Source: Ostreococcus lucimarinus (Eukaryota). From it: a stretch of 64,000 nt of DNA. The notes below the pieces were generated by a model, which made no database searches, was not told the origin of the DNA, and was given only the letters and a program-made list of their open reading frames with translations. The stretch lies in NCBI GenBank assembly GCA_000092065.1, contig CP000596.1; one strand, 5' to 3'. A program made the translations under genes and the position numbers. How positions within the stretch are numbered: the first letter of the stretch is position 1; the number at the start of each line of letters is the position of its first letter. Below are positions 1 to 64,000 of the stretch, one piece after another.

Positions 1-1
1 G

Positions 2-727
2 TGCACGAAGAACATCGACGCGACGTGCGCCAAGGTGGACGATTTCCTCGAGCAAGCGAACACGATCGGGACGACGACGTCGAATATTCTGACCGAGGCC
101 GGGTTGTTGCAGCGACGGGTGTCGGAGCTGCCGAACGCGCTTTTGGGGTCGCTCGGGGATTCGGCGGAGGACCCGAGGTCGCGATCGTTCCTCGCGGCGC
201 GAGGCGCCGACGGCGCGGAACTCGCGGCGGAGATGGCGCGACGAGATATCGTGCTAGGAAAAGAAATCACGGGGAGGAGGTTAGGGAACGGGTGGATCGG
301 GTCGACGATGCATCGGTTCTTTTTTTCAAGAGATAATACTTTTAGCGTCGGCGAATACGTCGCGGTGAAGCGATCGAATAATATGTACACGTGGGGCGTC
401 GTCGAGGCGGGTGATTCAGACGAAAGCGAGGACGGCAAGGGAGTGGACGGCACGGAGTCGTCGAGCAATAGCGCGGTGGACGTCTCGCAGGCAGAACCCG
501 CGGTGTGCGAGTGGCCGCCGCGCGATTATCCCGCGGAAGCCGCGGCGAAGGAGATCGAAGAGGCAAACAAAATCACGCCCATGAAGGTGTTCAAGGCGCT
601 CATTCGCATGCCGTTGCCAAAGAACTTGGGCGAACCTGAGAGGCAGTATCGCGTCGTCGTTGAAGTGGATAGAGATTTGTACCGTTTCAAGTACGTCGAC
701 GCGTCGCTGTTGGGCAAACGATACTGA
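2..727 (+). CDS. hypothetical protein, 5'-truncated at window edge (frame open from nt 2; track start at 35 is a GTG artefact)
   Basis: Open frame 2..727 with mixed, non-Arg-rich composition unlike the GC-driven spurious frames; no domain recognised. Confidence 0.4.
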   Translation, partial: CTKNIDATCAKVDDFLEQANTIGTTTSNILTEAGLLQRRVSELPNALLGSLGDSAEDPRSRSFLAARGADGAELAAEMARRDIVLGKEITGRRLGNGWIGSTMHRFFFSRDNTFSVGEYVAVKRSNNMYTWGVVEAGDSDESEDGKGVDGTESSSNSAVDVSQAEPAVCEWPPRDYPAEAAAKEIEEANKITPMKVFKALIRMPLPKNLGEPERQYRVVVEVDRDLYRFKYVDASLLGKRY

Positions 728-755
728 TAGAGATGACACCAAGAGACTTGTAAAA

Positions 756-1802
756 TCACAACCCGAGCGATGAATAGTATTTCGCCACTAGTTGGCTCAA
801 ACGATTGCCATCGGCGCCGCTAAATGTTTCCGCCTTGCGCCCTTCGCAATACACCGCGAACGTGGGCATGGACGAAACGCGCTCGTAACCCGCTATGTCT
901 TGCGCCGCGTCGACGTCGACTTTGATGAAGTGCGCCGCCGGATACTTGGTCGCGAGCGACGTGAACACCGGCCCAATCATCTTGCAAGGCCCGCACCAGG
1001 TCGCAGTGAAATCCACAAAGACTAATTTCATCGTTTTCGTCAAACGTTGGTACTCCGCCATTTCGGTCACCTCTCGACATCCGGCTTGGACTTGCGGCTT
1101 CTTCAGCGCCGCTCGACATCCGTTCAAACTCGCGACTAAGCTCACATCTCCCGGCAAATCCTCCCACAGCCTCGTGAATACAACATCCGCTTCGGCGTAT
1201 TTCCCTAAAGCCGCCAATGCCGTCGCTTTGCGCAGCGAAGCCTTTTGATACGTTTCGCATCTCGCCAACGCTTCGTTCGCGTCGGCGAGCGCGTCCTCGT
1301 GTTTGCCCGACGCCGACTTACACGCCGCGCGATTACAAAACAACAGACTCGCCCCTGGAACATCGCTTCCACCGTTCGCTAATCCCTCGCTATACGCCTC
1401 GGCCGCGCTCTCGCGATCGCCCGCCTTGAATTTATCGTTGCCGAGCGCTCGCGCCGCCGCCAAGCGTTCCAACTTCCCCTTCGCGAGCGCCTCCGACGAA
1501 TCTCTCAATCCCTCGACCGCCCCGTCCAGCGTCCCCGCGCGCACGAACAACGACTCCAGGCGCGTCTTCGCGCGTTCGTACGACTCGCACGCCGCCCACG
1601 CGCGCGCACAGGCGACGACGGCGTCGTTCAGGTGTTGTCCCAGTCCCATGGCCATCAGCGCCGCCGCGGCGTTGGCGCGCGCTTTCGCGACGTCCAGGGG
1701 CGTCGAGGCGCATTCGGCGGCTTGTTCGTACAGGTCTAGAGCTGATTTAAAGTCGCTATTCTTCAGGGCGTCGTTGCCGCGCGCGCGAAGGTCGGTGGTC
1801 AT
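756..1802 (-). CDS. TPR-repeat thioredoxin (TDX/HIP-like): N-terminal TPR helices plus C-terminal thioredoxin domain
   Basis: C-terminal TATWCGPCKMIGPVF...KVDVD...MPTF thioredoxin fold with the WCGPC active site; N-terminal Ala/Leu-rich TPR-like repeats; ATG confirmed at 1802. Confidence 0.8.
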   Translation of the reverse strand: MTTDLRARGNDALKNSDFKSALDLYEQAAECASTPLDVAKARANAAAALMAMGLGQHLNDAVVACARAWAACESYERAKTRLESLFVRAGTLDGAVEGLRDSSEALAKGKLERLAAARALGNDKFKAGDRESAAEAYSEGLANGGSDVPGASLLFCNRAACKSASGKHEDALADANEALARCETYQKASLRKATALAALGKYAEADVVFTRLWEDLPGDVSLVASLNGCRAALKKPQVQAGCREVTEMAEYQRLTKTMKLVFVDFTATWCGPCKMIGPVFTSLATKYPAAHFIKVDVDAAQDIAGYERVSSMPTFAVYCEGRKAETFSGADGNRLSQLVAKYYSSLGL

Positions 1803-1850
1803 CGCGAGCGGGCGAGTGCGGCGCGAGCGCGGCGCGAGCGAGGAGCGTGC

Positions 1851-2798
1851 TCAGCCATACGGAGAACTTTCTCGCAAGATACGTGTCCACGCTTCTCGGT
1901 TCTTCTCTGCGCACTCGTGCAGGAATTCGTCTCGCTCTCGCGGCGTCATGGCGTCTAGGTACGCTTTGTGGCACTTCTTGCACATGCGCGTGTACGGATG
2001 GTGCCAATAGTACTTGCCGAGATTCGCACGGTACTTCCGCACGCTTCTGTCCGTCCCGCACGCTCGGCACGTCATGCCCTCCGGCGCCGGCGGCGTCGGC
2101 TCGCGACGCTCCATCCAAGCTTTCGATTTACGCCGTCCCGCTGCCTCGGCGCACTGTTTGTCGAACTCCTCTCGTGCCTCGGGCGTCATCGCGTCTAGGT
2201 GCACTTCGTGGCACTTGACGCACATGCGCGTATGCGGACGTTCCCAACAGTACTTGCCGAGATCCGCACGGTACTTCCGCACGTTTCTGTCCGTCCCGCA
2301 CGCTCGGCACGTCATGCCCTCCGGCGCCGGCGGTCTCGGCTCGCGACGCTCCAGCAGAGCTTTCGATTTACGCCGTCCTGTTTCCTCGGCGCACTGTTTG
2401 TCGAACTCCTCTCGTGCCTCGGGCGTCATCGCGCCGACGTGCGCTTCGTGGCACTTGACGCACATGTGCGTGTGCGCACGTCTCCAATAGTACTTGCCGA
2501 GATCCGCACGGTACTTCCGCACGCTTCTGTCCGTCCCGCACGCTCGGCAGGTCATGCCCTCCGGCGCCGGCGGCCTCGTCCCGCCGCCGCCCGACTCCGC
2601 CCTCAAAACGACCGCGCATCGCGCGTCGCTCAGGCACGCCTCCCCCAAACGTCTCGTTATCGTCTCCAGCGCCCCCCGCGCGCCGTCCCGTCCCACCGCG
2701 CGTCGCGCGTCGACGCGCGTTCGCCCGTCCCGACGCCCCCGAGCGCACAATCTCGCGTCGACCGACACCGACGCCGACGCCGCGCGCGCCGCGAGCAT
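1851..2798 (-). CDS. tandem-repeat Cys4His2 zinc-binding protein with three 80-aa repeats (unclassified domain); start may instead be 2966
   Basis: Three copies of PPAPEGMTCRACGTDRxVRKYRADLGKYxWxRxHTxMCVKCHExHxxAMTPEAREEFDKQCAE, each encoded by a 240-bp DNA repeat; first plausible ATG at 2798. Confidence 0.55.
   Translation of the reverse strand: MLAARAASASVSVDARLCARGRRDGRTRVDARRAVGRDGARGALETITRRLGEACLSDARCAVVLRAESGGGGTRPPAPEGMTCRACGTDRSVRKYRADLGKYYWRRAHTHMCVKCHEAHVGAMTPEAREEFDKQCAEETGRRKSKALLERREPRPPAPEGMTCRACGTDRNVRKYRADLGKYCWERPHTRMCVKCHEVHLDAMTPEAREEFDKQCAEAAGRRKSKAWMERREPTPPAPEGMTCRACGTDRSVRKYRANLGKYYWHHPYTRMCKKCHKAYLDAMTPRERDEFLHECAEKNREAWTRILRESSPYG
1895..2600. repeat. 3 x 240-bp coding tandem repeat with a partial 4th copy
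   Basis: Near-identical 240-nt units beginning near 1968, 2208 and 2448 (cacttcgtggcacttgacgcacatgcgcgt...gggcgtcatcgcg). Confidence 0.75.
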
Positions 2799-2956
2799 CG
2801 CTCCCGTCGCGCTCGACCGCGCGCGGCGTAATTTACCGAACCGCGCGGCGCGCGCGCGTCGCGCCGCGCGTCGCCCCGCGTCGCGCCGCGTCGCGATCTG
2901 CGTCCGTCGCCTTCGTGCGTTTTCGACGTTTTCACCGAAAACACCCGGTCGATGCG

Positions 2957-3574
2957 ATGTCCGCACAGATCGTCGCGTCGCCGCGCCGCGCGATGTCCGT
3001 CCTGCGCGCCCTCGCGCGGCGCGCGCGCGCGCGCGCGCCTTCGCCGCGCGCCGCCGCGCTCGCGACGCGCGCGCGGGCGCCGCCGCCGCCGATGACGTCC
3101 GTCGACGCGCTCTGGGAGGAGGTTCGCGACGCGCGCAGCGGACAGATTTACTACTGGCAGACGGAGACCGACGAGACGACGCCGCTCGGCGCGCCTCGGC
3201 CGACGACGTACAGCGCGCTCGACCCGACGATGCCGGCGCCGACGCGATCGGGGACGCGCGCGCCGCCGCCGTCGCGAGATCTCGGCGCGGCGGGAGGGTC
3301 GGCGGCGGGCGGATTCGGGTCGATGATCGCGCAGGGCGCGGCGTGGGGGATGGGGAGCTCGTTGGGACACCGCGCGATCGGAGGGATGTTCGGGTACGGC
3401 GGGTACGGCGGCGTCGGCGGGGTCGGCGGCGGCGAGGGCGCGATCGGGGAGGCGGGAGGGACGGAGGCGCCGGCGCCGCCGGATTTCGGCGCGAGCGAGT
3501 TCGACGACGACGACGGATTCGGCGACGGTGGATCCGACGGTGGATCGTTGTTTGATTTCTTTTCCGAAGACTGA
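2957..3574 (+). CDS. small WW-domain protein with a Gly/Asp-rich acidic tail
   Basis: LWEEVRDARSGQIYYWQTETDETTPLGAPRP fits the WW consensus (W...G..YYxN..T.ETxW..P), followed by GYGGYGGVGG and DDDDGFGDGG low-complexity tail; ATG at 2957. Confidence 0.45.
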   Translation: MSAQIVASPRRAMSVLRALARRARARAPSPRAAALATRARAPPPPMTSVDALWEEVRDARSGQIYYWQTETDETTPLGAPRPTTYSALDPTMPAPTRSGTRAPPPSRDLGAAGGSAAGGFGSMIAQGAAWGMGSSLGHRAIGGMFGYGGYGGVGGVGGGEGAIGEAGGTEAPAPPDFGASEFDDDDGFGDGGSDGGSLFDFFSED

Positions 3575-3695
3575 GCGCGCGCGCGATCGCGCGCGATGTA
3601 ATTTTGAGGCTGGGTGATTTTGTTCGTTTCGTCTTCGGCGTTACAAATTTCCTTCGCGAGCGCGAGGCGGCGGCGCGATCTTTCGGGTCGTTCGC

Positions 3696-4328
3696 TCACG
3701 CGCCTTCCCCCGCGGTCGTCTCCACCGCGCCTTCGGTCGCCGCCTCGGCCGATGTGGCCTCGACGACCTCCTCGCGCGTCGTCTCCGACGTCTTCTCCGC
3801 GTCTCTCCGCGGCGACGCCGCCGCCGCTTCCTTCGCCGCCGCCGCCTCGTCCTCCGCCATTTTCTCTTCAATCCACCGTTTCAGCGTCCCGCTCCCGAAT
3901 CCGTACGCGCCCGGTAATTTCACGTAATCTCTCGTCTGCTGTGCCGGTTCCTTGCCCCAGTGTTTCGGGAATCGCGCCATCCACGGCGCGTCGCTTCGTC
4001 GCCACTTGACGTACGCGTACTTGTCGTTTCGCTTCGTCCCGTCCTCGTTCTTCAGCGGCGTCCCGTGCTCGTACTTCGTCCCGCGCGCGTCGCCGAACAT
4101 GTTCACCTCGTCTCGCTGGGCGTACAACCACGCGTCGATCAGGCTCTTCTCCTCGAGCGAGACGGCTTTCGGGTTTTTGAGATGATGAAACTTTAGGATG
4201 TCGGTTTTGATCACCGAGACTTGGGTGAGTTTGCTCGCCGCTTTCGCGAATTTGCGCGCGTTGGAGCCGGTGGCGTTGAGCGCGAGAAACGCGCCCGCGA
4301 CGGCGACGACGAGGGCGGGGATTTTCAT
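3696..4328 (-). CDS. hypothetical secreted/ER protein with N-terminal signal peptide
   Basis: MKIPALVVAVAGAFLALNA signal-like N-terminus; mixed-composition 210-aa ORF; ATG at 4328; family not recognised. Confidence 0.5.
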   Translation of the reverse strand: MKIPALVVAVAGAFLALNATGSNARKFAKAASKLTQVSVIKTDILKFHHLKNPKAVSLEEKSLIDAWLYAQRDEVNMFGDARGTKYEHGTPLKNEDGTKRNDKYAYVKWRRSDAPWMARFPKHWGKEPAQQTRDYVKLPGAYGFGSGTLKRWIEEKMAEDEAAAAKEAAAASPRRDAEKTSETTREEVVEATSAEAATEGAVETTAGEGA

Positions 4329-4593
4329 GGCGCGCGAGGCGAGGCGCGCGACGCGGAATGCGGAACGAGGAAAGTGCGAGGCTGGACGAGGACGGCGGCG
4401 TCGGGACGCGACGCGAGATCGACGACGACGACGACGACGACGCGCGTCGACGCGAAAAAGGTTCTTCGTGATGATGAGAGTACATGCGTTGACATCGGTT
4501 ACGCGAGGATTCGTCGGTGCGCCGAGGCGGCGGCGCGTCGTCGTTCTCTTCGTCGTCGTTCTAATAATCGTACGGTTGGCGCCGAGCCGTCGA

Positions 4594-5607
4594 TCACGTC
4601 GCCTTCTTCGAGCGCTTGGACGCGCCAGCCCCGGACGCGGGCGCGGCGGTCGACGCCTCTTGTTTTGCCGCGCTGCGTTCGGCGGCGGCGTCGCGTTTTT
4701 CGCGCTTCATGCCCTTCATCTTCGCCGCGCCGAGCGCCTCTAATCCGGTTTGCTTTTCCACGTACAGGCGACCCACCTTGCCCTCCAACATGTCGTGCGA
4801 CACGTTCTTTTGCTTTTTCGCCACGCGAGCTCGTTGGTAGGCCTCGCGTTTGACGTCCGGTGGCGCCTCGCGGTGACGTCCGCACGTGAAATCAAAACTA
4901 GGTCCCATCTCGGCGAGCTCGATCAAAGGCAACCGCGTGCCGGATTTCTTATACTTGATCGCGTACTGTCGAAACATCACGATCGGTGGTCCCCCGGGAT
5001 TAGCCAACGCCGTGCACACGATCGCCCGATCGATTCCTTTCAAATTTATCCTATCCACCACTCGTCCTCGAAATATATCGCTCATCACGTTTTTCACCAG
5101 TCGCAACCCGTCGTGCGTCTCGAAATCCTCCCCTTGAAAGCACAAGCACGGCTTACTTCCAGCCACCGCGTGCTTTCCCTCGCCCCCGAACGATTGCATC
5201 GACTTATAATTCCTCACCAACATCTCCACGCAATCGAACAGGTGATATTCAAAGAATCTGCCCGCCGTCAAGCAGTTCGGTCTCTTCTTTTGGTGCGTCC
5301 CGAGCAGAAACGCCCCCGCGTCCGCCTTCTTGGCGAAGAATTCCAGCGACGTCTCCCCCCCGCCCTCGAACGGACGTACCCCTGGGTTCTTTCGCGTCAT
5401 CTTGTGCGCCTCTTGGCCCTTGGTTCGCGCCAGGTCGGCGAGGAGACGCTTCAAAACTTCGGAACTGTTTTGCCCGTGCAGACACAGGGTGGTTTTGCCA
5501 GCCTTTTCGACCTTTTTCGGCGCGCGCGCGAGCAACGCGCGCTTGCCCGCGGTCGTGGACGCGCGTTTGATCTCCATTTTGCTCTCCATCGCGGCGCTGT
5601 CCGCCAT
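4594..5607 (-). CDS. RPF2: ribosome production factor 2 (Brix-domain protein RPF2)
   Basis: TRKNPGVRPFEGGGETSLEFFAKKADAGAFLLGTHQKKRPNCLTAGRFFEYHLFDCVEMLV parallels yeast Rpf2 (NRKNDIHPFED...LEFFSEKNDCSL...SKKRKNN), with a Lys-rich C-terminal tail; ATG at 5607. Confidence 0.8.
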   Translation of the reverse strand: MADSAAMESKMEIKRASTTAGKRALLARAPKKVEKAGKTTLCLHGQNSSEVLKRLLADLARTKGQEAHKMTRKNPGVRPFEGGGETSLEFFAKKADAGAFLLGTHQKKRPNCLTAGRFFEYHLFDCVEMLVRNYKSMQSFGGEGKHAVAGSKPCLCFQGEDFETHDGLRLVKNVMSDIFRGRVVDRINLKGIDRAIVCTALANPGGPPIVMFRQYAIKYKKSGTRLPLIELAEMGPSFDFTCGRHREAPPDVKREAYQRARVAKKQKNVSHDMLEGKVGRLYVEKQTGLEALGAAKMKGMKREKRDAAAERSAAKQEASTAAPASGAGASKRSKKAT

Positions 5608-5783
5608 GGCGGCCGTGCGCGGGCGAAAAGTGAGGTTCGTGGACGATGCGAACGCGCGTGGCGGCGGCGGCTGAAATTTGGCCTCGAGCCAGACGCGAGG
5701 TAGAACGACGACGAGAGCGACGCGCGACGACGCGTGGACGCCGGGACTTGGGAAAATACGTTAATAATAATACAACACTCGCG

Positions 5784-8630
5784 TCACGCGAGCTCGCTCG
5801 CGACTTCGCTCGGGAGTAAATTGGCGGATTTCAGGGCGTCCGTGGCGTCGAGCTTGATGATGGCGGCGCCCAGAGCCAAGGGATCCGAGCGCTTGGGTAA
5901 ATCGTTGACGGCGATGCGGTTGGAGATTCCGCCCGTGGTGGAGAGCAATACTTCATCCGTGACGTCGTCGCCGATGCGGTCGACGAGAGTGATGGTGGCC
6001 AGGGCGTCGTCGTCACCCTTTTTGAATTTCATGCACATGACGCCCGAGCGACCGCGGCCGAGCAGGCGGTACGAGTTCGCGGCGACCACTTTGCCTTTAC
6101 CTTTCTTCGTCGTAAATAAGATAAACGGACCGAATTCTTCGCTCGCGGACACCATGCGTTCACCTGGGACGATAGCCATACCGACAGTTTTCGGCGGCAA
6201 AAGTTCGCCGTCGTCTTCGTCGTCGTCTTCGTCGTCGCCCGCGTCTTCGACGACGGCTTCTGCCACCTTCTTCTCGCCCATGGTTTTGATGCCCGAGATT
6301 GGCCTGCACGCCGACTTCACGACTCGGAAGTCTCCGACACGGCAGTGAAGGATGAGCCCTTTTCCAGCTTTCCCGGTGCCTGTGATGAAGAGATGGTCGG
6401 ACGTGCGCGCGAACATCACTTGCTGCAACCTATCGCCCTTGTCGAGCGTGATCACCTTCTTACCCTTGTGCCCGAGCATGGACGCCGCGGACGCCACGGA
6501 TACCTTACCTTGGCTTGTTAACATCACCACCACTTGGTCGTCCGCTACTTCACCCTGTTTCATGTTCGTCGACAACATGGCGGTGACGTTTTGGTTGCGC
6601 TTTGCGAACGTGTTCAACAGACTGGTCGCTGGAACTCCTATCGTGTTCAGTTCGGATTGCGGAATCGCCTTCGCACTGAGCTTTTGGACTCGCCCTCGAT
6701 CGGAGAAGAATAATATTTGATCGCTGTCTTTGCAGTGCATGGCTTTGGAAAGCTCATCGTTGGCGCGGAGCTTGCTCATGCGCTTCCCTCGAGTGCCTCG
6801 ATTCTGCGCGCCAAAGTTCTTCGGGCAGATGCGCTTGACGTATCCACGCTCAGAGAGGGTCAAAATATTATCCTTTGGTGGCGAATCGTCTTCGACGCCG
6901 CTTAAAGATTCGATTTGCTCGACGGACGTACGTCGAGGACGCGCGAATGCCTCTTTCGCCTCCATCGCCTCTTGCACGAGGACGTCGATGACCTTTGACT
7001 TGTTGCTCAACAAACCTTGGAAGTGTGCGATCTGCTCGTTCAACTCCTTGAGCTCGGCGTCTAACTTATCCGCCTCGAGTCCGGTTAATCGACGAAGCGG
7101 CATGGCGAGAATCGAGTCGGCTTGGATGTCGGACAAACCGTGCGATTCGCGCAACTTTTTCGACGCCGACGGGCCGTCTTTCGATTTTCGGATAATCTTC
7201 ACCACTCCATCCGCGTCGGCGAGCACGATCGAGAAGCCTTCAACGAGATGCTTGCGATCTTGCGCCTTTGAGAGCATAAATCTCGTCCGTCGCTCGATCG
7301 TATCGACGCGAAACTTGATGAACTCGTCGAGAATCTGGCGAAGAGGCATCACCGTCGGCTTGTTGTCTATGAGCGCGACGTTGTTCACAAAAAACTTCAC
7401 TTCGAGCTTCGTCTTGGCGTAAAGCTCCTCCAGCACGCTCGCTGCATCATATCCACGCTTAATCTCGATCACGACGCGCATGCCATCGCGATCGCTTTCG
7501 TCGCGAATATCACTGATGCCGTCGATGGTGCGCCCGTTGACGTGGTCGGCGATTTGTTCCACCAACCTCGCCTTGTTGGTTTGGTAAGGAATCTCGCTGA
7601 TCACCACCGCGTCCTTATCCAGCGAACCGCGCGCCGCCGACACGCGCTCGATCGTCGCCCGCCCGCGAAGCGTCACCCCGCCCTTGCCGGTTTCGTAAAT
7701 TTCCTTCATCCCGCTCTTATTCGTCACCACCCCGCCCGTGGGGAAATCCGGCGCCGGCAGCAACGCCATGAGTTCGTCCAACGAGCAATCCGGGTTTTTC
7801 GCCAGCGCGCACAGCGCATCGACAGACTCACCGAGATTATGCGGCGCCATGTTCGTCGCCACCGCCACCGCGATCCCACTCGAGCCGTTGATCAAAAGAT
7901 TCGGCACCCGCGCCGGCAGCACCTCCGGCTCCGTTTGACTCCCGTCAAACGTCTCCGTGAAATTCACGCACTCGTTCCCGATGTCCGCCAACAACCCCTT
8001 CTCCGCCAACTTATTCAATCGGCACTCCGTGTAACGCATCGCCGCCGGCGGATCGTCGTCCAACGACCCAAAGTTCCCGTGTCCGTCCACCAACGGCGCC
8101 GACATCGAAAAATCTTGCGCCAACCGCACCAGCGCCTCGTACACCGATCCGTCCCCGTGCGGGTGATACTTCCCCAGCACGTCTCCCACCACTCTCGCGC
8201 ACTTTCGGTGCGGTTTATCCGCCCGCAATCCCAGCTCGTGCATGCCGTACAGGATCCTTCGATGCACCGGCTTCAGCCCGTCGCGCGCGTCCGGCAGCGC
8301 TCGCCCCACGATCACGCTCATCGCGTACGACAGGTACGACGTCTTCGCCTCGCTCGCCAGTTCAACGTCGATGATCTTCTCCTCCGCGCTTCCCGTCGCC
8401 GTCGCGTACGTTCGCGTCGCGCGTCGCGCCGTCGCGCGCGTCGTTCGCGTCGTCGTCGGTTTGAAATTTGAACCCATCGCGCGTCTTCGCCAACTTCTCT
8501 CGCGCGCGTCGCGCGTCGTCGCGCCTCGCGCCCGCGCGACGTCGCGCGCGGTCGTCGCCATCGCTCGACACGCGCGCGCGACGACGGACGCGCTCGAAGC
8601 GCCGAACGACCGCGCGCTCCGCGTCAACAT
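5784..8630 (-). CDS. GYRA: DNA gyrase subunit A, organelle-targeted; ORF stays open to 8999 but the first ATG after a transit-like region is at 8630
   Basis: [27 protein letters not shown] with the active-site Tyr region, GyrA box (QRRGGKG-like RGTRGKR), C-terminal beta-pinwheel repeats; N-terminal S/T/R/A-rich presequence. Confidence 0.9.
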
Positions 8631-8675
8631 GCACCGCGGCGCGCAGTGCGGCGTCAGAGCGCGCCGCGGCGCGCC

Positions 8676-10331
8676 ATGAGCGCGCGCCTGCAGCCGTGGG
8701 CGAGCGTCCGGGAGTGGCGCGACGTCCGCGACGCGCTCGCGCGCGCGACGGAGGACGAGGCGCGCGGCGACGGCGCGCGACGCGGCGCCGCCGGGGACGT
8801 CGAAATCGACGCCGCGCTCGGCGTCGTGCGCGCGTGGCGCGCGCGCGGGCGCGCGCCGCTCGCCGCGGACGTCACCGCGATGCTCGTGCGCGCGTCGCGC
8901 GCGCGCGAGGGCGTCGATCGAGGCGACGCGGACGCGGCGCGGTCGGCGACGGCGATGACGCTCGCGAGACTGGTGAACGGCGTCGTCGACCCGAAGCAAA
9001 AGGGACGGTACGCCGCGCCGATCGCGACGCTGGCGCGAGAGGTGGGACTGCCGCGATTTTTAGTGGATCTGCGACACGAGTGCGCGCACGGGACGATGCC
9101 GAGCGCGGGAGCGCTGCGGAGGGGCGCGCGGCGAGCGTTGGCGTGGTGTCGACGATGGTATTGGGACGAACAGGCGCGGGCGTTCGACGCGGCGTTCGAA
9201 CGCGTGCGGGGATGCGTGCGAGCGATGTGCGCGTGCGAAAAAGACGCGAGAGGGCTGCGGGCGCGGGAGGGACGGGGCGCGGTGGAGTCGTCGAGCGAGG
9301 AGATGGACGAGGACGGGGCGAGCGAGGGCGAAAACGCGGGACGGGAGAGCGAGGGCGGGACGTCGTTTAAGGACGTGCGAGAACGACGACGACGGGCGAT
9401 CGGAACGTTGAGCAGCGTGTGTCCGAAGGGCGCGGCGCACGTCGTGGCGGAGGCGTTGCTCGACGGGGGGTGGCTCCGCGTCGTGGAGGACGAGACGGCG
9501 AGCGACGTCGACGACGCCGACGAAGCGACGTTTCGCGCGAGCGCGGAAGATTGGCGGCCGACGCTCGAGCGACTGTGTCAGAAATGGACCGGTTTGTTCG
9601 CGTATCTGTTCGACGCCGCGATTCGAGGCGAGAAACCGGGAAACGATGTGGGGTTTCAAACTTTGTTGAGCGTCGCGGCGAGCGGCGACTTCGCCGCGAA
9701 CGGCGATCAGCGCGTCGCCGCGTTCCACGCGTGCAAACGCGCGCTCGCGAGCGTGCACGAAGACGATTGGAGCGATGACCCGGCGGTGGCGAAGAGAACG
9801 ATCCGGACGCTGCAAAAAATTGCCGGCGTGTCAAAGGATGAAATCAAATCCGCGTCGCGTCGCGGCGCGGCGCCCGCGGACGCGCTCGCGAGCGCGAGAG
9901 CCGACATCGAGGCGCTTCGCGCGACGCTTCAGTCCGGTCGTAAACGCAAGCGCGATTCGCGCTGGGAACGGGCGGAAGATTGGACGCCGTCACCCATAGG
10001 CGTCGTCGCGGGCGTCTCGGCGCGCGCGTTGGTCGACGTCGCGCCGTCGTCGCGAACGATTCGCGTCACATCCGGTGTCAGCGCGTCGAGCGACGCGGGG
10101 TATCGAAGCGCCACGAAATCGGCGACGTATCCACGCGGCGACGACGGTGACGACGACGACGCCGCCGACGACGACGAGGACGAAAACGACGACGAGGACG
10201 AAAACGACGACGGCGGCGAACCGTCCGAACGCGTCGGCGTCGCCGCCGCGCTCAACGTCGCCGGCGGTCGCGTGGAGCTCTCAAAATCGCAAGCCGCCGC
10301 CGTGGCGGCGTCTGTGGCGTGTCTGCTTTAG
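8676..10331 (+). CDS. LAS1: LAS1-like pre-rRNA processing nuclease
   Basis: [69 protein letters not shown] matches the Las1 core (fVNgllDp.Qkg.yA.S...A...GLP.wfVdLRH..tHe.lPsL..L...a..AL.WL...YW); track start 8646 is GTG, ATG at 8676. Confidence 0.65.
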
Positions 10332-10340
10332 CGCATAGCC

Positions 10341-10345
10341 TGTAA
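10341..10345 (+). terminator. TGTAA polyadenylation-like signal 10 nt after the LAS1 stop, in a 37-bp convergent 3' spacer
   Basis: tag stop at 10329..10331 followed by cctgtaattc; TGTAA is the usual green-algal poly(A) signal. Confidence 0.3.
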
Positions 10346-10368
10346 TTCTTAAAATTAATTGTTGTACT

Positions 10369-11052
10369 CTACTTCGCGTACACGAGCGTGAGATTATTCG
10401 CCGGCATTTCCACCGGCGACTTCATCCCGTCCACAGACGCCGGCGTCAGCCCGACCGATCTCGCCTGTTCGTCCATCCACTCCAAATCCACCAGCCCAAA
10501 GTTCTCCGGATCCTTCAATCGCAACGACGCGTCGAACCGGGCGTCGCCCTCGGATCGAAACTCGCCGCCGACTTTAAACGGCCCGTACACGAAAACCAAT
10601 CCACCCTTCCTCAACGCCTTCGCGCTCCCCGCAAACATCCCCAGCGTCGCCGCGCGACTCGATATGTGCGCCACATTCACCATCAGCACCCCATCCAACG
10701 ATTCCGCCTCCACGACGTCCGCCATCGTCGTCGCGTCCATCGTCCGCGGCGCCGCGCACGTCCCGCTCGCCCCCGCGTCCGCGCAATTCTCCATCACCGC
10801 CGCGAACGACCCGTCGTGGTCGCACACGTCCGTCGGGTAATACCTCTTCAGGCACGCCGCGCCGCTCGCGCGCAGGATCTCCGCCGCGTGCGCGCCGACG
10901 CCGCAGCCGAGTTCGAGCAGCTCAAACTTTTTCTCCCGTCCCGCGCTCGAGCTTCGCACGAACGCGTCGACGACGCGCGCGACGTGCGCCTTGTTCCGCT
11001 GCGCCGCCGTCGCGCTCACCGCGATGTTAAACCTCTCCGCGCCGCGCGTCAT
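10369..11052 (-). CDS. DUF938-type SAM-dependent methyltransferase-like protein
   Basis: LELGCGVGAHA glycine-rich SAM motif I; VFVYGPFKVGGEF...FDASLRLKDPENFGLVDLEW resembles DUF938; ATG at 11052. Confidence 0.55.
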   Translation of the reverse strand: MTRGAERFNIAVSATAAQRNKAHVARVVDAFVRSSSAGREKKFELLELGCGVGAHAAEILRASGAACLKRYYPTDVCDHDGSFAAVMENCADAGASGTCAAPRTMDATTMADVVEAESLDGVLMVNVAHISSRAATLGMFAGSAKALRKGGLVFVYGPFKVGGEFRSEGDARFDASLRLKDPENFGLVDLEWMDEQARSVGLTPASVDGMKSPVEMPANNLTLVYAK

Positions 11053-11118
11053 CCCGCGCGCGCGGCGTCGTGACGCCGCAGAATCCGACGCGAAAAAGCG
11101 CGCGTCGTCCCGGCGCCG

Positions 11119-14100
11119 ATGCGAAACTGCCGCGTCGCGTCGTCGCGCGCGCGCCTGCGCCTCGGCCTCGGCGACGGCGACGGCGACGACGCGCGCGTCC
11201 TCGGCGGCGCGTTCGACGACGAGCGCGACGCGCTCGAGGCCGCGACGGCGACGCGATGCGCGACGACCGGCGGCGCGGTGATTTCGCTGCGACGCTTTCG
11301 CGTCGCCGACGGCGTCGAGCTCGAGCCCGCGCGCGCGTGCGAGACGCGCGGTGATGACGTCGCGTGCGTCGGCGTGGCGTGCGTGCGAGAGACGGACGAG
11401 ATCGTCGCGGCGTTCGCGTCGGGGGAATTCGCGGCGACGCCGCGGGCTCGGGACGCGAACGACGACGGGTGCGACGTCGTCGGTGAGATACCGTGCGGCG
11501 TGCGCGCGTTCGCGTGGTGCCCGGACGGAGAGACGTGCGCGGTGATGAGCGCGGAGGGACGCGTGGTGATCATGACGAGGGATTTTTATCCGGTGAGCGA
11601 GACGCGCGGGGACGGCGGGGCGGACGACGAAGACGCGGCGAACGAGACGACGAGCGGAGCGACGATCTCGTGGCGGGGAGACGGACGGTATTTCGCGTGC
11701 AGCTCGACGAACGCGAAGACGGGAGAGACTACGATGCGAGTGTGGGAGCGCGAGGGCGCGCGCGTGGAGAGCGTGGGGGAGACGAGGACGGCGTCGAGCG
11801 GGACGCCGGCGACGCTCGCGGCGGGCGACGGGACGCCGGCGTTGGCTTGGCAGCCGCGAGGGGCGTTGATCGCGGCGGCGGCGCGATCAGAATGTGATGT
11901 GAGCGATCGCGTGGTGTTTTACGAGCGGAACGGGCTGCGACGGGGGGATTTCGTGCTTCCAGGGGAAGGCGCGGAGATTACGAGTCTGGCGTGGAGCGCG
12001 GATTCGGCGTGCTTAGCGGCGGCGACGCGGTATCGCGACGGCGCGCACGCGGTGCAGATTTGGACGCGATCAAACATGCATTGGTACTTGAAACACGAAA
12101 CGCGGTATCCCGCGCGCGAGGGCGTCGTGCGCATGGAGTGGGACGCCGAACGCGGAGACGTGTTGCGCGCGTACACGGAACGCGGAGCGATCCATCGTTA
12201 CGACTTGTTTTGGGAAACCACGGTGAGCGATCGAGGGACGTGCGCGGTGATCGACGGCGACTGCCTCATGCTTACGCCCATGTTTCGCACGCCCGTGCCG
12301 CCGCCGATGTGCGCGGCCAAGGTGGTGTTTAGCGCCCCCGTAATCGCCGCGGCGTTTCAACCGGCTCGAGCTTCGCGAAATGAAACAGTCGTCGCGCTGT
12401 TATCGACCGGCGAACTCGCGTACGCGACGAGCGACAGCGGTACGGATTGGGCGTTGACGGCAGATAATTTCGCCGATAGTGAACGAGCCGCGACCTGGGC
12501 GCGGTGGTGCGACAACGAAATACCCGCGACGCCGTACTCGAGCGTCGCCGTCGCCGACGCCGCCGTCGAGCATTTGGCTTGGGTGCGCGATGACCACTTG
12601 ATTGTCGCCGCGGCGCGCGAACACGAGACCGAATTATTGCTCGTGCCTTTCGACGAAACGAAAACGCCGGGCGAAGACGCAATGAGTCGACGAATCGTGC
12701 CGGTGGCCGTCGGAGCGTTGACGAGCGCCAACGGCGTCGCGTTCGCGGTGGCGCGAGATTCCGCCGACCTATACCAAGTGGACGTGACGGATACCATCGC
12801 GGCGGGAGGCAACGCATTTGACGATGCGTGGCTCGTGCGCTCGCACGGCGTGCCAAGCGCGGGCGGCGAGACTCTGAAAATAATCTCCTCGCGAGGATTA
12901 GACGTTGGCGATCGCTACGCCTCGGCGCTGGGAACGTCCGCGGATCGACCAAGCGGGGCGCTGGTCACGCTTGACGATCGAGGAAATCTCAGAATTGGAA
13001 ACATACTCGTTGCGCCCAGAGTCACGTCGTTCGCGACGCACGTTTTCGGTGCCGATGGATGCGCGGTGACGACGCCCGAGGAGAGTGCAGAGGTGGCGGC
13101 GGCGGCGCGCGATTCCTCGCGTTGGCTTCCTGACGCCGTCCCATCGGCACGCGTGTGCTACATTACCCGAGACAATCAGCTCTTTGTCGCTGAAGTCGAC
13201 GACGTGATAGCCAACGGCGGAGGACGCGCCCGAGTCGTGGGTGAAGTCGCTGCGGACGACGCGCACATTGGAAATTGGCTGGCCGAGCGTTCTGCGGCGG
13301 ATGGCGCACGCATGGGCGAGCTCGCGTTTAGCGATTTGCACATGCGCATGCGCCGTGCGATGCGCCCCGAAGCGGCAAAAGTTGCCGCGGACGCGACGAC
13401 ACGACAAGTCGAAGACGGTGCTCGCATTGTCGCGTGCGCGCCGGGAACGACGAGCGTGGTTTTACAAATGCCGCGCGGGAATTTAGAGACGGTGGCACCG
13501 AAGGCTTTGGTGTTACCCGCGACGGCGTGTGCGCTACGCGCAGGTAGATATGGTGATGCCTACGCGCTCGCAGCGAGGCAGCGCGTGGATTTGAATCTCA
13601 TCGTCGATTACGGGTGGCCAAATTTCTTGAACGCCGCCGACGCCTTCGTGCGAGACGTCGACAGCGCGGACGCGGTGATGGAACTTCTTGAAGCGCTCGA
13701 TGACGGCGATGTCACGGCGCCTGGTGGAATTTACGAAGATCTCGTACGATTGTATCCGCCTCGCTCGAGCGATGCAGGCGCAGGCGCGAACGAGCGGCCG
13801 AACAAAGAATCCAAGGTACAAGCCGTGTGCGCGGCTATCAGAGCGGCGATCGAGACGCACGTCGGCACTGGTGGCGCCGCGAGTGTCGGTCGTTGGGAAT
13901 TAGCCGCATTGACATCTTACGCTTCCGGCGAGAATCCCGATTTGGCTTCAGCGCTTCGTCGCGTCGCCGTATTGCGTGAGCGCGAGTTGGAAGACGCGGC
14001 GTCGAACGCGCTCGTCTCGTCGTCGTCGAAGAACGAAGGTGGGCGCGCCGTCGACGCGGCGGCGGCGTTGAAGCATTTACTCTTTTTGGTCGGCGGCAAG

Positions 14101-15465
14101 ACTCTATATTCCGCTGCTTTGGGTACTTGCGATCTTTCGCTGGCGTATCTCGTCGCGCAACACGCGCAGATGGACCCGGGGGAGTACATGTCCGAGTTGC
14201 AAGAATTCCAAGCCATGCGCGAGCACGAGCGCCGCGCCGAAATCGCCAAACGGCTCGGTCGTCACGAGGACGCCATCACGGAATACTTGTTGGATGATAA
14301 TGTCTCCGCCGCTGGTAGCGTCGCCGCCGAACGTAAAATGTTCCCTTGGGCACTCGCGGAAGCGAAACGATTGAACCTCGCGGACGCCCGGCGCGCACTG
14401 CTGTTGCGGCACGCCGAACATTTGTCGTCGAGCATGCGTTCTGAAGACGCCGCGATCGCTCGCCTCGCCGCTGGTGATCTCACTGGAGCATTAGACGAAT
14501 ACCGCGCCGGACTTTCGTGGCGTCAGGCGCTCGCGCTGGCGAACCGATTGGAAATGCCCACGAACGCGGTGCGCGACATCGCGGAAGAGCTGTGCGAGTC
14601 TCTCACGCTGTCGGATCCTCTCGCCGCCGCGCGCGTGGCGAGCGGGTATCTTCAAGACATCGACCGCGCGGTTGAGTTATTCGCAAACGCTGGTGCGTGG
14701 CGAGAAGCGTGCGAGACGGCATACGCGAAGAATCGCGCAGATTTGATGCAAACCACCATCGCACCCGCGTGCGCGGGCGCGGCGAAGGAACATTTCGACG
14801 CGTTCAAGGAAAACAAGTTGCGCTCGGAAAAGTACGTCGAGCGTCTTCGTGATTTGCGCAAACACCGCGAGCGAGCTGAGTTAGCGCTCGACGACGGCGG
14901 ATGGTCCGAACTCGGCGGTCGCCCTCGAGCCGGCGTCGGCGCCGACGGATTGGAGGACGACGACGCGATGAGCGAAGCGCCGAGCCTCGCGAGCGACATG
15001 AGCGCCTACACCGATCGCACAGGCTTGACGTCTGTCGTGAGCGGCACGTCTGCGGCATCCACAATCGGCGGTCGCAAAGGCAAGAAACGAAAAGACAAGA
15101 AGAATAAAAACAATCGTAGCGGATTACGTGCGGGGTCTCCGACGGAGGAGCGCGACTTGGCGCTTCACGTCATCGCGCTCGCGCCCGTGAACAAAACCCT
15201 GGAAGAAATCGGCGAGTTGCTCGAGCTTCTGGTGAGTTTAGGACACGAAGACGACGCGCGCGCCTTACAGCGCGTCGTCAGTGAAGCCGTCGACGCCGCA
15301 TCTCGCGCGAAAGTTGACGCCGAGACGAGTCTGGGAGAACTTATCGAGCGAGCGAAAAAAGCGGGCGAAAGCGTCGAGGCGTTCGAAAAGCACGCGAGTG
15401 CGTTCGACGCGACGCCAGAGTGGAAGTGGTCGCTCCTTCGCGCGGCGACGGGATCGAGCGAATGA
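11119..15465 (+). CDS. ELP1: elongator complex protein 1 (ELP1/IKI3)-like, 1448 aa, N-terminal WD-propeller region plus C-terminal helical solenoid
   Basis: Size and architecture fit (beta-rich N half, TPR-like helical C half) plus a conserved basic C-terminal patch; assignment from overall resemblance, not a diagnostic motif; ATG at 11119. Confidence 0.5.
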   Translation: MRNCRVASSRARLRLGLGDGDGDDARVLGGAFDDERDALEAATATRCATTGGAVISLRRFRVADGVELEPARACETRGDDVACVGVACVRETDEIVAAFASGEFAATPRARDANDDGCDVVGEIPCGVRAFAWCPDGETCAVMSAEGRVVIMTRDFYPVSETRGDGGADDEDAANETTSGATISWRGDGRYFACSSTNAKTGETTMRVWEREGARVESVGETRTASSGTPATLAAGDGTPALAWQPRGALIAAAARSECDVSDRVVFYERNGLRRGDFVLPGEGAEITSLAWSADSACLAAATRYRDGAHAVQIWTRSNMHWYLKHETRYPAREGVVRMEWDAERGDVLRAYTERGAIHRYDLFWETTVSDRGTCAVIDGDCLMLTPMFRTPVPPPMCAAKVVFSAPVIAAAFQPARASRNETVVALLSTGELAYATSDSGTDWALTADNFADSERAATWARWCDNEIPATPYSSVAVADAAVEHLAWVRDDHLIVAAAREHETELLLVPFDETKTPGEDAMSRRIVPVAVGALTSANGVAFAVARDSADLYQVDVTDTIAAGGNAFDDAWLVRSHGVPSAGGETLKIISSRGLDVGDRYASALGTSADRPSGALVTLDDRGNLRIGNILVAPRVTSFATHVFGADGCAVTTPEESAEVAAAARDSSRWLPDAVPSARVCYITRDNQLFVAEVDDVIANGGGRARVVGEVAADDAHIGNWLAERSAADGARMGELAFSDLHMRMRRAMRPEAAKVAADATTRQVEDGARIVACAPGTTSVVLQMPRGNLETVAPKALVLPATACALRAGRYGDAYALAARQRVDLNLIVDYGWPNFLNAADAFVRDVDSADAVMELLEALDDGDVTAPGGIYEDLVRLYPPRSSDAGAGANERPNKESKVQAVCAAIRAAIETHVGTGGAASVGRWELAALTSYASGENPDLASALRRVAVLRERELEDAASNALVSSSSKNEGGRAVDAAAALKHLLFLVGGKTLYSAALGTCDLSLAYLVAQHAQMDPGEYMSELQEFQAMREHERRAEIAKRLGRHEDAITEYLLDDNVSAAGSVAAERKMFPWALAEAKRLNLADARRALLLRHAEHLSSSMRSEDAAIARLAAGDLTGALDEYRAGLSWRQALALANRLEMPTNAVRDIAEELCESLTLSDPLAAARVASGYLQDIDRAVELFANAGAWREACETAYAKNRADLMQTTIAPACAGAAKEHFDAFKENKLRSEKYVERLRDLRKHRERAELALDDGGWSELGGRPRAGVGADGLEDDDAMSEAPSLASDMSAYTDRTGLTSVVSGTSAASTIGGRKGKKRKDKKNKNNRSGLRAGSPTEERDLALHVIALAPVNKTLEEIGELLELLVSLGHEDDARALQRVVSEAVDAASRAKVDAETSLGELIERAKKAGESVEAFEKHASAFDATPEWKWSLLRAATGSSE

Positions 15466-15635
15466 ACGAGCGACGTAGATGATAGAGAGGATATTTAGAT
15501 TTGATAGCGCGCGCTTCGCGCATGTGTGAAATTTCAAAAGCCGACGGATGACGTCGACGAGTAATTAAGAAGTTGTCGTTGTGTTTTATCGTCTCGTAAG
15601 TAACGAAATCAGACTCGCGCTCGCCCGCTCGCGCG

Positions 15636-16499
15636 TTATCGCACCACATCGACGACGAGCTTGCGCGATTTCAAGTGACTCCACGCCCAGCGCTTGTAGT
15701 ACACCGCTTGCACCGCGACGAGCGACAGGGCAAAGATCCACTTCGCCCCCATGAGCTTACGATCGTCCATCTCCGGCTCCGCCGCCCAGGCCAAAAACGT
15801 CGTCACATCTTTCGCCATCTGCGTCTCCGTCGCGGGCGTCCCATCATCGTACTCCACCCCCCCGTCGACTAACATCTTCGGCATCGCGATGAACCCCCCG
15901 GGAAAGTACGGATTGTAATACATCCCCCCCGGCACCTCCACCCCCGCCGGCGGTTCCCGATACCCGAGCAACAGCGCGAACACATAATTGATCCCATCGT
16001 GTCTCGCCTTCGTCATCAGCGATAAATCCGGCGGATACGCGCCGTTATTCGCGAATCGCGCCCCCTCCTCGTTCGCGTACGGCGCCGGTATCCCGTCGCT
16101 CAGCTTCCCCGGTCTATCGAACATCTCCCCCGTATCGTCCGGCCCGTCCCTCACCTCGACTTCCTCCGCCAGCGCCTTCGCTTCCGCCTCCGTGTACGCC
16201 ACGCCGACCAAATTTCTGTACGCAATCTGATTCAACGAGTGACACGCCGCGCACACCTGCGTGTACACCTGATGCCCTCGTCGCACGCTCGCGTGGTCGT
16301 AGCTCGAGAACAACCCATCGTGCGGCCACTCGTACCGCGGCAGCGCCAGCCCGTGCTCGGCCTCGTCCGCGACCGCCACCGCCGCCGTCATCCCGCACGC
16401 CGCCGCGCCGAGCGCCGCGAGCGTCGAGGTTTTATCGCCGGACGCGCGCGACGCGATCGCGGCCGATCGTCGCGCGAGATCGCGCAGGTGCGCGCGCAT
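15636..16499 (-). CDS. CYC1: cytochrome c1, mitochondrial
   Basis: CAACHSL heme-binding CxxCH; [29 protein letters not shown]; C-terminal TM anchor and presequence; ATG at 16499. Confidence 0.85.
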
Positions 16500-16632
16500 G
16501 GCGCTCGCGCGGCGTCGTTCGAGCGTCGGACGCGCGCGCGACGCGTTCGTTCGATCGACGTCCGCGGCCGTCGGTCGGCGCGCGTCTCGCGCGTCGCGAT
16601 CGCGTCGCCGTCTGCGGCGCGCGCGGCGGGCG

Positions 16633-16654
16633 CGATCGATCGCGCGATCGATCG
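16633..16654. promoter_or_regulatory. 22-bp perfect palindrome CGATCGATCGCGCGATCGATCG in the divergent CYC1/YEATS promoter
   Basis: Sequence equals its own reverse complement; lies between the divergent starts at 16499 and 16924. Confidence 0.3.
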
Positions 16655-16850
16655 ACGAATCACGAACCGTCGCGGGGGGGGTCTATACGTATTGAAGAAG
16701 GAAAACGCCCATGTTTTGAATGCGGCGCCGCGGTCGCCGTCCGACGGCGACGCCGACGCCGCACACGGCGTCGCGCGAGCGCGAGCGCGCGCGTCGAGCG
16801 CGTCGCGGTCGGATCGATCGATCGCGATCGCGAGACGTCCGACGCGCGCG

Positions 16851-16908
16851 TCGAATCGAATCGAATCGAGCGTCGAATCGAATCGGAATCGAATCGAAAC
16901 GCGACGAC
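16851..16908. repeat. (CGAAT)n microsatellite, imperfect
   Basis: tcgaatcgaatcgaatcgagcgtcgaatcgaatcggaatcgaatcgaaacg, just upstream of the YEATS ATG. Confidence 0.6.
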
Positions 16909-16923
16909 GACGACGCGCGACGC

Positions 16924-17547
16924 ATGGCGCGCGGCGCGGACGAGCGCGATCGGACGCAGGCGATGATCGTCGGAACGATCGCGCATTACCTCGGGAAGAG
17001 GGCGGACGAGTATCACAGCCATCGATGGACGGTGTACGTCAGAGGGCTGGACGGGGAGGATTTGTCGCACTGCGTGGAGAGCGTGGAGTTCGCGCTGCAC
17101 CCGTCGTTCGACGAACCGACGCGGGTGCTGACGCAGGCGCCGTACGAGGTGACGGAGACGGGATGGGGTGAATTCGACATCGGGGTGAAGATCACGTTCT
17201 CGAGCGATTGCGGCGAGGCGAGAACGGTGACGACGACGACGCCGTTGAAGCTGTTTCCGAGCGCGGAGGAAATCGCGAGGCACGGACCGCAGACGACGAA
17301 GAAACCGTTGATCAAGGAGCGGTACGAGGAAATCGTGTTTCACGAGTGCGATGGTGGGTTTTATAAGCGGATGAAGTCGCACGCGTGGAAGAGGGCGCCG
17401 AAGAGCGCGCACGACGACGCGTGGTCGTCGTTCAAGGACAAGCCCGAGCTCGTCGGCATCTACGCCGCGCGGGAGGTGACGAAGGAGCGGATCAAGATTT
17501 TGGAGCAACAACTCGAAGTCTTAGAGAGCATCGATGCCAACGCGTGA
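16924..17547 (+). CDS. YAF9: YEATS-domain protein (YAF9/GAS41 homologue)
   Basis: IVGTIAHYLGKRADEYHSHRWTVYVRG...LHPSFDEPTRVLTQAPYEVTETGWGEFDIGVKITF closely parallels human GAS41 ([26 protein letters not shown]...PPYEITETGWGEFEI); C-terminal coiled coil; ATG at 16924. Confidence 0.85.
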   Translation: MARGADERDRTQAMIVGTIAHYLGKRADEYHSHRWTVYVRGLDGEDLSHCVESVEFALHPSFDEPTRVLTQAPYEVTETGWGEFDIGVKITFSSDCGEARTVTTTTPLKLFPSAEEIARHGPQTTKKPLIKERYEEIVFHECDGGFYKRMKSHAWKRAPKSAHDDAWSSFKDKPELVGIYAAREVTKERIKILEQQLEVLESIDANA

Positions 17548-17616
17548 CGGGGCGATGCGGTTTAGTTTGGAGATCGCGCGTCGCGCCGCGCGGTGGACGG
17601 CGCGTCGCGTCCGTCG

Positions 17617-17621
17617 TGTAA
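17617..17621 (+). terminator. TGTAA polyadenylation-like signal about 70 nt downstream of the YEATS stop
   Basis: ccgtcgtgtaactcaatttt. Confidence 0.25.
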
Positions 17622-17745
17622 CTCAATTTTAGACTCTTCTCATCCGACGACGCGACCAATGTGAAAATCGACGCGCGCGTCACACGACGACGCGGCGCGC
17701 GTCGCGGGTTTTCTCGCGAGGTTTCGAGCGCGACGCGCGTAAAAA

Positions 17746-18762
17746 ATGCGATCGAGCCGCGTCGAGGACGGGCGCGCGGCGCGCGCGCGCGCGCTCGACG
17801 CCGTGATCGATGCTTTAGAACGTAACGCCGAGAAAACGCTCGAGGCGCAGAAACAGCTCGAGCTGGACGAGAAGCGAATCAAAGTCTTCGCGACGAGCGA
17901 TTTACACACCGACATGCCGAAAAACATGCAGGTGATGGAAGAGTACGTCGAGCGCGAGACGGCGGCGCGTCGCGCGCGATCTGAGACGAACGAAGCGTCG
18001 GTGATCGTCGTCGCGGGCGACGTCGGCACGAATCTGGAGTGCGTCGAACTCACCTTGCGGTTGTTGAGCAAAGCCCACGACATGGTCTGCTACCTCCCCG
18101 CGGGAAATCACGAGCTGTGGTGCGCGACGACGGAACGGTGGTGCCGAGACAACGGACGAGAGTATCCGTGTGACTCGATCGGAAAGATGCTTCGTTTGAT
18201 TGATTTGTGTACCGACATTGGCGTGTGCTGTTCACCGTTGAGCGTCGCCGGCGTGCGAATAGTGCCCATCTACGGATGGTACGACGATCTTTTCGCCCCG
18301 CGCGGCGAGATCCCGGCGAAATATTCCGACTTGGAGCGCAGGTTCGATTGCGCGTGCTCGTGGCCGTCGTTCATCAATCCGCCGAGCGAGGCTCGCAACT
18401 CGCACTCGCCCGCCATCGGAGCGTTCATGCGGGCGGTCAACGATCGCGTTCTCGATCGATTTCAAGACGCCGCGCTCGATCAAAACTCGCCGATAAAACA
18501 CGTCATCACTTACTCTCATTTCATTCCGCGATCGGAGCTGTATAGAGGGACCTACGATCTGGTGCACGTGATGGGGAGCTGCAGAATAGACGCGGACGCC
18601 AAAAAATGGAAATCAACCGTTCACGTCTTCGGCCACTCGCACTTAAACGTCGACCGCTGCGTCGATGGTGTGCGATATATTCAATGCGCGCTCGGGTACC
18701 CGCACGAGCGTTGGTTCGGCGTCAACCACCCGAAATTAGTGTTCGACGCCTCGCTCGAGTGA
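17746..18762 (+). CDS. calcineurin-like metallophosphoesterase
   Basis: VIVVAGDVGTN...GNHELW...VFGHSHL metallophosphatase signature blocks (GD, GNHE, GH.H); ATG at 17746. Confidence 0.6.
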   Translation: MRSSRVEDGRAARARALDAVIDALERNAEKTLEAQKQLELDEKRIKVFATSDLHTDMPKNMQVMEEYVERETAARRARSETNEASVIVVAGDVGTNLECVELTLRLLSKAHDMVCYLPAGNHELWCATTERWCRDNGREYPCDSIGKMLRLIDLCTDIGVCCSPLSVAGVRIVPIYGWYDDLFAPRGEIPAKYSDLERRFDCACSWPSFINPPSEARNSHSPAIGAFMRAVNDRVLDRFQDAALDQNSPIKHVITYSHFIPRSELYRGTYDLVHVMGSCRIDADAKKWKSTVHVFGHSHLNVDRCVDGVRYIQCALGYPHERWFGVNHPKLVFDASLE

Positions 18763-18846
18763 CCGCTGGCGACGCCGCGGACCGCAGACCGCGCCTCGCC
18801 AGGCCTCCGTCGTCCATCCGCGCGCGACGCGAGTCTGTCGGAGTCG

Positions 18847-20637
18847 ATGTCGCGCGACTTCTCGCGTCGCGCACCGCGCGAGCGCGACGGCCGTCGTCGT
18901 CGTCTCGTCGCGTTCGCCGTCGCGGCGGTTGGATTAATCTGCGGCGTCGTCCCGGTCGCCGCCAAGCTCGCGCAAGGCACGGTGGTGCTCAACAGCGAGG
19001 TGACGGAGAAAGTGCTCACGAAATTTAGCGTATCCAAAGTCGGCGGGTCGCTGAAATTGAAGCTGACCACGGCGAAGACGGGTTGGGAACGCGGCGCGCA
19101 TCAGCTCGAACTTTTGGTGTTGAACGACGAAGAATACTTCAAATGGCGAGCGATGATGAAGAAAGGGTCTCTGTGTCGCGATCGGAACGCCCTGGCGTCG
19201 CGAAGGCACCAGGTCGCGCTGCCGCATCCCGGGGCGACGCATCAAGCGTTGGGGTACGAATTTTTCATCGACCCGGAGAGCGGCGATAGCTATCGTTTGG
19301 ATTTGTCTACTGGGAACACGACGTGGATGCACCCGAACGCGCATCACGAGAAGGCGTCCGCGATCGTGCATCGAGAGACGTCGTTATCGGTGGAGCTGAA
19401 GGAGACGAAAACGACCAATTCGCGGGCGAAAGTGGTGGAATACGGCGTGGCGAGTAATTGGTTCGTCGTGTTGAGCGACTGCGCGTTGGAGTTTTACCAA
19501 GCCAAGCCCCCGGCGTTGCATTACGAGTTGGAATTGAAGAGCAATAACAAACACTTACCGGAAGAACTCAGAGGGCTCGGGGTGATTTACGCGATCGCGT
19601 GGCTCGGTATGGCGGGCGCGCTGGCGGTGTTTTCAATTTTAGCGTTCAAAGAATACTCGAAAGCAAAGAGCGTGCACGCGCTCGTACTCGTCGTCATGCT
19701 CGCGCACGCGTGTCAGCTGACGTCGCTTGGGTTGGAATTCATGCACATCACCGTGTTCGCGATGAACGGGAAAGGTTTACGTTGGCGATACACGTGGTTT
19801 GCCGCGGATTTCGCGGCGGAAATGTTGCAAGGCGCAAGCGAGTTTATCGTCGAGTTCGTGTTATTGTTCCTCGTGTGCGGCTGGACCACGCTTTCGATGA
19901 CGGTGAGTGGACTCGGGGGGAGCCTGTTCGCGTCGCTCGAGTCAGGTGCAGGCGGTAACGGCGCGCGACCGCATCCGCCGTCCGGCGCCGATGGTAGACA
20001 ATCGACTCGAGCGATGCTGACGAGCGTGCTGAAATCCTTCTTCAAGGTAAACTCTGACGATCCAGCGGTGAAATATCGGGTTGATCTCGTCGCTGGTGCG
20101 TTACGTTCGCCCGTGAACATGCTCAAACGCGGCGCGGAGACTACGATTGGCGTCGTCATCTTAGTCTTCTTTGCCTTGGTGCACTTGACGCTCGAATTGA
20201 TGTCGCGCAAGTATCACGAGGATTTCGAGGCATTTCACGATCACGATCACTGGCCCGGGTACGCGTTGGTGTTCATGCGCGTCGCGTTCGCCGTGTTGTT
20301 CATCGTCGCCGGCGGATCGACGTACGCGACGGCGAAATCGCAAGATCAAGCTCTGGCGCAGTTTATTAGAAACTTGCTCGTCATCGGCGCCGCGTGGTTG
20401 CTCGCGTTTCCATTCGTGATTTTCACCGCGCAAGGGGTTCCGTTGATTTGGCGCGAGCGATACGTCGCCGGAGGTTGTGCGTTTCTGCAATGCACCGCGC
20501 TCGCGGCGCTCGGCATCTTGGTTCTCGTGGACGGATCGTTTAAAAAGCTCAGCTCCGTCGCCGGAGGCGGCGTCGACGTCGCGGCTCGCGCCAAGCTCGG
20601 TCGTCGCGGATTTAGGGCGAAAGTGGCGATCGATTAG
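18847..20637 (+). CDS. 7-TM membrane protein with large N-terminal lumenal domain (Lung-7TM-receptor / GPR107 / TMEM87-like)
   Basis: Signal-anchor, about 230-aa hydrophilic domain, then seven clear hydrophobic helices (GVIYAIAWLGMAGALAVFSILAF ... CAFLQCTALAALGILVLV); family call is tentative. Confidence 0.4.
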   Translation: MSRDFSRRAPRERDGRRRRLVAFAVAAVGLICGVVPVAAKLAQGTVVLNSEVTEKVLTKFSVSKVGGSLKLKLTTAKTGWERGAHQLELLVLNDEEYFKWRAMMKKGSLCRDRNALASRRHQVALPHPGATHQALGYEFFIDPESGDSYRLDLSTGNTTWMHPNAHHEKASAIVHRETSLSVELKETKTTNSRAKVVEYGVASNWFVVLSDCALEFYQAKPPALHYELELKSNNKHLPEELRGLGVIYAIAWLGMAGALAVFSILAFKEYSKAKSVHALVLVVMLAHACQLTSLGLEFMHITVFAMNGKGLRWRYTWFAADFAAEMLQGASEFIVEFVLLFLVCGWTTLSMTVSGLGGSLFASLESGAGGNGARPHPPSGADGRQSTRAMLTSVLKSFFKVNSDDPAVKYRVDLVAGALRSPVNMLKRGAETTIGVVILVFFALVHLTLELMSRKYHEDFEAFHDHDHWPGYALVFMRVAFAVLFIVAGGSTYATAKSQDQALAQFIRNLLVIGAAWLLAFPFVIFTAQGVPLIWRERYVAGGCAFLQCTALAALGILVLVDGSFKKLSSVAGGGVDVAARAKLGRRGFRAKVAID

Positions 20638-20693
20638 CGCGCGCGATGTAAAAAAACAAAAGTTGGCTTTGATTAATCGTTACAGCGTCGGTT

Positions 20694-21836
20694 TCAGTGC
20701 TTCGCGCGCTCGCTTCTGTACTCTTCGTCGTACGCCCAGCGTTGATAGTCTTGCGCCAAACCTCCGACGAAGACGGATTGAAGCACTCGCAAAGTCGTTC
20801 CGAGCACGGCGTCGCCCACGCGCTGGGAAACACCTTTCGGAACCTTCGCAAACGGACCGGGAGGATCGACGCCGACGCCGATATCGGTCCATCCCATGAT
20901 GCACGCGCCCTCGCTCTCCTTTTCGCTCGCCGCGTCTTCGTCGTCGACGAACCCCGTCCGCGTCAACGCCGGTCCATCCAAACTCCCATCCCCTATCGAT
21001 CGCCACCTAAACGCCGTCGTCCCGCGATTCACGAACATGTCGTTCAACCCCAAGCTCTCCACGAGCTTCCCCTCGACCTTGGCGCTGATTATCTCGATCA
21101 ACACGCACGGCCCCCGCATCGCCGCTCTCCGCGTCTCCGGTCTCCGTCCCGCCTTCACCTCCGCCTCTCCGTCCACGCCCTCGTCCCACGCTCGCCCGTG
21201 CCACGTCTCCACCGTTTCCTCGTCCCCCAAGCACCGCACGCGCACCGTGATCACCGGCGCCACCTCCAACGAAAAAAACTTCAGTCCCGGTATCGTCAGC
21301 TCAAACGTTTCGTCCCGCGTCTCGCTCGCCGTCGCCGTTCTCACCGTCCCCTCTCCCAGCCTCGCCATCGTCGCTCCCAGCGGCAGCGGCACGTCCACGT
21401 ACTGCGACACCGGCAGTCGCATGTAATCGCTCAGCGTCAGCCCCGGTTCGTCGCGCTCGTCCGTCGCCGCCCGCACCCGCGTGTGCGCTCGCAGATTCAC
21501 CGCGTACGCGCAGCAGTCCCGTCCCTCGCCCGCGTCGAGCGCGCACTCCACCGACGACGCGTCGAATACCGTCGCGTCGCTCGACGCCGCGCTCGCGCGC
21601 CGCGCGCGTCGCGTCGCGTCGCCGTGCGCGCGCGAACGCGACGCCCGCGGATAAGGCGCGCGGCATCCGAGACGCGCTCGACGCGCGCCGCCCGACGCGC
21701 GCGTCGCGTCCGCGCGCCGCGTCGAGCGACGGTCGAGCGCGGCGCCGCCGGTTCGCGCGACGCGCGTCGAGCGCATGCCGCGCGCGCGTCGACGCGAAGT
21801 GGCGCCAGAGTCGAGCGCGACAAGCGCGCGAATCAT
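20694..21836 (-). CDS. conserved hypothetical protein, possibly organellar; start uncertain between 21836 and 21776
   Basis: 380-aa ORF with mixed composition in its C-terminal 300 aa (FELTIPGLKFFSLEVAPVITVRV..., GLNDMFVNRGTTAFRW); N-terminal R/S/A-rich presequence. Confidence 0.4.
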   Translation of the reverse strand: MIRALVALDSGATSRRRARGMRSTRVARTGGAALDRRSTRRADATRASGGARRARLGCRAPYPRASRSRAHGDATRRARRASAASSDATVFDASSVECALDAGEGRDCCAYAVNLRAHTRVRAATDERDEPGLTLSDYMRLPVSQYVDVPLPLGATMARLGEGTVRTATASETRDETFELTIPGLKFFSLEVAPVITVRVRCLGDEETVETWHGRAWDEGVDGEAEVKAGRRPETRRAAMRGPCVLIEIISAKVEGKLVESLGLNDMFVNRGTTAFRWRSIGDGSLDGPALTRTGFVDDEDAASEKESEGACIMGWTDIGVGVDPPGPFAKVPKGVSQRVGDAVLGTTLRVLQSVFVGGLAQDYQRWAYDEEYRSERAKH

Positions 21837-22695
21837 GTCCCGAAGCGACGACGACGCGCGGAGCGCGCCGACGTGCGCGGTGTGCTACGACGACGTCGAC
21901 GACGCGTCGCTCGCGCGATTGCCGTGCTGCGGCGCGCGCGCGCGCGCGTCGACGACGCAGTTTTGCGCGAAATGCGTCGAGATTTTGATTCAGACGGGGG
22001 ACGGCGTCGCCGCGTGTCCGCGGTGTCGCGCGGCGATCGCGCGCGTCGATGGGGCGTTCGTCGCGGCGCCGCTTCGGCGGTGCGCGGTGTGCCGGCAGGC
22101 GAGGGCGACGGGAGAGACGTGCGAGGCGTGCGCGCTCGGCGGACGCGCGGCGCTGCGATATCGTTGCGAGCGGTGCGGCGGCGCGCAGCGCATACCGCAC
22201 CCGATGTGGCGGTACATGGCGTCGCCGACGTCCTTGTCGAGCGCGACGTGGGCGTGTCACGGGGCGTGCGGGGATTACACGCGGTGGAGGATCGATTCGC
22301 GGGACGCGGCGAGCGTGCCGGCGAGCGACGCGCCGGCGAGTTGGGGATCGAGCGAGGCGTGGCTCGCCGCGGCGCGGGAGGCGGTCGAACGCGCGCGGGC
22401 GAGCGAGGCGCGGTTAGAGGGGGCGCGGACGACGCGCGTGGGGGATGGGGTGAAGGCGGCGGTGATGGTGGCGCTGTGGGCGGCGGCGGCGGCGATGATG
22501 GCGTTCGCCGACGGACCGTTCGTTGAAGAAGGCGGCGGCGGCGGCGACGCGCGGTCGTCGTCGTCGTCCTTCTTTTCGTCGTCGTCGCTCTCGTCGTCGT
22601 CGTCGTCGGGTGGCGCGTTGCGACGCGCGATTTCTAGATCGTTCGGCTCGTCGGTGGGGGGCGCCAACGTTAGTCGAGCGGACGCCGCCGCGTGA
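21775..22695 (+). CDS. cysteine-rich RING-like zinc-finger protein with a C-terminal hydrophobic anchor
   Basis: CAVCYDD...LPCCG...FCAKC...CPRCR then CAVCRQ...CEAC...CERCG: two C4-type clusters; TM-like VKAAVMVALWAAAAAMMAF; ATG at 21775 overlaps the divergent neighbour's start. Confidence 0.45.
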   Translation: MPRARRREVAPESSATSARIMSRSDDDARSAPTCAVCYDDVDDASLARLPCCGARARASTTQFCAKCVEILIQTGDGVAACPRCRAAIARVDGAFVAAPLRRCAVCRQARATGETCEACALGGRAALRYRCERCGGAQRIPHPMWRYMASPTSLSSATWACHGACGDYTRWRIDSRDAASVPASDAPASWGSSEAWLAAAREAVERARASEARLEGARTTRVGDGVKAAVMVALWAAAAAMMAFADGPFVEEGGGGGDARSSSSSFFSSSSLSSSSSSGGALRRAISRSFGSSVGGANVSRADAAA

Positions 22696-22805
22696 CGATT
22701 CGGGGCGGTGCGCCCGCGGTCGCTGGCCGACGCGCGATGCGTAACGAAAATGAAATGTATTAACAAGCGGCGAGCAACGAGCAGTACTAGTACAGCGCGC
22801 GATCA

Positions 22806-24065
22806 TCACACTGCCACGTCCGGCGCGGAGAAATCGCTCGGCACCGGCTCGACGACGGTTCTCGCGTTGGCCAATTTATCCCCTCCGCTCGTAACCTTGG
22901 CGCTCGTGATGCGCGCGTTCGTGCCGATTGAACCTAAATATTCTTCGCCCTTCGTCACGTACCCGAACACGGCGAACTCCCCCTCCTCGAACGACAAACC
23001 GCCGAGCCCGGCGCTTCGCTTGTCGAATAAATACACAAAGAATTGCTCCTTATCGCTCTGCCCGTCGCTACTTCTAGCCATCGCCACCGAACCGTTGATG
23101 CTGAGCGGAATGCTCGGAATCGCTTCGCCCGATTGCACGTCGAGCGGCGAGCGGTACAAAGGATCGAACGAATCGCTCGATTTAATCTCGAGCGGCACGC
23201 TCTCCTGCGAGTCGGCGTTCGTGCCGCCCATGATGCTCGTCTCGCTTCGTCGCAACGGTGCGTTGTCGTACACCCCCCGCTTGACGTTATCGACGAAATT
23301 TCCCGCCGTCACCGGCGCGTTGTAGCCATCGACGGTGATTTCGATCGTCGCCTCATCCAACTTATCCCCGTTGAGCAACCCAAATCCGCCGCCGTCGGCG
23401 TTCCGCACCTTCAATTCCACGGTCGCGCGCCCGACGAGTTTGGGCAACGCCTGATATTTCGCTGGAATTTGAAACGGCAGTCCCGGCGCTTGCGCGATCT
23501 GCACGACGGACAGCGAATCCAACGCTTGCGCGATTTTCGCGTCAAACGTATCAAAGTCTTGCGTCGCCGCCGCCCGACTCAACCGTTCCAGCGCGTCGTC
23601 CAATCGCGCGTACGCCTCCTCCGCCTCCGCTCGATCGTTCGACCGTACGTTTTCAAACACATCCGTCTTCTTTTCGAGCATTATTTTCCGCGATTCATCG
23701 ACGTCTTTCGCCATCGTCGCCCAGGGCTTGCGCTGCGGTATGCGCATCAGGTACGCCGCGTCCTCGAGTTTGCGTTGGATCTCTCGCGTCTCTTCGTTCA
23801 CCGCCGGCACCGCGCGTCGAAGCGCCGCCTTCGCGTTGCGCGGCAGGCGACTGTTCGGGTTGCTCAGCGCCGCCAGCGCGTCGGGCGTCGGCGCCGCGCT
23901 CAGCGTCGCGGCCAGAGCCAAAGCCAAGAGAGATCGACCGAGCGCGGCGTCGTCGGACGACGCGTCGCGGTTCGCGGCGCGCGCGGCGACGCGGTTTCGA
24001 CGCCTCGATCGGGGCGCGGCGGCCGGCGCGCGCGGGGGGGCGGCGCGCGCGACGGCGTCGGGCAT
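22806..24065 (-). CDS. CYP38: thylakoid-lumen CYP38/TLP40-type cyclophilin-like protein
   Basis: C-terminal divergent cyclophilin domain GNFVDNVKRGVYDN...VPLEIK...QFFVYLFD...GEFAVFGYVTKGEEYLGSI parallels plant CYP38; N-terminal helical region and transit peptide; ATG at 24065. Confidence 0.75.
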   Translation of the reverse strand: MPDAVARAAPPRAPAAAPRSRRRNRVAARAANRDASSDDAALGRSLLALALAATLSAAPTPDALAALSNPNSRLPRNAKAALRRAVPAVNEETREIQRKLEDAAYLMRIPQRKPWATMAKDVDESRKIMLEKKTDVFENVRSNDRAEAEEAYARLDDALERLSRAAATQDFDTFDAKIAQALDSLSVVQIAQAPGLPFQIPAKYQALPKLVGRATVELKVRNADGGGFGLLNGDKLDEATIEITVDGYNAPVTAGNFVDNVKRGVYDNAPLRRSETSIMGGTNADSQESVPLEIKSSDSFDPLYRSPLDVQSGEAIPSIPLSINGSVAMARSSDGQSDKEQFFVYLFDKRSAGLGGLSFEEGEFAVFGYVTKGEEYLGSIGTNARITSAKVTSGGDKLANARTVVEPVPSDFSAPDVAV

Positions 24066-24200
24066 CTCGCGGCGCTCGCGCGCCGAGTGTGCGGACGCGG
24101 CGAGACGCGCGCGACGAGCGATTCGTCTCCGCGAAGCGCGACGGGCGAATCGAGCGCGCGCGATGTTTGATTTAAACCTAAACCTTTTTGAAACGTAAAC

Positions 24201-25799
24201 CTAAGACGACGGTAAGTACTTGCGAACCATGTCGCGCGCGCGGGCGTAATCGACGACTTTGAAATTGTCGGCGCGTCGGCGCGCGGCGGCGTCGGGCGCG
24301 TCGGCCGCCGCGCTCGGAACGAGCACGTCGAGCGTGGCGCGCCAGCCTGGGTCGACGTCGCGATGGTCGAGTCGAGTGCTGATCCAGGGGCAGTAGGGCA
24401 AGTGCTCGTCGATGACGTTGAAACGCACGGCGAGCGCGGGGATGTTGAGCTTGGCGTTTTCGTCGACGGCGACGCGTTTGCGCTTCTTCGCCGCGGCGAG
24501 TTTTTTCGTCGCCGCGGCGACGACGATTGACGCAAACTTTGAACCTTGTTCGGAATCGAGCGTTGCCGACGGCGTAGCGTCGGTCATCGTGGTCACCGGA
24601 CGCGGGCTACCGAATAACGGCGTCGACGACGTCGTCGAACCAAAAGGCGTGGAATCCACCTTCGCATCACTCGCACCACCGCCCGCGATGCTCGCCGTGA
24701 GCTTGGACAAAACGCTCGCGCCGGCGACGGCGGCGACCCATTTCGACTTGACGCTCGGCGAGTGCGCCGGTTTCTCCTCGTGAAGTTTCGGGGCGAACGG
24801 CGCGGCGGCGGCGGCGGCGACGGCGCTCCGCAACGTCCCCAAACCGTACGTCCCACCGGCGGCACCTCGAAGCGCCGCCAGCGTCGTCTTTGGTTTCTTG
24901 CTCGACGAACTCTGCGCCATCGCGAGCTGCTTACGACTCGCAATCAGAGGTGTGAATGTCCATTCCGGCGCGCGCACGCCGCAAAGCGCGCAACAATACG
25001 CCGCGCGTCCCTTCGCGTCCGTCTCCAAATCCCCATCCACGACCGTCGGCGACCAACCGAACAACCCCATCTCCGTCGCATAATCGATCGCCGACCTTCG
25101 CTCGAGCGGGGTCAAGTCATCCGCGTCGTCGCTCGCGCTCGTCTCCGCCTCCTCCGCGTGCGTCCGCGCGTCTCGCACCAACGCGCGAATCCTCTCCTTC
25201 TCCCCGTCCCCGATCGCCTCGCTCGTCGGTCGCGATCGTCCTTCGTCCTCTAAAGCTCCCACGACCATGGGTAATTTCCCTCCTCGACGCGCGATCGCGT
25301 CTACTCGACTCGCGAAATCCGCGCGCGTCTCGTCGGCGCTCGCCGCCGGAAATCCGCGCGCGCTCGTCGAGCATCCCGTCTCCCGCCACGCGCACCCGCG
25401 CTCGTGCGTGTCGACTAAGTCTTTCATCACGCGTTCGTTGACGTCTTTTCGCGCGTCTTCGTCTAATTTATCCACGTTTCCCGGGTACGCCAACAGCGCT
25501 TCGCACGTCTCGCACCGCAGCAAATCTCTCGCCTCGAGCGTCCACCCTCGCGCCGCGCACGCGGGCCCTTGCAGCGCGCTCGGCTTGTCGAAGTTCCATC
25601 GCACGCAGTCTCTGAACGCGCGCAGGCGCCTGAAGTAGTCGGCGCGCGAGAGCGGACGCGCGGGAAGATTGGCGGACGAACTGGCGTCGACGTCGAGCGC
25701 GACGTCGAGCGGCGCGTCGTCGACGCGACCGGCGTCGAGCAGGGTCGACGTGATCAGTTCGAAGCGCGACGACGGCGTGGGCGACGCGGCGGTGGTCAT
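24201..25799 (-). CDS. C3HC-type zinc-finger protein (NIPA-like)
   Basis: WNFDKPSALQGPACAARGWTLEARDLLRCETCEALLAYP and a second CCALCGVRAPEWTF block resemble zf-C3HC; track start 25835 is GTG, ATG at 25799. Confidence 0.5.
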   Translation of the reverse strand: MTTAASPTPSSRFELITSTLLDAGRVDDAPLDVALDVDASSSANLPARPLSRADYFRRLRAFRDCVRWNFDKPSALQGPACAARGWTLEARDLLRCETCEALLAYPGNVDKLDEDARKDVNERVMKDLVDTHERGCAWRETGCSTSARGFPAASADETRADFASRVDAIARRGGKLPMVVGALEDEGRSRPTSEAIGDGEKERIRALVRDARTHAEEAETSASDDADDLTPLERRSAIDYATEMGLFGWSPTVVDGDLETDAKGRAAYCCALCGVRAPEWTFTPLIASRKQLAMAQSSSSKKPKTTLAALRGAAGGTYGLGTLRSAVAAAAAAPFAPKLHEEKPAHSPSVKSKWVAAVAGASVLSKLTASIAGGGASDAKVDSTPFGSTTSSTPLFGSPRPVTTMTDATPSATLDSEQGSKFASIVVAAATKKLAAAKKRKRVAVDENAKLNIPALAVRFNVIDEHLPYCPWISTRLDHRDVDPGWRATLDVLVPSAAADAPDAAARRRADNFKVVDYARARDMVRKYLPSS

Positions 25800-25911
25800 C
25801 GGCGTCGCGCGCGCGGAGGAATGGCGATCGGTCACTCAGTCGTCGACGCGCGCGAAACCAACCGGCGCGGCGCGGCGGCGAGTCGAGATTCGGTTGATTA
25901 CAATCGGCGAG

Positions 25912-28863
25912 CTAACGCCCGGACGCGGATTTGCGATCGGCGATGAAGGCGGCGATCTTCTCGCGTAAGTCGTCGTCCGGGACGAGCTGGTCCGCGGTGA
26001 GGGGTTGGCGCGAGAAAGGGTCGGTTTCGTCGCTGAGCAAGTGTCGAGTGATGATGCTCCTGTCGCACGAGTGCCCGCTGGGAAGTTTGACCGGATCGCG
26101 CATGAGGGTGCAGTAGATCGGGTCGAGGAACTCGTCGGGAATGTCGCCGAGATCGGTCTCCTCTTCTTCGTCCTCGGAGGCGCGCGTGCGGGCGTCGGCG
26201 GCGAGTTTCTCGAACGCGGCGACGCGCCGCTCGGAGCGGAGCTGCAAACCGCGCGCGATGGCGGCGGCTTCGAGCATGACTTCGTCGCGATAGGACCGGC
26301 CGTCGGCGGCGATGGCGGCGATGAACGCTTTGTCCTTGTCCGCGGCGTAGATCTGGACGTAAATGTCGGTGATCATGCCGAGAAGCTCTTTAGGTTCCCA
26401 GCCGTACTTTTCGGGATTTTTAATCTTCAGCTTTCGGCGCTCGGGACCGGCGAGGAAGAGCAAGAAGTAATTCAGCATCGCAGCGACACGTTCGACCATC
26501 TCGGGGCGTAAGAATGGATGTGCGATGTCACACGAAGTGTACGCCATCATGCGTACGTGCACCATGGCGAGCGTGAGGTTAGATCGCAAATGACGCCGTG
26601 TCTGGCGAAACTCGCTCTCGCGTTCCTCGCGCTCTTGCTGCGGACGCGCCTCCCACGCCGCCTGGTCTTGCATGTCCGTCTCCGTCTGGCGCACCTCCGG
26701 AAGCTTTTTCATCGCCTCGTCTAGTAAGTAAATTGCATCATTGATGAGCATGTTCAGGAATCGAGTGTAAAATTCAGGGTCTTCGCTCGCGAGCTTGATC
26801 CATGCGTTTCGGTGCGATTGCACGGACCACAAGTATTCGCAAAGCTCACCGATTTGATATCGAACGTTGAACTTTTCGTAGAACTGGTTCGCGCCTCCCG
26901 AGAACTCGATGTCGACGTAGAGATACAGCAGACTCGGAATCAAGTTCTTCAAACTCACCGGGTTCACCTCGAATAAGGTCATGAGCTTTTGCGATTGGTA
27001 GCCATCCTCAAACGGGATCCAGTGGCGCAAGACTTCGACGAATTTGCATCGCAAGTACGGATTCTTCACGAATGCCGTGTTGCCCATGAATGTGATGAAG
27101 AAGTTCATAATCTCATCCAACGGCTCGTGATCGAGCGCGTCGGGGGCGTAGCGAGAGATGTACAGAATGAACTCCACCAAGTCCTCGATGACGTACTCGG
27201 GCAAGCACCCGAACGCCACCGGACACGTCTGAGGGAACTTGTCCATGGTGATTTGAGCAAAGGTGAATCCGTTCCCGGCCTCGTAGTCCCCATTCGTGGC
27301 GACGATACGCATGAGCCAAACAGCGACGAGACGATAGTACTGCATCGCCTCGCTGATCAGCCGCGGATCGCGAAGCGCGCAGTCGAATTGCAAATTTCTT
27401 TCGAGTGCGCGCTCAATCTCCGCAGTCATCTCTTCGTGTTTGCGCTCGTACCGCTCTCGCTCGGGCGAGCTCATCAATTGCTGGTCTAACATTCCTCGTA
27501 AATCCCGCACCGCCTCTCGCATGTCTTGGATCTCGCGCGTGCACGCCGCGTATTCGGCGATGCACTTGACGTAGCCCAAATGCAACGCTCGTCCGGTGAT
27601 GTAAAAGCACTCGCAAATGAATCCCCAATCTTCTTTGTCTTCCGACGTCGACAATTTAGCCGCTACAGCTTCGTCCGCGGTGCACGCGACGCGCGTCTCG
27701 TCCGTCAAATTGATCCTGCACGCGCGACTTCGTACGTACGCCGGGCTGATTTTGTCGTACTTGCCGCTCTGCGGATCCAAAAACGGCATCGCCAGACGCA
27801 ACGCCACCATGCTCAAATTGTGCGCACCACCGTGCGACGCGACGACTTGAGGATGGATGCGCATCTTGCCACGCCCGGCGTTGACGCGCATGAACGCATC
27901 TAGGTAGTTCAGCACGCCCTGGCGAACGTCGCCACCGTGTTTCAACATGACAAAGAGAATCTGATACAGTCCCTCGACCAGGCGATTGCCGCAGCCTCGT
28001 AACATGCCGTACGACGCCTCCACGTCTCGCTTCAATCGCTTCGTGACGTTACTAAAGTACGGGCCCACGCAGTCGGGCTCGCCGCATCCGAGAATGTCCG
28101 GCAACACGCTCGGTCTGAAGAACCAACCGAGCACGCTCTCCGTCTCAAACTGCCTCCCGTTAATCGCGCTCAGATGACTCTTCATCGGCACCCACCGCTT
28201 GTGCTTCACGAGCGCCGTCGCGAACGCTTTCACTGAGCACAGCTGATACATCACCTTTAAGTGCTCGTCAAACTCCCCCAACGGACTCATCCCTCGCGTC
28301 GACACGCGCAACTCGTCGAACACGCGCTCGGCGATTTCGTCCAAACCTTCGTCCTCGCACCGCGTCGCCAATCGCTCCAAATATCCGTGCGGTATCCCAC
28401 CCACCGTCCGCATCGCGTCCAACAACTGACACGCCCCTCGCCCGGCCGCCCACTCGCTCTGCGGAAACGTCCCCGCGAGCGCCGGATTCAACAACAACCC
28501 TCCGTACGACGCGCAAAATTCCATGCAACTCTGCAGCTCCTCCCGCGCCGCCGTCGACGCCCCATCGCTCTTCGTCCCCAACCTTCGATGTTCCTCCGTC
28601 GCCCGCCGGTACGTCTCCACCGTCCACGCGTACGGTTCCGCGCGCTCGTCGAACCCCGCGTTCGCGCCGCCGCCGCCGCCGTCGTCGCGCGCCAACCGCG
28701 CGAAGAAGACCCGCTCCAGCGTCTCCCCCGTCATCCTCAACACCGCGCTCGTCCCTCGCTCCTCTCGCAGCTCGCGCGCGAGATCTCCCAGAAACATCAC
28801 TCCACCATCGTCCGAGCCCGTCGCGGCGTCCAGCGCGCACCTGCGCGCGTCGTCGTTCGTCAT
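25912..28863 (-). CDS. UFD2: ubiquitin conjugation factor E4 (UFD2/UBE4) with C-terminal U-box
   Basis: IPDEFLDPIYCTLMRDPVKLPSGHSCDRSIITRHLLSDETDPFSRQPLT is a canonical U-box; upstream Ufd2 core helical region of about 900 aa; ATG at 28863. Confidence 0.85.
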   Translation of the reverse strand: MTNDDARRCALDAATGSDDGGVMFLGDLARELREERGTSAVLRMTGETLERVFFARLARDDGGGGGANAGFDERAEPYAWTVETYRRATEEHRRLGTKSDGASTAAREELQSCMEFCASYGGLLLNPALAGTFPQSEWAAGRGACQLLDAMRTVGGIPHGYLERLATRCEDEGLDEIAERVFDELRVSTRGMSPLGEFDEHLKVMYQLCSVKAFATALVKHKRWVPMKSHLSAINGRQFETESVLGWFFRPSVLPDILGCGEPDCVGPYFSNVTKRLKRDVEASYGMLRGCGNRLVEGLYQILFVMLKHGGDVRQGVLNYLDAFMRVNAGRGKMRIHPQVVASHGGAHNLSMVALRLAMPFLDPQSGKYDKISPAYVRSRACRINLTDETRVACTADEAVAAKLSTSEDKEDWGFICECFYITGRALHLGYVKCIAEYAACTREIQDMREAVRDLRGMLDQQLMSSPERERYERKHEEMTAEIERALERNLQFDCALRDPRLISEAMQYYRLVAVWLMRIVATNGDYEAGNGFTFAQITMDKFPQTCPVAFGCLPEYVIEDLVEFILYISRYAPDALDHEPLDEIMNFFITFMGNTAFVKNPYLRCKFVEVLRHWIPFEDGYQSQKLMTLFEVNPVSLKNLIPSLLYLYVDIEFSGGANQFYEKFNVRYQIGELCEYLWSVQSHRNAWIKLASEDPEFYTRFLNMLINDAIYLLDEAMKKLPEVRQTETDMQDQAAWEARPQQEREERESEFRQTRRHLRSNLTLAMVHVRMMAYTSCDIAHPFLRPEMVERVAAMLNYFLLFLAGPERRKLKIKNPEKYGWEPKELLGMITDIYVQIYAADKDKAFIAAIAADGRSYRDEVMLEAAAIARGLQLRSERRVAAFEKLAADARTRASEDEEEETDLGDIPDEFLDPIYCTLMRDPVKLPSGHSCDRSIITRHLLSDETDPFSRQPLTADQLVPDDDLREKIAAFIADRKSASGR

Positions 28864-29066
28864 CGAACGTCGTCGTCAATCTCAACAGAATCCATCGCTC
28901 GATCGCGCGCTCGCTCGCTCGCGCGCGCGCTCCCGCGCCTCGTCGCGCGCGCGCTCGACGCACCTCGTGCACCGCACCAGCGCCTCGTGCGCGCGCGCGT
29001 CGTCGTCGCTCGCGCGCGTCGCCATCGCGCCGATGAGTGTCGTCGTCTCCACACCTCGACCGCGCC

Positions 29067-29705
29067 ATGCTCGACGCCGCGACGCCGACGCTCGTCTTCG
29101 CGACGACGAACGATGGGAAACTGCGACGCATGCGCGAGCACCTGCGCCGCGCGCGCGCGCCGGCGCGCGTCGACGCGTGGCGCGGCGCGGCGATCGAGGA
29201 GATACAGGCAAACAGTGTCAGAGAAGTCGCGGTCGCGAAAGCGGCGCTGGCGCTCGAGCGGTGCGACCGCGCGTGCGCGGGCGTCGTCGCGCACGACTGC
29301 GGACTGTGCGTGCGCGCGCTCGGTGGGTTCCCGGGACCGTACACGAAGGATTTTAACTACAGGGTCGGGGGCGACGGGTTGAGAGCGCTGCTCGACGGCG
29401 CGGGCGCGATCGATCGAAGCGCGTGCTGGGACGAGACGCTGGTGCTGGCGCGCGAGGGTCGGGAGATGGTGGTGTTCACGCGCGAGAAGGAGTACGGGGA
29501 CGGGGAGGTGGGAGAGCCGAGAAAGTGGACGCGGTGGCGGGACGACGCGAGTCGAAGCGTCGGGAGCGTCTTCGTGGCGACGGGGTTCGGGTTCGATGAA
29601 CCGCTCGCGGACGTCTCCGAGGATGAGTATCAACGATTTCGAAGGGACGCACCGTCGGTTTGGTCGAGCTTCGCGACGTTCGTGAGAGAGAGCGGCGAGT
29701 TTTGA
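29067..29705 (+). CDS. Ham1-like (ITPase-like) non-canonical NTP pyrophosphatase
   Basis: LVFATTNDGKLRRMREHL and HDCGLCVRALGGFPGPYTKDF match Ham1 motifs (vfaTgN.gK, D..l...al.G.PG.y.k.F); track start 29037 is GTG, ATG at 29067. Confidence 0.55.
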   Translation: MLDAATPTLVFATTNDGKLRRMREHLRRARAPARVDAWRGAAIEEIQANSVREVAVAKAALALERCDRACAGVVAHDCGLCVRALGGFPGPYTKDFNYRVGGDGLRALLDGAGAIDRSACWDETLVLAREGREMVVFTREKEYGDGEVGEPRKWTRWRDDASRSVGSVFVATGFGFDEPLADVSEDEYQRFRRDAPSVWSSFATFVRESGEF

Positions 29706-29818
29706 GTGAGGAGTTTTTCGCTCGAGCGATTGGGAGGCGAACAGACACCTTTTTGCGAGCGGATAAAAACGCTCGGCGCGCGCAGACGACGACGCGCGGT
29801 CGAGTGAGATCGCGCTCG

Positions 29819-32215
29819 ATGACGACCGATGGCGTCCATGCCGTCGCTGTCGTCGCCGTCGACGCGCAGGCGAAGGGAGACGCGCGCGATGGTGACATTC
29901 AGCCCGCGGCGGCGCGCAGGCCCCCCGCGCTTCGCGTCCCGACGCCAAAGTACGACAACACGATGAGTCCTATGGGGCCGCTCTCGTCGCGTCGGTCGAC
30001 TTCGAGCGATTCCGCGGATGACACGACGATCGATTTCGACGATGACGACGAAGGGCCGATGAAGTCGTGTATTTTGCGTTTGCTAGATGGCGACAACGTC
30101 GCGAGAGAAGTCGTCGCTCGAACGCGCCGCCGCGACGTCGCGCTCCGACGACGGTTCAAAGGCGAAACGTTCGTCGTCGCGCGCGCACACACGAAATACG
30201 AGCGGGAAAAATGCTGCGCCGCACGAACGTATCAGATGCACGTGCTGCGATCGAGTGGGACGTGCGAGGAAACTTCTCGGTACGCCGCGGCACAGGCGTG
30301 TGAGGACGACGTCGCCGAGGTCAACTCCGATCCGGGCACGATGGAGTACTTCGTCGAGGTCGACGACCCGTTCGACACAAAAGTGTACGGCGTCATGCGT
30401 TTCGTACGGCGAGACGTGGACGCGTTGTTGAGAACTAGATTCGATGTTCCGACTCGCGAATCAATTTTGGGCGTCGACTTCGTCGTCGACCGGTTCTTCG
30501 CCACCACTGCGGCGAACGAAATCGCGGGCGAACCGGATGGGGCGACGTTTATTCGAACGCTCATGCTCGATGCCACTCGCAAGGAGGCTTGGCGAATGTC
30601 GCCGTGTCGCGCGGTGCCCATCTTGAGCGCAGTGCCGATCGACGTCGAAGGTGTCAAAGTCTTTGCGCATTCCGCGCGCGACGTCGCGGTGGTGGAGTGC
30701 GACGGCGTCGCGTGCGACGCCGACGTCATGGCTGAGCGTGAAGATTGGGTCACGCGCAAGTTTCTTACGTTATACGTCGTCCCGGCGTCGGCGCCCAACG
30801 AGGCTAAGAACGCGCTTTCGCCGGGCAAGAAGACTTGGCTCGCGTTTGCCGAGGCGCGCGGCGAGACCCTTCGCGACGATGCGACGAACGACGACGCACC
30901 GATGATTTTGACGCTTCACGCGTGTGCGCGGCAGAAAATCGAGTACAACGAGTCTATTCGACTATCATGTATGTATATCATCGCGGAAGCGTGCGGGGAA
31001 ACGCTCTCGGATGAGGAATCAGCAGGCGCCGTCGTGGACGCGCTCGGGTGCGCGCTTCGCGACGATTCCGGAAAGATTTCGCACACGTTGGAATTCGAAC
31101 GAAACGTCTCGCGAGATTTCGTCGATGCCGTCGAGTTTGTGCGCGGTGAGGACGCGTCGTCAACGAAACGCGCCGTGGTGTGCTTGCGCACCGCCTGCGA
31201 TGACGCAGATATTTTTATGGAATCGTTGGAGTCGTCCATGCGCGACGCGGAGACGGATGCCTGCGTGCTCGTCGCTCGATGCTCGACTTACGGCGATCAC
31301 TTGACGTTGTGCGACGGCGACGTGCTTCTTAGCGAAGCTTTAGCGCGCGCCGCATCGAGAGGTCTGTTCGTCGACGGCGGCGTATTCAAGGCGTTCGTGC
31401 GCGAGGACGCGTGTATCATCACCGCCCGTTTTGCGCGACGAGAATTCCGCGTTCGGCCGTCGACGCTCAAAGACGTCGACGCGTTGGTCGCCATCGAGGC
31501 CGAGGCGTGGGTTGAAACGCCAGAGATGCGGACGTCGCCGGAGACCGTGCGCGAGCGCGTTCAAAACAACGCGAGCATGAACTTTGTTGTGGAAGACATC
31601 AAGAGTGGAGACGTCCGAGGCGTCATGTACACGCAATACGTCGAAAGCGTCGACGCGCCGCTCGACGCCACGTGGGAGACGAAGGAGTCGAATCGCCGCG
31701 AGCCGAAATCGACGGATGTCGTTCAACTTCTGGACGTTTTTGTGGATCAGGCTTACGGCGCGAGGTGTGCGAGCGATTCGGGCGCGTCCGTCGGTCAAGA
31801 GCTTCGTAATTATGTGTTACACTACGCCGAGCAGACGGGATTGAGATACGCGTGCGCGGTGACGCGAACGCGAGGATTTCGCTCGACGCAAGCTTTGAAT
31901 CCGAATCTCACGTACGAAGCATACGTCCACGGCGACGCGCTCGATCGTGGCGTGTTCTTCCACACGTCTGCTGGCGCGGAAATCGTGCGCGTCGTTCGTC
32001 CGTGGCGCGCGCGCGATTATGAAAACGAGGGGGCTGGCGTTCTCATTCGGTACGACGTGCGCGAGTACGCGTTTGCCGACGCCGCGCGACGCGGTCGCAC
32101 CTCGCGCGTTCGCCGTCGTCCGAGCGACCCGACCGTGCGCGAAGGACGCGAATACGTCAACGCTCTTGAAAGCGTCGCGTGGGAAGCGCGCGCGCGCGCT
32201 TTTCCCGTGGAATAA
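29819..32215 (+). CDS. hypothetical 798-aa protein, possibly with a GNAT-like acetyltransferase fold at the C-terminus
   Basis: Long mixed-composition ORF; RPSTLKDVDALVAIEAEAW...NFVVEDIKSGDVRGVMYTQYV...LRNYVLHYAEQTGLRYACAVTRTRGF reminiscent of GNAT motifs; first ATG downstream of the Ham1 stop is at 29819. Confidence 0.4.
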   Translation: MTTDGVHAVAVVAVDAQAKGDARDGDIQPAAARRPPALRVPTPKYDNTMSPMGPLSSRRSTSSDSADDTTIDFDDDDEGPMKSCILRLLDGDNVAREVVARTRRRDVALRRRFKGETFVVARAHTKYEREKCCAARTYQMHVLRSSGTCEETSRYAAAQACEDDVAEVNSDPGTMEYFVEVDDPFDTKVYGVMRFVRRDVDALLRTRFDVPTRESILGVDFVVDRFFATTAANEIAGEPDGATFIRTLMLDATRKEAWRMSPCRAVPILSAVPIDVEGVKVFAHSARDVAVVECDGVACDADVMAEREDWVTRKFLTLYVVPASAPNEAKNALSPGKKTWLAFAEARGETLRDDATNDDAPMILTLHACARQKIEYNESIRLSCMYIIAEACGETLSDEESAGAVVDALGCALRDDSGKISHTLEFERNVSRDFVDAVEFVRGEDASSTKRAVVCLRTACDDADIFMESLESSMRDAETDACVLVARCSTYGDHLTLCDGDVLLSEALARAASRGLFVDGGVFKAFVREDACIITARFARREFRVRPSTLKDVDALVAIEAEAWVETPEMRTSPETVRERVQNNASMNFVVEDIKSGDVRGVMYTQYVESVDAPLDATWETKESNRREPKSTDVVQLLDVFVDQAYGARCASDSGASVGQELRNYVLHYAEQTGLRYACAVTRTRGFRSTQALNPNLTYEAYVHGDALDRGVFFHTSAGAEIVRVVRPWRARDYENEGAGVLIRYDVREYAFADAARRGRTSRVRRRPSDPTVREGREYVNALESVAWEARARAFPVE

Positions 32216-32270
32216 TTGGAACACTGTACAGTAACATTACACAATATGTACATTTACGTAACACATTACG

Positions 32271-33032
32271 CTAATCAGAGTCTGAATTATCGCTCGCGGT
32301 GAGTAAAAGATCCTTCGCGGCGTTGATCTCTTGCATCTTTTCTTTACCAGCCGGCCCGACCTTGTCCGTGTGATGCAGCTTCGCCTGTTTGTAAAAAGCT
32401 TTCGTGATCTCCCTTTTCGTCGCACCTTCTGTCACCCCCAACGTCTCGCGCGCCGACTGCATCGCGTCGTCGTTATCATCTGCGGCCGGCGTGGTTTTGA
32501 TGATTTGACGCTCGTTCTCCGCTTCCTTGTTCCGTTGCGCTCTTCGCTTTCGTCGACGACGGCGAAGGATATAATCCTCCGTCGCGGCGTCTTGGTTGTT
32601 GTCCATCCCTCCAAACTCTGCCAGCGACGATCCCACTTCGACCTCCGGGGTTTCCGGTCCTCCCGCGTCGGCGTTGAGTTTAACGTGTCGATTAATCTCG
32701 TCGCCGACCCAATTCGCCTCGCGAGAGTCTCTCGCGCGCCCCGGTCTCGCCGACGCGCCGTGTTGCATGCTCAATTGCTGCCCTCCCGCGATTTTTCGGT
32801 TGTAGTACACGCTCAGCGCGCGCCGACCGACGCCGCGGTCGATGACGCGGTCATCGTTCGCGCTCGCGACGGGCGCATCGCGCGCGCGCGGCGTCGCGAG
32901 CGCCAACGCGCCCCCCGTCGCCAACACCATGATCGTCAACACCCAACGCGCGCGCGCGAACGCGCGGTGACGCGGGCGATCTCGCGAGGCGTCGACCTCG
33001 CGCGCGGGCGCGGTGATCTCGATGTCGGACAT
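32271..33032 (-). CDS. membrane-associated J-like domain protein (HPD replaced by HTD)
   Basis: C-terminal GVTEGATKREITKAFYKQAKLHHTDKVGPAGKEKMQEINAAKDLL has J-domain helix II-III architecture but HTD in place of HPD; N-terminal hydrophobic helix WVLTIMVLATGGALALA. Confidence 0.5.
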   Translation of the reverse strand: MSDIEITAPAREVDASRDRPRHRAFARARWVLTIMVLATGGALALATPRARDAPVASANDDRVIDRGVGRRALSVYYNRKIAGGQQLSMQHGASARPGRARDSREANWVGDEINRHVKLNADAGGPETPEVEVGSSLAEFGGMDNNQDAATEDYILRRRRRKRRAQRNKEAENERQIIKTTPAADDNDDAMQSARETLGVTEGATKREITKAFYKQAKLHHTDKVGPAGKEKMQEINAAKDLLLTASDNSDSD

Positions 33033-33253
33033 CGTCGACGAACGCGCGCCGCGCCGACGGCGAGTGCGGGCTCTTACTTGATCGAGTCTCAGGTCGGTCG
33101 AGGAGGCCTAAACCCGCCGCAGTCGGCGAGACGCGAGCGCGCTCACTGTTAATGTTCAATAAAGATGTTGCATTAAAGATGTCGCACTGTAAGTTGTACT
33201 GTAGAGTTGAAATAGTTAAAATGACGGTGTTTTGGATTTTACGTCCAAGTCAA

Positions 33254-36200
33254 TCAGATGACGGAGCTGTAGCCGTCGACTTGGCGTGACGTCGTCGCGA
33301 CGAGCGACGTACGTTCGGACATTTCGGCGTCGGCTGGACGCGCGCGCGCGCGGAACGCGAACGCGAACAGCGCGACGCACAGCGTGAACGCGAAGGGAGT
33401 GTAAAAAATTGCGACCTTTTGACTGCCGTCGATGTCATCTTGAGGGCTCGATGATGCGAGAGATGATTTTTGTCGTGGAGAAGATCCCGACGACCCTAGT
33501 TGTGGCGTTTCGGCGGTGCTCGCGCCGACGCGCACAGGTGCGACGAATTCAAACTCAGCCGCTGGGTTGCCTGCGACGTCGGTCACTTCCGTAACAGTCA
33601 CTTTGTGATAGCCTTGTGAAAAGTATGGAAACTTCATCAACCAGTGACCACCAGCGCCATCGTTAACGCATTGAAGGACGTACTGTCTCAAGTCTTCGTT
33701 GGAAACGGCTTCGAAGGGACCCGTCGACGAGTTGCCTCGCTTGGCCGTGATCACTTGCTTCGTGCAATCAATGTCTTCCATGAAATCGACGCGTTGCGTT
33801 ACCTGTGAGCTCACATATTTGAAATCACCGACGAGCGGGTCCTTCGTATCTATCTTCACCATGAGATTTTGATCGCTCACAAATTCGTGCACTGACGGCT
33901 TTGCGAGGTGAGATCCGCCCACGCACATTGTTTTCAATCGGATATCATATTTCCCATCTTTATATCCACTCAGAAGTTTGTTGTAAGGGTCGTTTAGATC
34001 CCAGTCAAAGATGCAACCGTCTCCACCCCGCGACTCCGGGCAAAGTAAATTGAAATTCTTATTCGTGCCGGCACCGCGCTCGGCGTCTTTCGCTGTGATC
34101 CATTCGCCTCCTGATACCGAACGATATTGCACGTAGACGTAGGCGAGATTCCCATTCGTCACCAACGCTTCGGACGTGGATGCAGTTTCCTTGGGCCAGA
34201 GAGAATATCTATTCGGATTTACGACCGAGATGCTCAAAACGCTCGAATCAGACGCTGCGCTCTTCTCAAAGTAACTTGCTTCCTTGCTGAGCGTAGACGA
34301 GTGAAAAGCAACTTGAGGGCAATCTTTACTCCACGACATGGCACCGAGTGTAACACTGCTCGAGATGATCGGGCGATACATGTATTCTTCAATCATCGAC
34401 TCACACAAGCTCACCAAGGAAATCCCCAGGTACGAGCTTTCATACACTCCGTCGCTTGGCTCCACGCTCAGAAGCACGCGACTCTCGCGCACAACGCTTT
34501 GCGAATCCATACGCTCTCCAGCCAATCTTCGTAGAGGTAGGACTTCACCGAATGACCACATTTGAATACCATTGATCGAGAACTTCATTCCCTGTAGGAG
34601 TGTTCCTTGTGCTGTAGTGGTTTGCGTGAGACGAGCGATTGCGTTTGCCAACAATCTCCCTGCTCTGACGCTCATTGACTGTTCGTATGACGCTACGATG
34701 TCTTCAATCCGCGCCTTCAGGTCTTGAATGTCATCAGACTCTGACGCAAAGCATTCGTGGCTATCCGCCATGGCGTATGCTGCATTCTTTACGAACGTTG
34801 CGTTGTCCTCGTTCAACTGTGCCGCGTTATGAGCAGCCGCGATGATTTTTCCAACGCAGTCGGCGACTCCATCTACCAAACGAAGGCCCATGTTGGCCAC
34901 TTCCTTGTAGGGCGACTCATTGCTGATGAGAAGTTGGATCAAAGCGTGCTCTCCTGGGTTCAGATTCGTGTTATGCGTCGACTCCTTACCTATGGTAACG
35001 CCAGCTTCTCGGAACATCGTCCATTTTTCTCCCGGACATTGACTTCTGCCGCCCATCGTGATGAACACTGGAGATCCGAAACGTTTGTCGGAACTGACCT
35101 GGAGCACAAACTTATCCCCAAAATCTGGGTCACCTAATGAGTACATCGTGCTCATGTGTTCATACTTTGCCCAGGCAAAGGCACGACTTTTTGAAACTGA
35201 CTTGCTCATATCCGTGGTAGCACCTACATGCCCCTTGACGATGGCGATTGAACCCGCGAAGGAGTATCCGTTTTCAGCTGAGCCGTCCAGGCTGAGCGTC
35301 CATGCGTAATCTTGACCGTCGACGTTTTCGTTGGAAGAAAATATGTACTCTGTCGAAGCACCACCGCCGCTAAACGATAGTAAAATTGCTTCATCAGCGG
35401 GTCCATTCGAATCTGTGGTGGAGTAGCCGCGGGGACCCATACGCCCTGTAAACGACGCATCGACTCGTTTCGTATCGTTCATGTAAATGGATGCATCCTC
35501 TCCGAGCGTAAGATCGCTAAGATCGCTCGATTGAAGTAGTTGTGACGACACGTCTAGAGCCTGCGTTTTGCATTTTTCTGTGATGCAGGATGAAACCGTG
35601 TTGTTCAGATCTTCACGAGTGGGGCTATTCATCCCCATTGTCGTGACGAGCTCATCCGCTTCTTGAAATTGCTCGAGGAACTTCGGCTTCATCCTTTCAC
35701 TCTTTCGTGACCAGAAAACCTTGCCGACGTCTGGGGTGGCGTCGTTATCGTCGTCGTCACCGCGGAACCCAAGGTTTCCACTCAACAAGTCTGAAAATAA
35801 AGTCCCGGGATTGCTAACGTAGCCACTGATGAGCTGGGACAATCGAGATTCATCCGTCTCATCCGAGAGAATGAAGTCGTTAAGTGTGTCTATAGTACCA
35901 TCCGCGTCGCCCAAGTCCCCTGGAACGCCATGTATGTATGGACTAACTCTGTCGATTCTCTTCCAAGCAAGCTTCAACTCGTCTATTGGGGTAGAAATCG
36001 GACCGCTCGCGTCACTTATGAACGATGTTTCCATTTTCTCGGCTTCCATACCGAACGCGGATTGTTCATCCATAAAAGGAACCATGATGCGCTCCATTGC
36101 GCCGTAGTTTTTACCGTACAACACGGGAGCGCCTTCCGCAGTCGGCTCCATAGGAACCTTGTACACTGTTGGCGAAGCCCACAAAAGTGTGCGTTGCCAC

Positions 36201-39200
36201 ACGTTAATTTTGTCAGCGATGTACTGTGGCCAATTAGGCGCTTCCATTTTAGAATCATCCCCGACGATGAGGCCGCTTTCCACGACGGAAAGCAAATACC
36301 GCAAGTTTGGAATCACTTTCGCTTCAATCGAGTGTACCGTGAATATGTAGGACGTGGGTTTCCTCGGCATCCATGTGATCGCCGTCGATATCCGCAAGCA
36401 CGGTTTATCGTCTTCCCTTAGCGCAAGATCGAGCGTATCGGCTAGCCTGTAGACAAGTTCAACGCCGCCACCTAGAATCGCATCGCCCTGTCGTCCCGGG
36501 ATGGCGACGTCGGTACTTGTCCGTATGACACGATTTATCGTAGCCGTGAGATCCCAACCGACGGCGGAACTCTGAGCGACCGAAAATTCTGGTCCAGACT
36601 CCTCATGGTATGCGTCAAAATCTATCTTAAAGAGAGGCATTCCGAGCTGGAATAAAACCTCCATGCCATACCCAGCGCCGAACCCAGGTTTCGCCTCCAC
36701 TTCGAGTTCTACGCCGCCACCGCCTTCGTGTGAACTCGACACAGACGCCGCTTGTTCGTCTGAAAGCTCCACGGACATGGTCACTTCCGTGCCCATAAGA
36801 AGTTCGGCGTAAGAGTTGCCACCGGGCGGATCATGTACCGTCATGTACACCAAACCTTCGAGTGGAACAGTTGCCCAATACACGTCATCGCTTTCTTCGC
36901 CGTAGATCCCTTCGCCTCGCGGTTTCGAGCCAAGAGAGATGAGCTCTCGTTTCAACGGAACTGTCACTGTCATCGAACCATCAAATCTACCCACAGTCAG
37001 TTCGACAGATCTGCGGTAATTTCCTGAGAGCTTAGGATCTCCCGCGACAATGAGTCGATCCGTCGTCTTCTCGCCCTCATCCGTGGGGAATAAAAGTTTG
37101 TCGCTCTCCGGATCGATCTCAACGTCAAAGTCGCACAATGGTCCTCCATTGCGATCGGTATGACATGGATTTTCGGCTATATCGGTGACGCTTTGTCTGA
37201 ACATGGCCACCGTCATCCCGCCGCTCTCGGCGCTAGGCAGTGTCAAGCATTCATCGAGTGAACCATTCTCCACATGCAGTTCAAGTACTTTGGCGCTCAC
37301 AAGTTTCGGCCCCAAAGCGTAGAGCCCTTCTCCACCGAAATCATCAAAAAATGGCGATATCCCAACAAAGTGGTTGTGTCTAATGCCACCAGCTTTCACG
37401 CCATCAACGTCCCAGCAGTAATCGCCATCGTCGGTGATTACAGAAAGATCTACGAACTCTGCGCACAAATAACCGTGGTACTTGTATCTCGCCGAATACC
37501 AAGTGTGCTCAGTGCGTAATGGTACAAGCCTTTCGATCGTTGTTGGATGCTGGCGGAAGTATGGAATGATGCCGTCTACTCCGACATGACACAACGCGTT
37601 CGGATATTTCTCCTCGCGCATCGCCGTGAAATTCGCTGTGGATGGGGCCTCTTCGATCACTACCGAGTAATCCATCGCGGCGAGTGGCCACCGTCTTCCA
37701 TTCGGAACTTCTTGATATGTTGGTATAACGTCTGAGTTTTCCTTGTCGCGGTCAGGTAGAGTCCAGCCGGATACTTGAGCCGAAGTGAAGATGGCTGGTG
37801 GGTGACAGCCATTGATGGGGGTAATTTTGAAAGTCGCCCCTGTGTAAAGCTTTTCACACTCACCTTGATAGACACCCAAATCGACGTTTGCCGTCGTCGT
37901 GTCTGAGAAGAAAATGTACTTTTTCGATGATACGGCGTGGAGAGTAACTGTGGTCGGTTTACCGTCGCAGCTCCAAATTCTCGTAGCTTCCACGATGGTG
38001 GTTCCCGAATAGCAGATTTCGTGACCGGGATATTCCGCGGTTATCGTGTAGGTTTTCCCGTTTGTGACTGCGAATTCGAACCAGCCAGTCTCGTCTGTAG
38101 TGAATTGTCGCGGCGCACCAGCCTCGCTTTCATCTTTGACATAAATGCTTGCCTCAAAAAGTCCACACTCGGACAACTCGGTCCATTCTATTGGGAACAT
38201 GACGGCACCCAAAATGACCACTGTCGTATCGTCCTGCATTTTCTGCTCTACCTGATGATTATGGGTCAGCTCCAGGTTGATGACATCAATATCAGCCGTA
38301 TCCGAAAATACGGTATCACTTTCATATAGGTCACCATCGTCATCCGAAGTTCCAGCTTGCTTGACGACGTCATTGTTGTTGAATACATGCACGATTTCTG
38401 GCAGCTGCTGCGTGCTCCACAGCGCGACATCCAATCCAGGACGAGTGACGCGCGCGAACAGCGTCTGCGGATCATCTTGAACCACGTCGTGCAGTAGTGC
38501 GGCATCTAAGTCAACGAAAATCTTATTCGAGCCGGGAGATGTAGCAAGTAACGGTGTTGCATACACGGAGGTCTCATCGCCGACGACAATGGCATCGAAC
38601 TCGGCGTCTTCGAGAGGGCGACAGTGATCGATTTTTGACACAACATCACCCCCACTCTCTGCGCTGAGCTCATCATACCACTCGTTCCATCCCTCGGAAG
38701 AGTACGGAACGTGGGCTGATGTCGATCTTCGAACGATGAAATTTTCGCACGCTTTGCCAAACACTTGGCTACGCGCATCCTGGTGAGACTCGTCGGCGAT
38801 CGCAGCGCTAACACTCTGCACGGTGAACAAATCGAAGTCGTATGTAATTTTCCGCGGAGGGAATACGAGCACTGGCTCGACAAACAATGTCCGTTGAGCC
38901 AGACGATGCGCCACACTGAGGAATTCTTGTGCGTTCAGAAGTCCATCACCGTCCATATCCAACGACGAATTCCAAAGTTCTTCTGAAATTATCGCGTACC
39001 CATTGCTTGGAAAACTCGCACCTTTCTCGATGATGGCGGTCAACTCTGACTTATCGATGCCCCCGCTTCCATCTGTGTCTGTCTCGTCAAAATCGTGCAT
39101 CGGTGGTGGAGGCGATGGCGGTGGTGGCGATGGCGGCGGCGGCGATGGCGGCGGCGGCGATGGCGGCGGCGGCGACGGCGGCGGTGGCGACGGTGGCGGC

Positions 39201-42200
39201 GGCGGCGATGGCGGCGGCGGCGACGGCGGCGGCGGTGACGGTGGCGGCGACGGCGGCGGCGGCGATGGCGGCGGTGGTGATGCGATGCGCTCGACCCAGT
39301 GAACGTTTGTGAGAGAACCGGCCTTGACAGAGATATCCGCATGCAGCGGGTACTCGGGAGTCTGTTGACTGGTGTAAAAGCGAATTTCATTCTTGAAGTA
39401 CTCCACGGCTCCGGCGTCGTTGATGACGATTTGCAGCGAGTCGGACGAAGAGTAAGTCCCAGCCATCGTATACTCACGCTTGCCTTTCTCGTACACCTTG
39501 ATCTGTTTGGTATGCGTACAAAAAATCGCAAAATCAAGACTTTGATAATTCGTCGAATCCGTCGTCGACTGAGAGTTCAAACCGATCATCCTGTTGTTGT
39601 ATCCTCCGGCACAGACTGCGGAGATGCCACGCACAGAGTCAGAACCATTTCGAATAGCGCGCTGACTCACCGCACCGGCGTCCCAAGCGCCAGTCACTGC
39701 AGCCGTGCGCGTGACTTGGCCGCTTTCTGTGGATTCGACGCCGACTTGCGATACCCACGCGACATGATCGTCCGCCACCGCCTTTCCTGGCGGCGGCGGC
39801 GGCGGTGACGGTGGCGGCGGCGACGGCGGCGGCGGTGACGGTGGCGGCGGCGACGGCGGCGGCGGCGGCGACGGCGGTGGTGACGCGATGCGCTCGACCC
39901 AGTGAACGTTTGTGAGAGAACCGGCCTTGACAGAGATATCCGCATGCAGCGGGTACTCGGGAGTCTGTTGACTGGTGTAAAAGCGAATTTTATTCTTGAA
40001 GTACTCCACGGCTCCGGCGTCGTTGATGACGATTTGCAGCGAGTCGGACGAAGAGTAAGTCCCAGCCATCGTATACTTACGCTTGCCTTTCTCGTACACC
40101 TTGATCCGTTTGGTATACGTACAAAAAATCGCAAAATCAAGACTTTGATAATTCGTCGAATCCGTCGTCGACTGAGAGTTCAAACCGATCATCCTGTTGT
40201 TGTATCCTCCGGCACAGACTGCGGAGATGCCACGCACAGAGTCAGAACCATTTCGAATAGCGCGCTGACTCACCGCACCGGCGTCCCAAGCGCCAGTCAC
40301 TGCAGCCGTGCGCGTGACTTGGCCACTTTCTGTGGATTCGACGCCGACTTGCGATACCCACGCGACGCTACCAAGTATCTCGCCCGCCACCGCCTTTCCT
40401 GGCGGCGGCGGCGGCGGCGACGGCGACGGCGGCGGCGGTGACGGTGGCGGCGACGGCGGCGGCGGCGATGGCGGTGGTGGTGACGCCATGCGCTCGACCC
40501 ATTTAACATCGCTGAAGGAACCACGCATAATAAAAGCAACATCCGCGTGCAGCGGGTACTCGGGAGTCTGTTGACTGGTGTAAAAGCGAATTTCATTCTT
40601 GAAGTACTCCACGGCTCCGGCGTCGTTGATGACGACTTGCAGTGTATCGCTGTCCGTATACGCCACTGCAGCACCCTTAATTTTTTTACCACCTTCGTAC
40701 ACTTCAACTGCATCGGAGTGAAAATTGCATCTGATGCTGAAGTCCATTCGACTGGACACGGTCTCTGCCGCGGACTGCCGATTCAAGCCGATGAACTTGA
40801 GGCCGGACTCAGACCCACAACGAGCCGAGATTCCGCGCACTGAGTCCGTCAGGCCGTGGATCGACCGACGACTCACCGCACCGGCTGCGGAAAAATAATT
40901 CCACCAATTTGGAGATCGCCGCCAAACTTTTCGATTCGACGCTTTGGCTCTGCGAAGCGTCACCCAGACCACGTTGCCAACCGCCGCTTTTTCAGGCGGC
41001 GGCGGCGGCGGTGGCGACGGCGGCGGTGGCGACGGCGGCGGTGGTATGTACTGCGCAATGTTCCCCAGGAGGCGGCGCCCCCAGCGCTGCCTACCCAAGA
41101 GTGACGTCGTGGTTTCAGGAGATGACGAATCATCTTCCTTTAAGACCAATAAGACTTTACTGGGTACGTTCAGCGGGTCTGTCACGTCCGACGTTTGCAA
41201 GATGGGCTGCGTCGTCTTTTCAAAAACTTCCACTTTGTACGCCCCGATGTCAACGTGAGTTTTGATTGGCGTCATACCCGTGGAGTCTGTGATATGAACA
41301 ACAAACGATCCTTCCGAATCAGTGACCGCGCTGAAAGGGCATCGCGTCTCACCACCCAATACTCTTATTTCAGTCAAATTGACGTCTCGAACCGCCACGA
41401 CTGATACAAACTGCCCGTGCATCGCCTGCACAGTGTCGCCCCCGCCCCCCCCGCATGTAAACGTCAAACAGTCTGCGAATTCATCACTGACATCAGACGG
41501 ATCGTGGTTACATGCATATCCATAATTAGTCGTGTCTTCGGGATCGATTTCATGCACGTGCACTTTCATCGGTAAACTAAGCGTCGGACTCGCCTGTTGC
41601 CGAAATTCAAATCCCGTTACTTCAACTTTGCTCGATTCCGCACCAAACGAAATCTCGGGGAAAGTTATGTATTGATCTTGAGATGATATGAGGGTGGCGT
41701 TGAAACGTCTCCACGATTCCTCATGTATGGTGAATGATTCCGTACTGGCGTCAGTGGCGGATGTTCCGCGCAAGTCGATTGACACCGCGCGTTCACCACC
41801 CAAAGACTTCGCCCAAAACGACACCACGACAGAATCTCCAGTCAGGGCGCGCAAAGACTCGCCAGGAACGTGCACCGTGACTGAAACGCCTGCGTCCACC
41901 GATTTTACAACGTCCTCGAAACCAGGTGGAGGCGCAGTTGGGCTCGCGGTTAAAGGACTGATGGCGCTTGTCTGAACAAGCTCGAGGCGTTCGGTGAGAG
42001 TATTAAGAGTGAAATGAGCTCCGGTGAAGTAGAACGTACTTTCCGACCAAGCTGATACAGTAAATCCGACGAAAGCGGCGTCCTCTAACGTGTGCTTAAG
42101 CCTTATTTTCCTCCATTTATTCGGTTCAGCTGTAATGACGAGCGCGTCACCAACGGTCTGACGGCCTGCTGCTGTAGTTTGTTGTTCATACCCTAAAATC

Positions 42201-45162
42201 TGGAAAGTCATAATCGCCTCCTTCCCGACGGCGCGTACCCAGCATTCCAACAACACTGTATCACCAGCTTCGGCGTCTAGTCGATCAGTATTTTTCGCCC
42301 AGAGTTTCTCGTCTGCTCGCACGAGTCGGATGACATCATTCTCGTAACGAGGTGGATCAACGATCACGTCTGGATCATCGCCTGTATCGCCAGAATACCC
42401 CAGTCGGTCGGTGAGAGAACCCTCGGCAAGTTGGCGTGCCTTGATCGATTGCGGCTGTAGACATACTTGAACACTGCCTATTGACATCCAAAGACCAAGA
42501 TCGACGCGCGCGTAGCCACCCGTCGATACGACGACAGATTCACCGGTAGGTATGTGATTCCCATCGGTGAGCGTGTACGCTTGTTCATTCAAAGGGTTTG
42601 AGTATGCGTGCTTGAAAAGTGCGACATTGCTGGAAGATGATTCGACGTCGTCGCTCGGCCGTAAAGTTATCGTCGAATTCTCATTTTCATCCGCGTCTGG
42701 AGGCCTGGACCCTCGGTAATTTGCGACCTCCCCATCTATTACGATCGGGTCGTGAAAATTAGCGCATATTCGGACGTCGGGTACTGGAACAGCGGAATCA
42801 CCGGCGTACACGTAACCACCTACCTCTCCGTGCCAGGGCGTGATGAATTTGAAAGGGACAGAGTTTATACTTCCACCGGATGATGTTTTCGTCACCACCT
42901 TATACTTCCAAATCTGTCCTGGGATTGCCGCCGCCTCTCTGTCGGCGAAAAGCAACGGCGCGTACGATCGATGACAGTACGTGAGGCCACTGTCAATCAT
43001 CACCACTGACTCATAAGGTGCATCCGTCAGAGAATCCTGCATGCTTTGACGAAGAATCTCGAACCCAACGTCATTCCAGGCGGTATCACGGAAGCTGAAA
43101 GTGACTCCTACTGGATCCAGTTTTCCGTTGACGTCAATAGTAGAACCATCGTAGTACAATCCACCTCCACATTCAAACTTTGAGTAAGTTTCCTCGCGAG
43201 CGTCCGAAATGACGCCACTTAAACACACAATTCTTCGAGCTTTTGGTGCGGATGATTGACGAAGCACGCAGCGCTTGTAATGTCCACATCTTACGGTATC
43301 AATGAACATCACTTCGCGTATCACTCCGGTATACACTCGAACGTCGTCGAATTCAAAATCCACCGCGCCAAGCAGTGTAACGTCCGTCATTGACTCGAGC
43401 GCGCTCAGCGGCCAAGTTTCATCGCGCGTGTAAGTCGTATCATCGATTACTGTGGCCTTTGCGTCACTCGTTGGATCTACGTACAATGTCATGAAATTCA
43501 CCGAGTTTACGGCGAACGCGATGAGGTGCCACTCCCCGTCGCACGCAAAATCAAGTTTCACATCCTTTGAGGATGTGAAAGCGCTCGGAGGATCCACAGA
43601 CTCCTTGACCTGATGAGATGCCCGCAGTTCGACCATGCCGTCGCTCGTACGTATCTTGAGGTATACGTGGAGTCTGTGATCGTGAAGTCCCAACTGTCCT
43701 TGAAACTGAGCGACCGTCATGAGTGATTCGTCGTTGGAGGATTTGGGTTGCGAGCAACGACTTGGATCGATGCGCACCCATGTGCTCATCGCGATGTCGT
43801 GCCCAAGCGTATCTTCTTTATCAAGAGAGTATGAATAATCGTTCGTCCCAGGATCATCCACTGCTTGAAGGCAGCGAAATCCGTTGCCCCCCGAACATCC
43901 CGATATTGTGCGAGCGGATTTCGGCTGCAATCTCATCGGGACGGAAGACTGTCCGTCGACGATTGGCGCGACCGAATCAAGCGATCCGTCGTGTAAAGGG
44001 TCTTCATCAAACGTAAATGCTGCCACGAGAGAAGCGTGTTCGTCGAGAAAGTCACTCGTTGCTGGGCGAATGTCCGTGAAGGAGATGGGAAGTTGAAGCG
44101 TCGTGCCGCCGACTTCATACTCTTCAAAGCGCACATCGACGACGTCGTCGACTGTACCGTCGGCAACGTTGATCTGATTGAAGAGTATACCATCCACGTA
44201 TGCGCAGACGTAATCGCCGTTCGTTGGCTTAGGACTGTACGACCATGCAGTGGTGAGCCCGTTGAGGCCACTCACACAGCGATTCTCCGTTTGCCAGTCG
44301 AGAGTCGGATAGGTGATGCTATCGATACTGAAACTGTTCGACGGAGCTCCGCTGCACTTGACGGGTCGAACGGGGATTTCCATCACGTCGACAATAGACA
44401 CTGCCAGATCTGTGTCGTGCGCGGCGCGAAATTGGTCATTCCAAACGTTGAGAATGTACCTCGAAACGCTTTGTTCCACCAACATGGCCTGAAGTTCATT
44501 CAGTCGCAGCAGTCCGTCGCTGGGATCGACGTCGTGCCTACGAAAGATGCTTTCCTTTGTCTTGTAAATTTCGCCATCATCGCACAGCACGTTGTTGAAT
44601 TGATCGTTACTCAGCAATATGTACCGGACCAGTTCTTCAAGCCCCGAATTCTGATTCGCGCTCGCTTGGCCGGCGGCGTTGAATCCGAGAGGCAGGTGCA
44701 AATCGCAACCCTTGATAACTTCGAAAGAGTGTTGACCAACGGTTTCCGAACCTGGAACGATGCCATCGACCGTAACAAAGTGACAGTTATAAGTTATGGT
44801 GTGAGATCCAACCGAGTGCGTCCCATCCAACTCTGTGAGCGCGAGCGCCTTCGGGAAAAAATCATTCCATTTGCGACACGGTAAGTTATCCGCGTAATCC
44901 GACTCGGAACACGACTGATCGTCTCGTTTCACGCGAACATCGCATCGGAGACCAAGCGCGTGATTGCTCACGCTCTCTTCATTCACATTCAGTAAACAAT
45001 CGCTCGCTTCAGCGCACGCGGGATGATGCACCGCGACTTGGAAATCGTACGAGTACGCCGCAACCCTCTCCGTGGTGGAACCAAATCTCACTTCAATCGC
45101 AGCACCGGCACCAGGCGGCGGCGGTGGACTCGGCGGCGGCGGGCTCGGCGGCGGGCTCGGCG

Positions 45163-45202
<40 letters not shown>

Positions 45203-45484
45203 CGGACTCGGCGGCGGCGGCGGGCTCGGCGGCGGCGAACAATTCGCTATACCCTCGCAATTCTCCGTTCGTGTTTGTCCCTCATACGCTCCACAACTTC
45301 GTCCACCGTTTCGCGGCTTGACGGTGATCGTGAACGTCTGCGAGTACGTCGCCGGTCCGCAAAAAGCCGTGCAACTCCCTTGCCAAAAGCCTACACAATC
45401 CGTTTTCGGCGGCGACGGCGACGACCCCCCGTGGACCCCTCGCAGCGACGACAGCGCGCTCGCGACGACCAACCCGCGCATCAT
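33254..45484 (-). CDS. giant single-exon cell-surface glycoprotein (about 4,076 aa from the MMRGLVV signal peptide); predicted type-I membrane protein with a hydroxyproline-rich/extensin-like multi-domain ectodomain
   Basis: Uninterrupted 12.3-kb ORF. MMRGLVVASALSSLRGVHG signal peptide; Cys-rich TSP1-like module (SCTAFCG...KPRNGGRSCGAYEGQTRTENC); many S(P)4 runs; two perfect EF-hand loops (DTDGSGGIDKSE, DMDGDGLLNAQE); three 201-aa repeat modules; C-terminal TM IFYTPFAFTLCVALFAFAF plus a 30-aa tail; GC about 48-52% versus 65-70% in flanking genes. Confidence 0.8.
39103..41040. repeat. 3 x 603-bp coding tandem array inside the giant gene (units begin near 39291, 39894, 40497) separated by GGC/GGT-rich Pro-linker DNA
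   Basis: Antisense ORFs at 39299 and 39902 translate identically over more than 150 aa (exact 603-nt offset); third unit at +1206 is more diverged; each unit encodes a 201-aa module ending ...AVEYFKNEIRFYTSQQTPEYPLHAD. Confidence 0.85.
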
Positions 45485-45569
45485 CGTTCGCGTCGCGTCC
45501 CATCGACGTCCGGCGCCATCGCGCGTCGTCGACCGCGACGGCGCGCGTCGTTCGCGAAGCTGACGCGGC

Positions 45570-45602
<33 letters not shown>

Positions 45603-46218
45603 GTCGTCCGTCCTCGCGCGCGGCCCTCGCGCGGGCGCCGCGTCGTCGCGCGTCGGGGGTTTCGGTTCGCTCCGCGTTCGTCGCGCTCGCGTCGCGCGAT
45701 GCCGTCGCGCGCGCGACGAACGCGCGCCGCGACGTTTGGGGGAGGTGTTGCGTCTTTTCAAAAAAAAACGAGGGTGTTACAAGGGTGTTACGAGGGTGTT
45801 GCGCGCGGGGCGTTACAAAATAAACGTCTAGGCTAGTTGGAGGACGCGAGGTCGAACGGATTGTTTTCTTCGGGATTCAATCGAATTCTTCGGAATTCTT
45901 GGAGATGCGAGCTCCGCAGCGGACCTCGCGCCCTACGCCTTCGCCCGATTTCGGCGAACGAACGAACGATCGCTCGCCTTCCGGCGGCGGCGCCGACAGC
46001 CCCTCGGGACTGGCGACCACCCACCTGGGAGGAGGGAAATCCCTGACCGCGATGCGCACCATCTCGAATGCGCGCACTCGGGATGATCCACGGACCCGCG
46101 CGCGCGCATCCGAACGATGCGGTAGGGAGTTTCTTTCGACCGACGCTTTTTTTTGTTTGACTTCCGTCGCCCCCGAAGGCGCGTCGACCGCTTCCATCGT
46201 AAAATTCGCGCGCGTCCG

Positions 46219-46764
46219 CTACATCTCGCCGCACTCCGCGATCACGCACGGCAGCTTGGGCTTATTCCCGCCCCCCGTCGCCACGTTCTCCACCTTTCTA
46301 ATCACCAACATCCCGTCTCCCAGCACGCGTCCGAACACCACGTGCTTATCGTCCAACCACTCCGTCTTCGCGCACGTCACGAAGAACTGGCACCCGTTCG
46401 TGTCCGGCCCGCTGTTCGCGCTCGACAGCAACCCCGCACCCGTGTGCCTGCCGACGAACGCCTCGTCGTCGAACTTCGATCCGTATATCGACGCGCACCC
46501 CGTGCCGTCGCCGTTGACGAAGTCCCCGCCCTGAATCATGAAATCCTTGATCACGCGATGAAACGCGCACCCCTTGTACCCTCGCGGCGCGCCCTCGCGC
46601 GAGCGAAACTCCCCCGCGCACATCTGCCTGAAGTTTTCGCACGTCTTCGGCGCGACGTCGGCGAAGAGCTCGAACGTCACCCGCCCCGCGCTCGCGCCGC
46701 CGATCGTCACGTCGAAGAAAACCACCGGATTCGAGTCGACGCGCGCGCGATCGTGCCACGACAT
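46219..46764 (-). CDS. CYP: cyclophilin A-type peptidyl-prolyl cis-trans isomerase
   Basis: [35 protein letters not shown]...[15 protein letters not shown]...[12 protein letters not shown]...HVVFGRV is canonical cyclophilin. Confidence 0.9.
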
Positions 46765-47363
46765 CCTCGGCGACGACGCGCGGCGTCGCCCGCGACGCGC
46801 GCGCGCGGTCCCGGTCGCGCCTCGCGACGCGACGCGGCGATGAGTGTGGACGATTCCTCACATCACAGCGCGCGACGTCGACCGCGTCGACGCTCGGACC
46901 CTCGCGAGACCTTCTCTTTATGGCCGACGACTTAGTGTTCGGTGCGTCGACGCCACGCGCGCGGCGCGTCGCGATCGCGTCGCGGCGCGCGCGCGGCGAC
47001 GCGATCGCGACGCGCGATCGCGACCTCGAATCGCGAACGATTCTTTCGGCGTCGCGCGGTTCGCGGCGCGCGCGCGCGCGAAGGGCGCGCGCGCGCGCGC
47101 GATGGACGCGCGATCGTCGCGCGCGACGGCGAGCGGCGCGAGCGGGGACGACGCGACGCGCGCGGGACGGGAAAACGGGACGATGGAGGGATCGCGCGGC
47201 GCGAGGGCGCGCGAGACGACGAGGCGCGCGGGAAGCGCGCGGATCTCGGACGAGACGCGCGAGGGATGACGAGGGATGACGAGGGATGGGGCGCGATGAC
47301 GACGACGACGACGACGCGAACGAGAGACTGACGAGAGGCGCGCGACGAATCCGCGAGACGCAG

Positions 47364-47713
47364 CCAACGATCCCTTTGCTAACGAAGCGCTTGACTTTGG
47401 AGACGAAGAAAAGCCAAAAAAGGAAAAGAAGGAAACCGCGGACTCGGTTCAGGAGAACTACATTCACATTCGCGTGCAACAGCGTAACGGACGTAAGAGC
47501 TTGACGACGGTGCAAGGACTCAACCCGAAGATCAACAAGAAATTGGTGCTCAAGGATCTCAAGAAGAAGTTCAACTGCAACGGATGCATCGTTGAGGATC
47601 CCGATCACGGAGACATCGTTCAGCTTCAAGGAGACCAGCGTAAGCAAATCGCGACGTTCCTTCTCGAGGCGAAGATTTCTAAAAAGGCGTTGATCAAGGT
47701 GCACGGGAGTTAA
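47364..47713 (+). CDS. SUI1: translation initiation factor eIF1 (SUI1), main coding exon only; initiator-Met exon not resolved
   Basis: DPFANEA...ENYIHIRVQQRNGRKSLTTVQGL...LKKKFNCNGCIVEDPDHGDIVQLQGDQRKQIATFLLEAKI...IKVHGS aligns to eIF1 along its length; the frame has a TGA at 47297 and no ATG between it and the DPFA motif. Confidence 0.8.
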
Positions 47714-48035
47714 AATCTCACGCGCGTGATTTCACGACGGACGCGACGAGACGTCCAAAATTTTACTTACACGTTACACGACGCAAACGCGCGACTGGGA
47801 GACGGCGACCGCCGAAAGACAGACACGTTGAGGGGGGGTAGATTTTTTACCCGCGGCGCTCGCGCCGCCGGTGTACTTCTTGTAGCTTTCTCTTAGCGTT
47901 GTCAGATACGAAATGATACGAATTGCGTGACTTTCGTTTACCAGCCAAACTTCGTCAAGGGCGCGCTCTCGCGAGACGTCGAGTTTAAAAGTTCAATCTC
48001 ACACTACACACACCGCTCGTTCGATTCGTTCGCCG

Positions 48036-48827
48036 CTATTCTTCCTCATCCGGCGACGCGGCCTCGTCTTCGGTCGCCGCCTCCGCCGCGTCGTCGCCGC
48101 GTCGTTTCGTCCCCCACGAGCGCGCCTTTTCGTTCCTCGCCTTCGCCGCGGCCCTGCGCTCGTTCGCGCCCCCCCCGACCGGCCCGCTCACGACGACGTT
48201 CTTATAATTCTCCCCGCTCGACGTCATTTTCAGAATTTTAAATCCGCACAGCTCTCCGACCACGGGCGCGTCCACCTTCCCCCCCCCCGCCGCCGCTCGC
48301 TCCGCCGTCGTCGGCGGCGCTCGACCTCGATACGCTCTCGCCGGCAAAAACGCAATCATTCCCGCGATCCCCACCGCGTACCCCCCGTTCACCGCGTTCA
48401 ATATCCTCCCTTTCACCGTCGCACCCGCGTCGCGCGCTCGCACGAGCTCCCTCCACACCCGCTCCAGCGACCGCCGTCTCGCCAGCCCCTTCACCTCCAG
48501 GTCGAGCGCGCCCGCGGGATTATTCATCCACGTCACCCTCGCCTCCACGACGTCCCCGACCCGCGGCGTCGCGTCCAGCTCGCTCAACTTGTACGTCACC
48601 GCGCCCCGGATCCCCGTCAGCGCGCTCGCGACGCCGTTCCGCGCGTCGACGGCGACTATTCTCGTCGCGATGACTTTGCCCTGCACGCACGGCATCAGCG
48701 CGTTGTGCGCCGCGTCGTCGCGCGTCGGCGTCGAGTGCGGCGCCGTGGCGTCGCGCGTCGTCGTCGTCGTCGTCGCCGCGCCGCGCCGTCCCGCGAGACG
48801 CGCGAGCGCGACGCCGCGTCGAATCAT
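48036..48827 (-). CDS. S1 RNA-binding domain protein, organellar ribosomal S1-like
   Basis: VGDVVEARVTWMNNPAGALDLEVKG and KGRILNAVNGGYAVGIAGMIAFLPARAY S1-fold motifs; Lys/Glu-rich tail; ATG at 48827 (the 627-aa track ORF is over-extended upstream). Confidence 0.6.
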   Translation of the reverse strand: MIRRGVALARLAGRRGAATTTTTTRDATAPHSTPTRDDAAHNALMPCVQGKVIATRIVAVDARNGVASALTGIRGAVTYKLSELDATPRVGDVVEARVTWMNNPAGALDLEVKGLARRRSLERVWRELVRARDAGATVKGRILNAVNGGYAVGIAGMIAFLPARAYRGRAPPTTAERAAAGGGKVDAPVVGELCGFKILKMTSSGENYKNVVVSGPVGGGANERRAAAKARNEKARSWGTKRRGDDAAEAATEDEAASPDEEE

Positions 48828-49118
48828 CGTCGCGACGATCGGGACGCGCGTCGATCTGCGGCGCCGCACACGCGCGCGCGGGAGACGCGCGGCGCGGCGA
48901 CGACGATGCGCGCGGCGACGCGCGCGACCGCGGCGCGCGTCGCCGCGACGCGCGCGCGCGCGCGACGCGCGAGGGCGACGACGATTCGCGACGACGATTC
49001 GACGCGGCGTCGTCGCCGCGCGTCTCGCGCCGAGGCGCGGCGCGGCGACGACGACGACGGCGCGAGCGGCGCGAGGGAGACGGCGCCCCGCGCGTCGGCG
49101 CAGGCGCGGGCGTCGGCG

Positions 49119-50279
49119 ATGGACGCGGTGTGGGCGCGCGCGCACCCGAAGTACCTGCAGTCGGACGCGCTCGACGACGCGTTTTGCGACGAGATCGAGC
49201 GCGCGGACGACGTCGCGCGACGGCGGGACGCGGCGAAGATCGGGGCGTCGTCGCGGGAGGGCGGCGCGGGCGCGGCGGGCGACGAGGGGGCGGACGAGGC
49301 GGTGGATTACATTTGGACGGCGATTCGAGAGGAGGCGAGGCGAGACGCGGCGAGGGAGCCGATGCTGTCGAGCTCCCTGTACGCGAGCGTGCTCAGTCAC
49401 GACACGCTGGAGCAGAGCTTGAGCTTCGTGTTGGCGAATAAGTTGGCGGACAGCACGCTGCTGCCGACGCAGCTGATGGAGATTTTTAACACGGTGCTGA
49501 CGGAGGAGGAGGAGACGGCGGCGGGCGCGGAGCTGCGCGAGGCGGTGAGGGCGGACGTCGCGGCGTTCAAGGAACGAGATCCGGCGTGCGTGGGGTACTC
49601 GCACGCGTTGTTGTTGTTCAAGGGGTTTCACGCGCTGGAGTCGCATCGCATTCAGCACGCGCTGTGGAACCGCGGGCAGAGACTCATGGCGTTGGCGATG
49701 CAGAGTCGAATCTCCGCCGTGTTCTCGATGGACATTCATCCGGCGGCGCGGTTGGGGAAAGGGATCTTGATCGATCACGGCACGGGTGTGGTGATCGGTG
49801 AGACGTGCGTGATCGGAGACTCGGTGAGCATCTTGCAAGGCGTCACTCTGGGGGGCACCGGGAAGGCGGTCGGCGACCGTCATCCCAAAATCGAGTCGCA
49901 CGTCTTGATCGGCGCGCACAGCACCGTGCTCGGGAACATCAAAGTCGAGCGCGGATCGATGATCAGTGCGGGGAGCTTAGTGTTGAAGCCCGTCGCGGCG
50001 CACACCATGGTCGCTGGCTCGCCCGCGAAGGTCGTGGGTAAGGTTCGCGACAGCAAACCGTCGCTCGTCATGGACCATCACATCACGCCCATGGCGCCGA
50101 CGTTTTGCGACGACTTGGAAGAGGCGGTGCGTCGACAAGTGAGCGAGGAGAAAGAGAAGTGGACTCGCACGGCCGAAGATGAGGATCGAGTGCGCTCGCA
50201 AGTGATTTCCGCGGACGAGAAGAGGCGGCGAAGACGCGATCGAGGCAGTAGAAGCGGCGGCGATTCGTCGACGCGATGA
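49119..50279 (+). CDS. SAT: serine O-acetyltransferase (CysE/SAT); an upstream in-frame ATG at 48906 would add a transit peptide
   Basis: LWNRGQRLMALAMQSRISAVFSMDIHPAARLGKGILIDHGTGVVIGETCVIGDSVSILQGVTLGGTGK...HPKIESHVLIGAHSTVLGNIKV is the SAT N-terminal helical domain plus left-handed beta-helix hexapeptide repeats. Confidence 0.85.
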   Translation: MDAVWARAHPKYLQSDALDDAFCDEIERADDVARRRDAAKIGASSREGGAGAAGDEGADEAVDYIWTAIREEARRDAAREPMLSSSLYASVLSHDTLEQSLSFVLANKLADSTLLPTQLMEIFNTVLTEEEETAAGAELREAVRADVAAFKERDPACVGYSHALLLFKGFHALESHRIQHALWNRGQRLMALAMQSRISAVFSMDIHPAARLGKGILIDHGTGVVIGETCVIGDSVSILQGVTLGGTGKAVGDRHPKIESHVLIGAHSTVLGNIKVERGSMISAGSLVLKPVAAHTMVAGSPAKVVGKVRDSKPSLVMDHHITPMAPTFCDDLEEAVRRQVSEEKEKWTRTAEDEDRVRSQVISADEKRRRRRDRGSRSGGDSSTR

Positions 50280-50358
50280 TCGAGTTGTAACAAATGAACA
50301 GTAAATGAATTCACAGCTGCGTTCGCGCACGCCAATCGGACCGACTAAAGAATGTGTG

Positions 50359-51315
50359 TTAATCGAACGGGTCGATGCGAGGATCGTGCTCGGTCGCGAG
50401 CGCCATCCCGGTGCACAAGCACGACGTGCACATAACCTTCGCCGTGCCGCTGCACGTCGGACAAATACATCTCGTGTTCGACGTCGGATCGATCAATCGC
50501 CCCGGGCGGTTGCTCGTCGAGCACTCCGCGCACTGTAAGTACCCACTCCCCTTGCAATACATGCAAATCTTCTTGCGCTGCTCTTTGACGTTTTGAATTT
50601 CGATGACGAAGAAGGCGGAAATCGCCCCCACGGCGCCGCCCGTGAACGAAGCCACGATCGGATCAACCTGCGCGAGCTGCGCGGGCAAGTGCACGCTATC
50701 TATGAACTCCGCGTACGACGTCCCGCCGAGCCCGAGTTTCACTTCCGCCATGGGTGCGATCAACCCTCCGAAGAGGAGCAAAAATCCCACCGCCGCGCCC
50801 CAATAAATCCGATAATCCTTCACGCTATCCTCCGTCAACACCGGGAATCCCGGGATCACGGACTCGAACTCCCGCGTCTCCTTCACCTCATCGTCGTCCA
50901 ACCCGATCGTCTTCACGCGCTGCTGCACCCGCAACCGTCGCAACTCCTCCATCAACAAAAACAATCGCTGTCGGCGACTCTCGATGTTCTGCGCGATCTC
51001 CCCCGCCTGCATGTCCGCGAAATCCACCACACTGTTCCGCCCCTCGATGATGCAATAATTCTCCGGCAACGCTTGCGAATCAAAATCTCGCGCCTCGCCC
51101 TCCGCGTCGTCCTCCTCCGCGTCGTCGTTCGCCGCCGTCGTCGCCGCGCCCTCGCCTTCGCCCTCGCCGATCGCTCTGCGCGTCCCTCCCGCGCGCGTTC
51201 GCGCCCATTCCGCGCGCGCCGTCCGCGACGCTTTCGCGCGCATCCGCACTCGCGCGTTCACCGCCCCCGTTCGCGCGCGCATCGCGCATCGCGTCGTCGG
51301 CGTCGTCGCGCGCAT
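50359..51315 (-). CDS. OR: ORANGE (OR) protein: DnaJ-like Cys-rich zinc-finger chloroplast membrane protein
   Basis: YCIIEGRNSVVDFADMQAGEIAQNIESRRQRLFLLMEELRRLRVQQRVK, two TM helices, then CMYCKGSGYLQCAECSTS...CPTCSGTAKVMCTSCLCTG (four CxxCxGxG-like repeats) matches plant OR; ATG at 51315. Confidence 0.85.
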   Translation of the reverse strand: MRATTPTTRCAMRARTGAVNARVRMRAKASRTARAEWARTRAGGTRRAIGEGEGEGAATTAANDDAEEDDAEGEARDFDSQALPENYCIIEGRNSVVDFADMQAGEIAQNIESRRQRLFLLMEELRRLRVQQRVKTIGLDDDEVKETREFESVIPGFPVLTEDSVKDYRIYWGAAVGFLLLFGGLIAPMAEVKLGLGGTSYAEFIDSVHLPAQLAQVDPIVASFTGGAVGAISAFFVIEIQNVKEQRKKICMYCKGSGYLQCAECSTSNRPGRLIDPTSNTRCICPTCSGTAKVMCTSCLCTGMALATEHDPRIDPFD

Positions 51316-51516
51316 GGCGCGACGCTTTTCGCCCTTTCGCGTCTTCTCGACGCCGTCGACGCGTCGTCGGGCCGCCGTTCGGCGTCGCGAGGCGGTCGGT
51401 CGGCGCGCGCGCTCGCGCGCTCGCGCTCGCGCGTCGCCGCGCGCGTCGGCGTCGGCTCGAGGCGCGCTGTGCGGCGTCGACGCGCGCGCGGGTTATCCGG
51501 AGCGGCCGTCGCCGCT

Positions 51517-51536
51517 GAACCCTAGCTAGGGTTTAG
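51517..51536. promoter_or_regulatory. telo-box-like palindrome AACCCTAGCTAGGGTT in the OR/SUFE3 bidirectional promoter
   Basis: ctgaaccctagctagggtttagac: 16-bp perfect palindrome whose arms are AACCCTA; TAGGGTTTAG matches the plant-type telomere repeat TTTAGGG. Confidence 0.35.
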
Positions 51537-51699
51537 ACGTATCCATCGCCGACGCCGTCGCCGCGACACGGCGACGCGCGCCGACCGCCCGACGCGCGCG
51601 CGCGACGCCGACGCGCGCGCGACGCTCGCGCCGACCGCCCGCGCGCGCCGACGCGCGCCGACGCGCCGACGCGCCGACGCGACGACGCGAAACGTCGCG

Positions 51700-53742
51700 A
51701 TGACGGCGGCTCGGACGTCGTCGACGTCGGCGCGCGCGACGACGCGCGGGACGGCGACGGCGAGGCGCGGAAGAGCGCGACGCGGCGCGGAAGAGCGACG
51801 CGCGATCGCGCGGCGCGCGATGACGCGCGAGACGACGACGGGCGGGAGCGTGCGGGAGCGCGCGTCGGCGGCGAGCGCGAGGGTTCGGGACGCGGGCGCG
51901 AGCGTCGCGGACCGCGTGAAATGGTTGATCGCGCTCGCGCGAACGCGGGGCGGCGACGACGCGTGGCTGGACGAGGATGGGAGAAATGCGACGACGCGCG
52001 TGATGGGGTGCGCGTCGGCGAGCTGGATCGAGGCGGTGGTGGATGAGGCGAGCGGACGGGTGCGAGCGCGATGCGCGAGCGAGAGCGACGCGACTCGAGG
52101 ATACGGAACGTTGTTGTGCGAGGCGTTGAGCGGTGGGACGGTGGATGAGTGCTTGGAGCTGGGAGATGATTTCGTGGACGCGATGGAGATCGGGATCGGG
52201 TCCAAGGTGGAGAAGTCGCGAACGAATGGGTTTAAGAATATGTTAGAGACGGCGAAGAAGCAGTTGCGAACGCTTCGAGCCGACGCCGGAGGGGATCCGT
52301 TTCCGAGCTTGATCGTCACCGCGGACGAAGTGCGATCGCGTGGATCGTTTGCGGCGTCGCAGGCGTCGTATTTGGAGCCCGATGCGGGCAAAGTGAAGGC
52401 TTTGGTCGAGGCGTTGTCGACGAAGAAGATCGGCATCGTGGCGCACTTTTACATGGATCCCGAGGTGCAAGGCATTTTGATGGCCGCAAAGGCGTCGTAT
52501 CCGCACATCGCCATCAGCGATTCGCTCGTCATGGCGGATTTAGCGGTGAAGATGGTCGAGGACGGGTGCGAGACGATCGGGGTGTTGGGGGTGGATTTCA
52601 TGTCTGAGAACGTTCGCGCCATCATCGACGAAGCCGGGCACGCGGACGCCAAGGTGTATCGCATGGCGGCGGAAGACATCGGATGCTCGCTCGCGGAAGC
52701 CGCACAGAGCGAAAGTTACGATAGCTATCTCGAAGATGCGAGTAAGACGAAGAACTCGGTGCACGTGATTTACATCAACACTGGTTTGGACACCAAGGCG
52801 GCGGCGAATGCGAAAATTCCCACCATCACGTGCACGTCTTCCAACGTCGTGGCGACGGTTTTGCAAGCCGCGGCGCAGATTCCCGACGTGCACGTATTTT
52901 ACGGCCCCGATACGTACATGGGCGGGAACTTGGCCGAGCTCTTGCGTCGGATGACGACGTGGGACGACGAGGACATCAAGGCGATGCATCCGGCGCACGA
53001 CAGAGAAACCGTCAAGGCGCTCTTGCCTCGTTTGAAGTACTTCAACGACGGCACGTGCATGGTGCACGACATGTTCGGCGAAGACGTTTGCAACACCGTG
53101 CGCGCGTTTTACGGCGATGCGTACCAAACCGCGCACTTTGAAGTTCCCGGAGAAATGTTCAAGCTCGCCATGGAGGCGAAGGATCGCGGGTTGGGCGTCG
53201 TCGGCTCGACGCAAAACATCTTGGATTACACGTGCGCGCGCGTGGACGAAGCCATCGAGCGCGCGCTTCCCGAAGGCGAACGTTTGCGATTCGTGCTCGG
53301 CACCGAGACTGGGATGGTGACGTCCATCGTGCGCGCGGTGCAGGCGCGTCTTCGCGCGGCGCGCGACGCGGGCGTTCGCGGCGTCGAAGCCGAAATCGTC
53401 TTCCCAGTTTCCGCCGACGCCATCACCGCCACGGGCGACGCGGAGATCCCTGTCGTGCCCGGCGTCGTCGCGGGCGAAGGGTGCTCGCTCGACGGCGGGT
53501 GCGCGTCTTGTCCGTACATGAAGATGAACTCGTACGACGCGTTGATGAAGATGTGCGACAAAATCGGCTCCGCCGCCGGCGAAGCCGTGCTCGCCGCGCA
53601 GGAGCCGCGCAAATACGAAAGCGCGGACGGCGCGGGTCCATCCATCGCATCGCAAGGATGCGTTCCGATCTTACACATGCGGCATTTCCAAAAGAACAAG
53701 ACGTTTAGCGACGCGTTGGTCGAGGACATCACCACTCGTTAA
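51700..53742 (+). CDS. SUFE3: SufE domain fused to quinolinate synthase A (plant SUFE3/QS type)
   Basis: N-terminal SufE block with conserved Cys (RVMGCASASWIEAVVD); C-terminal NadA (IVAHFYMDPEVQG...TCTSSNV...VLGTETGMVTSIVRAV...GCASCPYMKMN). Confidence 0.85.
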   Translation: MTAARTSSTSARATTRGTATARRGRARRGAEERRAIARRAMTRETTTGGSVRERASAASARVRDAGASVADRVKWLIALARTRGGDDAWLDEDGRNATTRVMGCASASWIEAVVDEASGRVRARCASESDATRGYGTLLCEALSGGTVDECLELGDDFVDAMEIGIGSKVEKSRTNGFKNMLETAKKQLRTLRADAGGDPFPSLIVTADEVRSRGSFAASQASYLEPDAGKVKALVEALSTKKIGIVAHFYMDPEVQGILMAAKASYPHIAISDSLVMADLAVKMVEDGCETIGVLGVDFMSENVRAIIDEAGHADAKVYRMAAEDIGCSLAEAAQSESYDSYLEDASKTKNSVHVIYINTGLDTKAAANAKIPTITCTSSNVVATVLQAAAQIPDVHVFYGPDTYMGGNLAELLRRMTTWDDEDIKAMHPAHDRETVKALLPRLKYFNDGTCMVHDMFGEDVCNTVRAFYGDAYQTAHFEVPGEMFKLAMEAKDRGLGVVGSTQNILDYTCARVDEAIERALPEGERLRFVLGTETGMVTSIVRAVQARLRAARDAGVRGVEAEIVFPVSADAITATGDAEIPVVPGVVAGEGCSLDGGCASCPYMKMNSYDALMKMCDKIGSAAGEAVLAAQEPRKYESADGAGPSIASQGCVPILHMRHFQKNKTFSDALVEDITTR

Positions 53743-53853
53743 TCCTTCGTCTCCGCGCGCGCGGCGAATGGAATCAAACGGAATCAAAACAGTTGTCGAG
53801 AGTTGCAATACTACAATAAAGTGATAGCACCACCCATCGCCGTCGCGCACTTC

Positions 53854-54577
53854 CTACTCCTGCGCCCCCTTGACGCCGCGCGTGATGGGATCCTTCGCCA
53901 CGCTCAAAAGCTCCAAGTCGAGCGTCACCGTCCCGTTCGCCGGGATCTCCATGACCTCGTTCGGCCCGTACGCGTACTCCGGCGGCACGATCATCCGTCG
54001 CACCGTCCCGACGCCCATGCCCTTGATCCCCTCGTTAAACGCCTGTATGAACGGTCCTCCCGGCTCTCCCGCGGGTTGCCCGACGGTGAATCCGATCGGC
54101 GTCCCTCCCGTGACGCCCGCGCCCTGCCTCGACGTCCCCACCGTCACCGACCGAAACTTCAAGTCGTAGTGCACCGCCACGCGCGCCCCCTTCGGCACGC
54201 CCCCCGTCGCGCCGCTCGCGCCCTGTAAATCGTAGTACAGTATCGGCGGGTTCGTTCCCGGGATCTGCGTCGCGTCGCGCGTCGTCAGTCTCGCCGTCGT
54301 CGTCGCGTTCGTTCGCGGCGTTCGTCGTCGTCGTCGTCTCGCGCACCGGCTGAAAGTTCTCGATCGGCACCCCTCCCGTGACGCCTCCCGAGAGTTTCGC
54401 GCGCGCCGCGCCCGGCGTCGCGACGAGCGCCAGCGCGGCGCCGACGAGCGCGTCGCGGCGTCGCGCGACGTCGCTCGATGCCGACGCGGACGCGCGCGGC
54501 CGCGTCTTCATCGCGCGTTCGCGTCGTCCTCGCGTCGCGCCGACGCGCGCGGGCGCGACGGCGCGTCGACAGCGCAT
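53854..54577 (-). CDS. FKBP: thylakoid-lumen FKBP-type peptidyl-prolyl isomerase in two exons: 54347..54577 (or from ATG 54511) and 53854..54264
   Basis: Exon 2 encodes GVPKGARVAVHYDLKF...GFTVGQ...IQAFNEGIKGMGVGTVRRMIVPPEYAYG, a typical FKBP domain. The upstream frame encodes Met, an S/A/R transit peptide and a twin-Arg motif (SDVARRRDALVGAALALVATPGAARA). The two frames are joined by removing an 82-nt GT..AG intron. Confidence 0.7.
54265..54346 (-). other. spliceosomal intron, 82 nt, GT-AG, in the FKBP gene
   Basis: On the minus strand GTGCGC...gaCTGACgacgcgcgacgcgacgCAG; CTGAC branch-point consensus 21 nt upstream of the AG; length 82 = 3n+1 exactly restores the FKBP frame (...ENFQP | IPGTNPPILYYDLQG). 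Confidence 0.65.
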
Positions 54578-54751
54578 GGCGTTCGCGCGCGCGCGCGCGC
54601 GGGGTCGCGGATCGGCGCGGTGGGACGCCCTCGCGTCGAGGAATGGCGACGATCGACGCGTCGAGCGCGGCGTCGAGCGCGCGCGAGCGGAAGAAACGCG
54701 CGCGACGCGTCGAAGGCGCGGCGATGGACGCGATGCGCGCGCGTGACATCG

Positions 54752-57475
54752 CTAAGAGGTGGCTAATTCGGGCGCGTCGCGGTCGTCGCGGTCGTCGTCG
54801 TCGCCGGGGCGAACGCGCTTGTTGGACGCGGGCTCGACGGCGAGATTTTCGGCGGAGGAAGAGCGGCGCGCGCTGTTGATCGTCCCGCGCTCGCGACGGA
54901 GCTTTCGACGCAATTCATCGTAACGCGCGTGATCCGACTTGCTCACCGAGGGTTGCACCTTCGTGAACGCCTCTTCGAAGTGCTTCGTCGTCACCGTCGG
55001 CGTCGATTCGAGCGTCATCGATTTCAACGCCGCCACGCACGCTTCGCGCACGAGCGCCGCCAAGTCGGCGCCGCTGAAGCCTTCGCACGATCGACCGAGC
55101 GCGATTTGATCCACGCGTACGTCTGGTGCGATGGGCGTTCGGCGCGTGAGCGTCTTCAAGATGGCGACTCGGCCGTCCGGCGGCGGCAACGGAACGTACA
55201 AGAGCTTGTCCAAGCGCCCGGGACGCAGCATCGCTGGATCGATCATGTCGGGTCGGTTCGTCGCCGCGATCAAGAACGTCGCGTTTCGCGCTTCGAGACC
55301 GTCCATCTCGGTGAGAAGTTGGTTCACGACGCGCTCGGCTGAGGTGTTGTCGCCGCCGCTTCCGCGACGCGGCGCCAGAGAATCCATCTCGTCAAAGAAT
55401 AACACGCACGGGCTCGCACTTCGTGCGCGCTGGAACAGCGTCCGCACCGCGCGCTCGCTCTCACCGACGTACTTATTTAATAACTCTGGACCTTTGATGG
55501 ATATGAAATTCGCCATCGCCTCGTTCGCCGTCGCCTTGGCGACGAGCGTTTTGCCGCACCCCGGTGGGCCGTAGAGCAAGACGCCCGTAGAGATGTTCAA
55601 ACCCATCGCTTGGAATCGCTCGGGATGAGCGATGGGCTCAGCAATGGAGAACTTCAACTCTTCGCGAATTTCTGTGAGCGAGCCAACGTCGTCCCAAGTC
55701 ACGTTCGGCGTCGTGGTGAAACCTTCGCGTTGCGCCGACGGTTGCACGCGCGTGAGCGCGAGGGAGAAATCTTCCATGGTGATTGCTAGATCCTCGAGTT
55801 CGTCCTCGGTGAGCGGACGCGGATCCGCTAAGCGACCAGTCGCGAGACGAGTGTCCCCCCCCAGTGCGGGCGCGACACCCTCGTCCATCGTCACATCCGC
55901 GCTCGCCCTTTCCTCGTCCTCGAGCTTTTTAAAGATGCGCGTGACCGCCGACGCGGCGGCTTCCTTGGCCAACGCCGATAAATCCGCGCCGACATAGCCG
56001 GGCGTTTTCTTTGCGATTTCGCGCAAGTCTAAATCTCCATTCAAGCGAAGCTTGGTCGCCTGCACTCGCAAAATGCGCTCTCGCGCGGCTTCGTCTGGAA
56101 TGCCGAGCATGATTTCGCGATCAAAGCGTCCGGCGCGACGAAGCGCGGCGTCCATACCGTCCGGTCTATTCGTGGCGCCGATGACGGTGACGTGGCGACG
56201 ACACCGCGCTAGTCGATCCACCTCGTCCGTGCCATCGATTGTTGATTGAAGATCGTCCATGGACGCTAACAGCTGGGCGACAATTCGACGTTCCATCTCT
56301 CGCTGCGCGCTCTCGCGCTTCGGGACGATTGCGTCGATCTCGTCGATGAAAATCAGCGACGGCGCGTGCGCGGCGGCGGACTGGAACAACTCACGTATCT
56401 TCGCTTCAGACTCGCCACTCATTCCACTCACAATCTCCGTGGCCGCTATGGAGAAGAAGGGCACTTTCGCCTCTTGCGCGATGGCGTGCGCCAACGTCGT
56501 CTTGCCGCAACCCGGCGGGCCGTGAAGCAACACCCCGCGCGGCGGATCGACCCCGAGCCATGCGTACAACTCGGGATGCATCAAAGGGCACAGTATGAGC
56601 TCCTTGATGTCCTTCAGCGAGTCCTCGATCCCGCCTAAATCCGACAACTTCACCGAGCGAGGCGACGTCATTTGCGCAAACGCCTTCGCGCTCGTCGTTC
56701 GTCCAAACTCATCCTCATCCAAACTCTCACTGTCGCTGTCTCGGTCACCCTTCCGCTTGCGACGATGCCCCTTACCTTTTTTCCCTCGCTTCTTATCCTT
56801 GCTTTTCTCCAGGCGTTCGATTTTCATTCCGCGCTCGTTCAGCTTCACCTCGTGACCGCGCGACTTCGCCTCCGCCACCGCCCGCACCGCGCGTTCGTGC
56901 GCTGACTCTTCCTCCTTCACCGCCTTAGACCCGGACGCGCTCGCTTTCGCCTCCGCTTCCAACTTCAACGCCCGCTGCGCGGCCGCCGCGACGACCTCCG
57001 GCGCCGCGAACGCCGCCGTCGTCGCCGCCTCGTCGCCGCCGTCCATCCCGTTCTCATCCCTCTCGATCGCCCCATTCTCGTCGCTCGTCCCGTCCGAGCT
57101 CGTCGCTTCACTCGTGCTCGTCTCGGAATCATCGCTATCTTCGTGATCGCTCGAGCCTTCGCCGTCCATTCGACTAAATTTCTCGTCGTCGCCGTTCCCG
57201 TCGTCGCCGTTCCCGTCGTCGCACCGCCCGCGCGCGCGCGCCTCCGCCATCGCGCGCTCCACCGCCTTACGAAACGGATTGACGGGTTTGCGCGCGTACT
57301 GCCTGTACTGCGAGCGCAGGTACTGCGCGCACGCGTCGACGTCGCGCAATGCGTTGAGGCCGCCGCCGGCGCTCGACCGCGCGAACGCCTCGACGCGCGG
57401 CAGCAACAGCGGGTCGCTCGTGACGTACGACGACGACACCCCACCGCGGAGCTTCGCGGGGCGCGCGTTGGGCAT
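54752..57475 (-). CDS. RIX7: nuclear VCP-like AAA ATPase (NVL/RIX7), ribosome biogenesis
   Basis: Two AAA modules (GVLLHGPPGCGKTTLAHAIA...IFIDEIDAI and GVLLYGPPGCGKTLVAKATA...LFFDEMDSLA) with second-region homology; Lys/Glu-rich nucleolar-type N-terminus; ATG at 57475. Confidence 0.8.
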   Translation of the reverse strand: MPNARPAKLRGGVSSSYVTSDPLLLPRVEAFARSSAGGGLNALRDVDACAQYLRSQYRQYARKPVNPFRKAVERAMAEARARGRCDDGNGDDGNGDDEKFSRMDGEGSSDHEDSDDSETSTSEATSSDGTSDENGAIERDENGMDGGDEAATTAAFAAPEVVAAAAQRALKLEAEAKASASGSKAVKEEESAHERAVRAVAEAKSRGHEVKLNERGMKIERLEKSKDKKRGKKGKGHRRKRKGDRDSDSESLDEDEFGRTTSAKAFAQMTSPRSVKLSDLGGIEDSLKDIKELILCPLMHPELYAWLGVDPPRGVLLHGPPGCGKTTLAHAIAQEAKVPFFSIAATEIVSGMSGESEAKIRELFQSAAAHAPSLIFIDEIDAIVPKRESAQREMERRIVAQLLASMDDLQSTIDGTDEVDRLARCRRHVTVIGATNRPDGMDAALRRAGRFDREIMLGIPDEAARERILRVQATKLRLNGDLDLREIAKKTPGYVGADLSALAKEAAASAVTRIFKKLEDEERASADVTMDEGVAPALGGDTRLATGRLADPRPLTEDELEDLAITMEDFSLALTRVQPSAQREGFTTTPNVTWDDVGSLTEIREELKFSIAEPIAHPERFQAMGLNISTGVLLYGPPGCGKTLVAKATANEAMANFISIKGPELLNKYVGESERAVRTLFQRARSASPCVLFFDEMDSLAPRRGSGGDNTSAERVVNQLLTEMDGLEARNATFLIAATNRPDMIDPAMLRPGRLDKLLYVPLPPPDGRVAILKTLTRRTPIAPDVRVDQIALGRSCEGFSGADLAALVREACVAALKSMTLESTPTVTTKHFEEAFTKVQPSVSKSDHARYDELRRKLRRERGTINSARRSSSAENLAVEPASNKRVRPGDDDDRDDRDAPELATS

Positions 57476-57599
57476 GGCGCGCGCGGACGAGGCGGCGAGG
57501 CGGGCAATGGGGCGCGAGGGTGATGATTCGGCAAAAATCTCGAGGCGGCGACGCGAGGCGAGCTAGAATGTGTCGATGTCAGAATTTCAAGAAAGAATA

Positions 57600-59873
57600 T
57601 CACGCTTCGCTGACGTTGCCGAGCAAGCTCATGCCGGACCTGTCTTCGATTTCCTCGAACCCGATTCCTCGCGGCGGGTTGGGGGGGATCTCGCCGAGCA
57701 AGTCGCGGCGGTCGAGGATGATTTCCAAATCTTTGTCGGAGATGTTGGCGGACTGCGGTGAATCCTCGTCGTTGGCGCCGGTTTCGCCCTTGAGGAGAGC
57801 CATGAGTTCGTCAGCGCCGAAAGCGCGACCGTCGTCGTTTTTCTCTTGTTTGAACCCGCCGTTGGTGACGACGAGCTTCTCGAGAGCGAGCTTGGAGGCG
57901 GCTTTTTTGAGCATTTTTCCTTCGACGGATTTCGCCGTGGCCAAGCGGTAGACGTGCACGGGCTTGGTTTGACCGATTCTGTGCACGCGATCCATCGCTT
58001 GCAAATCTTGATGCGGGTTCCAATCGCTGTCGTAAATGATAACGGTGTCACCGCCCGTGAGGTTGATGCCTAATCCTCCCGCGCGGGTCGAGAGCAAAAA
58101 GATGCCGTACTTCGGGTCTTCGTTGAATCGAGCGATGAACTCGCGACGGTCGTCTTGTTTCACCGAGCCGTCGATTCTGCACACCGGTTCGCCGCGCTGT
58201 TGGAAAAATGATTCGAGCAAGTCGAGCATGCGCGTCATCTGAGAAAAGATCAACACCTTGTGTCCGCGCGCGCGCAGGCGCGTCATCAACCTATCGAGGA
58301 GCTGCATCTTCCCGCACTGTTCCACGAGTTCGTCCGCGGAGGGGAACATGATGGATCCGTCCAGACCGCCGGTGATCAAATCCGGGTGGTTGCAGTTTTT
58401 CCGCAGTTGCATGAGCATGTTGTTCACAGCGGTGTGACCGACGGGAATGTGGCTGTTGCCCGCGAATTTCGTCAGCATCTCGGTGATGGTTTTGTTCACC
58501 AACGCGTCGTTGAACTCTTTTTGCTTTGGAACCATTTGCGCGTACAAAAGAATCTCCTTCTTGCGCGGAAGCGAAAGCTCGACGTCGCCCTTTAATCGGC
58601 GCAACAAAAATGGTCGCAAAATACCGTGCAACTTGCTCACGACGCGCGCGCGATGCTCTTGTTCATTCTTATCGACCACCTCCTGCTCTTGCGATTCGTC
58701 GTTCCCGATGTTGTCGGCAAAGTCAAACCAAGATTGGAACTGCGACAGCGAACTGAAGACGTCTGGGAGCAAAAAGTGCAAAAGCGACCAAAGCTCGGGC
58801 AAGTTGTTCTGGAGCGGCGTGCCGGTGAGCAACAACTTGTTCGCGGTGGGAATGTACTTGAGCTCGCGAATGAGCTTGCAGTCAAAGTTTTTCAATCTGT
58901 GACCTTCGTCCACGACCAAGTACTTGAAGTTGTACTTGGCCAAAAACTTGCGATCGGCCATGACGACTTCGTACGAGGTGACGATGACGGGGAAATCGGG
59001 TTTGATCGGCGTCGACGTCGGCAAGAATTCGATTCGCTTCTCCGCGCGTTCTTGCCTCGTGCCGTGGTACAAAAGCACGGGAATCGACGGCGTCCAACGT
59101 TGAAACTCGCTCACCCAATTGCTCAGCGTCGATAACGGACCGATGACGAGATACGGTCCCAACACGCCCTTCGATCGCAAGTGCGATAAAAAACCAATCG
59201 TCTGCACCGTCTTCCCGAGACCCATCTGGTCCGCCAAGATTCCGTTCAAGCCGTTTTGATATAAAGAAATCATCCAATTCACCCCCTTGAGCTGATAATC
59301 CCGCATCGAACCGCCCTCCATGAGCGGCAGCATCTTTCTCGTCGCCTCCAACTCCTCGCTCTCGCTCATCTTTTTCCGCTTCTTCGTCGCCTTCGCCTTG
59401 TCCCCATCCTTCCCGTGCTCGTCCTCCAGCGTGTCCATCTGCTCGCTCAAAAACTGCGAATAAATCGTCGTCTGATCCAGCAGCGCGTCCAACTGTTTAA
59501 ACTTTTTATCGTCCAACTTCGTCGTCCCGCTCGCCGCCGCGCTCGCGTCCTCGCTCGCGCCCTTCCCGCCGCCCTTCCCGCTCGGCGACGCCACGCGCGC
59601 CTTCTGCAGCTCCGCCTCCGCCTCGATCGCGTGCGCCTCGATCCCCGTCAGCGCCGACGCCGTCAGATCATCGTACGATTCCTCCGCGTCCGCGTTCACT
59701 CGCACCAGCCCCCCCCCGGCGCCGTCGTCGTCGTCGCCGTCCCGTTCCGTCGTCGTCATCATCTTTTCCCGCGCATCTCCCCCCGCGTCGTCGTCCTCGC
59801 GCGCGCTCTTCGCCGCGCCTTCGCCCGCGATCGGCGACGACGCCTTGCGTCGCTTCGCCCCGTTCGGCGCCAT
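57600..59873 (-). CDS. DDM1: SNF2-family chromatin remodeller, DDM1/LSH (HELLS)-like
   Basis: GILADQMGLGKTVQTIGFLSHL...LVVDEGHRLKN...LLLTGTPLQNNL...Helicase_C (LIFSQMTRMLDLLE...STRAGGLGINL); no chromo, bromo or SANT domains and a short N-terminal region as in DDM1/Lsh; track start 60017 is GTG, ATG at 59873. Confidence 0.75.
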   Translation of the reverse strand: MAPNGAKRRKASSPIAGEGAAKSAREDDDAGGDAREKMMTTTERDGDDDDGAGGGLVRVNADAEESYDDLTASALTGIEAHAIEAEAELQKARVASPSGKGGGKGASEDASAAASGTTKLDDKKFKQLDALLDQTTIYSQFLSEQMDTLEDEHGKDGDKAKATKKRKKMSESEELEATRKMLPLMEGGSMRDYQLKGVNWMISLYQNGLNGILADQMGLGKTVQTIGFLSHLRSKGVLGPYLVIGPLSTLSNWVSEFQRWTPSIPVLLYHGTRQERAEKRIEFLPTSTPIKPDFPVIVTSYEVVMADRKFLAKYNFKYLVVDEGHRLKNFDCKLIRELKYIPTANKLLLTGTPLQNNLPELWSLLHFLLPDVFSSLSQFQSWFDFADNIGNDESQEQEVVDKNEQEHRARVVSKLHGILRPFLLRRLKGDVELSLPRKKEILLYAQMVPKQKEFNDALVNKTITEMLTKFAGNSHIPVGHTAVNNMLMQLRKNCNHPDLITGGLDGSIMFPSADELVEQCGKMQLLDRLMTRLRARGHKVLIFSQMTRMLDLLESFFQQRGEPVCRIDGSVKQDDRREFIARFNEDPKYGIFLLSTRAGGLGINLTGGDTVIIYDSDWNPHQDLQAMDRVHRIGQTKPVHVYRLATAKSVEGKMLKKAASKLALEKLVVTNGGFKQEKNDDGRAFGADELMALLKGETGANDEDSPQSANISDKDLEIILDRRDLLGEIPPNPPRGIGFEEIEDRSGMSLLGNVSEA

Positions 59874-60203
59874 CGTCGCGCCGTCGCGTCGCGTCGCGTC
59901 GCGTCGCGGCGTCGCGCGCGCGTTTGACGTCGACAGCCGACGTCGATCGTTCGAAACGCGCGCGCGCCCGTAATGTTCGCGCCTTTGGATCGTCGCGGCG
60001 GTCGCGGTCGCGGGCACGAAAACGCGTATTGTATGCGTTTTTCGTGCATTGTTGTCGATGTTTGTACTTTTTTTATCCGACTGTCCGACTGTCCGAACGA
60101 TGATTCAAAATCCACCGGCCCCGCGCGTCAGAGGTCGTCGGATCGATCGAACGCGCGCGCGCGCGCGTCGAGCGAACGAGCGCGCGCGTCGCGGACGCGG
60201 ACG

Positions 60204-60743
60204 ATGTCGACGATGTCGATGATGCCGATCGCGTCGACGTCGGCGCGAACGACGCGAACGCGCGCGCGCGCGCCGAGAACGACGCAGACGCGGGCGCCGC
60301 GGATGAAGATGGGGCGGGCGACGCGAGCGACGACGCGGACGCGGGCGATCGCGAACGAGGCGCAGACGAGCGAGGAGTTGAACTTTTGGGGGAAGATGCG
60401 ACAGGCGTATCGAATCTTTTTCCCGCCGAGCGCGGAGGAGAACGCGCGGAACGAGGCGAAGAAGCGCCTGCGAATGATTCTCGTCGCCGATCGGTGCACG
60501 ATGAGCGAGAGCTCGATGGACGAGATGAAGGCGAAGATAATGACCGTGGTCGGGGAATTCGTGGACGTGGACGATTCGCAGGAGGTGGACGTGAGCATGA
60601 ACACGGATGAGGAGTTGGGGACGATGTACGCGGTGTCGATTCCGGTGAAGCGCGTCAAGGCGGAGTACGACGCGGAGAACGACGCGTACATGTTGGGGGC
60701 GCAGTTCGTGTACGACGACGAGAACGTGTGGGACGACGAATGA
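60204..60743 (+). CDS. MINE: plastid division topological specificity factor MinE
   Basis: KKRLRMILVADRCTMSESSMDEMKAKIMTVVGEFVDVDDSQEVDVSMNTDEELGTMYAVSIPVKRVKAEY parallels plant/cyanobacterial MinE (LKMILFSDRC...VxVPVRRVK); S/T/R-rich transit peptide; ATG at 60204. Confidence 0.8.
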   Translation: MSTMSMMPIASTSARTTRTRARAPRTTQTRAPRMKMGRATRATTRTRAIANEAQTSEELNFWGKMRQAYRIFFPPSAEENARNEAKKRLRMILVADRCTMSESSMDEMKAKIMTVVGEFVDVDDSQEVDVSMNTDEELGTMYAVSIPVKRVKAEYDAENDAYMLGAQFVYDDENVWDDE

Positions 60744-60868
60744 TTAATTTTACTCGCGCATCGAGCGACGGGCGACGGACGGCGCGCGCGCGACGCGCGT
60801 CGATCGAGGCGACCGCGACCATTGTAAGCAAATCAAACGACAGACGGACCGCGTCACTTCGCCTCGCG

Positions 60869-61441
60869 ATGTCCGACGCGCGCGCGGCGTCGGGGCTCGA
60901 CCCCAAAACGTGGGCCGGCGCCTTCGACTGCGCGCGGTGCGCGCGCAAGCGCCTGCCCGCGATCGAATTCAGCAAAAAGGCGCTGCTCAGGATGCGCGAG
61001 CGCGGCGACGATGCCGGGACGTGCAAGGCGTGCGTCGACGCCGAGGCCGCGATCGAGCGCGCGCGCGCGAGGGAGAGCGCGAGCGCCGTCGACGACGACG
61101 CGGACGCGACGTGCGCGGCGTGCGGGGCGACGAAACCGGCGAGCGCGTTCTCGAAGACGCAGCGGCGCGGCGCGGCGCCGCGGTGCGGCGAGTGCGTCGA
61201 CGCCGCGGCGAGGGACGACGCGGCGCGCGGCGCCGCGGCGCTGGCGAAATCGTTGGAATCGGCGAGGGTCGACGCCGCGAGGGTCGGGGCGACGCTGGGG
61301 GATCACGTGCGAGAGACGAATCTGGACGCGGAGGCGGTGACGGGGTTGCGGGCGAAGTTCGTCGGCGCGCGGGGACGCGGACGCGGGCGAGGACGGTCGG
61401 CGAATCCGAACTCCATGCTCGGCCGAGGGGGGCGGAAGTGA
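60869..61441 (+). CDS. small zinc-ribbon-like protein with two CxxC...FSK...CxxCVDA repeats and an RG-rich C-terminus
   Basis: DCARCARKRLPAIEFSKKALL...GTCKACVDAE and TCAACGATKPASAFSKTQRR...PRCGECVDAA; C-terminal GRGRGRGR; ATG at 60869 (track start 60728 is GTG). Confidence 0.4.
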   Translation: MSDARAASGLDPKTWAGAFDCARCARKRLPAIEFSKKALLRMRERGDDAGTCKACVDAEAAIERARARESASAVDDDADATCAACGATKPASAFSKTQRRGAAPRCGECVDAAARDDAARGAAALAKSLESARVDAARVGATLGDHVRETNLDAEAVTGLRAKFVGARGRGRGRGRSANPNSMLGRGGRK

Positions 61442-61522
61442 GCGCGACGCGATGATAGTGACTAGCTAGCTCTATTCTAGAAGATTGCAACGTTGTTCGT
61501 TTTGCTAATGATTGCGCGCGGG

Positions 61523-63736
61523 CTATTCGTCTCGCGCCCAGACGTCGCTGTAGACTCCGGGACGCGAGCTCTTCGGCGGATTGGCGCGACGACGAATGTA
61601 CGGCCCGCTCGATCTGAACCGACCGGTGCCGTCGTCGGGGAGCGCTAAAGCGACGTCACCGATGAGCGGGGTCGCAGCCTCGGTCCTGTCGGTGCGACGT
61701 CGATTGAATGAAATGGTTGAATCGTCGTCGTCGTTGACGCTGTACGAAAACGCCTTGACGGGCTTGTGCGTCGCCGTGCCGAATTCGTCGGCATGTGTGA
61801 TGTACAAGTCTTCATCGAACGCCAAAAGATCGACGTCTTCGTCTTCGTCGTCGCCGTCTATGATGCCGTAATCATCGACGTCCCGGTTGAACGCGCGACG
61901 AAGCGTGCACACGCTCGCCGCGACGAACGTGATCAACACGACGACGGAAAAAGACAGGAAACGCCAGACATCCGCGTTGACCTGCGCCGAGGCGCGCTTG
62001 TACACTCGAACGTAGTCGACGTAATGAAACATGTCATCGTCGCACTGATTGAGCGCCGCAGGCATGCCGAACGGCGACACCGCGGTGTTCAGGATGAGAT
62101 AAAACGGCCATCGCGGAATGATGGGCACATTAAAGCGCGTCAAGTGATGCACGGGATGACCGTCGACGGTGAACGTCAAGCTATCCTTCGACCACTCCAC
62201 CGCATACGTGTGGAAATCCGCGCTGAAATCGATCGCGGGGTCCATCATGGGCGGGTACGCGCTTCGCGAGAAGCCTTCGGCGCCGCACTCCGCCTTTGGG
62301 GCGAAATGATATCCCGATTCCACCGTTCCCGCACGCGTCCCGGGCCCGCCCAAACCTCTGCCGTACGACTGCATGATGTCAATTTGCCCGCCAAGCGGCC
62401 AGCACGCGCGCTTCGGCACGCTCTTCTCGGGGTCAGGTAACATCCAGTGCTGCGGCCAAACGCCCGGACACTTGGACTCGGGAATCTTCGCGCGAATCTC
62501 AACTCGCCCGTACGTTTGCGTGAACGCCTCTTTCGTGTCCACCCAGCACGACAGGAACGGATACTGATCACCGCGACCACGATGACCCACGGCACCTCCG
62601 TGTGGCGTCGCGGCAGTGCGCACGCCTCGCTGACGCCGCGTCCCGATGACGAGCGCGCCGTCGACGACTTTACACATCTCGGGAACGTAAAACTGTTGCT
62701 GTCCGCCGTGTCGCTCTAAACCTGGCGCGCTCTCGTTCACCTTCGGTCGCCATTTCGATAAATCTAACGCATCACCGTCGAACTCGTCGCTGAACGTCAA
62801 CTCCCATCCCGGCTGTCTCGCGTCCTTCGACGAGGCGCCCTTCGTCGACCCCGGCACGCTTTGCGGAAACCCACGTCGAGGGGTCGCGCCCGCGCGCCGC
62901 CGCGCCGCCGCGCGCTCTTTTATCGCCGCCGCGTTCGCTGGCGGTCGAGTCGGCATCGTTCTCGCCGCCGACGGCGCGTCTTCTTCCCCTCCCGTCGCGC
63001 CGTCGCCCGCGCCGGCGAGCGCGTCTCTCGCGCGACGCAGCGCCTCGTCTGGATCCTCCAACGCCCCCAGCGCCGCCTCATCGCGTTCTCTGCGCATTCG
63101 CGCCCGTCTAATTTTCATCATCTGTCGCTTCGTCGGCGCCCTCGCGCCCAACCGCGCCGTCGAACCGCCCGCGTCGTCTTCGTCCTCCTCCTCGTCCTCG
63201 TACGCCTCCTCGTCCTCGTCCTCGTCCGCCCCGTACATCTCGTCCGGATCGTCCGGCGCCTCGTCCTCGACGATCCTGCGCATCAACGCGTCGTCCATCG
63301 TCCCGAACCGCGTCCCCGCGCTCGCGTCGACGTACCCCGGCGCGTCGCCCGCGTCGTCCCGCGCGTTGGGTGTTGCGTCTCGCGTCGTCCCGTCCCCGCC
63401 CGCGCCTTCGCCCGTCGCGCGTCCCGATCGCGCCCTCGCGAGCGTCGCGAGCGTCACCGCGCACATCGCCGCCCGCGCGCGACGCGACGTCGCGCCGCGC
63501 GTCGCGCGCCGCGATCGGCGCCGCGTCGAATGCGCGGCGTCCATCGCCTCGCGCGCGTCGTCCCGCGTCGACGTCGTCGCCGTCGGTCGCCGCGCGCCGC
63601 CGCGCGCGTCGCCGCCGTCGCGCGTCACGCGCGCGACGTCGCCGTGTGTCGCGCGCCGCGCCGCGCGACCGACGACCGACGCCGCGCGCGGGATGTTGGC
63701 GCCGCGCATAAAACCAATCGCGCGATTCGTTCGCAT
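61523..63736 (-). CDS. glycoside hydrolase family 16 (laminarinase-like) domain protein with a C-terminal TM anchor; catalytic motif degenerate (QIDIMQ); true start uncertain (possibly 63466)
   Basis: WELTFSDEFDGDALDLSKW, PGVWPQHWMLPD, WPLGGQIDIMQSYGRG and FHTYAVEWSKDSLTFTVDG match GH16 laminarinase blocks; TM FLSFSVVVLITFVAASVCTL near the C-terminus; long low-complexity N-terminal extension. Confidence 0.55.
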   Translation of the reverse strand: MRTNRAIGFMRGANIPRAASVVGRAARRATHGDVARVTRDGGDARGGARRPTATTSTRDDAREAMDAAHSTRRRSRRATRGATSRRARAAMCAVTLATLARARSGRATGEGAGGDGTTRDATPNARDDAGDAPGYVDASAGTRFGTMDDALMRRIVEDEAPDDPDEMYGADEDEDEEAYEDEEEDEDDAGGSTARLGARAPTKRQMMKIRRARMRRERDEAALGALEDPDEALRRARDALAGAGDGATGGEEDAPSAARTMPTRPPANAAAIKERAAARRRAGATPRRGFPQSVPGSTKGASSKDARQPGWELTFSDEFDGDALDLSKWRPKVNESAPGLERHGGQQQFYVPEMCKVVDGALVIGTRRQRGVRTAATPHGGAVGHRGRGDQYPFLSCWVDTKEAFTQTYGRVEIRAKIPESKCPGVWPQHWMLPDPEKSVPKRACWPLGGQIDIMQSYGRGLGGPGTRAGTVESGYHFAPKAECGAEGFSRSAYPPMMDPAIDFSADFHTYAVEWSKDSLTFTVDGHPVHHLTRFNVPIIPRWPFYLILNTAVSPFGMPAALNQCDDDMFHYVDYVRVYKRASAQVNADVWRFLSFSVVVLITFVAASVCTLRRAFNRDVDDYGIIDGDDEDEDVDLLAFDEDLYITHADEFGTATHKPVKAFSYSVNDDDDSTISFNRRRTDRTEAATPLIGDVALALPDDGTGRFRSSGPYIRRRANPPKSSRPGVYSDVWARDE

Positions 63737-64000
63737 CGCGCGCGCGTTTTACCCCATCATCGCGCGTTCGCGTTCGCCGACCCCGCGACGCGCGTAAATT
63801 CCGAGATGGGCGTCGCGAGGCGCGGAATGCGCGATCACCGATCGACGGCGTCGATGACCGATCGTGGGAATCGCGGTTACGGGCGCGACGCGCGATCGCG
63901 GAATTCACGCGCGCGCCGGCGCGAACCCCGCGGGGCGACCGGCGGCACATCGTCGCGCGTCGCGGAGCACTCAGGACGCTCTTAAGAAGGCAACGCGCGA

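What the first reader, a model, noticed from the sequence alone, without database searches (positions are those of the whole stretch)
33254..45484. 12.3-kb single-exon gene forms a low-GC compositional island in otherwise 65-70% GC DNA
Hand-counted stretches inside this ORF run about 47-52% GC with abundant A/T-ending codons (aaa, ttt, gat, caa). Every neighbouring gene (cyclophilin at 46219, J-like gene at 32271, all others in the window) is strongly GC3-biased. The drop is confined to the coding body; GC rises again at both ends near 45400 and 33100. In prasinophyte genomes low-GC outlier regions are associated with lineage-specific, fast-evolving surface/glycosylation genes and viral interactions, so this gene may be a foreign or recently acquired addition, or be under a distinct mutational or expression regime. 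It is the strongest candidate for something undescribed in this window.
Basis: partly seen in the sequence, partly recalled or inferred. Interest (0 to 1): 0.8.

Follow-up and report, generated by a model that had tools for sequence, protein, structure and literature searches.

The report
Giant surface-protein gene with unbiased codons
The low-GC island is a real 12.3-kb intronless Ostreococcus lucimarinus gene for a 4,105-residue membrane-anchored surface protein of an undescribed green-picoalga family; it looks foreign only because its codons lack the GC-ending bias of its neighbours, a trait most family members share.

Summary
ORF 33254..45571 (-) has GC 0.54, GC3 0.57, and GC at four-fold sites (GC4) 0.59. 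Thirty other window genes have GC4 0.85±0.05 (z = -4.9). Codon use is nearly flat (Nc 55, others 29-46).

The window is Ostreococcus lucimarinus CCE9901. The product is a predicted type-I membrane protein: signal peptide, SPPPP linkers, lectin-like and β-sandwich modules, EF-hands, and one C-terminal transmembrane helix. About 2,800 conserved residues match no Pfam or PDB sequence.

A foreign origin is not supported:
- No viral homologue was found.
- The family occurs in at least 34 lineages, including Bathycoccus.
- In 23 of 27 testable lineages the gene is GC4-poorer than its flanks.
- The J-domain gene in the same block has normal GC4.

A 14-kb block holding this gene and the small J-domain membrane-protein gene is missing at this site in O. 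tauri and in another Ostreococcus. The pair sits elsewhere in other lineages, once next to a telomere.

Best explanation: a native gene whose long interior escapes the GC enrichment seen near gene ends and carries little codon selection. It is also 3-4× more polymorphic than its flanks. Function is unknown; a surface adhesion or recognition role is inferred.

The parts
33254..45571 (-). Giant single-exon ORF ('BIG'): 4105 aa from the first ATG. The stop codon is at 33254-33256. The probable true start is Met29/30, at 45487/45484.
   Evidence: GC3 0.573, GC4 0.591, Nc 54.6. Homologues are collinear.
45428..45487 (-). Putative cleavable signal peptide (aa 29-48, MMRGLVVASALSSLRGVHGG)
   Evidence: Read from the sequence. 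Homologue P0099 starts directly with a hydrophobic signal-like segment. No predictor was run, so this is an inference.
45239..45403 (-). Cys-rich, TSP1-like N-terminal module (aa 57-111)
   Evidence: PF19028 TSP1_spondin, E = 0.054. This is below the Pfam threshold and only a hint.
45113..45238 (-). Ser-Pro(3-5) extensin/HRGP-type linker 1 (42 aa)
   Evidence: Across the five linkers, CCG accounts for 118 of 148 Pro codons.
41045..45112 (-). N-terminal globular region (aa 154-1509). Its first ~900 aa form the conserved family 'head'. It includes an EF-hand-like loop (aa 347-359) and a ConA/LamG-like segment (aa ~514-749; 43325-44032). aa ~1060-1400 are lineage-specific.
   Evidence: alignment A4 has many invariant Cys, Trp and Gly. 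Homologues P0018 and P0301 hit PF13385 Laminin_G_3. There is no PDB sequence match.
39101..41044 (-). Repeat cassette: three ~170-aa modules, R1 40484-40993, R2 39884-40399, R3 39281-39787. They are separated and flanked by SPPPP linkers at 40994-41044, 40400-40483, 39788-39883 and 39101-39280.
   Evidence: R2 and R3 are 98% identical at the nucleotide level, and R1 is 63% identical to them. Module GC4 is 0.64. The sister lineage L027 is ~250 aa shorter here. The modules are conserved in L017 at 49%. There is no Pfam or PDB match.
38912..39091 (-). EF-hand pair (aa 2161-2220)
   Evidence: EF-hand_1/_6/_7, E = 1.6e-5 to 3.7e-4, just under the Pfam cut-offs. The same domain is found in 6 of 19 homologues and gives weak PDB S100/calbindin hits.
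33452..38854 (-). Conserved C-terminal family module (aa 2240-4040). β-sandwich stalk at aa 2448-2878 (36938-38230). Unmodelled motif core with VHDPPGG (36818-36838) and PGRxGDxILGGG (36464-36499). FSGGG (35360-35374) and GDKFV..DKRFG.PVF (35063-35119). Helical insert plus FnIII/Ig-like domains at aa 3525-4013 (33533-34999).
   Evidence: about 150 invariant residues across 19 sequences; pLDDT ~90 for aa 2448-2878. CnaB pilin, SdrD and teneurin-type folds; titin FnIII, insulin-receptor and CD45-type folds. Sequence searches match only EF-hand (PDB, weak) and CarboxypepD_reg (Pfam, sub-threshold).
33365..33427 (-). The only strongly hydrophobic 19-aa window in the protein. It is read as a transmembrane helix (aa 4049-4069, VAIFYTPFAFTLCVALFAFAF).
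   Evidence: Kyte-Doolittle peak 2.1. An equivalent segment occurs in all full-length homologues.
33257..33364 (-). Short basic cytoplasmic tail (aa 4070-4105, RARARP...DGYSSVI). Homologues end in ...YG(S/T)xL.
   Evidence: The positive-inside topology is an inference.
32271..33032 (-). Partner gene: a 253-aa single-pass membrane protein. It has a conserved juxtamembrane motif (..ANWVGDEINRHV..) and a C-terminal J domain whose HPD motif is degenerate (HTD).
   Evidence: PF00226, 35.3 bits; the motif is conserved next to BIG in L007, L017, L034-36 and all O. lucimarinus-type contigs. GC4 is 0.78.
45572..46218 (.). Unusually long (647 bp) upstream intergenic region with (GACGCC)n and GTAACACCCT repeats. 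It is presumed to be the promoter region and lies inside the lineage-specific block.
   Evidence: (GC 0.65)
32209..46206 (.). Lineage-specific 14.0-kb block: partner gene, BIG and the upstream region. About 140 bp stand in its place in O. tauri and in L014.
   Evidence: alignments stop at 46207-46209 and resume at 32195-32208; gene order; the block is present at the same site in sister lineage L027. No terminal repeats were found.

Best explanation
The island is a native gene, not imported DNA. It encodes a giant type-I membrane glycoprotein of the hydroxyproline-rich type, belonging to an uncharacterised Mamiellales family.

Its low GC is purely a synonymous-site effect, because the gene's codon use is almost unbiased. 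Ordinary Ostreococcus genes reach GC4 ≈ 0.85 although mutation itself is AT-biased. Two forces push them there: selection for GC-ending optimal codons (mainly NCG), and a GC-enriching process concentrated near gene ends, most likely GC-biased gene conversion starting in promoter or intergenic DNA.

In a 12-kb gene most codons lie far from either end, and codon selection appears weak, presumably because expression is low. The interior therefore relaxes to a plateau of GC4 ≈ 0.5-0.6.

Shown: the composition, its restriction to third positions, its occurrence in most family lineages tested (23 of 27), the gradient from gene ends, the flattened codon table, and the absence of donors.

Inferred: the identity of the forces (gene conversion versus selection), low expression, and the protein's role. 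I read the protein as an extended cell-surface adhesion or recognition molecule that works with the adjacent small membrane partner protein.

The gene and its partner form a block that changes genomic position between lineages. It was inserted at this site in the O. lucimarinus lineage, or lost from it in the others.
For: 1. The effect is at third positions only. GC4 is 0.59 against 0.85 ± 0.05 and Nc is 55 against 29-46, while GC1 and GC2 lie within the range of neighbouring genes.

2. Most of the family shows it. Among 27 lineages with at least 600 flanking codons, the homologue is GC4-poorer than its flanks in 23 (mean -0.106, Wilcoxon p = 2.5e-6). The deficit grows with flank GC4 (rho = -0.59). 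The homologue's own GC4 is independent of its background (rho = 0.18). Examples: L007 0.605 against 0.66-0.96, and L008 0.535 against 0.70-0.95.

3. Inside the same 14-kb block, the partner gene has GC4 0.78 and the intergenic DNA has GC 0.65. A donor signature would affect the whole block.

4. There is a gradient from gene ends.
- In the 30 other genes, GC4 falls from 0.85-0.88 within 100 codons of a CDS end to 0.70 at 500-725 codons.
- BIG falls from 0.82 to 0.52-0.58.
- A two-exponential, position-only model fitted to all genes reproduces both means: BIG 0.585 predicted against 0.575 observed, others 0.829 against 0.832. The residual BIG effect is an odds ratio of 0.73, p = 0.01.
- Eighteen full-length homologues pooled go from 0.72 at the ends to 0.56 in the interior.

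5. The codon table flattens. NCG codons fall from 0.66-0.75 to 0.32-0.43, while C-ending four-fold codons do not change.

6. Literature:
- O. tauri optimal codons are nearly all GC-ending, and codon bias rises with expression (PMC3673656).
- Mutational equilibrium GC is 37-46% against 56-64% observed in O. tauri, O. mediterraneus and Micromonas, with biased gene conversion invoked (PMC5455958).

7. No donors were found. IMG/VR gave none. GTDB gave one 24-28% hit on a 45%-GC contig that is a single open frame, probably a mis-binned eukaryote.

8. Within-species diversity is 13.9 differences per kb in BIG against 3.3-4.4 in the flanks, as expected if its synonymous sites are less constrained.

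9. Protein architecture.
Against: - When the positional model is fitted on the other genes alone, it predicts only 0.71 for BIG (asymptote 0.685) against 0.575 observed.
- At matched distances of 50-725 codons from an end, BIG is 0.15-0.3 lower than other long genes. A gene-specific component therefore remains unexplained.
- A log-length regression predicts 0.72 ± 0.055 (t = -2.3).
- Expression was not measured. In O. tauri, codon bias correlates only weakly with expression (rho = -0.22).
- Pooled intergenic GC (0.646) is higher than BIG's GC4, so 'neutral' is not simply 'intergenic-like'.
- Some lineages, such as L034-39 and L041, have GC4 0.70-0.75 with little deficit, so the trait is not universal.
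- The Akashi-type test was uninformative in both BIG and the flanks.
- The block is absent at the syntenic site in sister species. A relocation from a lower-GC compartment cannot be dated or excluded for this particular copy.
Confidence: 0.55

Rival explanations
1. The gene and its partner moved recently to this site from a lower-GC compartment of a Mamiellales genome, such as a small or big outlier chromosome or a subtelomere. The gene has not yet ameliorated to the local composition.
For: - The 14-kb block is absent at the syntenic site in O. tauri and L014.
- Homologues sit in different contexts in every lineage. One is 3.7 kb from a TTTAGGG telomere in DNA of 0.54-0.60 GC.
- L010 and L020 lie in generally lower-GC surroundings.
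Against: - The partner gene and the intergenic DNA of the same block have normal composition (GC4 0.78; GC 0.65).
- The same island recurs independently in high-GC contexts (L007, L008, L068 and others).
- The block already sat at this site before the split from lineage L027 (flank dS ~0.1).
- GC4 rises at both ends of the gene, which fits in-place equilibration.
Confidence: 0.15
2. Foreign acquisition: the gene came from a prasinovirus, a bacterium or another eukaryote and keeps the donor's composition.
For: - The compositional anomaly itself.
- Absence at the syntenic site in sister species.
- One 24-28% match on a contig binned as a gammaproteobacterial MAG.
Against: - No relative in 2.9 million viral contigs, and only generic Ig-like fold matches in BFVD.
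- The 'bacterial' contig is one open frame of more than 4.4 kb at 45% GC. It is more distant than Bathycoccus and is probably a mis-binned eukaryote.
- The family has at least 34 lineages with eukaryote-type features: signal peptide, SPPPP linkers and a C-terminal TM anchor.
- The anomaly is confined to third codon positions.
Confidence: 0.04
3. Selection favours AT-ending or rare codons in this gene. Possible reasons are slowing translation for co-translational folding and ER translocation of a 4,000-residue multidomain protein, or avoiding mRNA or DNA structure.
For: - The trait recurs across most of the family, independent of background GC4.
- BIG's GC4 lies below pooled intergenic GC.
Against: - Codon use is flat (Nc 55-56) rather than biased towards a different set of codons.
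- The SPPPP linkers use the normal preferred CCG codon.
- Conserved and variable residues do not differ (OR 0.86, p = 0.29).
- Several lineages have GC4 0.70-0.75.
Confidence: 0.08
4. A gene-specific recombination or diversity regime. As a hypervariable surface-recognition locus under diversifying or balancing selection, the gene has unusual recombination dynamics. These both elevate diversity and weaken net GC-biased conversion.
For: - Polymorphism is 3-4× that of the flanks.
- dN/dS is 0.44-0.58 against 0.19-0.45 in the flanks, and 0.73 in the partner.
- Divergence from lineage L027 is mosaic: the N-terminal half is 98-100% identical while the flanks are ~95%. The 38000 switch appears in both assemblies; only L027 covers the N-terminal half.
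- Repeat copy number differs between lineages.
Against: - The mosaic shows that recombination does occur within the gene, which would be expected to raise GC, not lower it.
- Diversity in the repeat cassette is inflated by alignment ambiguity.
- No site-level test of positive selection was possible.
Confidence: 0.15

Closest known systems
[quoted passage not shown]
   Same: GC4 declines with distance from CDS ends in all long genes of the window and in 18 homologues. The longest gene has the weakest bias.
   Different: The effect here is extreme (ΔGC4 ≈ -0.26) and produces a visible 12-kb island. BIG is also lower than other long genes at matched distances. No recombination data exist for this species.
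Low-GC outlier chromosomes of Mamiellales (BOC1 and SOC; PMC3491373)
   Different: The drop affects one gene on an ordinary chromosome. The flanks, and even the co-inserted partner gene, are normal. There are none of the small AT-rich introns typical of BOC1.
Giant hydroxyproline-rich glycoproteins of green algae, such as the Chlamydomonas sexual agglutinins SAG1 and SAD1 (my own knowledge; not tested by sequence)
   Same: Length of 3,400-4,100 aa, globular domains joined by Ser-Pro(n) shaft or linker segments, and a secreted or cell-surface location.
   Different: No sequence homology has been shown. BIG is anchored by a C-terminal transmembrane helix, has short linkers rather than a long shaft, and carries a conserved 1,800-aa module of unknown fold core.
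Stalk-type adhesins and receptor ectodomains built from tandem β-sandwiches (CnaB pilins, SdrD, SiiE, teneurin, titin FnIII, CD45)
   Same: The AlphaFold2 models of aa 2448-2878 and 3525-4013 are strings of such domains.
   Different: Only the generic fold matches (TM-scores 0.1-0.3, sequence identity 8-13%). This says nothing about ligand or function.
Membrane-anchored J-domain co-chaperones (DnaJ, PF00226)
   Same: The partner protein has a bona fide J domain, above the Pfam cut-off, and one TM segment.
   Different: HPD is degenerate (HTD) in O. lucimarinus and intact in L007. The whole J domain is missing in lineage L034/35. The conserved part is a different juxtamembrane motif.

Membership tests
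Mamiellales low-GC outlier region (BOC1/SOC) | Low GC extends over many adjacent genes (the whole SOC, or the BOC1 sub-region) | tested here: not met
   Only one ORF is low. The 30 other genes have GC4 0.76-0.96, including the adjacent partner gene at 0.78.
Mamiellales low-GC outlier region (BOC1/SOC) | [quoted passage not shown] | tested here: not met
   A single uninterrupted 12,318-nt ORF, collinear with its homologues.
Horizontally acquired gene (viral or bacterial donor) | Closest relatives lie in a donor group outside the host lineage | tested here: not met
   IMG/VR: no relative. GTDB: one 24-28% hit on a doubtful MAG contig. The closest relatives are 34 picoalgal lineages, including Bathycoccus.
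Horizontally acquired gene (viral or bacterial donor) | Absent from the syntenic position in sister taxa | tested here: met
   O. tauri (two assemblies) and L014 have ~140 bp in place of the 14-kb block.
Horizontally acquired gene (viral or bacterial donor) | The compositional anomaly is shared by the whole transferred segment and by all codon positions | tested here: not met
   The partner gene and intergenic DNA of the block are normal. GC1 and GC2 lie within the range of neighbouring genes.
Hydroxyproline-rich glycoprotein / extensin-like | Ser-Pro(3-5) repeat motifs | tested here: met
   Five linkers totalling 179 residues of SPPPP/SPPPPP.
Hydroxyproline-rich glycoprotein / extensin-like | Entry into the secretory pathway (signal peptide) | tested here: inconclusive
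   Hydrophobic N-terminal segment at aa 31-48 after Met29/30. Seen by inspection only; no predictor was available.
Hydroxyproline-rich glycoprotein / extensin-like | Prolyl hydroxylation and O-glycosylation | not testable with these tools
   Requires biochemistry.
Chlamydomonas-type sexual agglutinins | Sequence homology to SAG1 or SAD1, and gamete-specific expression | not tested
   No reference sequences or expression data were available. The resemblance is architectural only.
J-domain protein (the partner gene) | J domain above the Pfam gathering score | tested here: met
   PF00226: 35.3 bits against 27.8 for the window protein, and 57 bits for L007.
J-domain protein (the partner gene) | Intact HPD tripeptide, needed to stimulate Hsp70 | tested here: not met
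   The window and L027 read HHTDK. L007 reads WHPDK. L034/35 lack the domain.
EF-hand calcium-binding domain | Pfam EF-hand above the gathering score | tested here: inconclusive
   24.7 bits against 25.0 (EF-hand_6) and 24.3 against 25.4 (EF-hand_1). The domain recurs in 6 of 19 homologues, and the DxDxDG loops are visible.

The most novel reading that the evidence does not exclude
BIG and its small membrane partner form a two-gene cell-surface recognition cassette, either a mating or self-recognition molecule or the prasinovirus attachment target. The cassette relocates between chromosomal sites, including subtelomeres. Its distal N-terminal half is exchanged between otherwise ~5%-diverged Ostreococcus lineages. 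Its elevated diversity and unbiased codons would then reflect an arms-race or recognition locus rather than mere low expression.
Probability: 0.12. Interest if true: 0.7.

Novelty: new variant of a known kind. Interest (0 to 1): 0.42.

Why it matters
**Method.** A sharp single-gene GC island in a compact high-GC genome need not mean foreign DNA. It can be the interior of a very long, weakly selected gene. That interior gives a rare direct view of where synonymous sites settle when the forces that enrich GC near gene ends fade. This makes the relative roles of codon selection and biased gene conversion in Mamiellales testable.

**Biology.** Ostreococcus is wall-less and scale-less, and almost nothing is known about its surface proteins. 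This gene belongs to a conserved but undescribed family of 3,000-5,500-residue membrane proteins. It has a linked partner gene, a variable genomic position, high polymorphism, and signs of exchange between lineages. These make it a concrete candidate for studies of adhesion, mating or virus adsorption.

**Annotation.** Gene finders trained on GC3-rich codon use may fragment or miss such genes. Metagenome gene calls here split it into pieces of 1,948, 2,637 and 3,925 aa.

Tried and rejected
- **Exact look-up of the 4105-aa product:** not on record.
- **Annotation status in the NCBI O. lucimarinus record:** could not be established. The NCBI contig was never shown. A second homology search with the N-terminal 901 aa returned only one hit, so that tool is insensitive here.
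- **PDB sequence searches:** the profile of the C-terminal module (A1), repeat module R2, and the N-terminal region gave nothing beyond weak EF-hand hits.
- **Pfam on remote hits** that match only the VHDPPGG..PGRxGD region: no domains except one LamG.
- **AlphaFold2** could not model aa ~2883-3139 or aa 3359-3524, the most conserved motif regions (pLDDT < 50).
- **The afdb50 fold library** was unavailable.
- **Transposon-like borders of the 14-kb block:** only GC-rich low-complexity matches, with no inverted or direct terminal repeats.
- **Apparent repeat-number variation in L001, L002 and L004:** each break leaves a ~100-nt unaligned stretch in the scaffold, which I took to be scaffold gaps (not inspected), so I did not count it as variation.
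- **Akashi-type test** (preferred codons at conserved residues): not significant in BIG (OR 0.86) or in the flanking controls (OR 1.10), so uninformative.
- **Gene length alone as the explanation:** rejected as sufficient. The regression predicts 0.72. Flanking ORFs of 1,000-1,500 aa in other lineages average 0.73.


Full report
**1. Observation**

The window holds one uninterrupted minus-strand ORF, 33254..45571, of 4105 codons.

Composition:
- GC in 300-bp windows is 0.47-0.54 through the gene body. It is 0.55-0.62 at 38.9-41.3 kb and 0.65-0.66 in the first ~650 bp.
- The flanks are 0.60-0.72, and the rest of the window averages 0.638.
- GC1/GC2/GC3 are 0.568/0.472/0.573. Every plausible neighbouring gene has GC3 0.72-0.90.
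- GC4 is 0.591, or 0.573 without the Ser-Pro linkers. Thirty other genes have 0.850 ± 0.053 (minimum 0.764), giving z = -4.9.
- Nc is 54.6-56.3 against 29-46. Pooled short intergenic DNA has GC 0.646.

It is a synonymous-site phenomenon.

**2. Source organism and population**

- The cyclophilin at 46219..46764 is identical to Ostreococcus lucimarinus CCE9901 XP_001422030, on a 428,333-bp chromosome.
- Ten metagenome contigs at ≥99.2% identity (the six compared), from Tara, JGI and other surveys, all carry the giant gene next to cyclophilin.
- Gene callers split it into pieces of 1,948, 2,637, 3,925 and 4,006 aa.

**3. The protein**

From N to C terminus:
- A signal-like segment (aa 29-48).
- A Cys-rich module with a sub-threshold TSP1 hit.
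- A 42-residue SPPPP linker.
- A ~1,350-aa globular region. Its first ~900 aa are conserved family-wide and include a ConA/LamG-like segment (homologues hit PF13385).
- Three ~170-aa modules separated by SPPPP linkers. R2 and R3 are 98% identical at the nucleotide level, and R1 is 63% identical to them.
- An EF-hand pair.
- A ~1,800-aa conserved module.
- The only strongly hydrophobic segment in the protein (aa 4049-4069).
- A 36-residue basic tail.

Structure and homology:
- AlphaFold2 with a 19-sequence alignment gives confident tandem β-sandwiches for aa 2448-2878. They resemble CnaB pilins, SdrD and teneurin.
- It gives FnIII/Ig-like domains plus a helical insert for aa 3525-4013. These resemble titin FnIII, the insulin receptor and CD45.
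- The most conserved motifs stay unmodelled: VHDPPGG, PGRxGDxILGGG, FSGGG and GDKFV..DKRFGxPVF.
- Those motif regions match nothing in Pfam or PDB by sequence.
- An exhaustive HMMER pass over 1.84 billion representatives finds only 128 proteins at E ≤ 0.001 (20 at E ≤ 1e-30).
- One cluster contains Bathycoccus prasinos CAL6312315.1.

I read the protein as an extended type-I cell-surface glycoprotein for adhesion or recognition. This reading comes from the architecture only.

**4. Synteny**

- O. tauri (CAID01000017.2 and RCC1115) and another Ostreococcus (L014) keep the gene order on both sides: AAA-ATPase, FKBP, NadA, SATase, SUI1 and cyclophilin on one side; a ~770-830-aa gene, U-box, zf-C3HC and CYP38 on the other. 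Flank protein identity to the window is 52-93%.
- Their alignments to the window stop at 46207-46209 and resume at 32195-32208. About 140 bp stand in place of 14.0 kb.
- The missing block contains both the giant gene and the J-like gene (32271..33032), plus a 647-bp upstream region. No terminal repeats flank it.
- A sister lineage (L027/L028; flank dS 0.07-0.15) has the block at the same site.

In other lineages the giant gene lies in unrelated neighbourhoods. In L007 and L034-36 it is again followed by the small partner gene. In L017 the partner lies head-to-head upstream, and the pair sits 3.7 kb from TTTAGGG telomere repeats.

The partner's conserved part is an N-terminal TM segment plus the motif ..HGxSAxxGxxRxxxxAN(W/Y)VGDEIxRHV... 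Its J domain is canonical (HPD) in L007, degenerate (HTD) in O. lucimarinus and absent in L034/35.

**5. Is the composition a donor signature?**

No, for five reasons:
- IMG/VR holds no relative, and BFVD gives only generic Ig-like fold matches.
- The single GTDB hit is a 45%-GC contig that is one open frame, 24-28% identical. It is best read as a mis-binned eukaryotic family member.
- A metagenome scan returned 79 loci. Clustered at 90% identity, these and earlier loci give 34 lineages.
  - In 27 lineages with at least 600 flanking codons, the homologue's GC4 is below its flanks in 23. Mean Δ is -0.106, Wilcoxon p = 2.5e-6.
  - The deficit scales with flank GC4 (rho = -0.59, p = 0.001).
  - The homologue's own GC4 (0.45-0.74) is unrelated to its background (rho = 0.18).
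- Within the O. lucimarinus block, the partner gene has GC4 0.78 and the intergenic DNA has GC 0.65. In L007 the partner has 0.88.
- GC1 and GC2 lie within the range of neighbouring genes.

**6. What sets the composition?**

*Positional effect.* In the other 30 genes, GC4 falls steadily with distance from the nearest CDS end: 0.85-0.88 within 100 codons, then 0.83, 0.80, 0.75 and 0.70 at 500-725 codons. The giant gene goes from 0.82 in the first or last 50 codons to 0.52-0.58 deep inside. It rises again at its 3' end, to 0.83 over the last 57 codons.

A logistic model with two exponential terms for distance from the start and from the stop, fitted to all genes, reproduces both means. It predicts 0.585 for BIG against 0.575 observed, and 0.829 for the others against 0.832. 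A residual BIG term has odds ratio 0.73 (p = 0.01). Fitted to the other genes alone, the model extrapolates to only 0.71.

Eighteen full-length homologues pooled show the same edge-to-interior decline, 0.72 to 0.56. Bathycoccus is flat.

*Codon table.* The table flattens rather than shifts. NCG codons fall from 0.66-0.75 to 0.32-0.43. C-ending four-fold codons are unchanged. A- and T-ending codons rise about four- to seven-fold in the Ala, Pro, Thr and Val families.

*Literature.*
- O. tauri optimal codons are GC-ending, and bias rises with expression (PMC3673656).
- Mutational equilibrium GC is 37-46% against 56-64% observed in O. tauri, O. mediterraneus and Micromonas, with biased gene conversion likely (PMC5455958).

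*Reading.* My best explanation is that the island is the interior plateau of a very long gene. That interior receives little of the end-associated GC enrichment, and codon selection on it is weak. A gene-specific remainder is still unexplained, because BIG is 0.15-0.3 lower than other long genes at matched distances. Low expression is inferred, not shown.

**7. Evolutionary dynamics**

- Against lineage L027, dN/dS is 0.44-0.58 for the giant gene, 0.73 for the partner and 0.19-0.45 for the flanks.
- Divergence is mosaic. Window 38000-39500 and 41500-45000 are 98-100% identical, while the flanks and the C-terminal half are ~95%. The switch at 38000 appears in two independent assemblies. This suggests recent exchange of the distal half between lineages.
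- L027's gene is ~250 aa shorter in the repeat cassette.
- Among 20 same-species contigs, the gene shows 13.9 differences per kb against 3.3-4.4 in the flanks. The repeat cassette inflates this figure.
- Counts of nonsynonymous differences equal or exceed counts of synonymous ones.

**8. Verdict**

The 'foreign DNA' reading is not supported. The 'distinct regime' and 'lineage-specific surface gene' readings are supported.

The compositional phenomenon is an extreme case of a known kind. The protein family, its linked partner and its positional mobility are undescribed, as far as my literature searches went.

Noticed in passing
window 32271-33032 (-); L007:6016-6822; L017:3-620 (-); L034:7275-8075: A small single-pass membrane protein gene lies next to the giant gene in at least four lineage groups, even though the wider neighbourhood differs. 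Its conserved part is a juxtamembrane motif (AN[WY]VGDEIxRHV). The C-terminal J domain is intact (HPD) in L007, degenerate (HTD) in O. lucimarinus and missing in L034/35.
   Followed up: partly
window 38000-45000 compared with L027 and L028: Mosaic divergence between two O. lucimarinus-like lineages. Flanks and the 3' half of the giant gene are ~95% identical, but 38000-39500 and 41500-45000 are 98-100% identical (N-half dS 0.015 against ~0.10). The switch at 38000 is seen in two independent assemblies. This points to recent recombination or introgression of the distal half.
   Followed up: partly
whole window; e.g. 11119-15465 (+), 25912-28863 (-), 54752-57475 (-): Every long gene shows a gradient in GC at four-fold sites, from ~0.9-0.95 at the 5' end to ~0.7 inside. 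Several rise slightly again at the 3' end. Across 30 genes, length and GC4 correlate at rho = -0.63.
   Followed up: yes
L017:17300-17575 (ENA long-read contig of 421,853 bp): The contig ends in TTTAGGG telomere repeats. A full-length homologue lies ~3.7 kb from them. That homologue is broken into many short frames, which could be long-read indel errors or a pseudogene.
   Followed up: partly
window 39281-40399: Modules R2 and R3, with their linkers, are a ~600-bp tandem duplication that is 98% identical. Lineage L027 appears to have one module fewer.
   Followed up: partly
L005:19561-19588 and L103:19734-19793 (≈ window ~36.8-37.0 kb): In two chromosome-length metagenome contigs the giant gene is called as two pieces (2,637 + ≥440 aa; 2,666 + ≥1,239 aa). 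This could be a frameshift or stop variant, or an assembly error.
   Followed up: no
L100 (NZNP01000101.1, 'Gammaproteobacteria bacterium EAC81' MAG): The 4.46 kb fetched from this 8.4-kb, 45%-GC contig is one open frame that runs off the contig end. It is collinear with aa 1343-1466 and 2162-2887 of the giant protein at 24-28% identity. It is probably a eukaryotic contig mis-binned into a bacterial MAG.
   Followed up: partly
window 45572-46218: This intergenic region is unusually long for the genome (647 bp). It carries (GACGCC)n just upstream of the first ATG and three GTAACACCCT-type repeats followed by a T-run.
   Followed up: no
window 48000-49999 and 51000-51999: These flank bins show within-species diversity as high as the giant gene (9-17 differences per kb), while adjacent bins show ~0-2. 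I did not examine whether this reflects low-complexity coding repeats or intergenic DNA.
   Followed up: no
one search hits P0278-P0366: Dozens of otherwise unrelated proteins of 900-2,100 aa match only the VHDPPGG..PGRxGDxILGGG core (query aa ~470-670) at 27-32% identity and have no Pfam domains. This suggests an undescribed domain with a wider distribution.
   Followed up: partly

Follow-up and report, generated by a model that had tools for sequence, protein, structure and literature searches.

A homogenised triplet of SPRY-like domains on serine–polyproline spacers in a predicted giant surface protein of Ostreococcus lucimarinus

Results

The 64,000-nt stretch of O. lucimarinus DNA that we analysed (contig CP000596.1, hereafter the window) carries on its minus strand a single open reading frame (ORF) of 4105 codons, inside which lies a tandem array of domain-sized units (Table 1). 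Read from Met30, whose start codon is at 45482–45484, the ORF is JGI O. lucimarinus protein 25682, of 4076 aa. The ORFs beside it match nuclear proteins of O. lucimarinus CCE9901 exactly, which rules out a giant-virus or bacterial source for the window. A survey of extensins counts JGI 25682 among its four 'long chimeric EXTs' of O. lucimarinus and credits it with a signal peptide (PMC4769139, Table S1). The class is defined by at least two SPPP motifs, a length usually above 2,000 aa and the presence of non-extensin domains (PMC4769139). SPPP number, length and non-extensin domains all place the ORF read from Met30 in this class, and its length and its counts of SP3, SP4, SP5 and YXY motifs (5, 19, 9 and 7, where SP5 means SP≥5) agree with the Table S1 entry. 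Like other long chimeric extensins or hydroxyproline-rich glycoproteins (HRGPs) of green algae, JGI 25682 is a very long, predicted secreted protein with many S(P)3–5 motifs and interspersed globular domains.

Outside the array, a weak TSP1-like cysteine module precedes the first S(P)n linker near the N-terminus. An EF-hand pair immediately past the array scores E values of 1.6e-5 to 3.7e-4 against the Pfam profiles, slightly under their curated cut-offs, and is kept in three of the comparison alleles introduced below (L005, L007 and L009). Close to the C-terminus is a predicted transmembrane helix, VAIFYTPFAFTLCVALFAFAF, after which comes a basic tail of 32 residues. Together with the PMC4769139 listing, the signal peptide, the S(P)n spacers, this helix and the binding-type domains support the suggestion of the initial annotation that the protein acts at the cell surface; from its sequence, we infer that the ORF product is a giant type-I membrane glycoprotein with S(P)n spacers in its ectodomain, both surface location and glycosylation being predicted.

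Table 1. Features of the array gene, with positions in the window.
Feature	Position	Strand	Residues	Basis or remark
Giant ORF, 4105 codons	33254..45571	(-)		ORF list and translation
TSP1-like cysteine module, weak	about 45254-45379	(-)		TSP1_spondin, E 0.054
N-terminal S(P)n linker	45113..45238	(-)	112-153	Follows the TSP1-like module
S(P)n linker 1, ahead of unit A	40994..41044	(-)	1510-1526	GGC-rich tandem repeat
Unit A, diverged SPRY-like domain, variable cassette slot	40484..40993	(-)	1527-1696	Identity to B and C
Gene-conversion tract in unit A, encoding ..VINDAGAVEYFKNEIRFYTSQQTPEYPLHAD..	40541..40642	(-)		100/102 nt identical to C
S(P)n linker 2	40400..40483	(-)	1697-1724	Tandem-repeat and linker scan
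Unit B, SPRY-like domain	39884..40399	(-)	1725-1896	Alignment with C
Patch in unit B matching that of unit C	about 40046-40126	(-)
S(P)n linker 3	39788..39883	(-)	1897-1928	Tandem-repeat and linker scan
Unit C, SPRY-like domain	39281..39787	(-)	1929-2097	Sequence used for modelling
Hypervariable patch of unit C	39443..39523	(-)	Unit residues 89-115	Codon changes, window vs L009
S(P)n linker 4, longest, 60 residues	39101..39280	(-)	2098-2157	Tandem-repeat and linker scan
EF-hand pair, immediately past the array	38912..39091	(-)	2161-2220	Pfam EF-hand_1/6/7
Predicted C-terminal transmembrane helix	33353..33415	(-)		Read off the translation by eye

The array consists of three direct copies, designated A, B and C, with start-to-start distances of 603 and 603 nt; it was located by a repeat search and a lag-603 scan, TRF (period limit 500) having returned its repeats without it. 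Both the 3 x 603-nt arrangement within one giant ORF and the GGC/GGT-rich, S(P)n-coding DNA bordering every unit are thus as initially annotated, although the boundaries given there (39291, 39894 and 40497) all cut through linkers. The cores of B and C are identical at 496 of 507 nt (97.8%, 11 differences), with 5 mismatches only over 39291–39763, and their described near-identity holds. Identity also stays above the stated limit of 90% in the original 603-nt register, at 91.4% ungapped and 97.6% gapped, most of the 52 ungapped mismatches being due to a 9-nt indel at the domain's N-terminal junction and to differences in linker length. The antisense translations fall short of the described identity over more than 150 aa, with 162 of 172 aligned residues in common and no identical run above 83 aa. 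Unit A shares about 61% of its nucleotides and 52% of its amino acids with B and C, and linker lengths vary among strains. We rejected the plus-strand ORFs at 39299–39808 and 39902–40441 as genes, since the repeated, GC-rich coding sequence produces them as antisense shadows.

Searching units A and C against Pfam-A (hmmscan, E <= 10) returned zero families, with no SPRY or LamG match, and NCBIfam had no model matching the domain; summed Laminin_G_3 signals, below threshold, were seen only on distant multi-repeat relatives. A structural model of unit C built on a 50-sequence alignment reached a pLDDT of 91 (an earlier one, from a three-sequence alignment, had a pLDDT of 47 and was discarded), and its predicted two-sheet bent beta-sandwich, or jelly-roll, superposes on solved SPRY domains. 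By this model, the array module, about 170 residues long, is an uncatalogued domain whose predicted fold is SPRY/concanavalin-A-like. The closest known fold is that of SPRY/B30.2 domains (Pfam PF00622; SPRYD3 2yyo, RanBP9 5ji7, TRIM PRYSPRY) of the ConA-like lectin/glucanase superfamily; in sequence the units are 8–18% identical to solved SPRY domains. Most classical SPRY domains of eukaryotes are found in the cytoplasm or nucleus, whereas the array domain is predicted to be extracellular and stands in tandem between extensin-type spacers. Because the fold is common to protein-binding SPRY domains and carbohydrate-binding modules, the ligand may be a protein or a carbohydrate.

At E <= 1e-3 the domain family takes in 1994 representative proteins from bacteria and protists and among phage structural proteins, with as many as 25 copies in a single protein. 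Its closest relatives by sequence are uncharacterised bacterial and protist proteins with multiple repeats, plus phage structural proteins, and a PDB profile search gave one marginal match, the phage-type 'structural protein' 26gp_Q (E 4e-4). Scanning viral contigs with the domain alignment yielded no relative and no sign of close copies in prasinoviruses. A second O. lucimarinus protein of the family, XP_001421376.1, has 12–13 copies that form X-Y di-domain super-repeats 97–100% identical to each other. It lies on a different chromosome (708,927-bp record) and, unlike JGI 25682, is without S(P)n linkers; its array is also much longer and more perfectly homogenised.

The near-identity of B and C had been attributed to either recent duplication or concerted evolution. 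For comparison we used a handful of alleles from metagenome contigs (among them L001–L003, L005–L007 and L009–L011), some with frameshifts. The diverged lineage L009–L011 has two B/C-type units at the same positions as the window's B and C, the first with B's 3-residue junction insertion and the second with a C-type junction, and it is this junction indel that allows B and C to be treated as positional orthologues across lineages. Members of the L009–L011 pair show 95.9% identity to each other, which falls to about 90.5% against B and C of the window; overall, nucleotide identity is 95.9–98% within genomes versus about 90.5% between lineages, and dS is 0.026/0.037 between paralogues of one genome versus 0.105 between orthologues. 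Derived residues are likewise shared by paralogues: both units carry SRW, GEYAAR, NWQS and HCRQDKTIRV in L009, and both carry NFGS, THAKQ and GKYKY in L006. These comparisons indicate that the duplication predates the split of the sampled lineages, and that B and C owe their 96–98% identity within each genome to repeated non-reciprocal exchange by gene conversion, with unequal crossing-over possibly contributing as well. Separate duplication in each lineage might also account for them but would need the same junction indel pattern twice. The small number of core differences would also be expected if one unit had been duplicated very recently in the reference strain (B to C or the reverse) and not homogenised since. 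We regard this as very unlikely, given that a B/C pair with position-specific junctions is present in every sampled lineage, one of them with units about 10% diverged, that the paralogues have lineage-specific derived residues in common, that dS within genomes is below that between lineages by a factor of three to four, and that the old paralogue A bears a separate conversion tract. Of the two annotated alternatives, then, concerted evolution is supported and recent duplication alone misfits.

Unit A is diverged overall, as annotated, but not uniformly. Its 102-nt tract (Table 1) holds an 88-nt perfect run against C, against about 50% identity elsewhere in the unit (permutation P < 1e-5), and the match is discrete and sharp-edged, as looked for in a conversion tract. 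Where the amino acid is shared, so is the codon in 32 of 33 cases inside the tract versus 23 of 50 outside (Fisher 7e-7). The tract is absent in the L001 allele and longer in L003, and the share of unit A that B/C-type sequence has overwritten varies from strain to strain. We conclude from these patterns that the exchange which homogenises B and C has also pasted 102 nt of B/C sequence into the old paralogue. In place of exchange, purifying selection might make B and C alike and the A tract identical, acting either on the protein or on some nucleic-acid element, and the domain's C-terminal third is conserved across all units and lineages. However, silent sites are homogenised too, as the codon counts attest, the divergence of the L001 A allele over the tract segment means that the tract is not obligatory, and the units overall are at omega near 1 between lineages; we therefore hold selection of this kind to be highly improbable.

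The position of unit A is occupied by A itself, by a 66%-identical allele (L001) or by three SUEL lectin domains (L009–L011; SUEL_Lectin, E 1.7e-75). SUEL lectin domains bind rhamnose/galactose. The homology breakpoints of the SUEL swap fall at or near linker DNA, indicating that slot A is exchanged as a cassette between repetitive linker-coding stretches. Among these alleles, variation between lineages appears as module content rather than copy number.

The initial annotation had further proposed that the locus varies in copy number or is collapsed in the assembly. Three units are present in the window and in L001 and L002, two independent contigs that span the array with the same overall length as the window. 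L005 (58 kb) and L007 (35 kb) each have A plus one B/C hybrid unit, which in L005 shows one clean B-to-C switch within a 209-nt stretch identical in B and C. L006 has B then C; its unit A is identical to that of L007, and the two come from consecutively numbered JGI datasets. The contigs L003 and L006 terminate within the repeat, and none of the contigs compared has more than two B/C-type units.

An array that truly varies between two and three units in populations, tuning protein length or avidity, seems rather unlikely to us. The two-unit forms are on long contigs and have exactly the structure that unequal crossing-over gives, and linkers do differ in length from strain to strain; yet collapse in a de Bruijn graph predicts the same structure, L006 retains B then C despite its links to L007, and the number of B/C-type units never exceeds two. 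For L005 and L007, short-read assembly collapse is at least as likely as real deletion, and a practical warning follows that short-read metagenome assemblies probably drop one unit of this array. That the reference itself is collapsed or mis-expanded, with a different real copy number, would be in keeping with the way such contigs mishandle the array, leaving a single hybrid (L005, L007) or stopping inside the repeat (L003, L006). But L001 and L002 independently agree with the window in units and length, and B and C are anchored by distinguishing substitutions and by different junctions and linkers. We saw no sign of the suggested collapse in the reference, and an error there is highly improbable.

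In the units omega is 0.89–0.98, compared with flank values of 0.45 and 0.37. When the window is compared with L009, the unit C patch has 14 nonsynonymous and 0 synonymous codon changes, and the rest of the unit 10 and 9; this enrichment (Fisher 0.004; N-run permutation P 0.013) concerns a patch chosen after seeing the data, and for both rate and patch statistics B and C, being homogenised, are not independent observations. Three of the four core-domain amino acid differences between B and C, and most strain variants, fall in the patch. In the sampled alleles the modules thus change at replacement sites about as fast as at silent sites, with replacements focused on 27 residues. An omega near 1 is explained equally well by relaxed constraint and by diversifying selection. 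Along the gene, dS is uneven, at 0.107 in the N-terminal half plus units and 0.030 in the C-terminal half.

Discussion

We think it quite probable that the locus encodes a homogenised SPRY-like triplet on S(P)n spacers, marked by gene conversion, fast evolution and cassette exchange at slot A. Homology for these exchanges would come from the linker DNA, rich in GGC/GGT, and from the near-identical cores. The array clearly exemplifies a known process and not a new one, namely the homogenisation of domain repeats in a (predicted) surface protein. Our literature search found nothing on this Ostreococcus array, the only relevant source being the extensin survey (PMC4769139). Fungal Als/Flo, bacterial Rib/alpha-C and staphylococcal SraP-type adhesins share with it near-identical, in-frame, domain-sized repeats that intragenic recombination homogenises and short-read assemblies may collapse. 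Unlike them, it has just two homogenised units and one old paralogue, with copy-number polymorphism unconfirmed, and it varies chiefly by cassette replacement and by point substitutions in the patch.

Ostreococcus is wall-less. The modules of JGI 25682 may be ligand-binding heads kept off the membrane by rigid, glycosylated polyproline rods, and surface recognition or adhesion is its putative role. The cane-shaped sexual agglutinins of Chlamydomonas, HRGPs that have a rod-like shaft plus a head for gamete recognition (PMC2113723), offer an architectural analogy only: they have one long shaft, whereas JGI 25682 has short S(P)n spacers of 17–60 residues between domains. Module diversification might reflect selection on recognition, for example in virus attachment, gamete or cell–cell recognition, or particle binding. 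To our knowledge, a sexual cycle has never been observed in O. lucimarinus.

It is possible, though we hold this only tentatively, that the gene is a hypervariable recognition locus, with the patch under positive selection, conversion spreading variants and cassettes swapped at recombination sites in the proline linkers. If so, its product would be an attachment target, a prasinovirus decoy or a gamete/self-recognition molecule, and the uneven dS would mark old alleles kept by balancing selection. A large SPRY-like family that is without a Pfam or NCBIfam model constitutes, in addition, an uncatalogued domain family. Ostreococcus is a model of marine picophytoplankton in which virus resistance, the cell surface and cryptic sex are poorly understood molecularly, and the locus offers a concrete, PCR-sized candidate recognition molecule in which natural strains show measurable signs of a fast-evolving protein, of gene conversion within the gene and of exchanged cassettes.

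Layout of the array and identity of the gene

The array lies inside one minus-strand ORF (33254-45571, 4105 codons; ORF list and translation). There are five S(P)n runs in its translation, four of which bracket three domains of ~170 residues, units A, B and C. A repeat search of the window returned three direct copies with starts spaced exactly 603 + 603 nt, as the initial annotation had proposed for a three-unit 603-bp tandem array, and a lag-603 scan gave 48-50 matches per 50 nt from ~39250 to 39750. The flanking DNA, likewise predicted to be GGC/GGT-rich and to encode the linkers, is microsatellite-like and was picked up by TRF. These results establish that three modules are arrayed between S(P)n spacers.

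Features of the giant protein and of a related locus
Feature	Location	Strand	Basis or content
Unit A	aa 1527-1696; window 40484-40993	-	domain between S(P)n runs
Unit B	aa 1725-1896; window 39884-40399	-	domain between S(P)n runs
Unit C	aa 1929-2097; window 39281-39787	-	domain between S(P)n runs
TSP1-like module	after signal peptide	-	weak Pfam match
EF-hand pair	directly after array	-	Pfam
CarboxypepD_reg-like stretch	giant ORF protein	-	weak Pfam match
Hydrophobic helix and short basic tail	C-terminus of giant ORF	-	read from translation
SUEL cassette	L009:4293-5325 (also L010, L011), in place of window ~40466-41093		three SUEL domains, none SPRY-like

Units B and C are identical at 496 of 507 nt (97.8%), and of their codon differences 2 are synonymous and 7 nonsynonymous; in the 603-nt register used initially, identity was 91.4% ungapped and 97.6% gapped, on both counts above 90%. 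Their translations, claimed to be identical over more than 150 aa, in fact agree at 162 of the 172 positions aligned, and nowhere for more than 83 residues in a row. Unit A shares 61% nt and 52% aa identity with B and C. The divergence noted for this third unit stands overall, but the unit is a mosaic: a conversion-like tract of 102 nt (40541-40642) matches C at 100 positions, including an 88-nt perfect run, against ~50% identity outside it (permutation P < 1e-5). Where the amino acid is shared, so is the codon at 32 of 33 sites within the tract versus 23 of 50 outside (Fisher 7e-7). Plus-strand ORFs at 39299-39808 (169 codons) and 39902-40441 (179 codons), antisense to C and B and copies of one another, were rejected as genes, being ORF-caller shadows in GC-rich coding DNA.

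Five ORFs near the giant ORF exactly match O. lucimarinus CCE9901 proteins, including Elongator subunit 1 (XP_001421896.1) and XP_001421899.1. Read from Met30, the giant ORF encodes 4076 aa with SP3/SP4/SP>=5/YXY counts of 5/19/9/7, a length and motif count identical to those of JGI protein 25682; Table S1 of PMC4769139 classes that protein as 'Long Chimeric EXT', having a signal peptide but lacking a GPI anchor. The Pfam scan left ~3200 residues of the protein without a match. G+C is 51-56% in the giant gene and 60-70% in the surrounding 60 kb. Despite the JGI/Phytozome model, the NCBI-sourced proteins of the searched collections lack the 4105-aa ORF and contain none with the repeat unit; the CCE9901 GenBank annotation may lack or truncate the gene.

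A SPRY-like domain family

The repeat unit matched nothing in Pfam or NCBIfam. In a viral structure library the top matches were phage proteins, among them a Cellulophaga phage structural protein (TM 0.80), and a PDB 'structural protein' was a marginal match by sequence. Judged by its fold, the unit belongs with the SPRY-like proteins of the concanavalin-A-like superfamily, though no curated sequence model places it there. This fold implies a binding module and is compatible with a protein or a carbohydrate ligand. GH16 enzymes also have a ConA-like fold; a 737-aa minus-strand ORF at 61523-63736, ~16 kb upstream of the giant ORF start codon, matches proteins JGI-named GH16-family beta-glucanase.

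When the three units were used as a profile in an exhaustive search, 1994 representative proteins scored E <= 1e-3, of which 723 reached E <= 1e-10. This family of ~2000 representatives, for which Pfam and NCBIfam hold no model, spans bacteria, protists and phage structural proteins. Many members are large, with 4-25 tandem copies each; one comes from Roombia truncata, and others have signal peptides of bacterial type and Calx-beta domains. A second O. lucimarinus protein (XP_001421376.1, on a 708,927-bp record outside the window) carries 12-13 copies as X-Y di-domain super-repeats, 97-100% identical and without proline linkers, an array more homogenised than that of the giant ORF. Another member, of 6469 aa on a 4.47-Mb contig (P0081), bears the JGI name 'ribosomal protein S4E', apparently in error. 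A metagenome contig at 33% G+C (L014:1985-2197) encodes a distant relative of the unit's conserved C-terminal part (35% identity over 70 residues).

Exchange among the units

Exact-protein look-ups and one metagenome scan yielded 14 related loci. L001 (98-kb contig) and L002 (21-kb contig) are syntenic with the window and 96% identical to it, with three units each and the same total array length. L009-L011 represent a more diverged Ostreococcus lineage, with array flanks 94-97% identical to the window. In L009 the first B/C-type unit has the 3-residue junction insertion typical of B (GKAVVGKISGQV against GKAVAGEILGSV) and the second a C-type junction (GKAVAGDHV against GKAVADDHV), so the two positions are orthologous between the lineages. 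Yet identity is 95.9% between the two L009 units and just 90-91% between them and window B and C. Nei-Gojobori dS was 0.026 between window B and C and 0.037 between the two L009 units, versus 0.102-0.108 for any window unit against any L009 unit. Lineage-specific residues are common to both paralogues in L009 (SRW, GEYAAR, NWQS, HCRQDKTIRV) and in L006 (NFGS, THAKQ, GKYKY). The B/C-type tract of A is found in the window, L002 and L006, runs to the unit end in L003 and is missing from the L001 allele, which has INDDGFVEYFNDGRRFYTSRRTPTYPLHAD. Together, junction orthology, dS within versus between lineages, shared paralogue residues and tract extents demonstrate recurrent, strain-specific, non-reciprocal exchange among units. 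The initial suggestion of 'recent duplication or ongoing concerted evolution' is thus well supported in its second part; a single recent duplication on its own does not account for the identity, dS and tract patterns.

Among the other contigs, L003 and L006 stop within the repeat, and L005 and L007 have A plus a single B/C unit. In L005 this unit follows B at the first 22 diagnostic sites and C at the other 21, with one switch inside a 209-nt stretch identical between B and C; L006, whose unit A is identical to that of L007 and which comes from a consecutively numbered JGI dataset, has B, linker, then C. Assembly collapse is therefore the best reading of the two-unit contigs, although a real unequal-crossover allele could give the same form. 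Variation in copy number is unproven; the array as assembled in the reference is credible. In a short MEGAHIT-style contig (L004:1-1893), a ribosomal protein L10 gene directly adjoins a stretch made up of a unit end, a linker and 148 residues of B-type unit; the contig was probably assembled as a chimera at the repeat. L003 (4682-5025) and L007 (258-600), from two related strains, have a ~345-nt segment immediately upstream of the giant ORF that is 83% identical to window 31718-32063, part of the gene lying downstream of that ORF. No such copy precedes the ORF in the window. A small dispersed duplication or a rearrangement might explain the segment.

Cassette replacement and protein change

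In L009-L011, a segment of ~1 kb that codes for three SUEL lectin domains (PF02140, E 1.7e-75) stands in place of linker 1, unit A and some of linker 2; two B/C-type units follow it. SUEL domains bind rhamnose or galactose. The array position of unit A has thus undergone cassette replacement, with breakpoints at or adjoining linker DNA. The L001 A allele is only 66% identical in nt to window A.

Between the window and L009, omega was 0.98 for unit B (dN 0.103) and 0.89 for unit C (dN 0.094), versus 0.45 for the N-terminal 1356 residues (dN 0.049) and 0.37 for the C-terminal 1933 (dN 0.011). Residues 89-115 of unit C hold 14 of its 24 replacement codons and no synonymous change, against 10 nonsynonymous and 9 synonymous outside; this clustering (Fisher 0.004; N-run permutation 0.013; positional binomial 3e-6) concerns a patch picked after data inspection. 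The patch also holds 3 of the 4 core-domain amino-acid differences between B and C, and variants of the protein matches P0001-P0004 and of L006. For this post hoc patch in one lineage pair, the pattern suggests diversifying selection on one domain face; relaxed constraint on the units could instead be responsible. Silent divergence is uneven along the gene (dS 0.107 in the N-terminal part and units, 0.030 in the C-terminal part), which implies recombination between lineages inside it and suggests mosaic ancestry.

Implications

The initial observation was essentially correct, and the array combines B/C homogenisation, partial conversion of A and fast replacement-site evolution. Low-complexity GGC/GGT linker DNA and identical core stretches of 200-470 nt could provide homology for mispaired repair or unequal exchange. 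Ostreococcus cells are wall-less, and the spacers would keep putative binding heads off the membrane; the heads may act in recognition or adhesion, with virus attachment, mating and aggregation as candidate processes. By analogy with algal HRGPs (PMC4769139; PMC2113723), the S(P)n runs would be stiff glycosylated spacers. The phenomenon is of a known kind, and the array is a new, well-documented example of it, with added interest in an uncatalogued SPRY-like domain family, a SUEL lectin cassette swap and a localised replacement excess.

Follow-up and report, generated by a model that had tools for sequence, protein, structure and literature searches.

Long 5'-proximal introns are a feature of the ribosomal-protein and translation genes of yeast. 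Among picoplanktonic green algae, the EST-confirmed introns of Ostreococcus lucimarinus that lie outside chromosome 2 have an atypical 5' consensus, GTGCGTG (Irimia & Roy 2008, PMC2483917), and 87% of them carry ACTGAC, with 66.5% showing the extended branch motif GACTGACG (PMC2483917). Intron length in this species averages 188 nt and reaches a maximum of 1773 nt (PMC2367439). The start codon of the translation factor eIF1 is reported to stand in poor context in most eukaryotes, U being the least favourable base at -3, and this underlies its autoregulation (PMC3326321).

The eIF1 (SUI1) gene of O. lucimarinus, contained in the window (the whole 64-kb stretch of DNA analysed here), has, with near certainty, two exons separated by a single conventional U2-type GT-AG intron. 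Like the long 5'-proximal introns of yeast, it belongs to an intron-poor genome with strict signals, follows a very short first coding exon, interrupts a highly expressed translation gene and is above the genome-average length. Unlike them, it is found in another lineage and has ACTGAC as consensus instead of TACTAAC. It is similar to the 'non-chromosome-2' introns of O. lucimarinus (PMC2483917) in its donor, GTGCGT followed by C or G, in having GACTGACG shortly 5' of the CAG and in being confirmed by transcripts, and departs from their norm in its length (422 nt compared to a mean of 188, inside the reported range) and in the C found at +7, where the consensus has G. The product is comparable to the poor-context eIF1/SUI1 proteins (PMC3326321 and papers cited there), being a 123-aa SUI1-domain protein with a single N-terminal AUG and U at -3, although the +4 G of O. 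lucimarinus is favourable and Micromonas has G at -3. With the introner elements of Micromonas (PMC4540971) the intron shares its presence in a Mamiellales gene and its internal repeats, but it is single in the 64-kb window, and at this scale not an introner-type repeat, and its position is ancient, being common to three genera, and does not reflect a recent insertion. Spliced products of eIF1 are already present in public transcript collections, and for Ostreococcus its first intron is a textbook case, interrupting a housekeeping gene and of small biological weight. What is extended here, by sequence comparison only, is the -3 U pattern, to several picoplanktonic green algae.

Exon-intron structure of eIF1

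The SUI1 frame that ends at the TAA is open back to 47300 only, with a TGA in frame at 47297-99, and both direct reading and a script confirmed that this frame has no ATG 5' of the conserved DPFANEA (47369 onward). From this situation the original prediction had deduced that the N-terminus must come from an upstream exon and suggested searching for a Met-containing mini-exon, which is indeed found in spliced contigs at 46920-46941, with 22 nt of coding sequence and the 422-nt intron on its 3' side. From 46920 the window reads ATGGCCGACGACTTAGTGTTCG/GTGCGTCGAC (the slash marks the boundary between exon 1 and intron), and joining 46941 to 47364 keeps the frame (phase 1) and yields the 123-aa protein MADDLVFANDPFANEALDFGDEEK...IKVHGS. 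This spliced product begins with MADDLVFANDPFANEALDFG and ends with IKVHGS; its N-terminus is MADDLVFANDPFA and not the expected 'MS...DPFA', the N-terminal peptide predicted by the spliced model being (M)ADDLVFANDPFANEALDFGDEEK. Exon 1 supplies no more than seven codons (MADDLVF) plus a single further base, G. The Pfam domain SUI1 (PF01253) covers residues 38-112 with 88.7 bits (cut-off 25.5, E = 3.4e-25), and the identity reaches 77% with the SUI1 of O. tauri and 64% with that of M. pusilla. More than 2300 homologues were found in the protein search, and the product agrees with the description of the family, a full-length small protein (about 110-125 aa) whose N-terminal tail has the DPF/FD motif at its end.

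Direct evidence for splicing is provided by four Logan contigs, each from a different sequencing run (L014-L017). They match the window with 100% identity as far as 46941 and then once more from 47363/4 onward, and they encode P0121, a protein identical to the predicted 123-aa eIF1. The junction has a 1-nt G ambiguity, and the GT-AG rule settles its placement. L014 carries 24 non-templated A after 47930 and is therefore mRNA-derived, with the poly(A) site after this position, and L016 stops at 47930; in L015 and L017 the match to the window begins at 46882 and 46876, respectively, and runs to 46941. The RNA origin of the four contigs rests on the poly(A) of L014 and on size, the spliced contigs being all <2 kb and the unspliced ones up to 428 kb; intron 1 is present in all long genomic contigs. 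Two more proteins, P0001 (ERR1712205_13795) and P0002 (ERR1712216_1029958), run through the junction with 5'UTR, MADDLVF and ANDPFANE uninterrupted, reading ...TSQRATSTASTLGPSRDLLF-MADDLVF-ANDPFANE..., which is the translated window 46860-46941 joined to 47364. Both come from what we take to be Tara Oceans metatranscriptome runs (ERR1712205 and ERR1712216).

The 5' ends of the contigs were regarded as assembly products and not as transcription starts, because L014 and L016 extend upstream from the spliced eIF1 into the antisense cyclophilin gene and the 5' parts of L015 and L017 are unrelated sequence. The extension of L014 and L016 is best explained by overlapping divergent transcripts fused by the assembler, overlaps of such kind being reported for 8.9% of the EST clusters of O. 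lucimarinus (PMC2367439). Although they derive from different runs, P0001 and P0002 share an initial 'MG', after which they match the window from 46860. Speculatively, a template-switch oligo tail attached to a capped 5' end could have left this mark ('ATGGG' plus C46859), which would place the transcription start near 46859 with a 5'UTR of about 60 nt. P0002 is also missing nine residues (KLVLKDLKK), a 27-nt deletion at about 47537-47570 of the window with flanking AAGAA direct repeats. Template switching by the reverse transcriptase or an artefact of assembly is the probable cause, rather than alternative splicing, as no GT-AG fits.

As for the splice signals, the anticipated acceptor CAG is the one used, and the donor does lie more than 200 nt upstream of it, although at 46942 and not near 47116 as had been suggested. 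Neither a GC-AG nor an unusual intron is involved: the donor is GT, the signals are canonical and species-typical, and what the first reading of the locus had missed was a simple intron, GTGCGTC...GACTGACG...CAG, 422 nt long and in phase 1. No indication of a non-canonical class was seen at the intron start, where ATATCC and GTATCC are absent (U12 5' motif RTATCCTT checked). The CTGAC at 47328-32, already described as branch-like, is the core of the branch site GACTGACG, because the intron matches the published O. lucimarinus motif. The spliceosome excises 46942-47363 via the 5' site GTGCGTC, the branch site (47326-33), with A47331 as the putative branch point, and the CAG acceptor, so joining exon 1 to 47364; transcription would begin roughly 40-60 nt 5' of the AUG at 46920 and the mRNA is polyadenylated after 47930.

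Table 1. Features of the eIF1 locus in the window and equivalent mini-exons and introns in other Mamiellales.
Feature	Position	Strand	Remarks
Divergent intronless cyclophilin gene	46219..46764	-	Pfam Pro_isomerase E = 3.7e-46
eIF1 exon 1 (5'UTR + 22-nt coding mini-exon)	46859..46941	+	P0001/P0002 translation, L015/L017 matches; 5' end approximate
Exon 1 coding part ATGGCCGACGACTTAGTGTTCG	46920..46941	+	MADDLVF + first base of Ala8; spliced translation
Intron 1, 422 nt, phase 1, GT-AG	46942..47363	+	Absent from L014-L017
5' splice site GTGCGTC	46942..46948	+	6/7 positions match O. lucimarinus consensus GTGCGTG
Near-perfect 52-nt palindrome	46964..47015	.	26-nt arms, 96% complementary, no spacer; inverted repeat I2
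10-nt tandem repeat CGAGGGATGA x3	47260..47299	+	Third copy degenerate; repeat family D2; (GAC)6 comes next
Branch-site motif GACTGACG	47326..47333	+	29 nt between motif and AG; identical to extended branch consensus
3' splice site CAG	47361..47363	+	Junction 46941/47364 in L014-L017
eIF1 exon 2	47364..47930	+	CDS 47364-47713, stop TAA 47711-13, 3'UTR 47714-47930
O. tauri (L006), coding exon 1	2751-2772		Intron 2773-3028, 256 nt
O. mediterraneus-like contig (L020), coding exon 1	1608-1629		Intron 1630-2013, 384 nt
M. pusilla CCMP1545 (L012), coding exon 1	3001-3025		Intron 3026-3322, 297 nt, verified vs transcript L013
M. commoda-like contig (L021), coding exon 1	913-937		Intron 938-1519, 582 nt
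Bathycoccus-like contig (L022), coding exon 1	1250-1274		Intron 1275-1636, 362 nt, GTACGT...CACTGAC...TAG

Mini-exon and intron across Mamiellales

A phase-1 intron is located at the same place, after a coding mini-exon of 22-25 nt, in five other Mamiellales (Table 1). The GTGCGT donor is also present in O. tauri, the O. mediterraneus-like contig and both Micromonas, GACTGACG in the introns of O. tauri and the O. mediterraneus-like contig, and the O. mediterraneus transcriptome proteins P0125 and P0127 start with MADDLVFANDPFA. O. tauri, the O. mediterraneus-like contig and L007 keep the peptide of the mini-exon, their nucleotide changes being all synonymous (TTA/CTC/TTG, GTG/GTT/GTC, TTC/TTT, GCC/GCT and GAC/GAT along the seven exon-1 codons of Ostreococcus), and the 5'UTR and the intron interior are unalignable among Ostreococcus sequences. 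At this position no intron occurs in the eIF1 genes annotated for Pedinophyceae and Dunaliella, and we discarded on this basis an ancient origin across green algae; as far as this small sample goes, the intron is restricted to Mamiellales or has been retained by them alone. M. pusilla has in addition a second eIF1 intron (L012:3473-3635), after SLTTLQ and in phase 0, at whose place the annotated pedinophyte gene (L033) also has an intron, the Dunaliella one being two codons earlier. The Ostreococcus species read here are without this second intron, so that Ostreococcus kept only the 5'-proximal one.

The AUG context of eIF1 in O. lucimarinus is CTCTTTAUGG, with U at -3, -2 and -1 and a favourable G at +4. 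It is GATATAUGG in O. tauri, the O. mediterraneus-like contig and L007 and AATATAUGG in the Bathycoccus-like contig, U at -3 being common to all four, whereas the context in the two Micromonas is GUUAUG, which puts G at -3. In the window as a whole, a rough survey of the -3 position of first ATGs (a tally of the ORF list with guessed first ATGs) gave a purine in about 19/28 cases and T in 5/28. On sequence grounds, the contexts of Ostreococcus and the Bathycoccus-like contig fit the autoregulation pattern, and we infer that the U-rich (-3 U) context may serve the known eIF1 autoregulation.

The intron itself is G-rich (45% G, 7% T), and GT dinucleotides in 46900-47370 are restricted to 46935, 46937, 46942, 46946, 46968, 46979, 47051, 47059 and 47116. 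The GT-free stretch pointed out at first is real up to the CAG at 47361-63, but it is longer than was believed, as it covers 47117-47447 instead of beginning at about 47161, and with 331 nt it is the longest such run on either strand of the window. Mononucleotide shuffles of 47118-47363 gave P about 0.001 for zero GT; however, we consider this absence a compositional by-product and not a signal, because T is scarce there (about 5%) and mostly confined to repeated GAT motifs. The three-copy direct repeat noticed in the initial reading also proved to be real (10-nt unit CGAGGGATGA). It includes a G-quadruplex-type motif (47263-47291), one of seven on the + strand of the window and one to which we attach no significance. 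Nothing equivalent to the repeat exists in the introns of O. tauri or the O. mediterraneus-like contig, and nothing points to a function for it. The palindrome, located 22 nt inside the intron, lacks conservation in other species as well. Two independent metagenome scaffolds (L023 and L032) have N gaps that start just 5' of it and span it, which suggests that it breaks assemblies, and an apparent intron length polymorphism (474 and 522 nt) was dismissed as an artefact of these N-filled gaps.

An Rfam scan of the intron (E <= 1) gave nothing at gathering score, the miRNA-like hairpin matches reaching <=31 bits vs cut-offs of 61-124 and falling on the CG palindrome, and BLAST against the 64-kb window retrieved only the intron itself, with no second copy. 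In the alignment of the three Ostreococcus introns only the ends and low-complexity CG runs are conserved, and no internal element emerged. The predicted folding of the O. lucimarinus intron is not better than that of shuffles (z = -1.6), the z-score of the O. tauri intron being -2.8; pairing between the 5' and 3' ends in the MFE structure was not compelling as a structural signal, as CG richness accounts for it. Across 15 genomic contigs (O. lucimarinus populations) the intron hardly varies, but it cannot be called unusually conserved within the species, because the entire 45974-48223 cyclophilin-eIF1 region is equally invariant. Altogether, we regard unconstrained low-complexity filler as the best account of the repeats, of the palindrome and of the GT-free, purine-rich stretch.

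It could be argued that the intron is more than filler, and that regulated retention of a long 5'-proximal intron, or splicing-dependent enhancement of expression, tunes eIF1 dosage, retention in O. tauri and O. mediterraneus exposing an in-frame AUG within the branch site (AUGACUGAC). The position is conserved in Ostreococcus, Micromonas and the Bathycoccus-like contig, even in Ostreococcus species that are without the second intron of M. pusilla, but the interior changes from one species to another and the O. lucimarinus intron has no in-frame AUG to expose. All six introns (256-582 nt) exceed the O. lucimarinus mean of 188 nt, and highly expressed genes of this species are enriched in introns (PMC2367439); against this stand folding no better than shuffles, the lack of an Rfam family and a low within-species diversity shared with the whole 45974-48223 region. 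The unspliced protein P0124 has mmetsp Transcript_5055 among its sources, the spliced P0125 and P0127 also having mmetsp names, although unspliced transcriptome contigs can be pre-mRNA or DNA carry-over. On balance we find a regulatory intron unlikely. A broader proposal starts from the joint conservation, within Mamiellales, of the mini-exon (22-25 nt), a long first intron and a U-rich AUG context (Ostreococcus and Bathycoccus, with Micromonas lacking the -3 U), and would combine the three into a dosage-control module of eIF1, in which the efficiency of splicing or retention would be a second layer over start-context autoregulation, and retention in O. tauri and O. mediterraneus would unmask the in-frame AUG overlapping the branch site; this proposal we regard as very unlikely.

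Other start codons and other donors

The missing AUG would also be accounted for if translation began at a near-cognate non-AUG codon of the unspliced mRNA within 47300-47363 (e.g., ACG about 47345), a case contemplated in the original prediction. The frame is open from 47300 and holds near-cognate codons, and start-site stringency matters for eIF1 (PMC3326321), but the AUG at 46920 is supplied by spliced, polyadenylated transcripts and the peptide of the mini-exon is under purifying selection across species, whereas the O. tauri and O. mediterraneus-like sequences do not conserve the one encoded by 47300-47363, RRRRRRERETDERRATNPRDA. An unspliced mRNA would, moreover, offer earlier AUGs at 46920, 47102, 47183, 47266, 47276, 47286 and 47296, and we give this kind of initiation hardly any credence.

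When all combinations of ATG, donor and acceptor were enumerated for donors in 46900-47300, 18 GT-AG and 240 GC-AG models were in frame arithmetically, and only 46942/47364 combines a consensus donor, an acceptor 3' of the branch motif and an N-terminus seen in transcripts. A different donor (GT 47116 or a GC-AG site), leading to a longer Arg-rich N-terminal extension, could draw on the 17 further GT-AG and the 240 GC-AG combinations, but none of them resembles GTGCGT except GCGCGTC at 46964, none appears in any transcript-derived sequence and none yields the conserved MADDLVFANDPFA N-terminus, making such a donor extremely improbable.

Neighbouring gene and annotation of the locus

The ATG of the divergent cyclophilin gene is 155 nt from that of eIF1. 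Its protein is identical to XP_001422030.1 of O. lucimarinus CCE9901, and a second protein of the window is also identical to a CCE9901 entry. Among the homologues found there was no NCBI-sourced O. lucimarinus eIF1 protein.

The two-exon structure has some value for annotation, as gene finders miss the 22-nt coding mini-exon. Prokaryote-style calls on metagenome contigs include a truncated 79-aa ORF with a GTG start (P0008, window 47474-47713, 151 contig blocks) and a spurious 141-aa ORF (window 46844-47269) that goes through 5'UTR, exon 1 and intron. The GenBank SUI1 model of O. tauri (P0005, 129 aa, MTDDARGAAANDPF...; GCA_002158475.1 KZ155790.1, L006:2751-3390) takes as its start ATG 3001, a codon almost certainly inside the intron and overlapping the branch motif (gATGACTGAC). 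The conserved mini-exon of this species, ATGGCCGACGACCTCGTTTTTG followed by GTGCGT, is found at L006 2751-2772 and would give MADDLVFANDPFANE, and the model is probably mis-annotated. In the O. mediterraneus cluster, P0124 (MTDACFFIVSLSRAANDPF...) is unspliced, reads out of the intron and starts with MTD like the O. tauri model. L020 (1970-2013) has GTGACTGAC at the branch site, an AUG over the branch motif being seen directly only in O. tauri and missing from O. lucimarinus.

One 937-nt metagenome contig (JGI 3300007956, L018:1-370) has the last ~52 nt of the intron and exon 2 (99.8% identity) joined to unrelated upstream sequence, which contains its own exon-like block between ...GACGCAG and GTGCGTCGAC. 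Either assembly across intron-end motifs has made this contig chimeric, or it represents a rearranged allele.

Elsewhere in the window, on the - strand, two identical 55-nt segments (39616-39670 and 40219-40273, 603 nt apart) have ends that resemble those of introns (GTGAGTCAG...TTCTGAC...CCGCAG). Both are within an uninterrupted ORF of 4105 codons (33254-45571, -) and, rather than introns, they are probably part of a tandem coding repeat.

Follow-up and report, generated by a model that had tools for sequence, protein, structure and literature searches.

Within the window analysed here, a 64,000-nucleotide stretch of DNA from the minute marine green alga Ostreococcus lucimarinus, the minus strand encodes a glycoside hydrolase family 16 (GH16) homologue whose catalytic strand reads Q-I-D-I-M-Q where E-I-D-I-M-E is the norm, and the question that it raises is whether such a protein is still a glucanase. 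Its membership of the family is borne out by sequence and by fold. Pfam PF00722 is matched at 40.9 bits against a cutoff of 22 (E 1.9e-10), the best laminarinase found by phmmer in the PDB (3AZX) is matched with E 1.4e-26 to 1.8e-26, and an AlphaFold2 model based on a 130-sequence alignment (pLDDT 91.2, pTM 0.90) has only GH16 structures, GH16_3 laminarinases, as its top Foldseek matches (E 6e-24, TM 0.63-0.81); a model from the 20-sequence family alignment reached pLDDT 51, and the usable model is that from the 130 sequences. The nearest relatives, solved and unsolved, are of the GH16_3 type and include bacterial enzymes. Homologue searches returned 21 matches with the whole protein and 726 with the domain alone, the former number being small probably owing to low-complexity words that crowded the candidate list.

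The first-pass annotation had reported QIDIMQ within 62341..62400 together with a series of conserved GH16 blocks. The codons (Table 1) lie inside that interval and confirm the reading, and the blocks FSDEFDGDALDLSKW, GVWPQHWMLP, WPLGGQIDIMQSYG and FHTYAVEWS are all found in the reading frame. The registration of the motif against characterised laminarinases likewise holds in five independent PDB alignments and in a MAFFT alignment of 130 sequences: by phmmer, 'wplggqidimq' pairs with 'wptcgeidime' of the Thermotoga laminarinase 3AZX, and the same E-I-D-I-M-E motif stands opposite QIDIMQ in 4DFS, 6T2N, 2VY0 and 6XOF, so that mis-registration is ruled out. In the MAFFT alignment, where the outgroup comprises the 105 nearest GH16 relatives and the family 20 sequences, both columns occupied by Gln in our protein are Glu in 105/105 outgroup members, and the Asp column is Asp in 105/105 and, within the family, in 20/20. 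The family is evenly divided at the nucleophile column (Q10/E10) and heterogeneous at the acid/base column (Q8, A7, S3, R2). The two Glu residues that make up the retaining-glycosidase signature, nucleophile and acid/base, are thus both lost, as had been proposed, and Q451 and Q456 are isosteric amide replacements of the two catalytic carboxylates. No E-x-D-x(1,2)-E occurs elsewhere in the 737 residues when the whole protein is scanned. The auxiliary Asp between the two positions, D453, and the β-bulge spacing of GH16_3 (EXDXXE type) are retained.

Since each Gln codon is one nucleotide from a Glu codon and the region has a very high GC content (66%), a feature that can raise error rates, the motif could be thought an error of sequencing or assembly, or the drift of a decaying gene. 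This explanation is scarcely credible. The doubt about sequencing error is dispelled by an independent contig (L001) with 99.87% identity across 3 kb, by the identical CAA/CAG codons of the sister lineage L002 and by some 190 cluster members from many assemblies, in which each lineage keeps its own degenerate motif. Pseudogene drift is refuted as well: the 737-aa frame is intact, and dN/dS against L002 is 0.17 in the GH16-like domain and 0.64 in the N-terminal region, the domain being under purifying selection. Synteny is also kept, with an Stc1-domain gene as far as the most divergent orthologue and with MinE and SNF2 genes as far as L002, and the O. mediterraneus orthologue is a complete MMETSP transcript. 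A viral origin was considered and discarded, no viral or prasinovirus homologues being present in IMG/VR.

The gene family is small, its named members being those of O. tauri and O. mediterraneus and the others marine-metagenome lineages. The acid/base Glu is missing from every member (Q, A, S, R or G instead), while the nucleophile position holds Glu in one clade, presumably Micromonas-like and with EIDIAA as motif in one member, Gln in the Ostreococcus clade and one other lineage, and Asp in a third. The change seen in our protein is fixed and conserved, and the O. tauri orthologue too reads QIDIMQ. The distribution indicates that the acid/base Glu was lost first, in the ancestor of all family members, its position being now freely variable, and that replacement of the nucleophile was a later, clade-specific step, E to Q having apparently occurred twice and E to D once. 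Hence the proposal of one G-to-C change per Gln codon stands in that each codon is a single step from a Glu codon, but not as a history of two parallel E-to-Q changes. Variation at the acid/base position is what would be expected once that position no longer matters, and a nucleophile column limited to E or Q beside an invariant Asp453 (20-member family alignment) is as expected for retention of shape and hydrogen bonds. Mean domain identity is 0.80 in the Q-clade and 0.82 in the E-clade; therefore the constraint was not relaxed after nucleophile loss. In P0338, the most divergent orthologue, the motif reads G-G-D-I-R-V-A-Q, with nucleophile, Asp and acid/base all changed, and still this protein has the AVESGFHF strand with its Glu473, the transmembrane helix, the tail motif and the adjoining Stc1 gene.

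The protein comprises, in order, a probable signal peptide, an acidic stalk, the GH16-like domain, in which six Cys are specific to the family, a single transmembrane helix and a 125-aa tail (Table 1). Its true start is probably M65, which matches the start annotated by NCBI in the O. tauri orthologue (P0067, CEG00617.1), some 30 aa ahead of the hydrophobic segment near the N-terminus; codons 1-64 are then probably an in-frame 5' leader. The hydrophobic segment is a probable signal peptide, and the segments aligned with it in P0013 (FTLVLLLLLVCCTSVSSS), O. tauri (MGVVIVVVVAVMCAG) and P0009 (GVFVLAFAMAVMPMT) clearly resemble signal peptides. In O. lucimarinus it is weak, which counts against the best reading given below. 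In the fast-evolving stalk an acidic run (DEDEDEEAYEDEEEDEDD) is accompanied by a stretch that is basic and helix-like; a Pfam search gave no domain match N-terminal of the GH16-like domain and no recognisable extra carbohydrate-binding domain anywhere in the 737 residues. The six Cys, invariant across the family and missing from the outgroup in the MAFFT alignment, suggest disulfides and a non-cytosolic domain. By Kyte-Doolittle analysis the sole strong transmembrane segment lies C-terminal of the domain, and it is aligned in all full-length family members. The C-terminal anchor of the first-pass annotation is therefore a real membrane tether, but it is not terminal, as a conserved tail follows it. 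From this arrangement the protein would be of type I, single-pass, with a long conserved cytoplasmic tail. The core of the tail motif is present in 14/15 family sequences checked, and the most divergent members keep it (GGVKLRMP in P0337, GGVTLRLP in P0338). An acidic-dileucine signal, EDVDLL, was also considered in the tail and dropped for want of conservation within the clade.

Table 1. Features of the GH16-like reading frame, with positions in the window.
Feature	Position	Strand	Detail or basis
Whole ORF	61523..63736	minus	ATG..TAG, 737 aa; sequence and ORF list
Probable start codon, M65	63544..63542	minus	ATG
Hydrophobic N-terminal segment, aa 89-107, AAMCAVTLATLARARSGRA	63416..63472	minus	Kyte-Doolittle 0.67
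Low-complexity stalk, aa 108-289	62870..63415	minus	A 21%, R 18%, D 11%
GH16-like β-jelly-roll domain, aa 290-589	61970..62869	minus	PF00722, PDB laminarinases, AlphaFold2, Foldseek
G344-G-Q346-Q-Q348 (laminarinase N-N-E-L-Q, −2 subsite)	62693..62707	minus	Alignment, PDB mapping
Catalytic strand Q451-I-D453-I-M-Q456 (norm E-I-D-I-M-E)	62369..62386	minus	Sequence, PDB alignments, 130-sequence alignment
Codons of the catalytic strand	62386-62384; 62383-62381; 62380-62378; 62377-62375; 62374-62372; 62371-62369	minus	caa Q451; att I; gac D453; atc I; atg M; cag Q456
Neighbouring strand V472-E473-S-G475-Y-H477-F478	62303..62323	minus	Alignment and model DSSP
Codon of E473	62320..62318	minus	gaa
Transmembrane helix, aa 594-612, LSFSVVVLITFVAASVCTL, followed by RRAF	61901..61957	minus	Top Kyte-Doolittle window, 2.36
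Cytoplasmic tail, aa 613-737	61526..61900	minus	125 aa, D-rich, conserved blocks; composition and family alignment
Tail motif P690-LIGDVALALPDDGTGR-706	61619..61669	minus	Family-wide core G[DG][IV]xLx[LM]P

As judged from the alignment, the cleft is remodelled as well as inactivated. The scaffold is retained: the Trp427, Trp431 and Trp446 platforms, Asp453, the Ca-site residues and His477, whose column is His in 104/105 outgroup sequences. The polar residues of the GH16_3 negative subsites (N-N-E-L-Q-x-Y, and the Arg before YTSG) are absent, with N344 to G, E346 to Q, R392 to Y and Y394 to F in 19-20 of 20 family members and the canonical residues in 92-103 of 105 outgroup members; position 344 is N in 103/105 of the outgroup and G in 19/20 of the family, and position 346 is E in 103/105 and Q in 19/20. 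In SCLam the equivalent of position 344 is Asn53, which forms a hydrogen bond to the −2 glucose (PMC7961093). The strand adjoining the catalytic one carries a new Glu, E473, which occurs in 20/20 family and 5/5 intermediate sequences and in 0/105 of the outgroup (H50, Y29, V12). Pairwise alignments to 3AZX, 6XOF and 6T2N gave three differing registers at aa 470-480, and the HMMER alignment to 3AZX, by setting 'gtve' on 'gtah', had made E473 a replacement of the His conserved in GH16, which the multiple alignment rules out. As the multiple alignment places H477 on that His, and the AlphaFold2 strand 472-478 is consistent, E473 corresponds to Tyr147 of the Thermotoga enzyme and His159 of SCLam. 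In the model, strands 451-457 and 472-478 (162-168 and 183-189 by DSSP in the model) form a hairpin, whose register (451+477 = 453+475 = 928, and 456+473 = 929 with the β-bulge) is identical to that of 3AZX (E132/H151, D134/T149, E137/Y147). From register and DSSP, E473 is predicted to lie opposite Q456, across the hairpin.

Such a geometry would allow the protein to be still an enzyme whose acid/base has moved from position 456 to Glu473, the Glu451 lineages being retaining glycosidases or transglycosylases and the Q451 lineages using another nucleophile (e.g. Asp453) or substrate assistance. The presence of E473 in 25/25 family and intermediate sequences, its pairing with position 456 as in 3AZX and in the model strands, the invariance of Asp453 and His477, and the coincidence of E473 gain with acid/base loss at the family base are all in favour, as is the precedent of myrosinase (GH1), which functions with Gln as acid/base substitute. 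However, the O. lucimarinus protein is without nucleophile too, and Gln cannot make a glycosyl-enzyme intermediate; P0338 lost Asp453 yet keeps E473, which is thus retained where catalysis is very unlikely; the constraint on E473, D453 and H477 is equally strong in both clades, Q and E, and so speaks for a common role outside catalysis; and among about 125 canonical E-D-E enzymes there are 2 with Glu at the position of E473, so that this residue is not diagnostic of relocation. A relocated acid/base seems to us quite improbable, and we know of no report in GH16 of acid/base relocation to the neighbouring strand. E473 leaves non-canonical catalysis a small chance: it could be a displaced acid/base, and the clade that keeps the nucleophile Glu may be enzymatic.

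The closest known proteins resemble this family in some respects and differ from it in others. The GH16_3 laminarinases (TmLam 3AZX of T. maritima, 4DFS of T. petrophila, SCLam 6XOF) are the closest by sequence, with E 1e-26 to 1e-18. They share the β-jelly-roll, the x-I-D-I-M-x bulge spacing, the WP..G motif, the Trp platforms, the neighbouring-strand His and the Ca-site residues, the β-bulge and that His being described features of GH16_3 (PMC6827312). They differ in that here both catalytic Glu are Gln, other residues stand in place of the Asn, Glu and Arg of the −2 subsite, the +1 Thr is Gly475, the 'GG' after AV is 'SP', six extra Cys are conserved, the hairpin loop is longer (GRGLGGPGTRAG), and a eukaryotic protein carries a transmembrane helix and cytoplasmic tail. 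About 0.7% of members of the laminarinase subfamily are without catalytic residues (PMC6827312), and GH16 homologues that are not enzymes, their catalytic residues being mutated, serve as glucan-binding or recognition proteins (PMC6827312; PMC6403176). Among them the invertebrate βGRP/GNBP, GH16_4 homologues without one or both catalytic Glu, serve recognition and not hydrolysis (PMC6827312; PMC6403176), and our protein has in common with them the loss of catalytic Glu in a conserved, expressed GH16 homologue. Nevertheless, those are soluble animal haemolymph proteins, usually with a separate N-terminal glucan-binding domain, while ours is algal, nearest to GH16_3, without that domain, and membrane-anchored with a conserved tail. 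Rv0315 of Mycobacterium tuberculosis (GH16_9) is reported as a naturally inactive β-1,3-glucanase homologue with a non-enzymatic role, its inactivity being ascribed to an open groove unable to bind oligosaccharide chains, with the conserved catalytic Glu-176 present (PMC4606783). In the protein described here it is the catalytic residues that are gone, and the cleft scaffold is conserved. The evolutionary route proposed here is also that of the GH18 chi-lectins (e.g. YKL-40), which keep a glycosidase fold and the capacity to bind glycans and have exchanged the catalytic acid, often for Gln or Leu; their fold, a TIM barrel, is unrelated, and they are soluble.

Fungal Kre6/Skn1 (GH16_2, PF03935) is another membrane-bound, GH16-like protein that belongs to a eukaryotic secretory pathway. 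A Kre6/Skn1-like role in that pathway, other than that of a lectin, would make our protein a cofactor or scaffold in the assembly of glycans or of a scale or coat, or else a protein-protein interaction module, with the fold kept only as a stable platform. A weak SKN1/KRE6 match (28.3 bits) and the loss of the −2-subsite sugar-binding residues are consistent with such a role, and no β-glucan substrate of its own is apparent for the wall-less Ostreococcus. Membership of Kre6/Skn1 itself is rejected: the match falls below the Pfam cutoff of 30, covers aa 509-586 only and is found, equally faint, in ordinary bacterial GH16s, and the topology is wrong, since in the type II Kre6 the cytosolic tail is N-terminal and the helix precedes the domain, and in our type I protein the helix follows it. 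Moreover, the invariant residues are those of the cleft (W427, W431, W446, D453, H477, E473), in keeping with a ligand that sits there. We regard a non-lectin role as unlikely, though far from negligible.

The loss of the catalytic Glu residues, its fixation, the membrane tether and the purifying selection together favour, as the best reading, a receptor-like type I membrane protein that would bind a glycan and not hydrolyse it, which we hold to be moderately probable. The protein would be a single-pass glycoprotein, placed at the cell surface or within the secretory pathway, and would expose to the lumen or the exterior a domain of GH16_3 endo-glucanase ancestry that would no longer be a canonical retaining hydrolase. 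By analogy with engineered E-to-Q glycosidase mutants and natural pseudo-glycosidase lectins, the cleft may bind a glycan without cutting it; the remodelled polar set Q451, D453, E473, H477, E483 and Q346 may define a ligand unlike a plain β-1,3-glucan chain; and cleft occupancy may be coupled to the cytoplasm, for signalling or sorting, through the tail motif PLIG[DG]VxLxLPxDG. That the ligand is β-glucan should not be assumed. It appears less likely from the family-wide −2-subsite replacement, because the equivalents of N344, E346 and R392 are lost and no more than the aromatic platforms, D453 and H477 remains; for the same reason carbohydrate binding itself is something that we infer. In insect βGRP the glucan is held largely by the separate N-terminal domain, so that binding does not have to reside in a degenerate GH16 domain.

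Few eukaryotic phototrophs of the sea are as abundant as Ostreococcus and its picoalgal relatives, and to our knowledge almost nothing is known of their surface receptors. Nothing relevant on this protein in Ostreococcus or Micromonas, and no membrane-anchored, tail-bearing, clade-wide GH16 pseudo-enzyme family, was found in the literature searched; the route from dead enzyme to binder is known elsewhere, e.g. in animal βGRP/GNBP, and in that literature its algal membrane-anchored GH16 version is new. The stepwise degeneration offers a clean natural series from glycosidase to binding protein, in which Asp453, His477 and the new Glu473 stay fixed. The O. tauri orthologue is labelled 'Glycoside hydrolase, family 16' in databases and metagenome copies 'beta-glucanase (GH16 family)', and such labels would mislead a carbon-cycle or CAZyme census that counted the family as laminarin degraders. 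A more specific and fairly improbable reading is that of a surface glycan receptor in a wall-less picoalga, with E473 contacting the ligand or even catalytic, which would sense environmental or foreign glycans, candidates being diatom laminarin-type glucans and bacterial or viral surface sugars, and relay through the PLIGGVxLxLP tail; in a sharper variant the enzyme of the Glu451 clade would be alive, its acid/base relocated to the neighbouring strand. If a surface receptor is indeed what this family encodes, a dead laminarinase would have given rise to a lineage-specific pathway of innate recognition or nutrient sensing.

An uninterrupted ORF of 737 amino acids lies on the window's minus strand, and all the sequence blocks quoted by the first-pass annotation were found in it. 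Pfam identifies a GH16 domain in it (PF00722, E 1.9e-10), and the best matches among all PDB chains in phmmer are laminarinases (3AZX, E 1.4e-26, then 4DFS, 6T2N, 2VY0 and 6XOF). The degenerate catalytic strand Q451-I-D453-I-M-Q456, within the block WPLGGQIDIMQSYG, places its glutamines on both glutamates of G-E-I-D-I-M-E in every PDB alignment. In a 130-sequence alignment (the window domain, 19 members of its family, 5 intermediate sequences and, as outgroup, the 105 nearest other GH16s) the outgroup has E, D and E in the catalytic columns (105/105 each), and no second E-x-D-x(1,2)-E string occurs anywhere in the 737-aa protein. These results together confirm the QIDIMQ motif, originally read from the sequence alone, and its registration. 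A sequencing error at the glutamine codons, the reservation attached to that reading, is excluded, as is a pseudogene: a contig from a separate sequencing run (L001, Logan SRR34521151) matches at 99.87% identity across 3 kb, and CAA and CAG are identical in the sister lineage (contig L002). Within the window's 90%-identity cluster 14 of the 15 sequences read have QIDIMQ, the region being absent from the other, and the lineage-specific motif is kept in each of ~190 sequences from many assemblies and 18 clusters. The feature is real, conserved and correctly read.

The Ostreococcus clade has QID[IV]MQ or QIDIMR, and a second clade, presumably other Mamiellophyceae, has EIDIA[AS], EIDIMA or EIDIMQ, with QVDVAA in one protein inside it (P0020). 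P0337 and P0130 have EIDIAG, and P0338, the most divergent orthologue, DIRVAQ. In the neighbour-joining tree P0338 branches next to the outgroup, followed by P0337/P0130 and then the two main clades. This order points to a single loss of the acid/base glutamate at the base of the family, the position now drifting among Q, A, S, R and G; the nucleophile would have changed later, with at least two substitutions by Gln and one by Asp. P0338 is the only family lineage without Asp453. Hence both glutamines are real, but the two parallel E-to-Q changes first proposed were too simple a history, and the suggested orthologue comparison (E versus Q) gives a mixed answer for the nucleophile only, the acid/base glutamate being absent throughout.

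Ligand contacts of SCLam (PMC7961093) were carried over through the 6XOF alignment. W129, W139, D146 and H163 are kept (W431, W446, D453 and H477), N53 of the −2 subsite is lost (G344), Y52 corresponds to the variable position 343, and T161 of the +1 subsite is changed to G475. Family-wide, the Glu of NNELQ has become Q346 and the Arg before YTSG Y392, and E341, E473, E483 and six cysteines are invariant gains that the outgroup lacks. By these alignments the cleft is remodelled as well as switched off. At position 473 all 25 family and intermediate sequences have E, and none of the 105 outgroup sequences does (H, Y or V there). Pairwise HMMER alignments conflict over the E473-H477 segment, and its register was taken from the multiple alignment, where H477 matches a His conserved in 104/105 outgroup sequences, and from a high-confidence AlphaFold model of the domain (pLDDT 91.2, pTM 0.90). 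The modelled strands 451-457 and 472-478 support a β-hairpin, which by register and DSSP would pair H477 with position 451, G475 with D453 and E473 with Q456. The main rival reading, non-canonical catalysis with E473 as relocated acid/base, is conceivable for the Glu451 clade and unlikely for the Q451 protein, and P0338, which retains E473 with all three motif residues gone, weakens it further; overall it is decidedly improbable. Comparison with the sister lineage gave 9 changes across the 300 codons of the GH16-like domain, with a dN/dS of 0.17; for the N-terminal stalk the ratio is 0.64. Mean domain identity in the Gln451 clade (0.80) matches that in the Glu451 clade (0.82), so the nucleophile was lost without relaxed constraint on D453, E473, H477 and the Trp platforms.

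The N-terminal hydrophobic segment is weak in the window protein and clearly signal-peptide-like in orthologues. Fourteen of the 15 members checked share the tail core G[DG][IV]xLx[LM]P, P0337 and P0338 among them. Together with the single strong TM helix and the family-specific cysteines, these features indicate a type I membrane protein whose GH16-like domain would face away from the cytosol, with the conserved tail reaching into it. Metagenome gene callers picked several different starts (647-737 aa). The acidic-then-basic stretches of the stalk recur at the corresponding place in aligned orthologues despite poor sequence conservation. In P0002 the tail is out of frame past 'DLLAF' and ends early (665 aa), probably through an assembly indel in one contig; P0037 (708 aa), of the same cluster, has a normal tail with the PLIGDVALALPDDGTGR motif. 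P0339 (488 aa, >100 contigs) covers only the stalk plus the initial third of the domain, ending '...YPFVSCWVVRISH'. It resembles the first exon of an orthologue with introns, belonging to a lineage near P0013, that a prokaryote-style gene caller extended into the intron.

Features of the gene, its neighbours and related contigs
Feature	Position	Strand	Details
GH16-like ORF	61523..63736	-	mechanical ORF
Probable 5' leader, first 64 codons	63545..63736	-	MRTNRAIGFMRGAN...; no counterpart in annotated O. tauri protein
Likely start codon, M65	63544..63542	-	
Stalk, aa 108-289	62870..63415	-	between signal peptide and domain; strongly acidic run DEMYGADEDEDEEAYEDEEEDEDD, then basic KRQMMKIRRARMRRERDE
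Degenerate catalytic strand	62386..62369	-	caa att gac atc atg cag
TM helix	aa 594-612	-	KD 2.36; then RRAF and 125-aa acidic tail
Tail core	61619..61669	-	PLIGDVALALPDDGTGR
Stc1-domain gene	60728..61441	+	PF12898, E 1.4e-7; convergent (tail-to-tail) with GH16-like gene
MinE homologue	59973..60743	+	PF03776, E 1e-15; presumably plastid-division factor
SNF2/ISWI-type ATPase	57600..60017	-	PF00176, E 1e-81, plus Helicase_C
MinE/SNF2 ORF overlap	59973..60017		~45 nt
Arg/Ala-rich ORF	62861..63985	+	
Arg/Ala-rich ORF	63108..63950	-	
Arg/Ala-rich ORF	61766..62440	+	
P0002	L002 6001..7998		
Un-annotated gene at Stc1 position	L002 8187..8777		196 aa
Stc1 neighbour of P0338	L003 3079..3711		

The neighbours recur in L002, synteny being conserved, and the pairing with Stc1, found also beside P0338, lasts across deep divergence. 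Since the MinE and SNF2 ORFs overlap, one or both of their true starts probably lie more internally. The Arg/Ala-rich ORFs, the longest of 374 aa, run antisense to the GH16-like gene or out of frame with it, and at 66% GC (window 62%) they look like artefacts of base composition, not genes. The orthologue of O. tauri (CEG00617.1/XP_022840479.1, 61% identical) is annotated 'Glycoside hydrolase, family 16', and that of O. mediterraneus (UniProt A0A7S0KJI2, 51%) comes from an MMETSP transcript; these identities place the window in an Ostreococcus-like lineage other than those two. Among 1.84 billion representative proteins a profile search gave only ~10 family clusters, separated from the first ordinary GH16 enzymes by an E-value gap from E-109 to E-53; no relatives were found in IMG/VR viral contigs.

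The domain belongs to GH16 by sequence and fold, nearest GH16_3, and departs from it at the defining catalytic motif and at the −2 subsite. Canonical catalysis is lost in a conserved, membrane-anchored protein, and we infer that it binds a glycan and is coupled to the cytoplasm by its tail. The reading we favour, with somewhat better than even confidence, is a pseudo-glycosidase whose cleft would be retained as a binding site, the isosteric glutamines keeping shape and hydrogen bonding with no turnover, and whose conserved tail would link the ectodomain to a cytoplasmic partner in signalling or sorting. β-1,3-glucan should not be assumed as ligand, since the −2-subsite residues are replaced, and a non-lectin role of the protein as a scaffold is unlikely. 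The database names 'glycoside hydrolase' and 'beta-glucanase' are probably functionally wrong.

Invertebrate βGRP/GNBP (PMC6827312, PMC6403176), non-catalytic GH16 homologues, resemble this proposed mode of working; however, they usually have a separate N-terminal glucan-binding domain, whereas the window protein lacks it, is membrane-anchored and belongs to another lineage. Kre6/Skn1 was rejected on a Pfam match below cutoff and opposite topology. Rv0315 (PMC4606783) is inactive too, for a different reason. Catalytic residues are lost in ~9% of GH16_4 and only 0.7% of GH16_3 (Viborg et al., PMC6827312), which makes an entire conserved clade of such proteins close to GH16_3 unusual, although in principle there is precedent for it. 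GH16 pseudo-enzymes being already known, what sets this one apart is its membrane-receptor architecture, in Ostreococcus and allied lineages of marine picoalgae.
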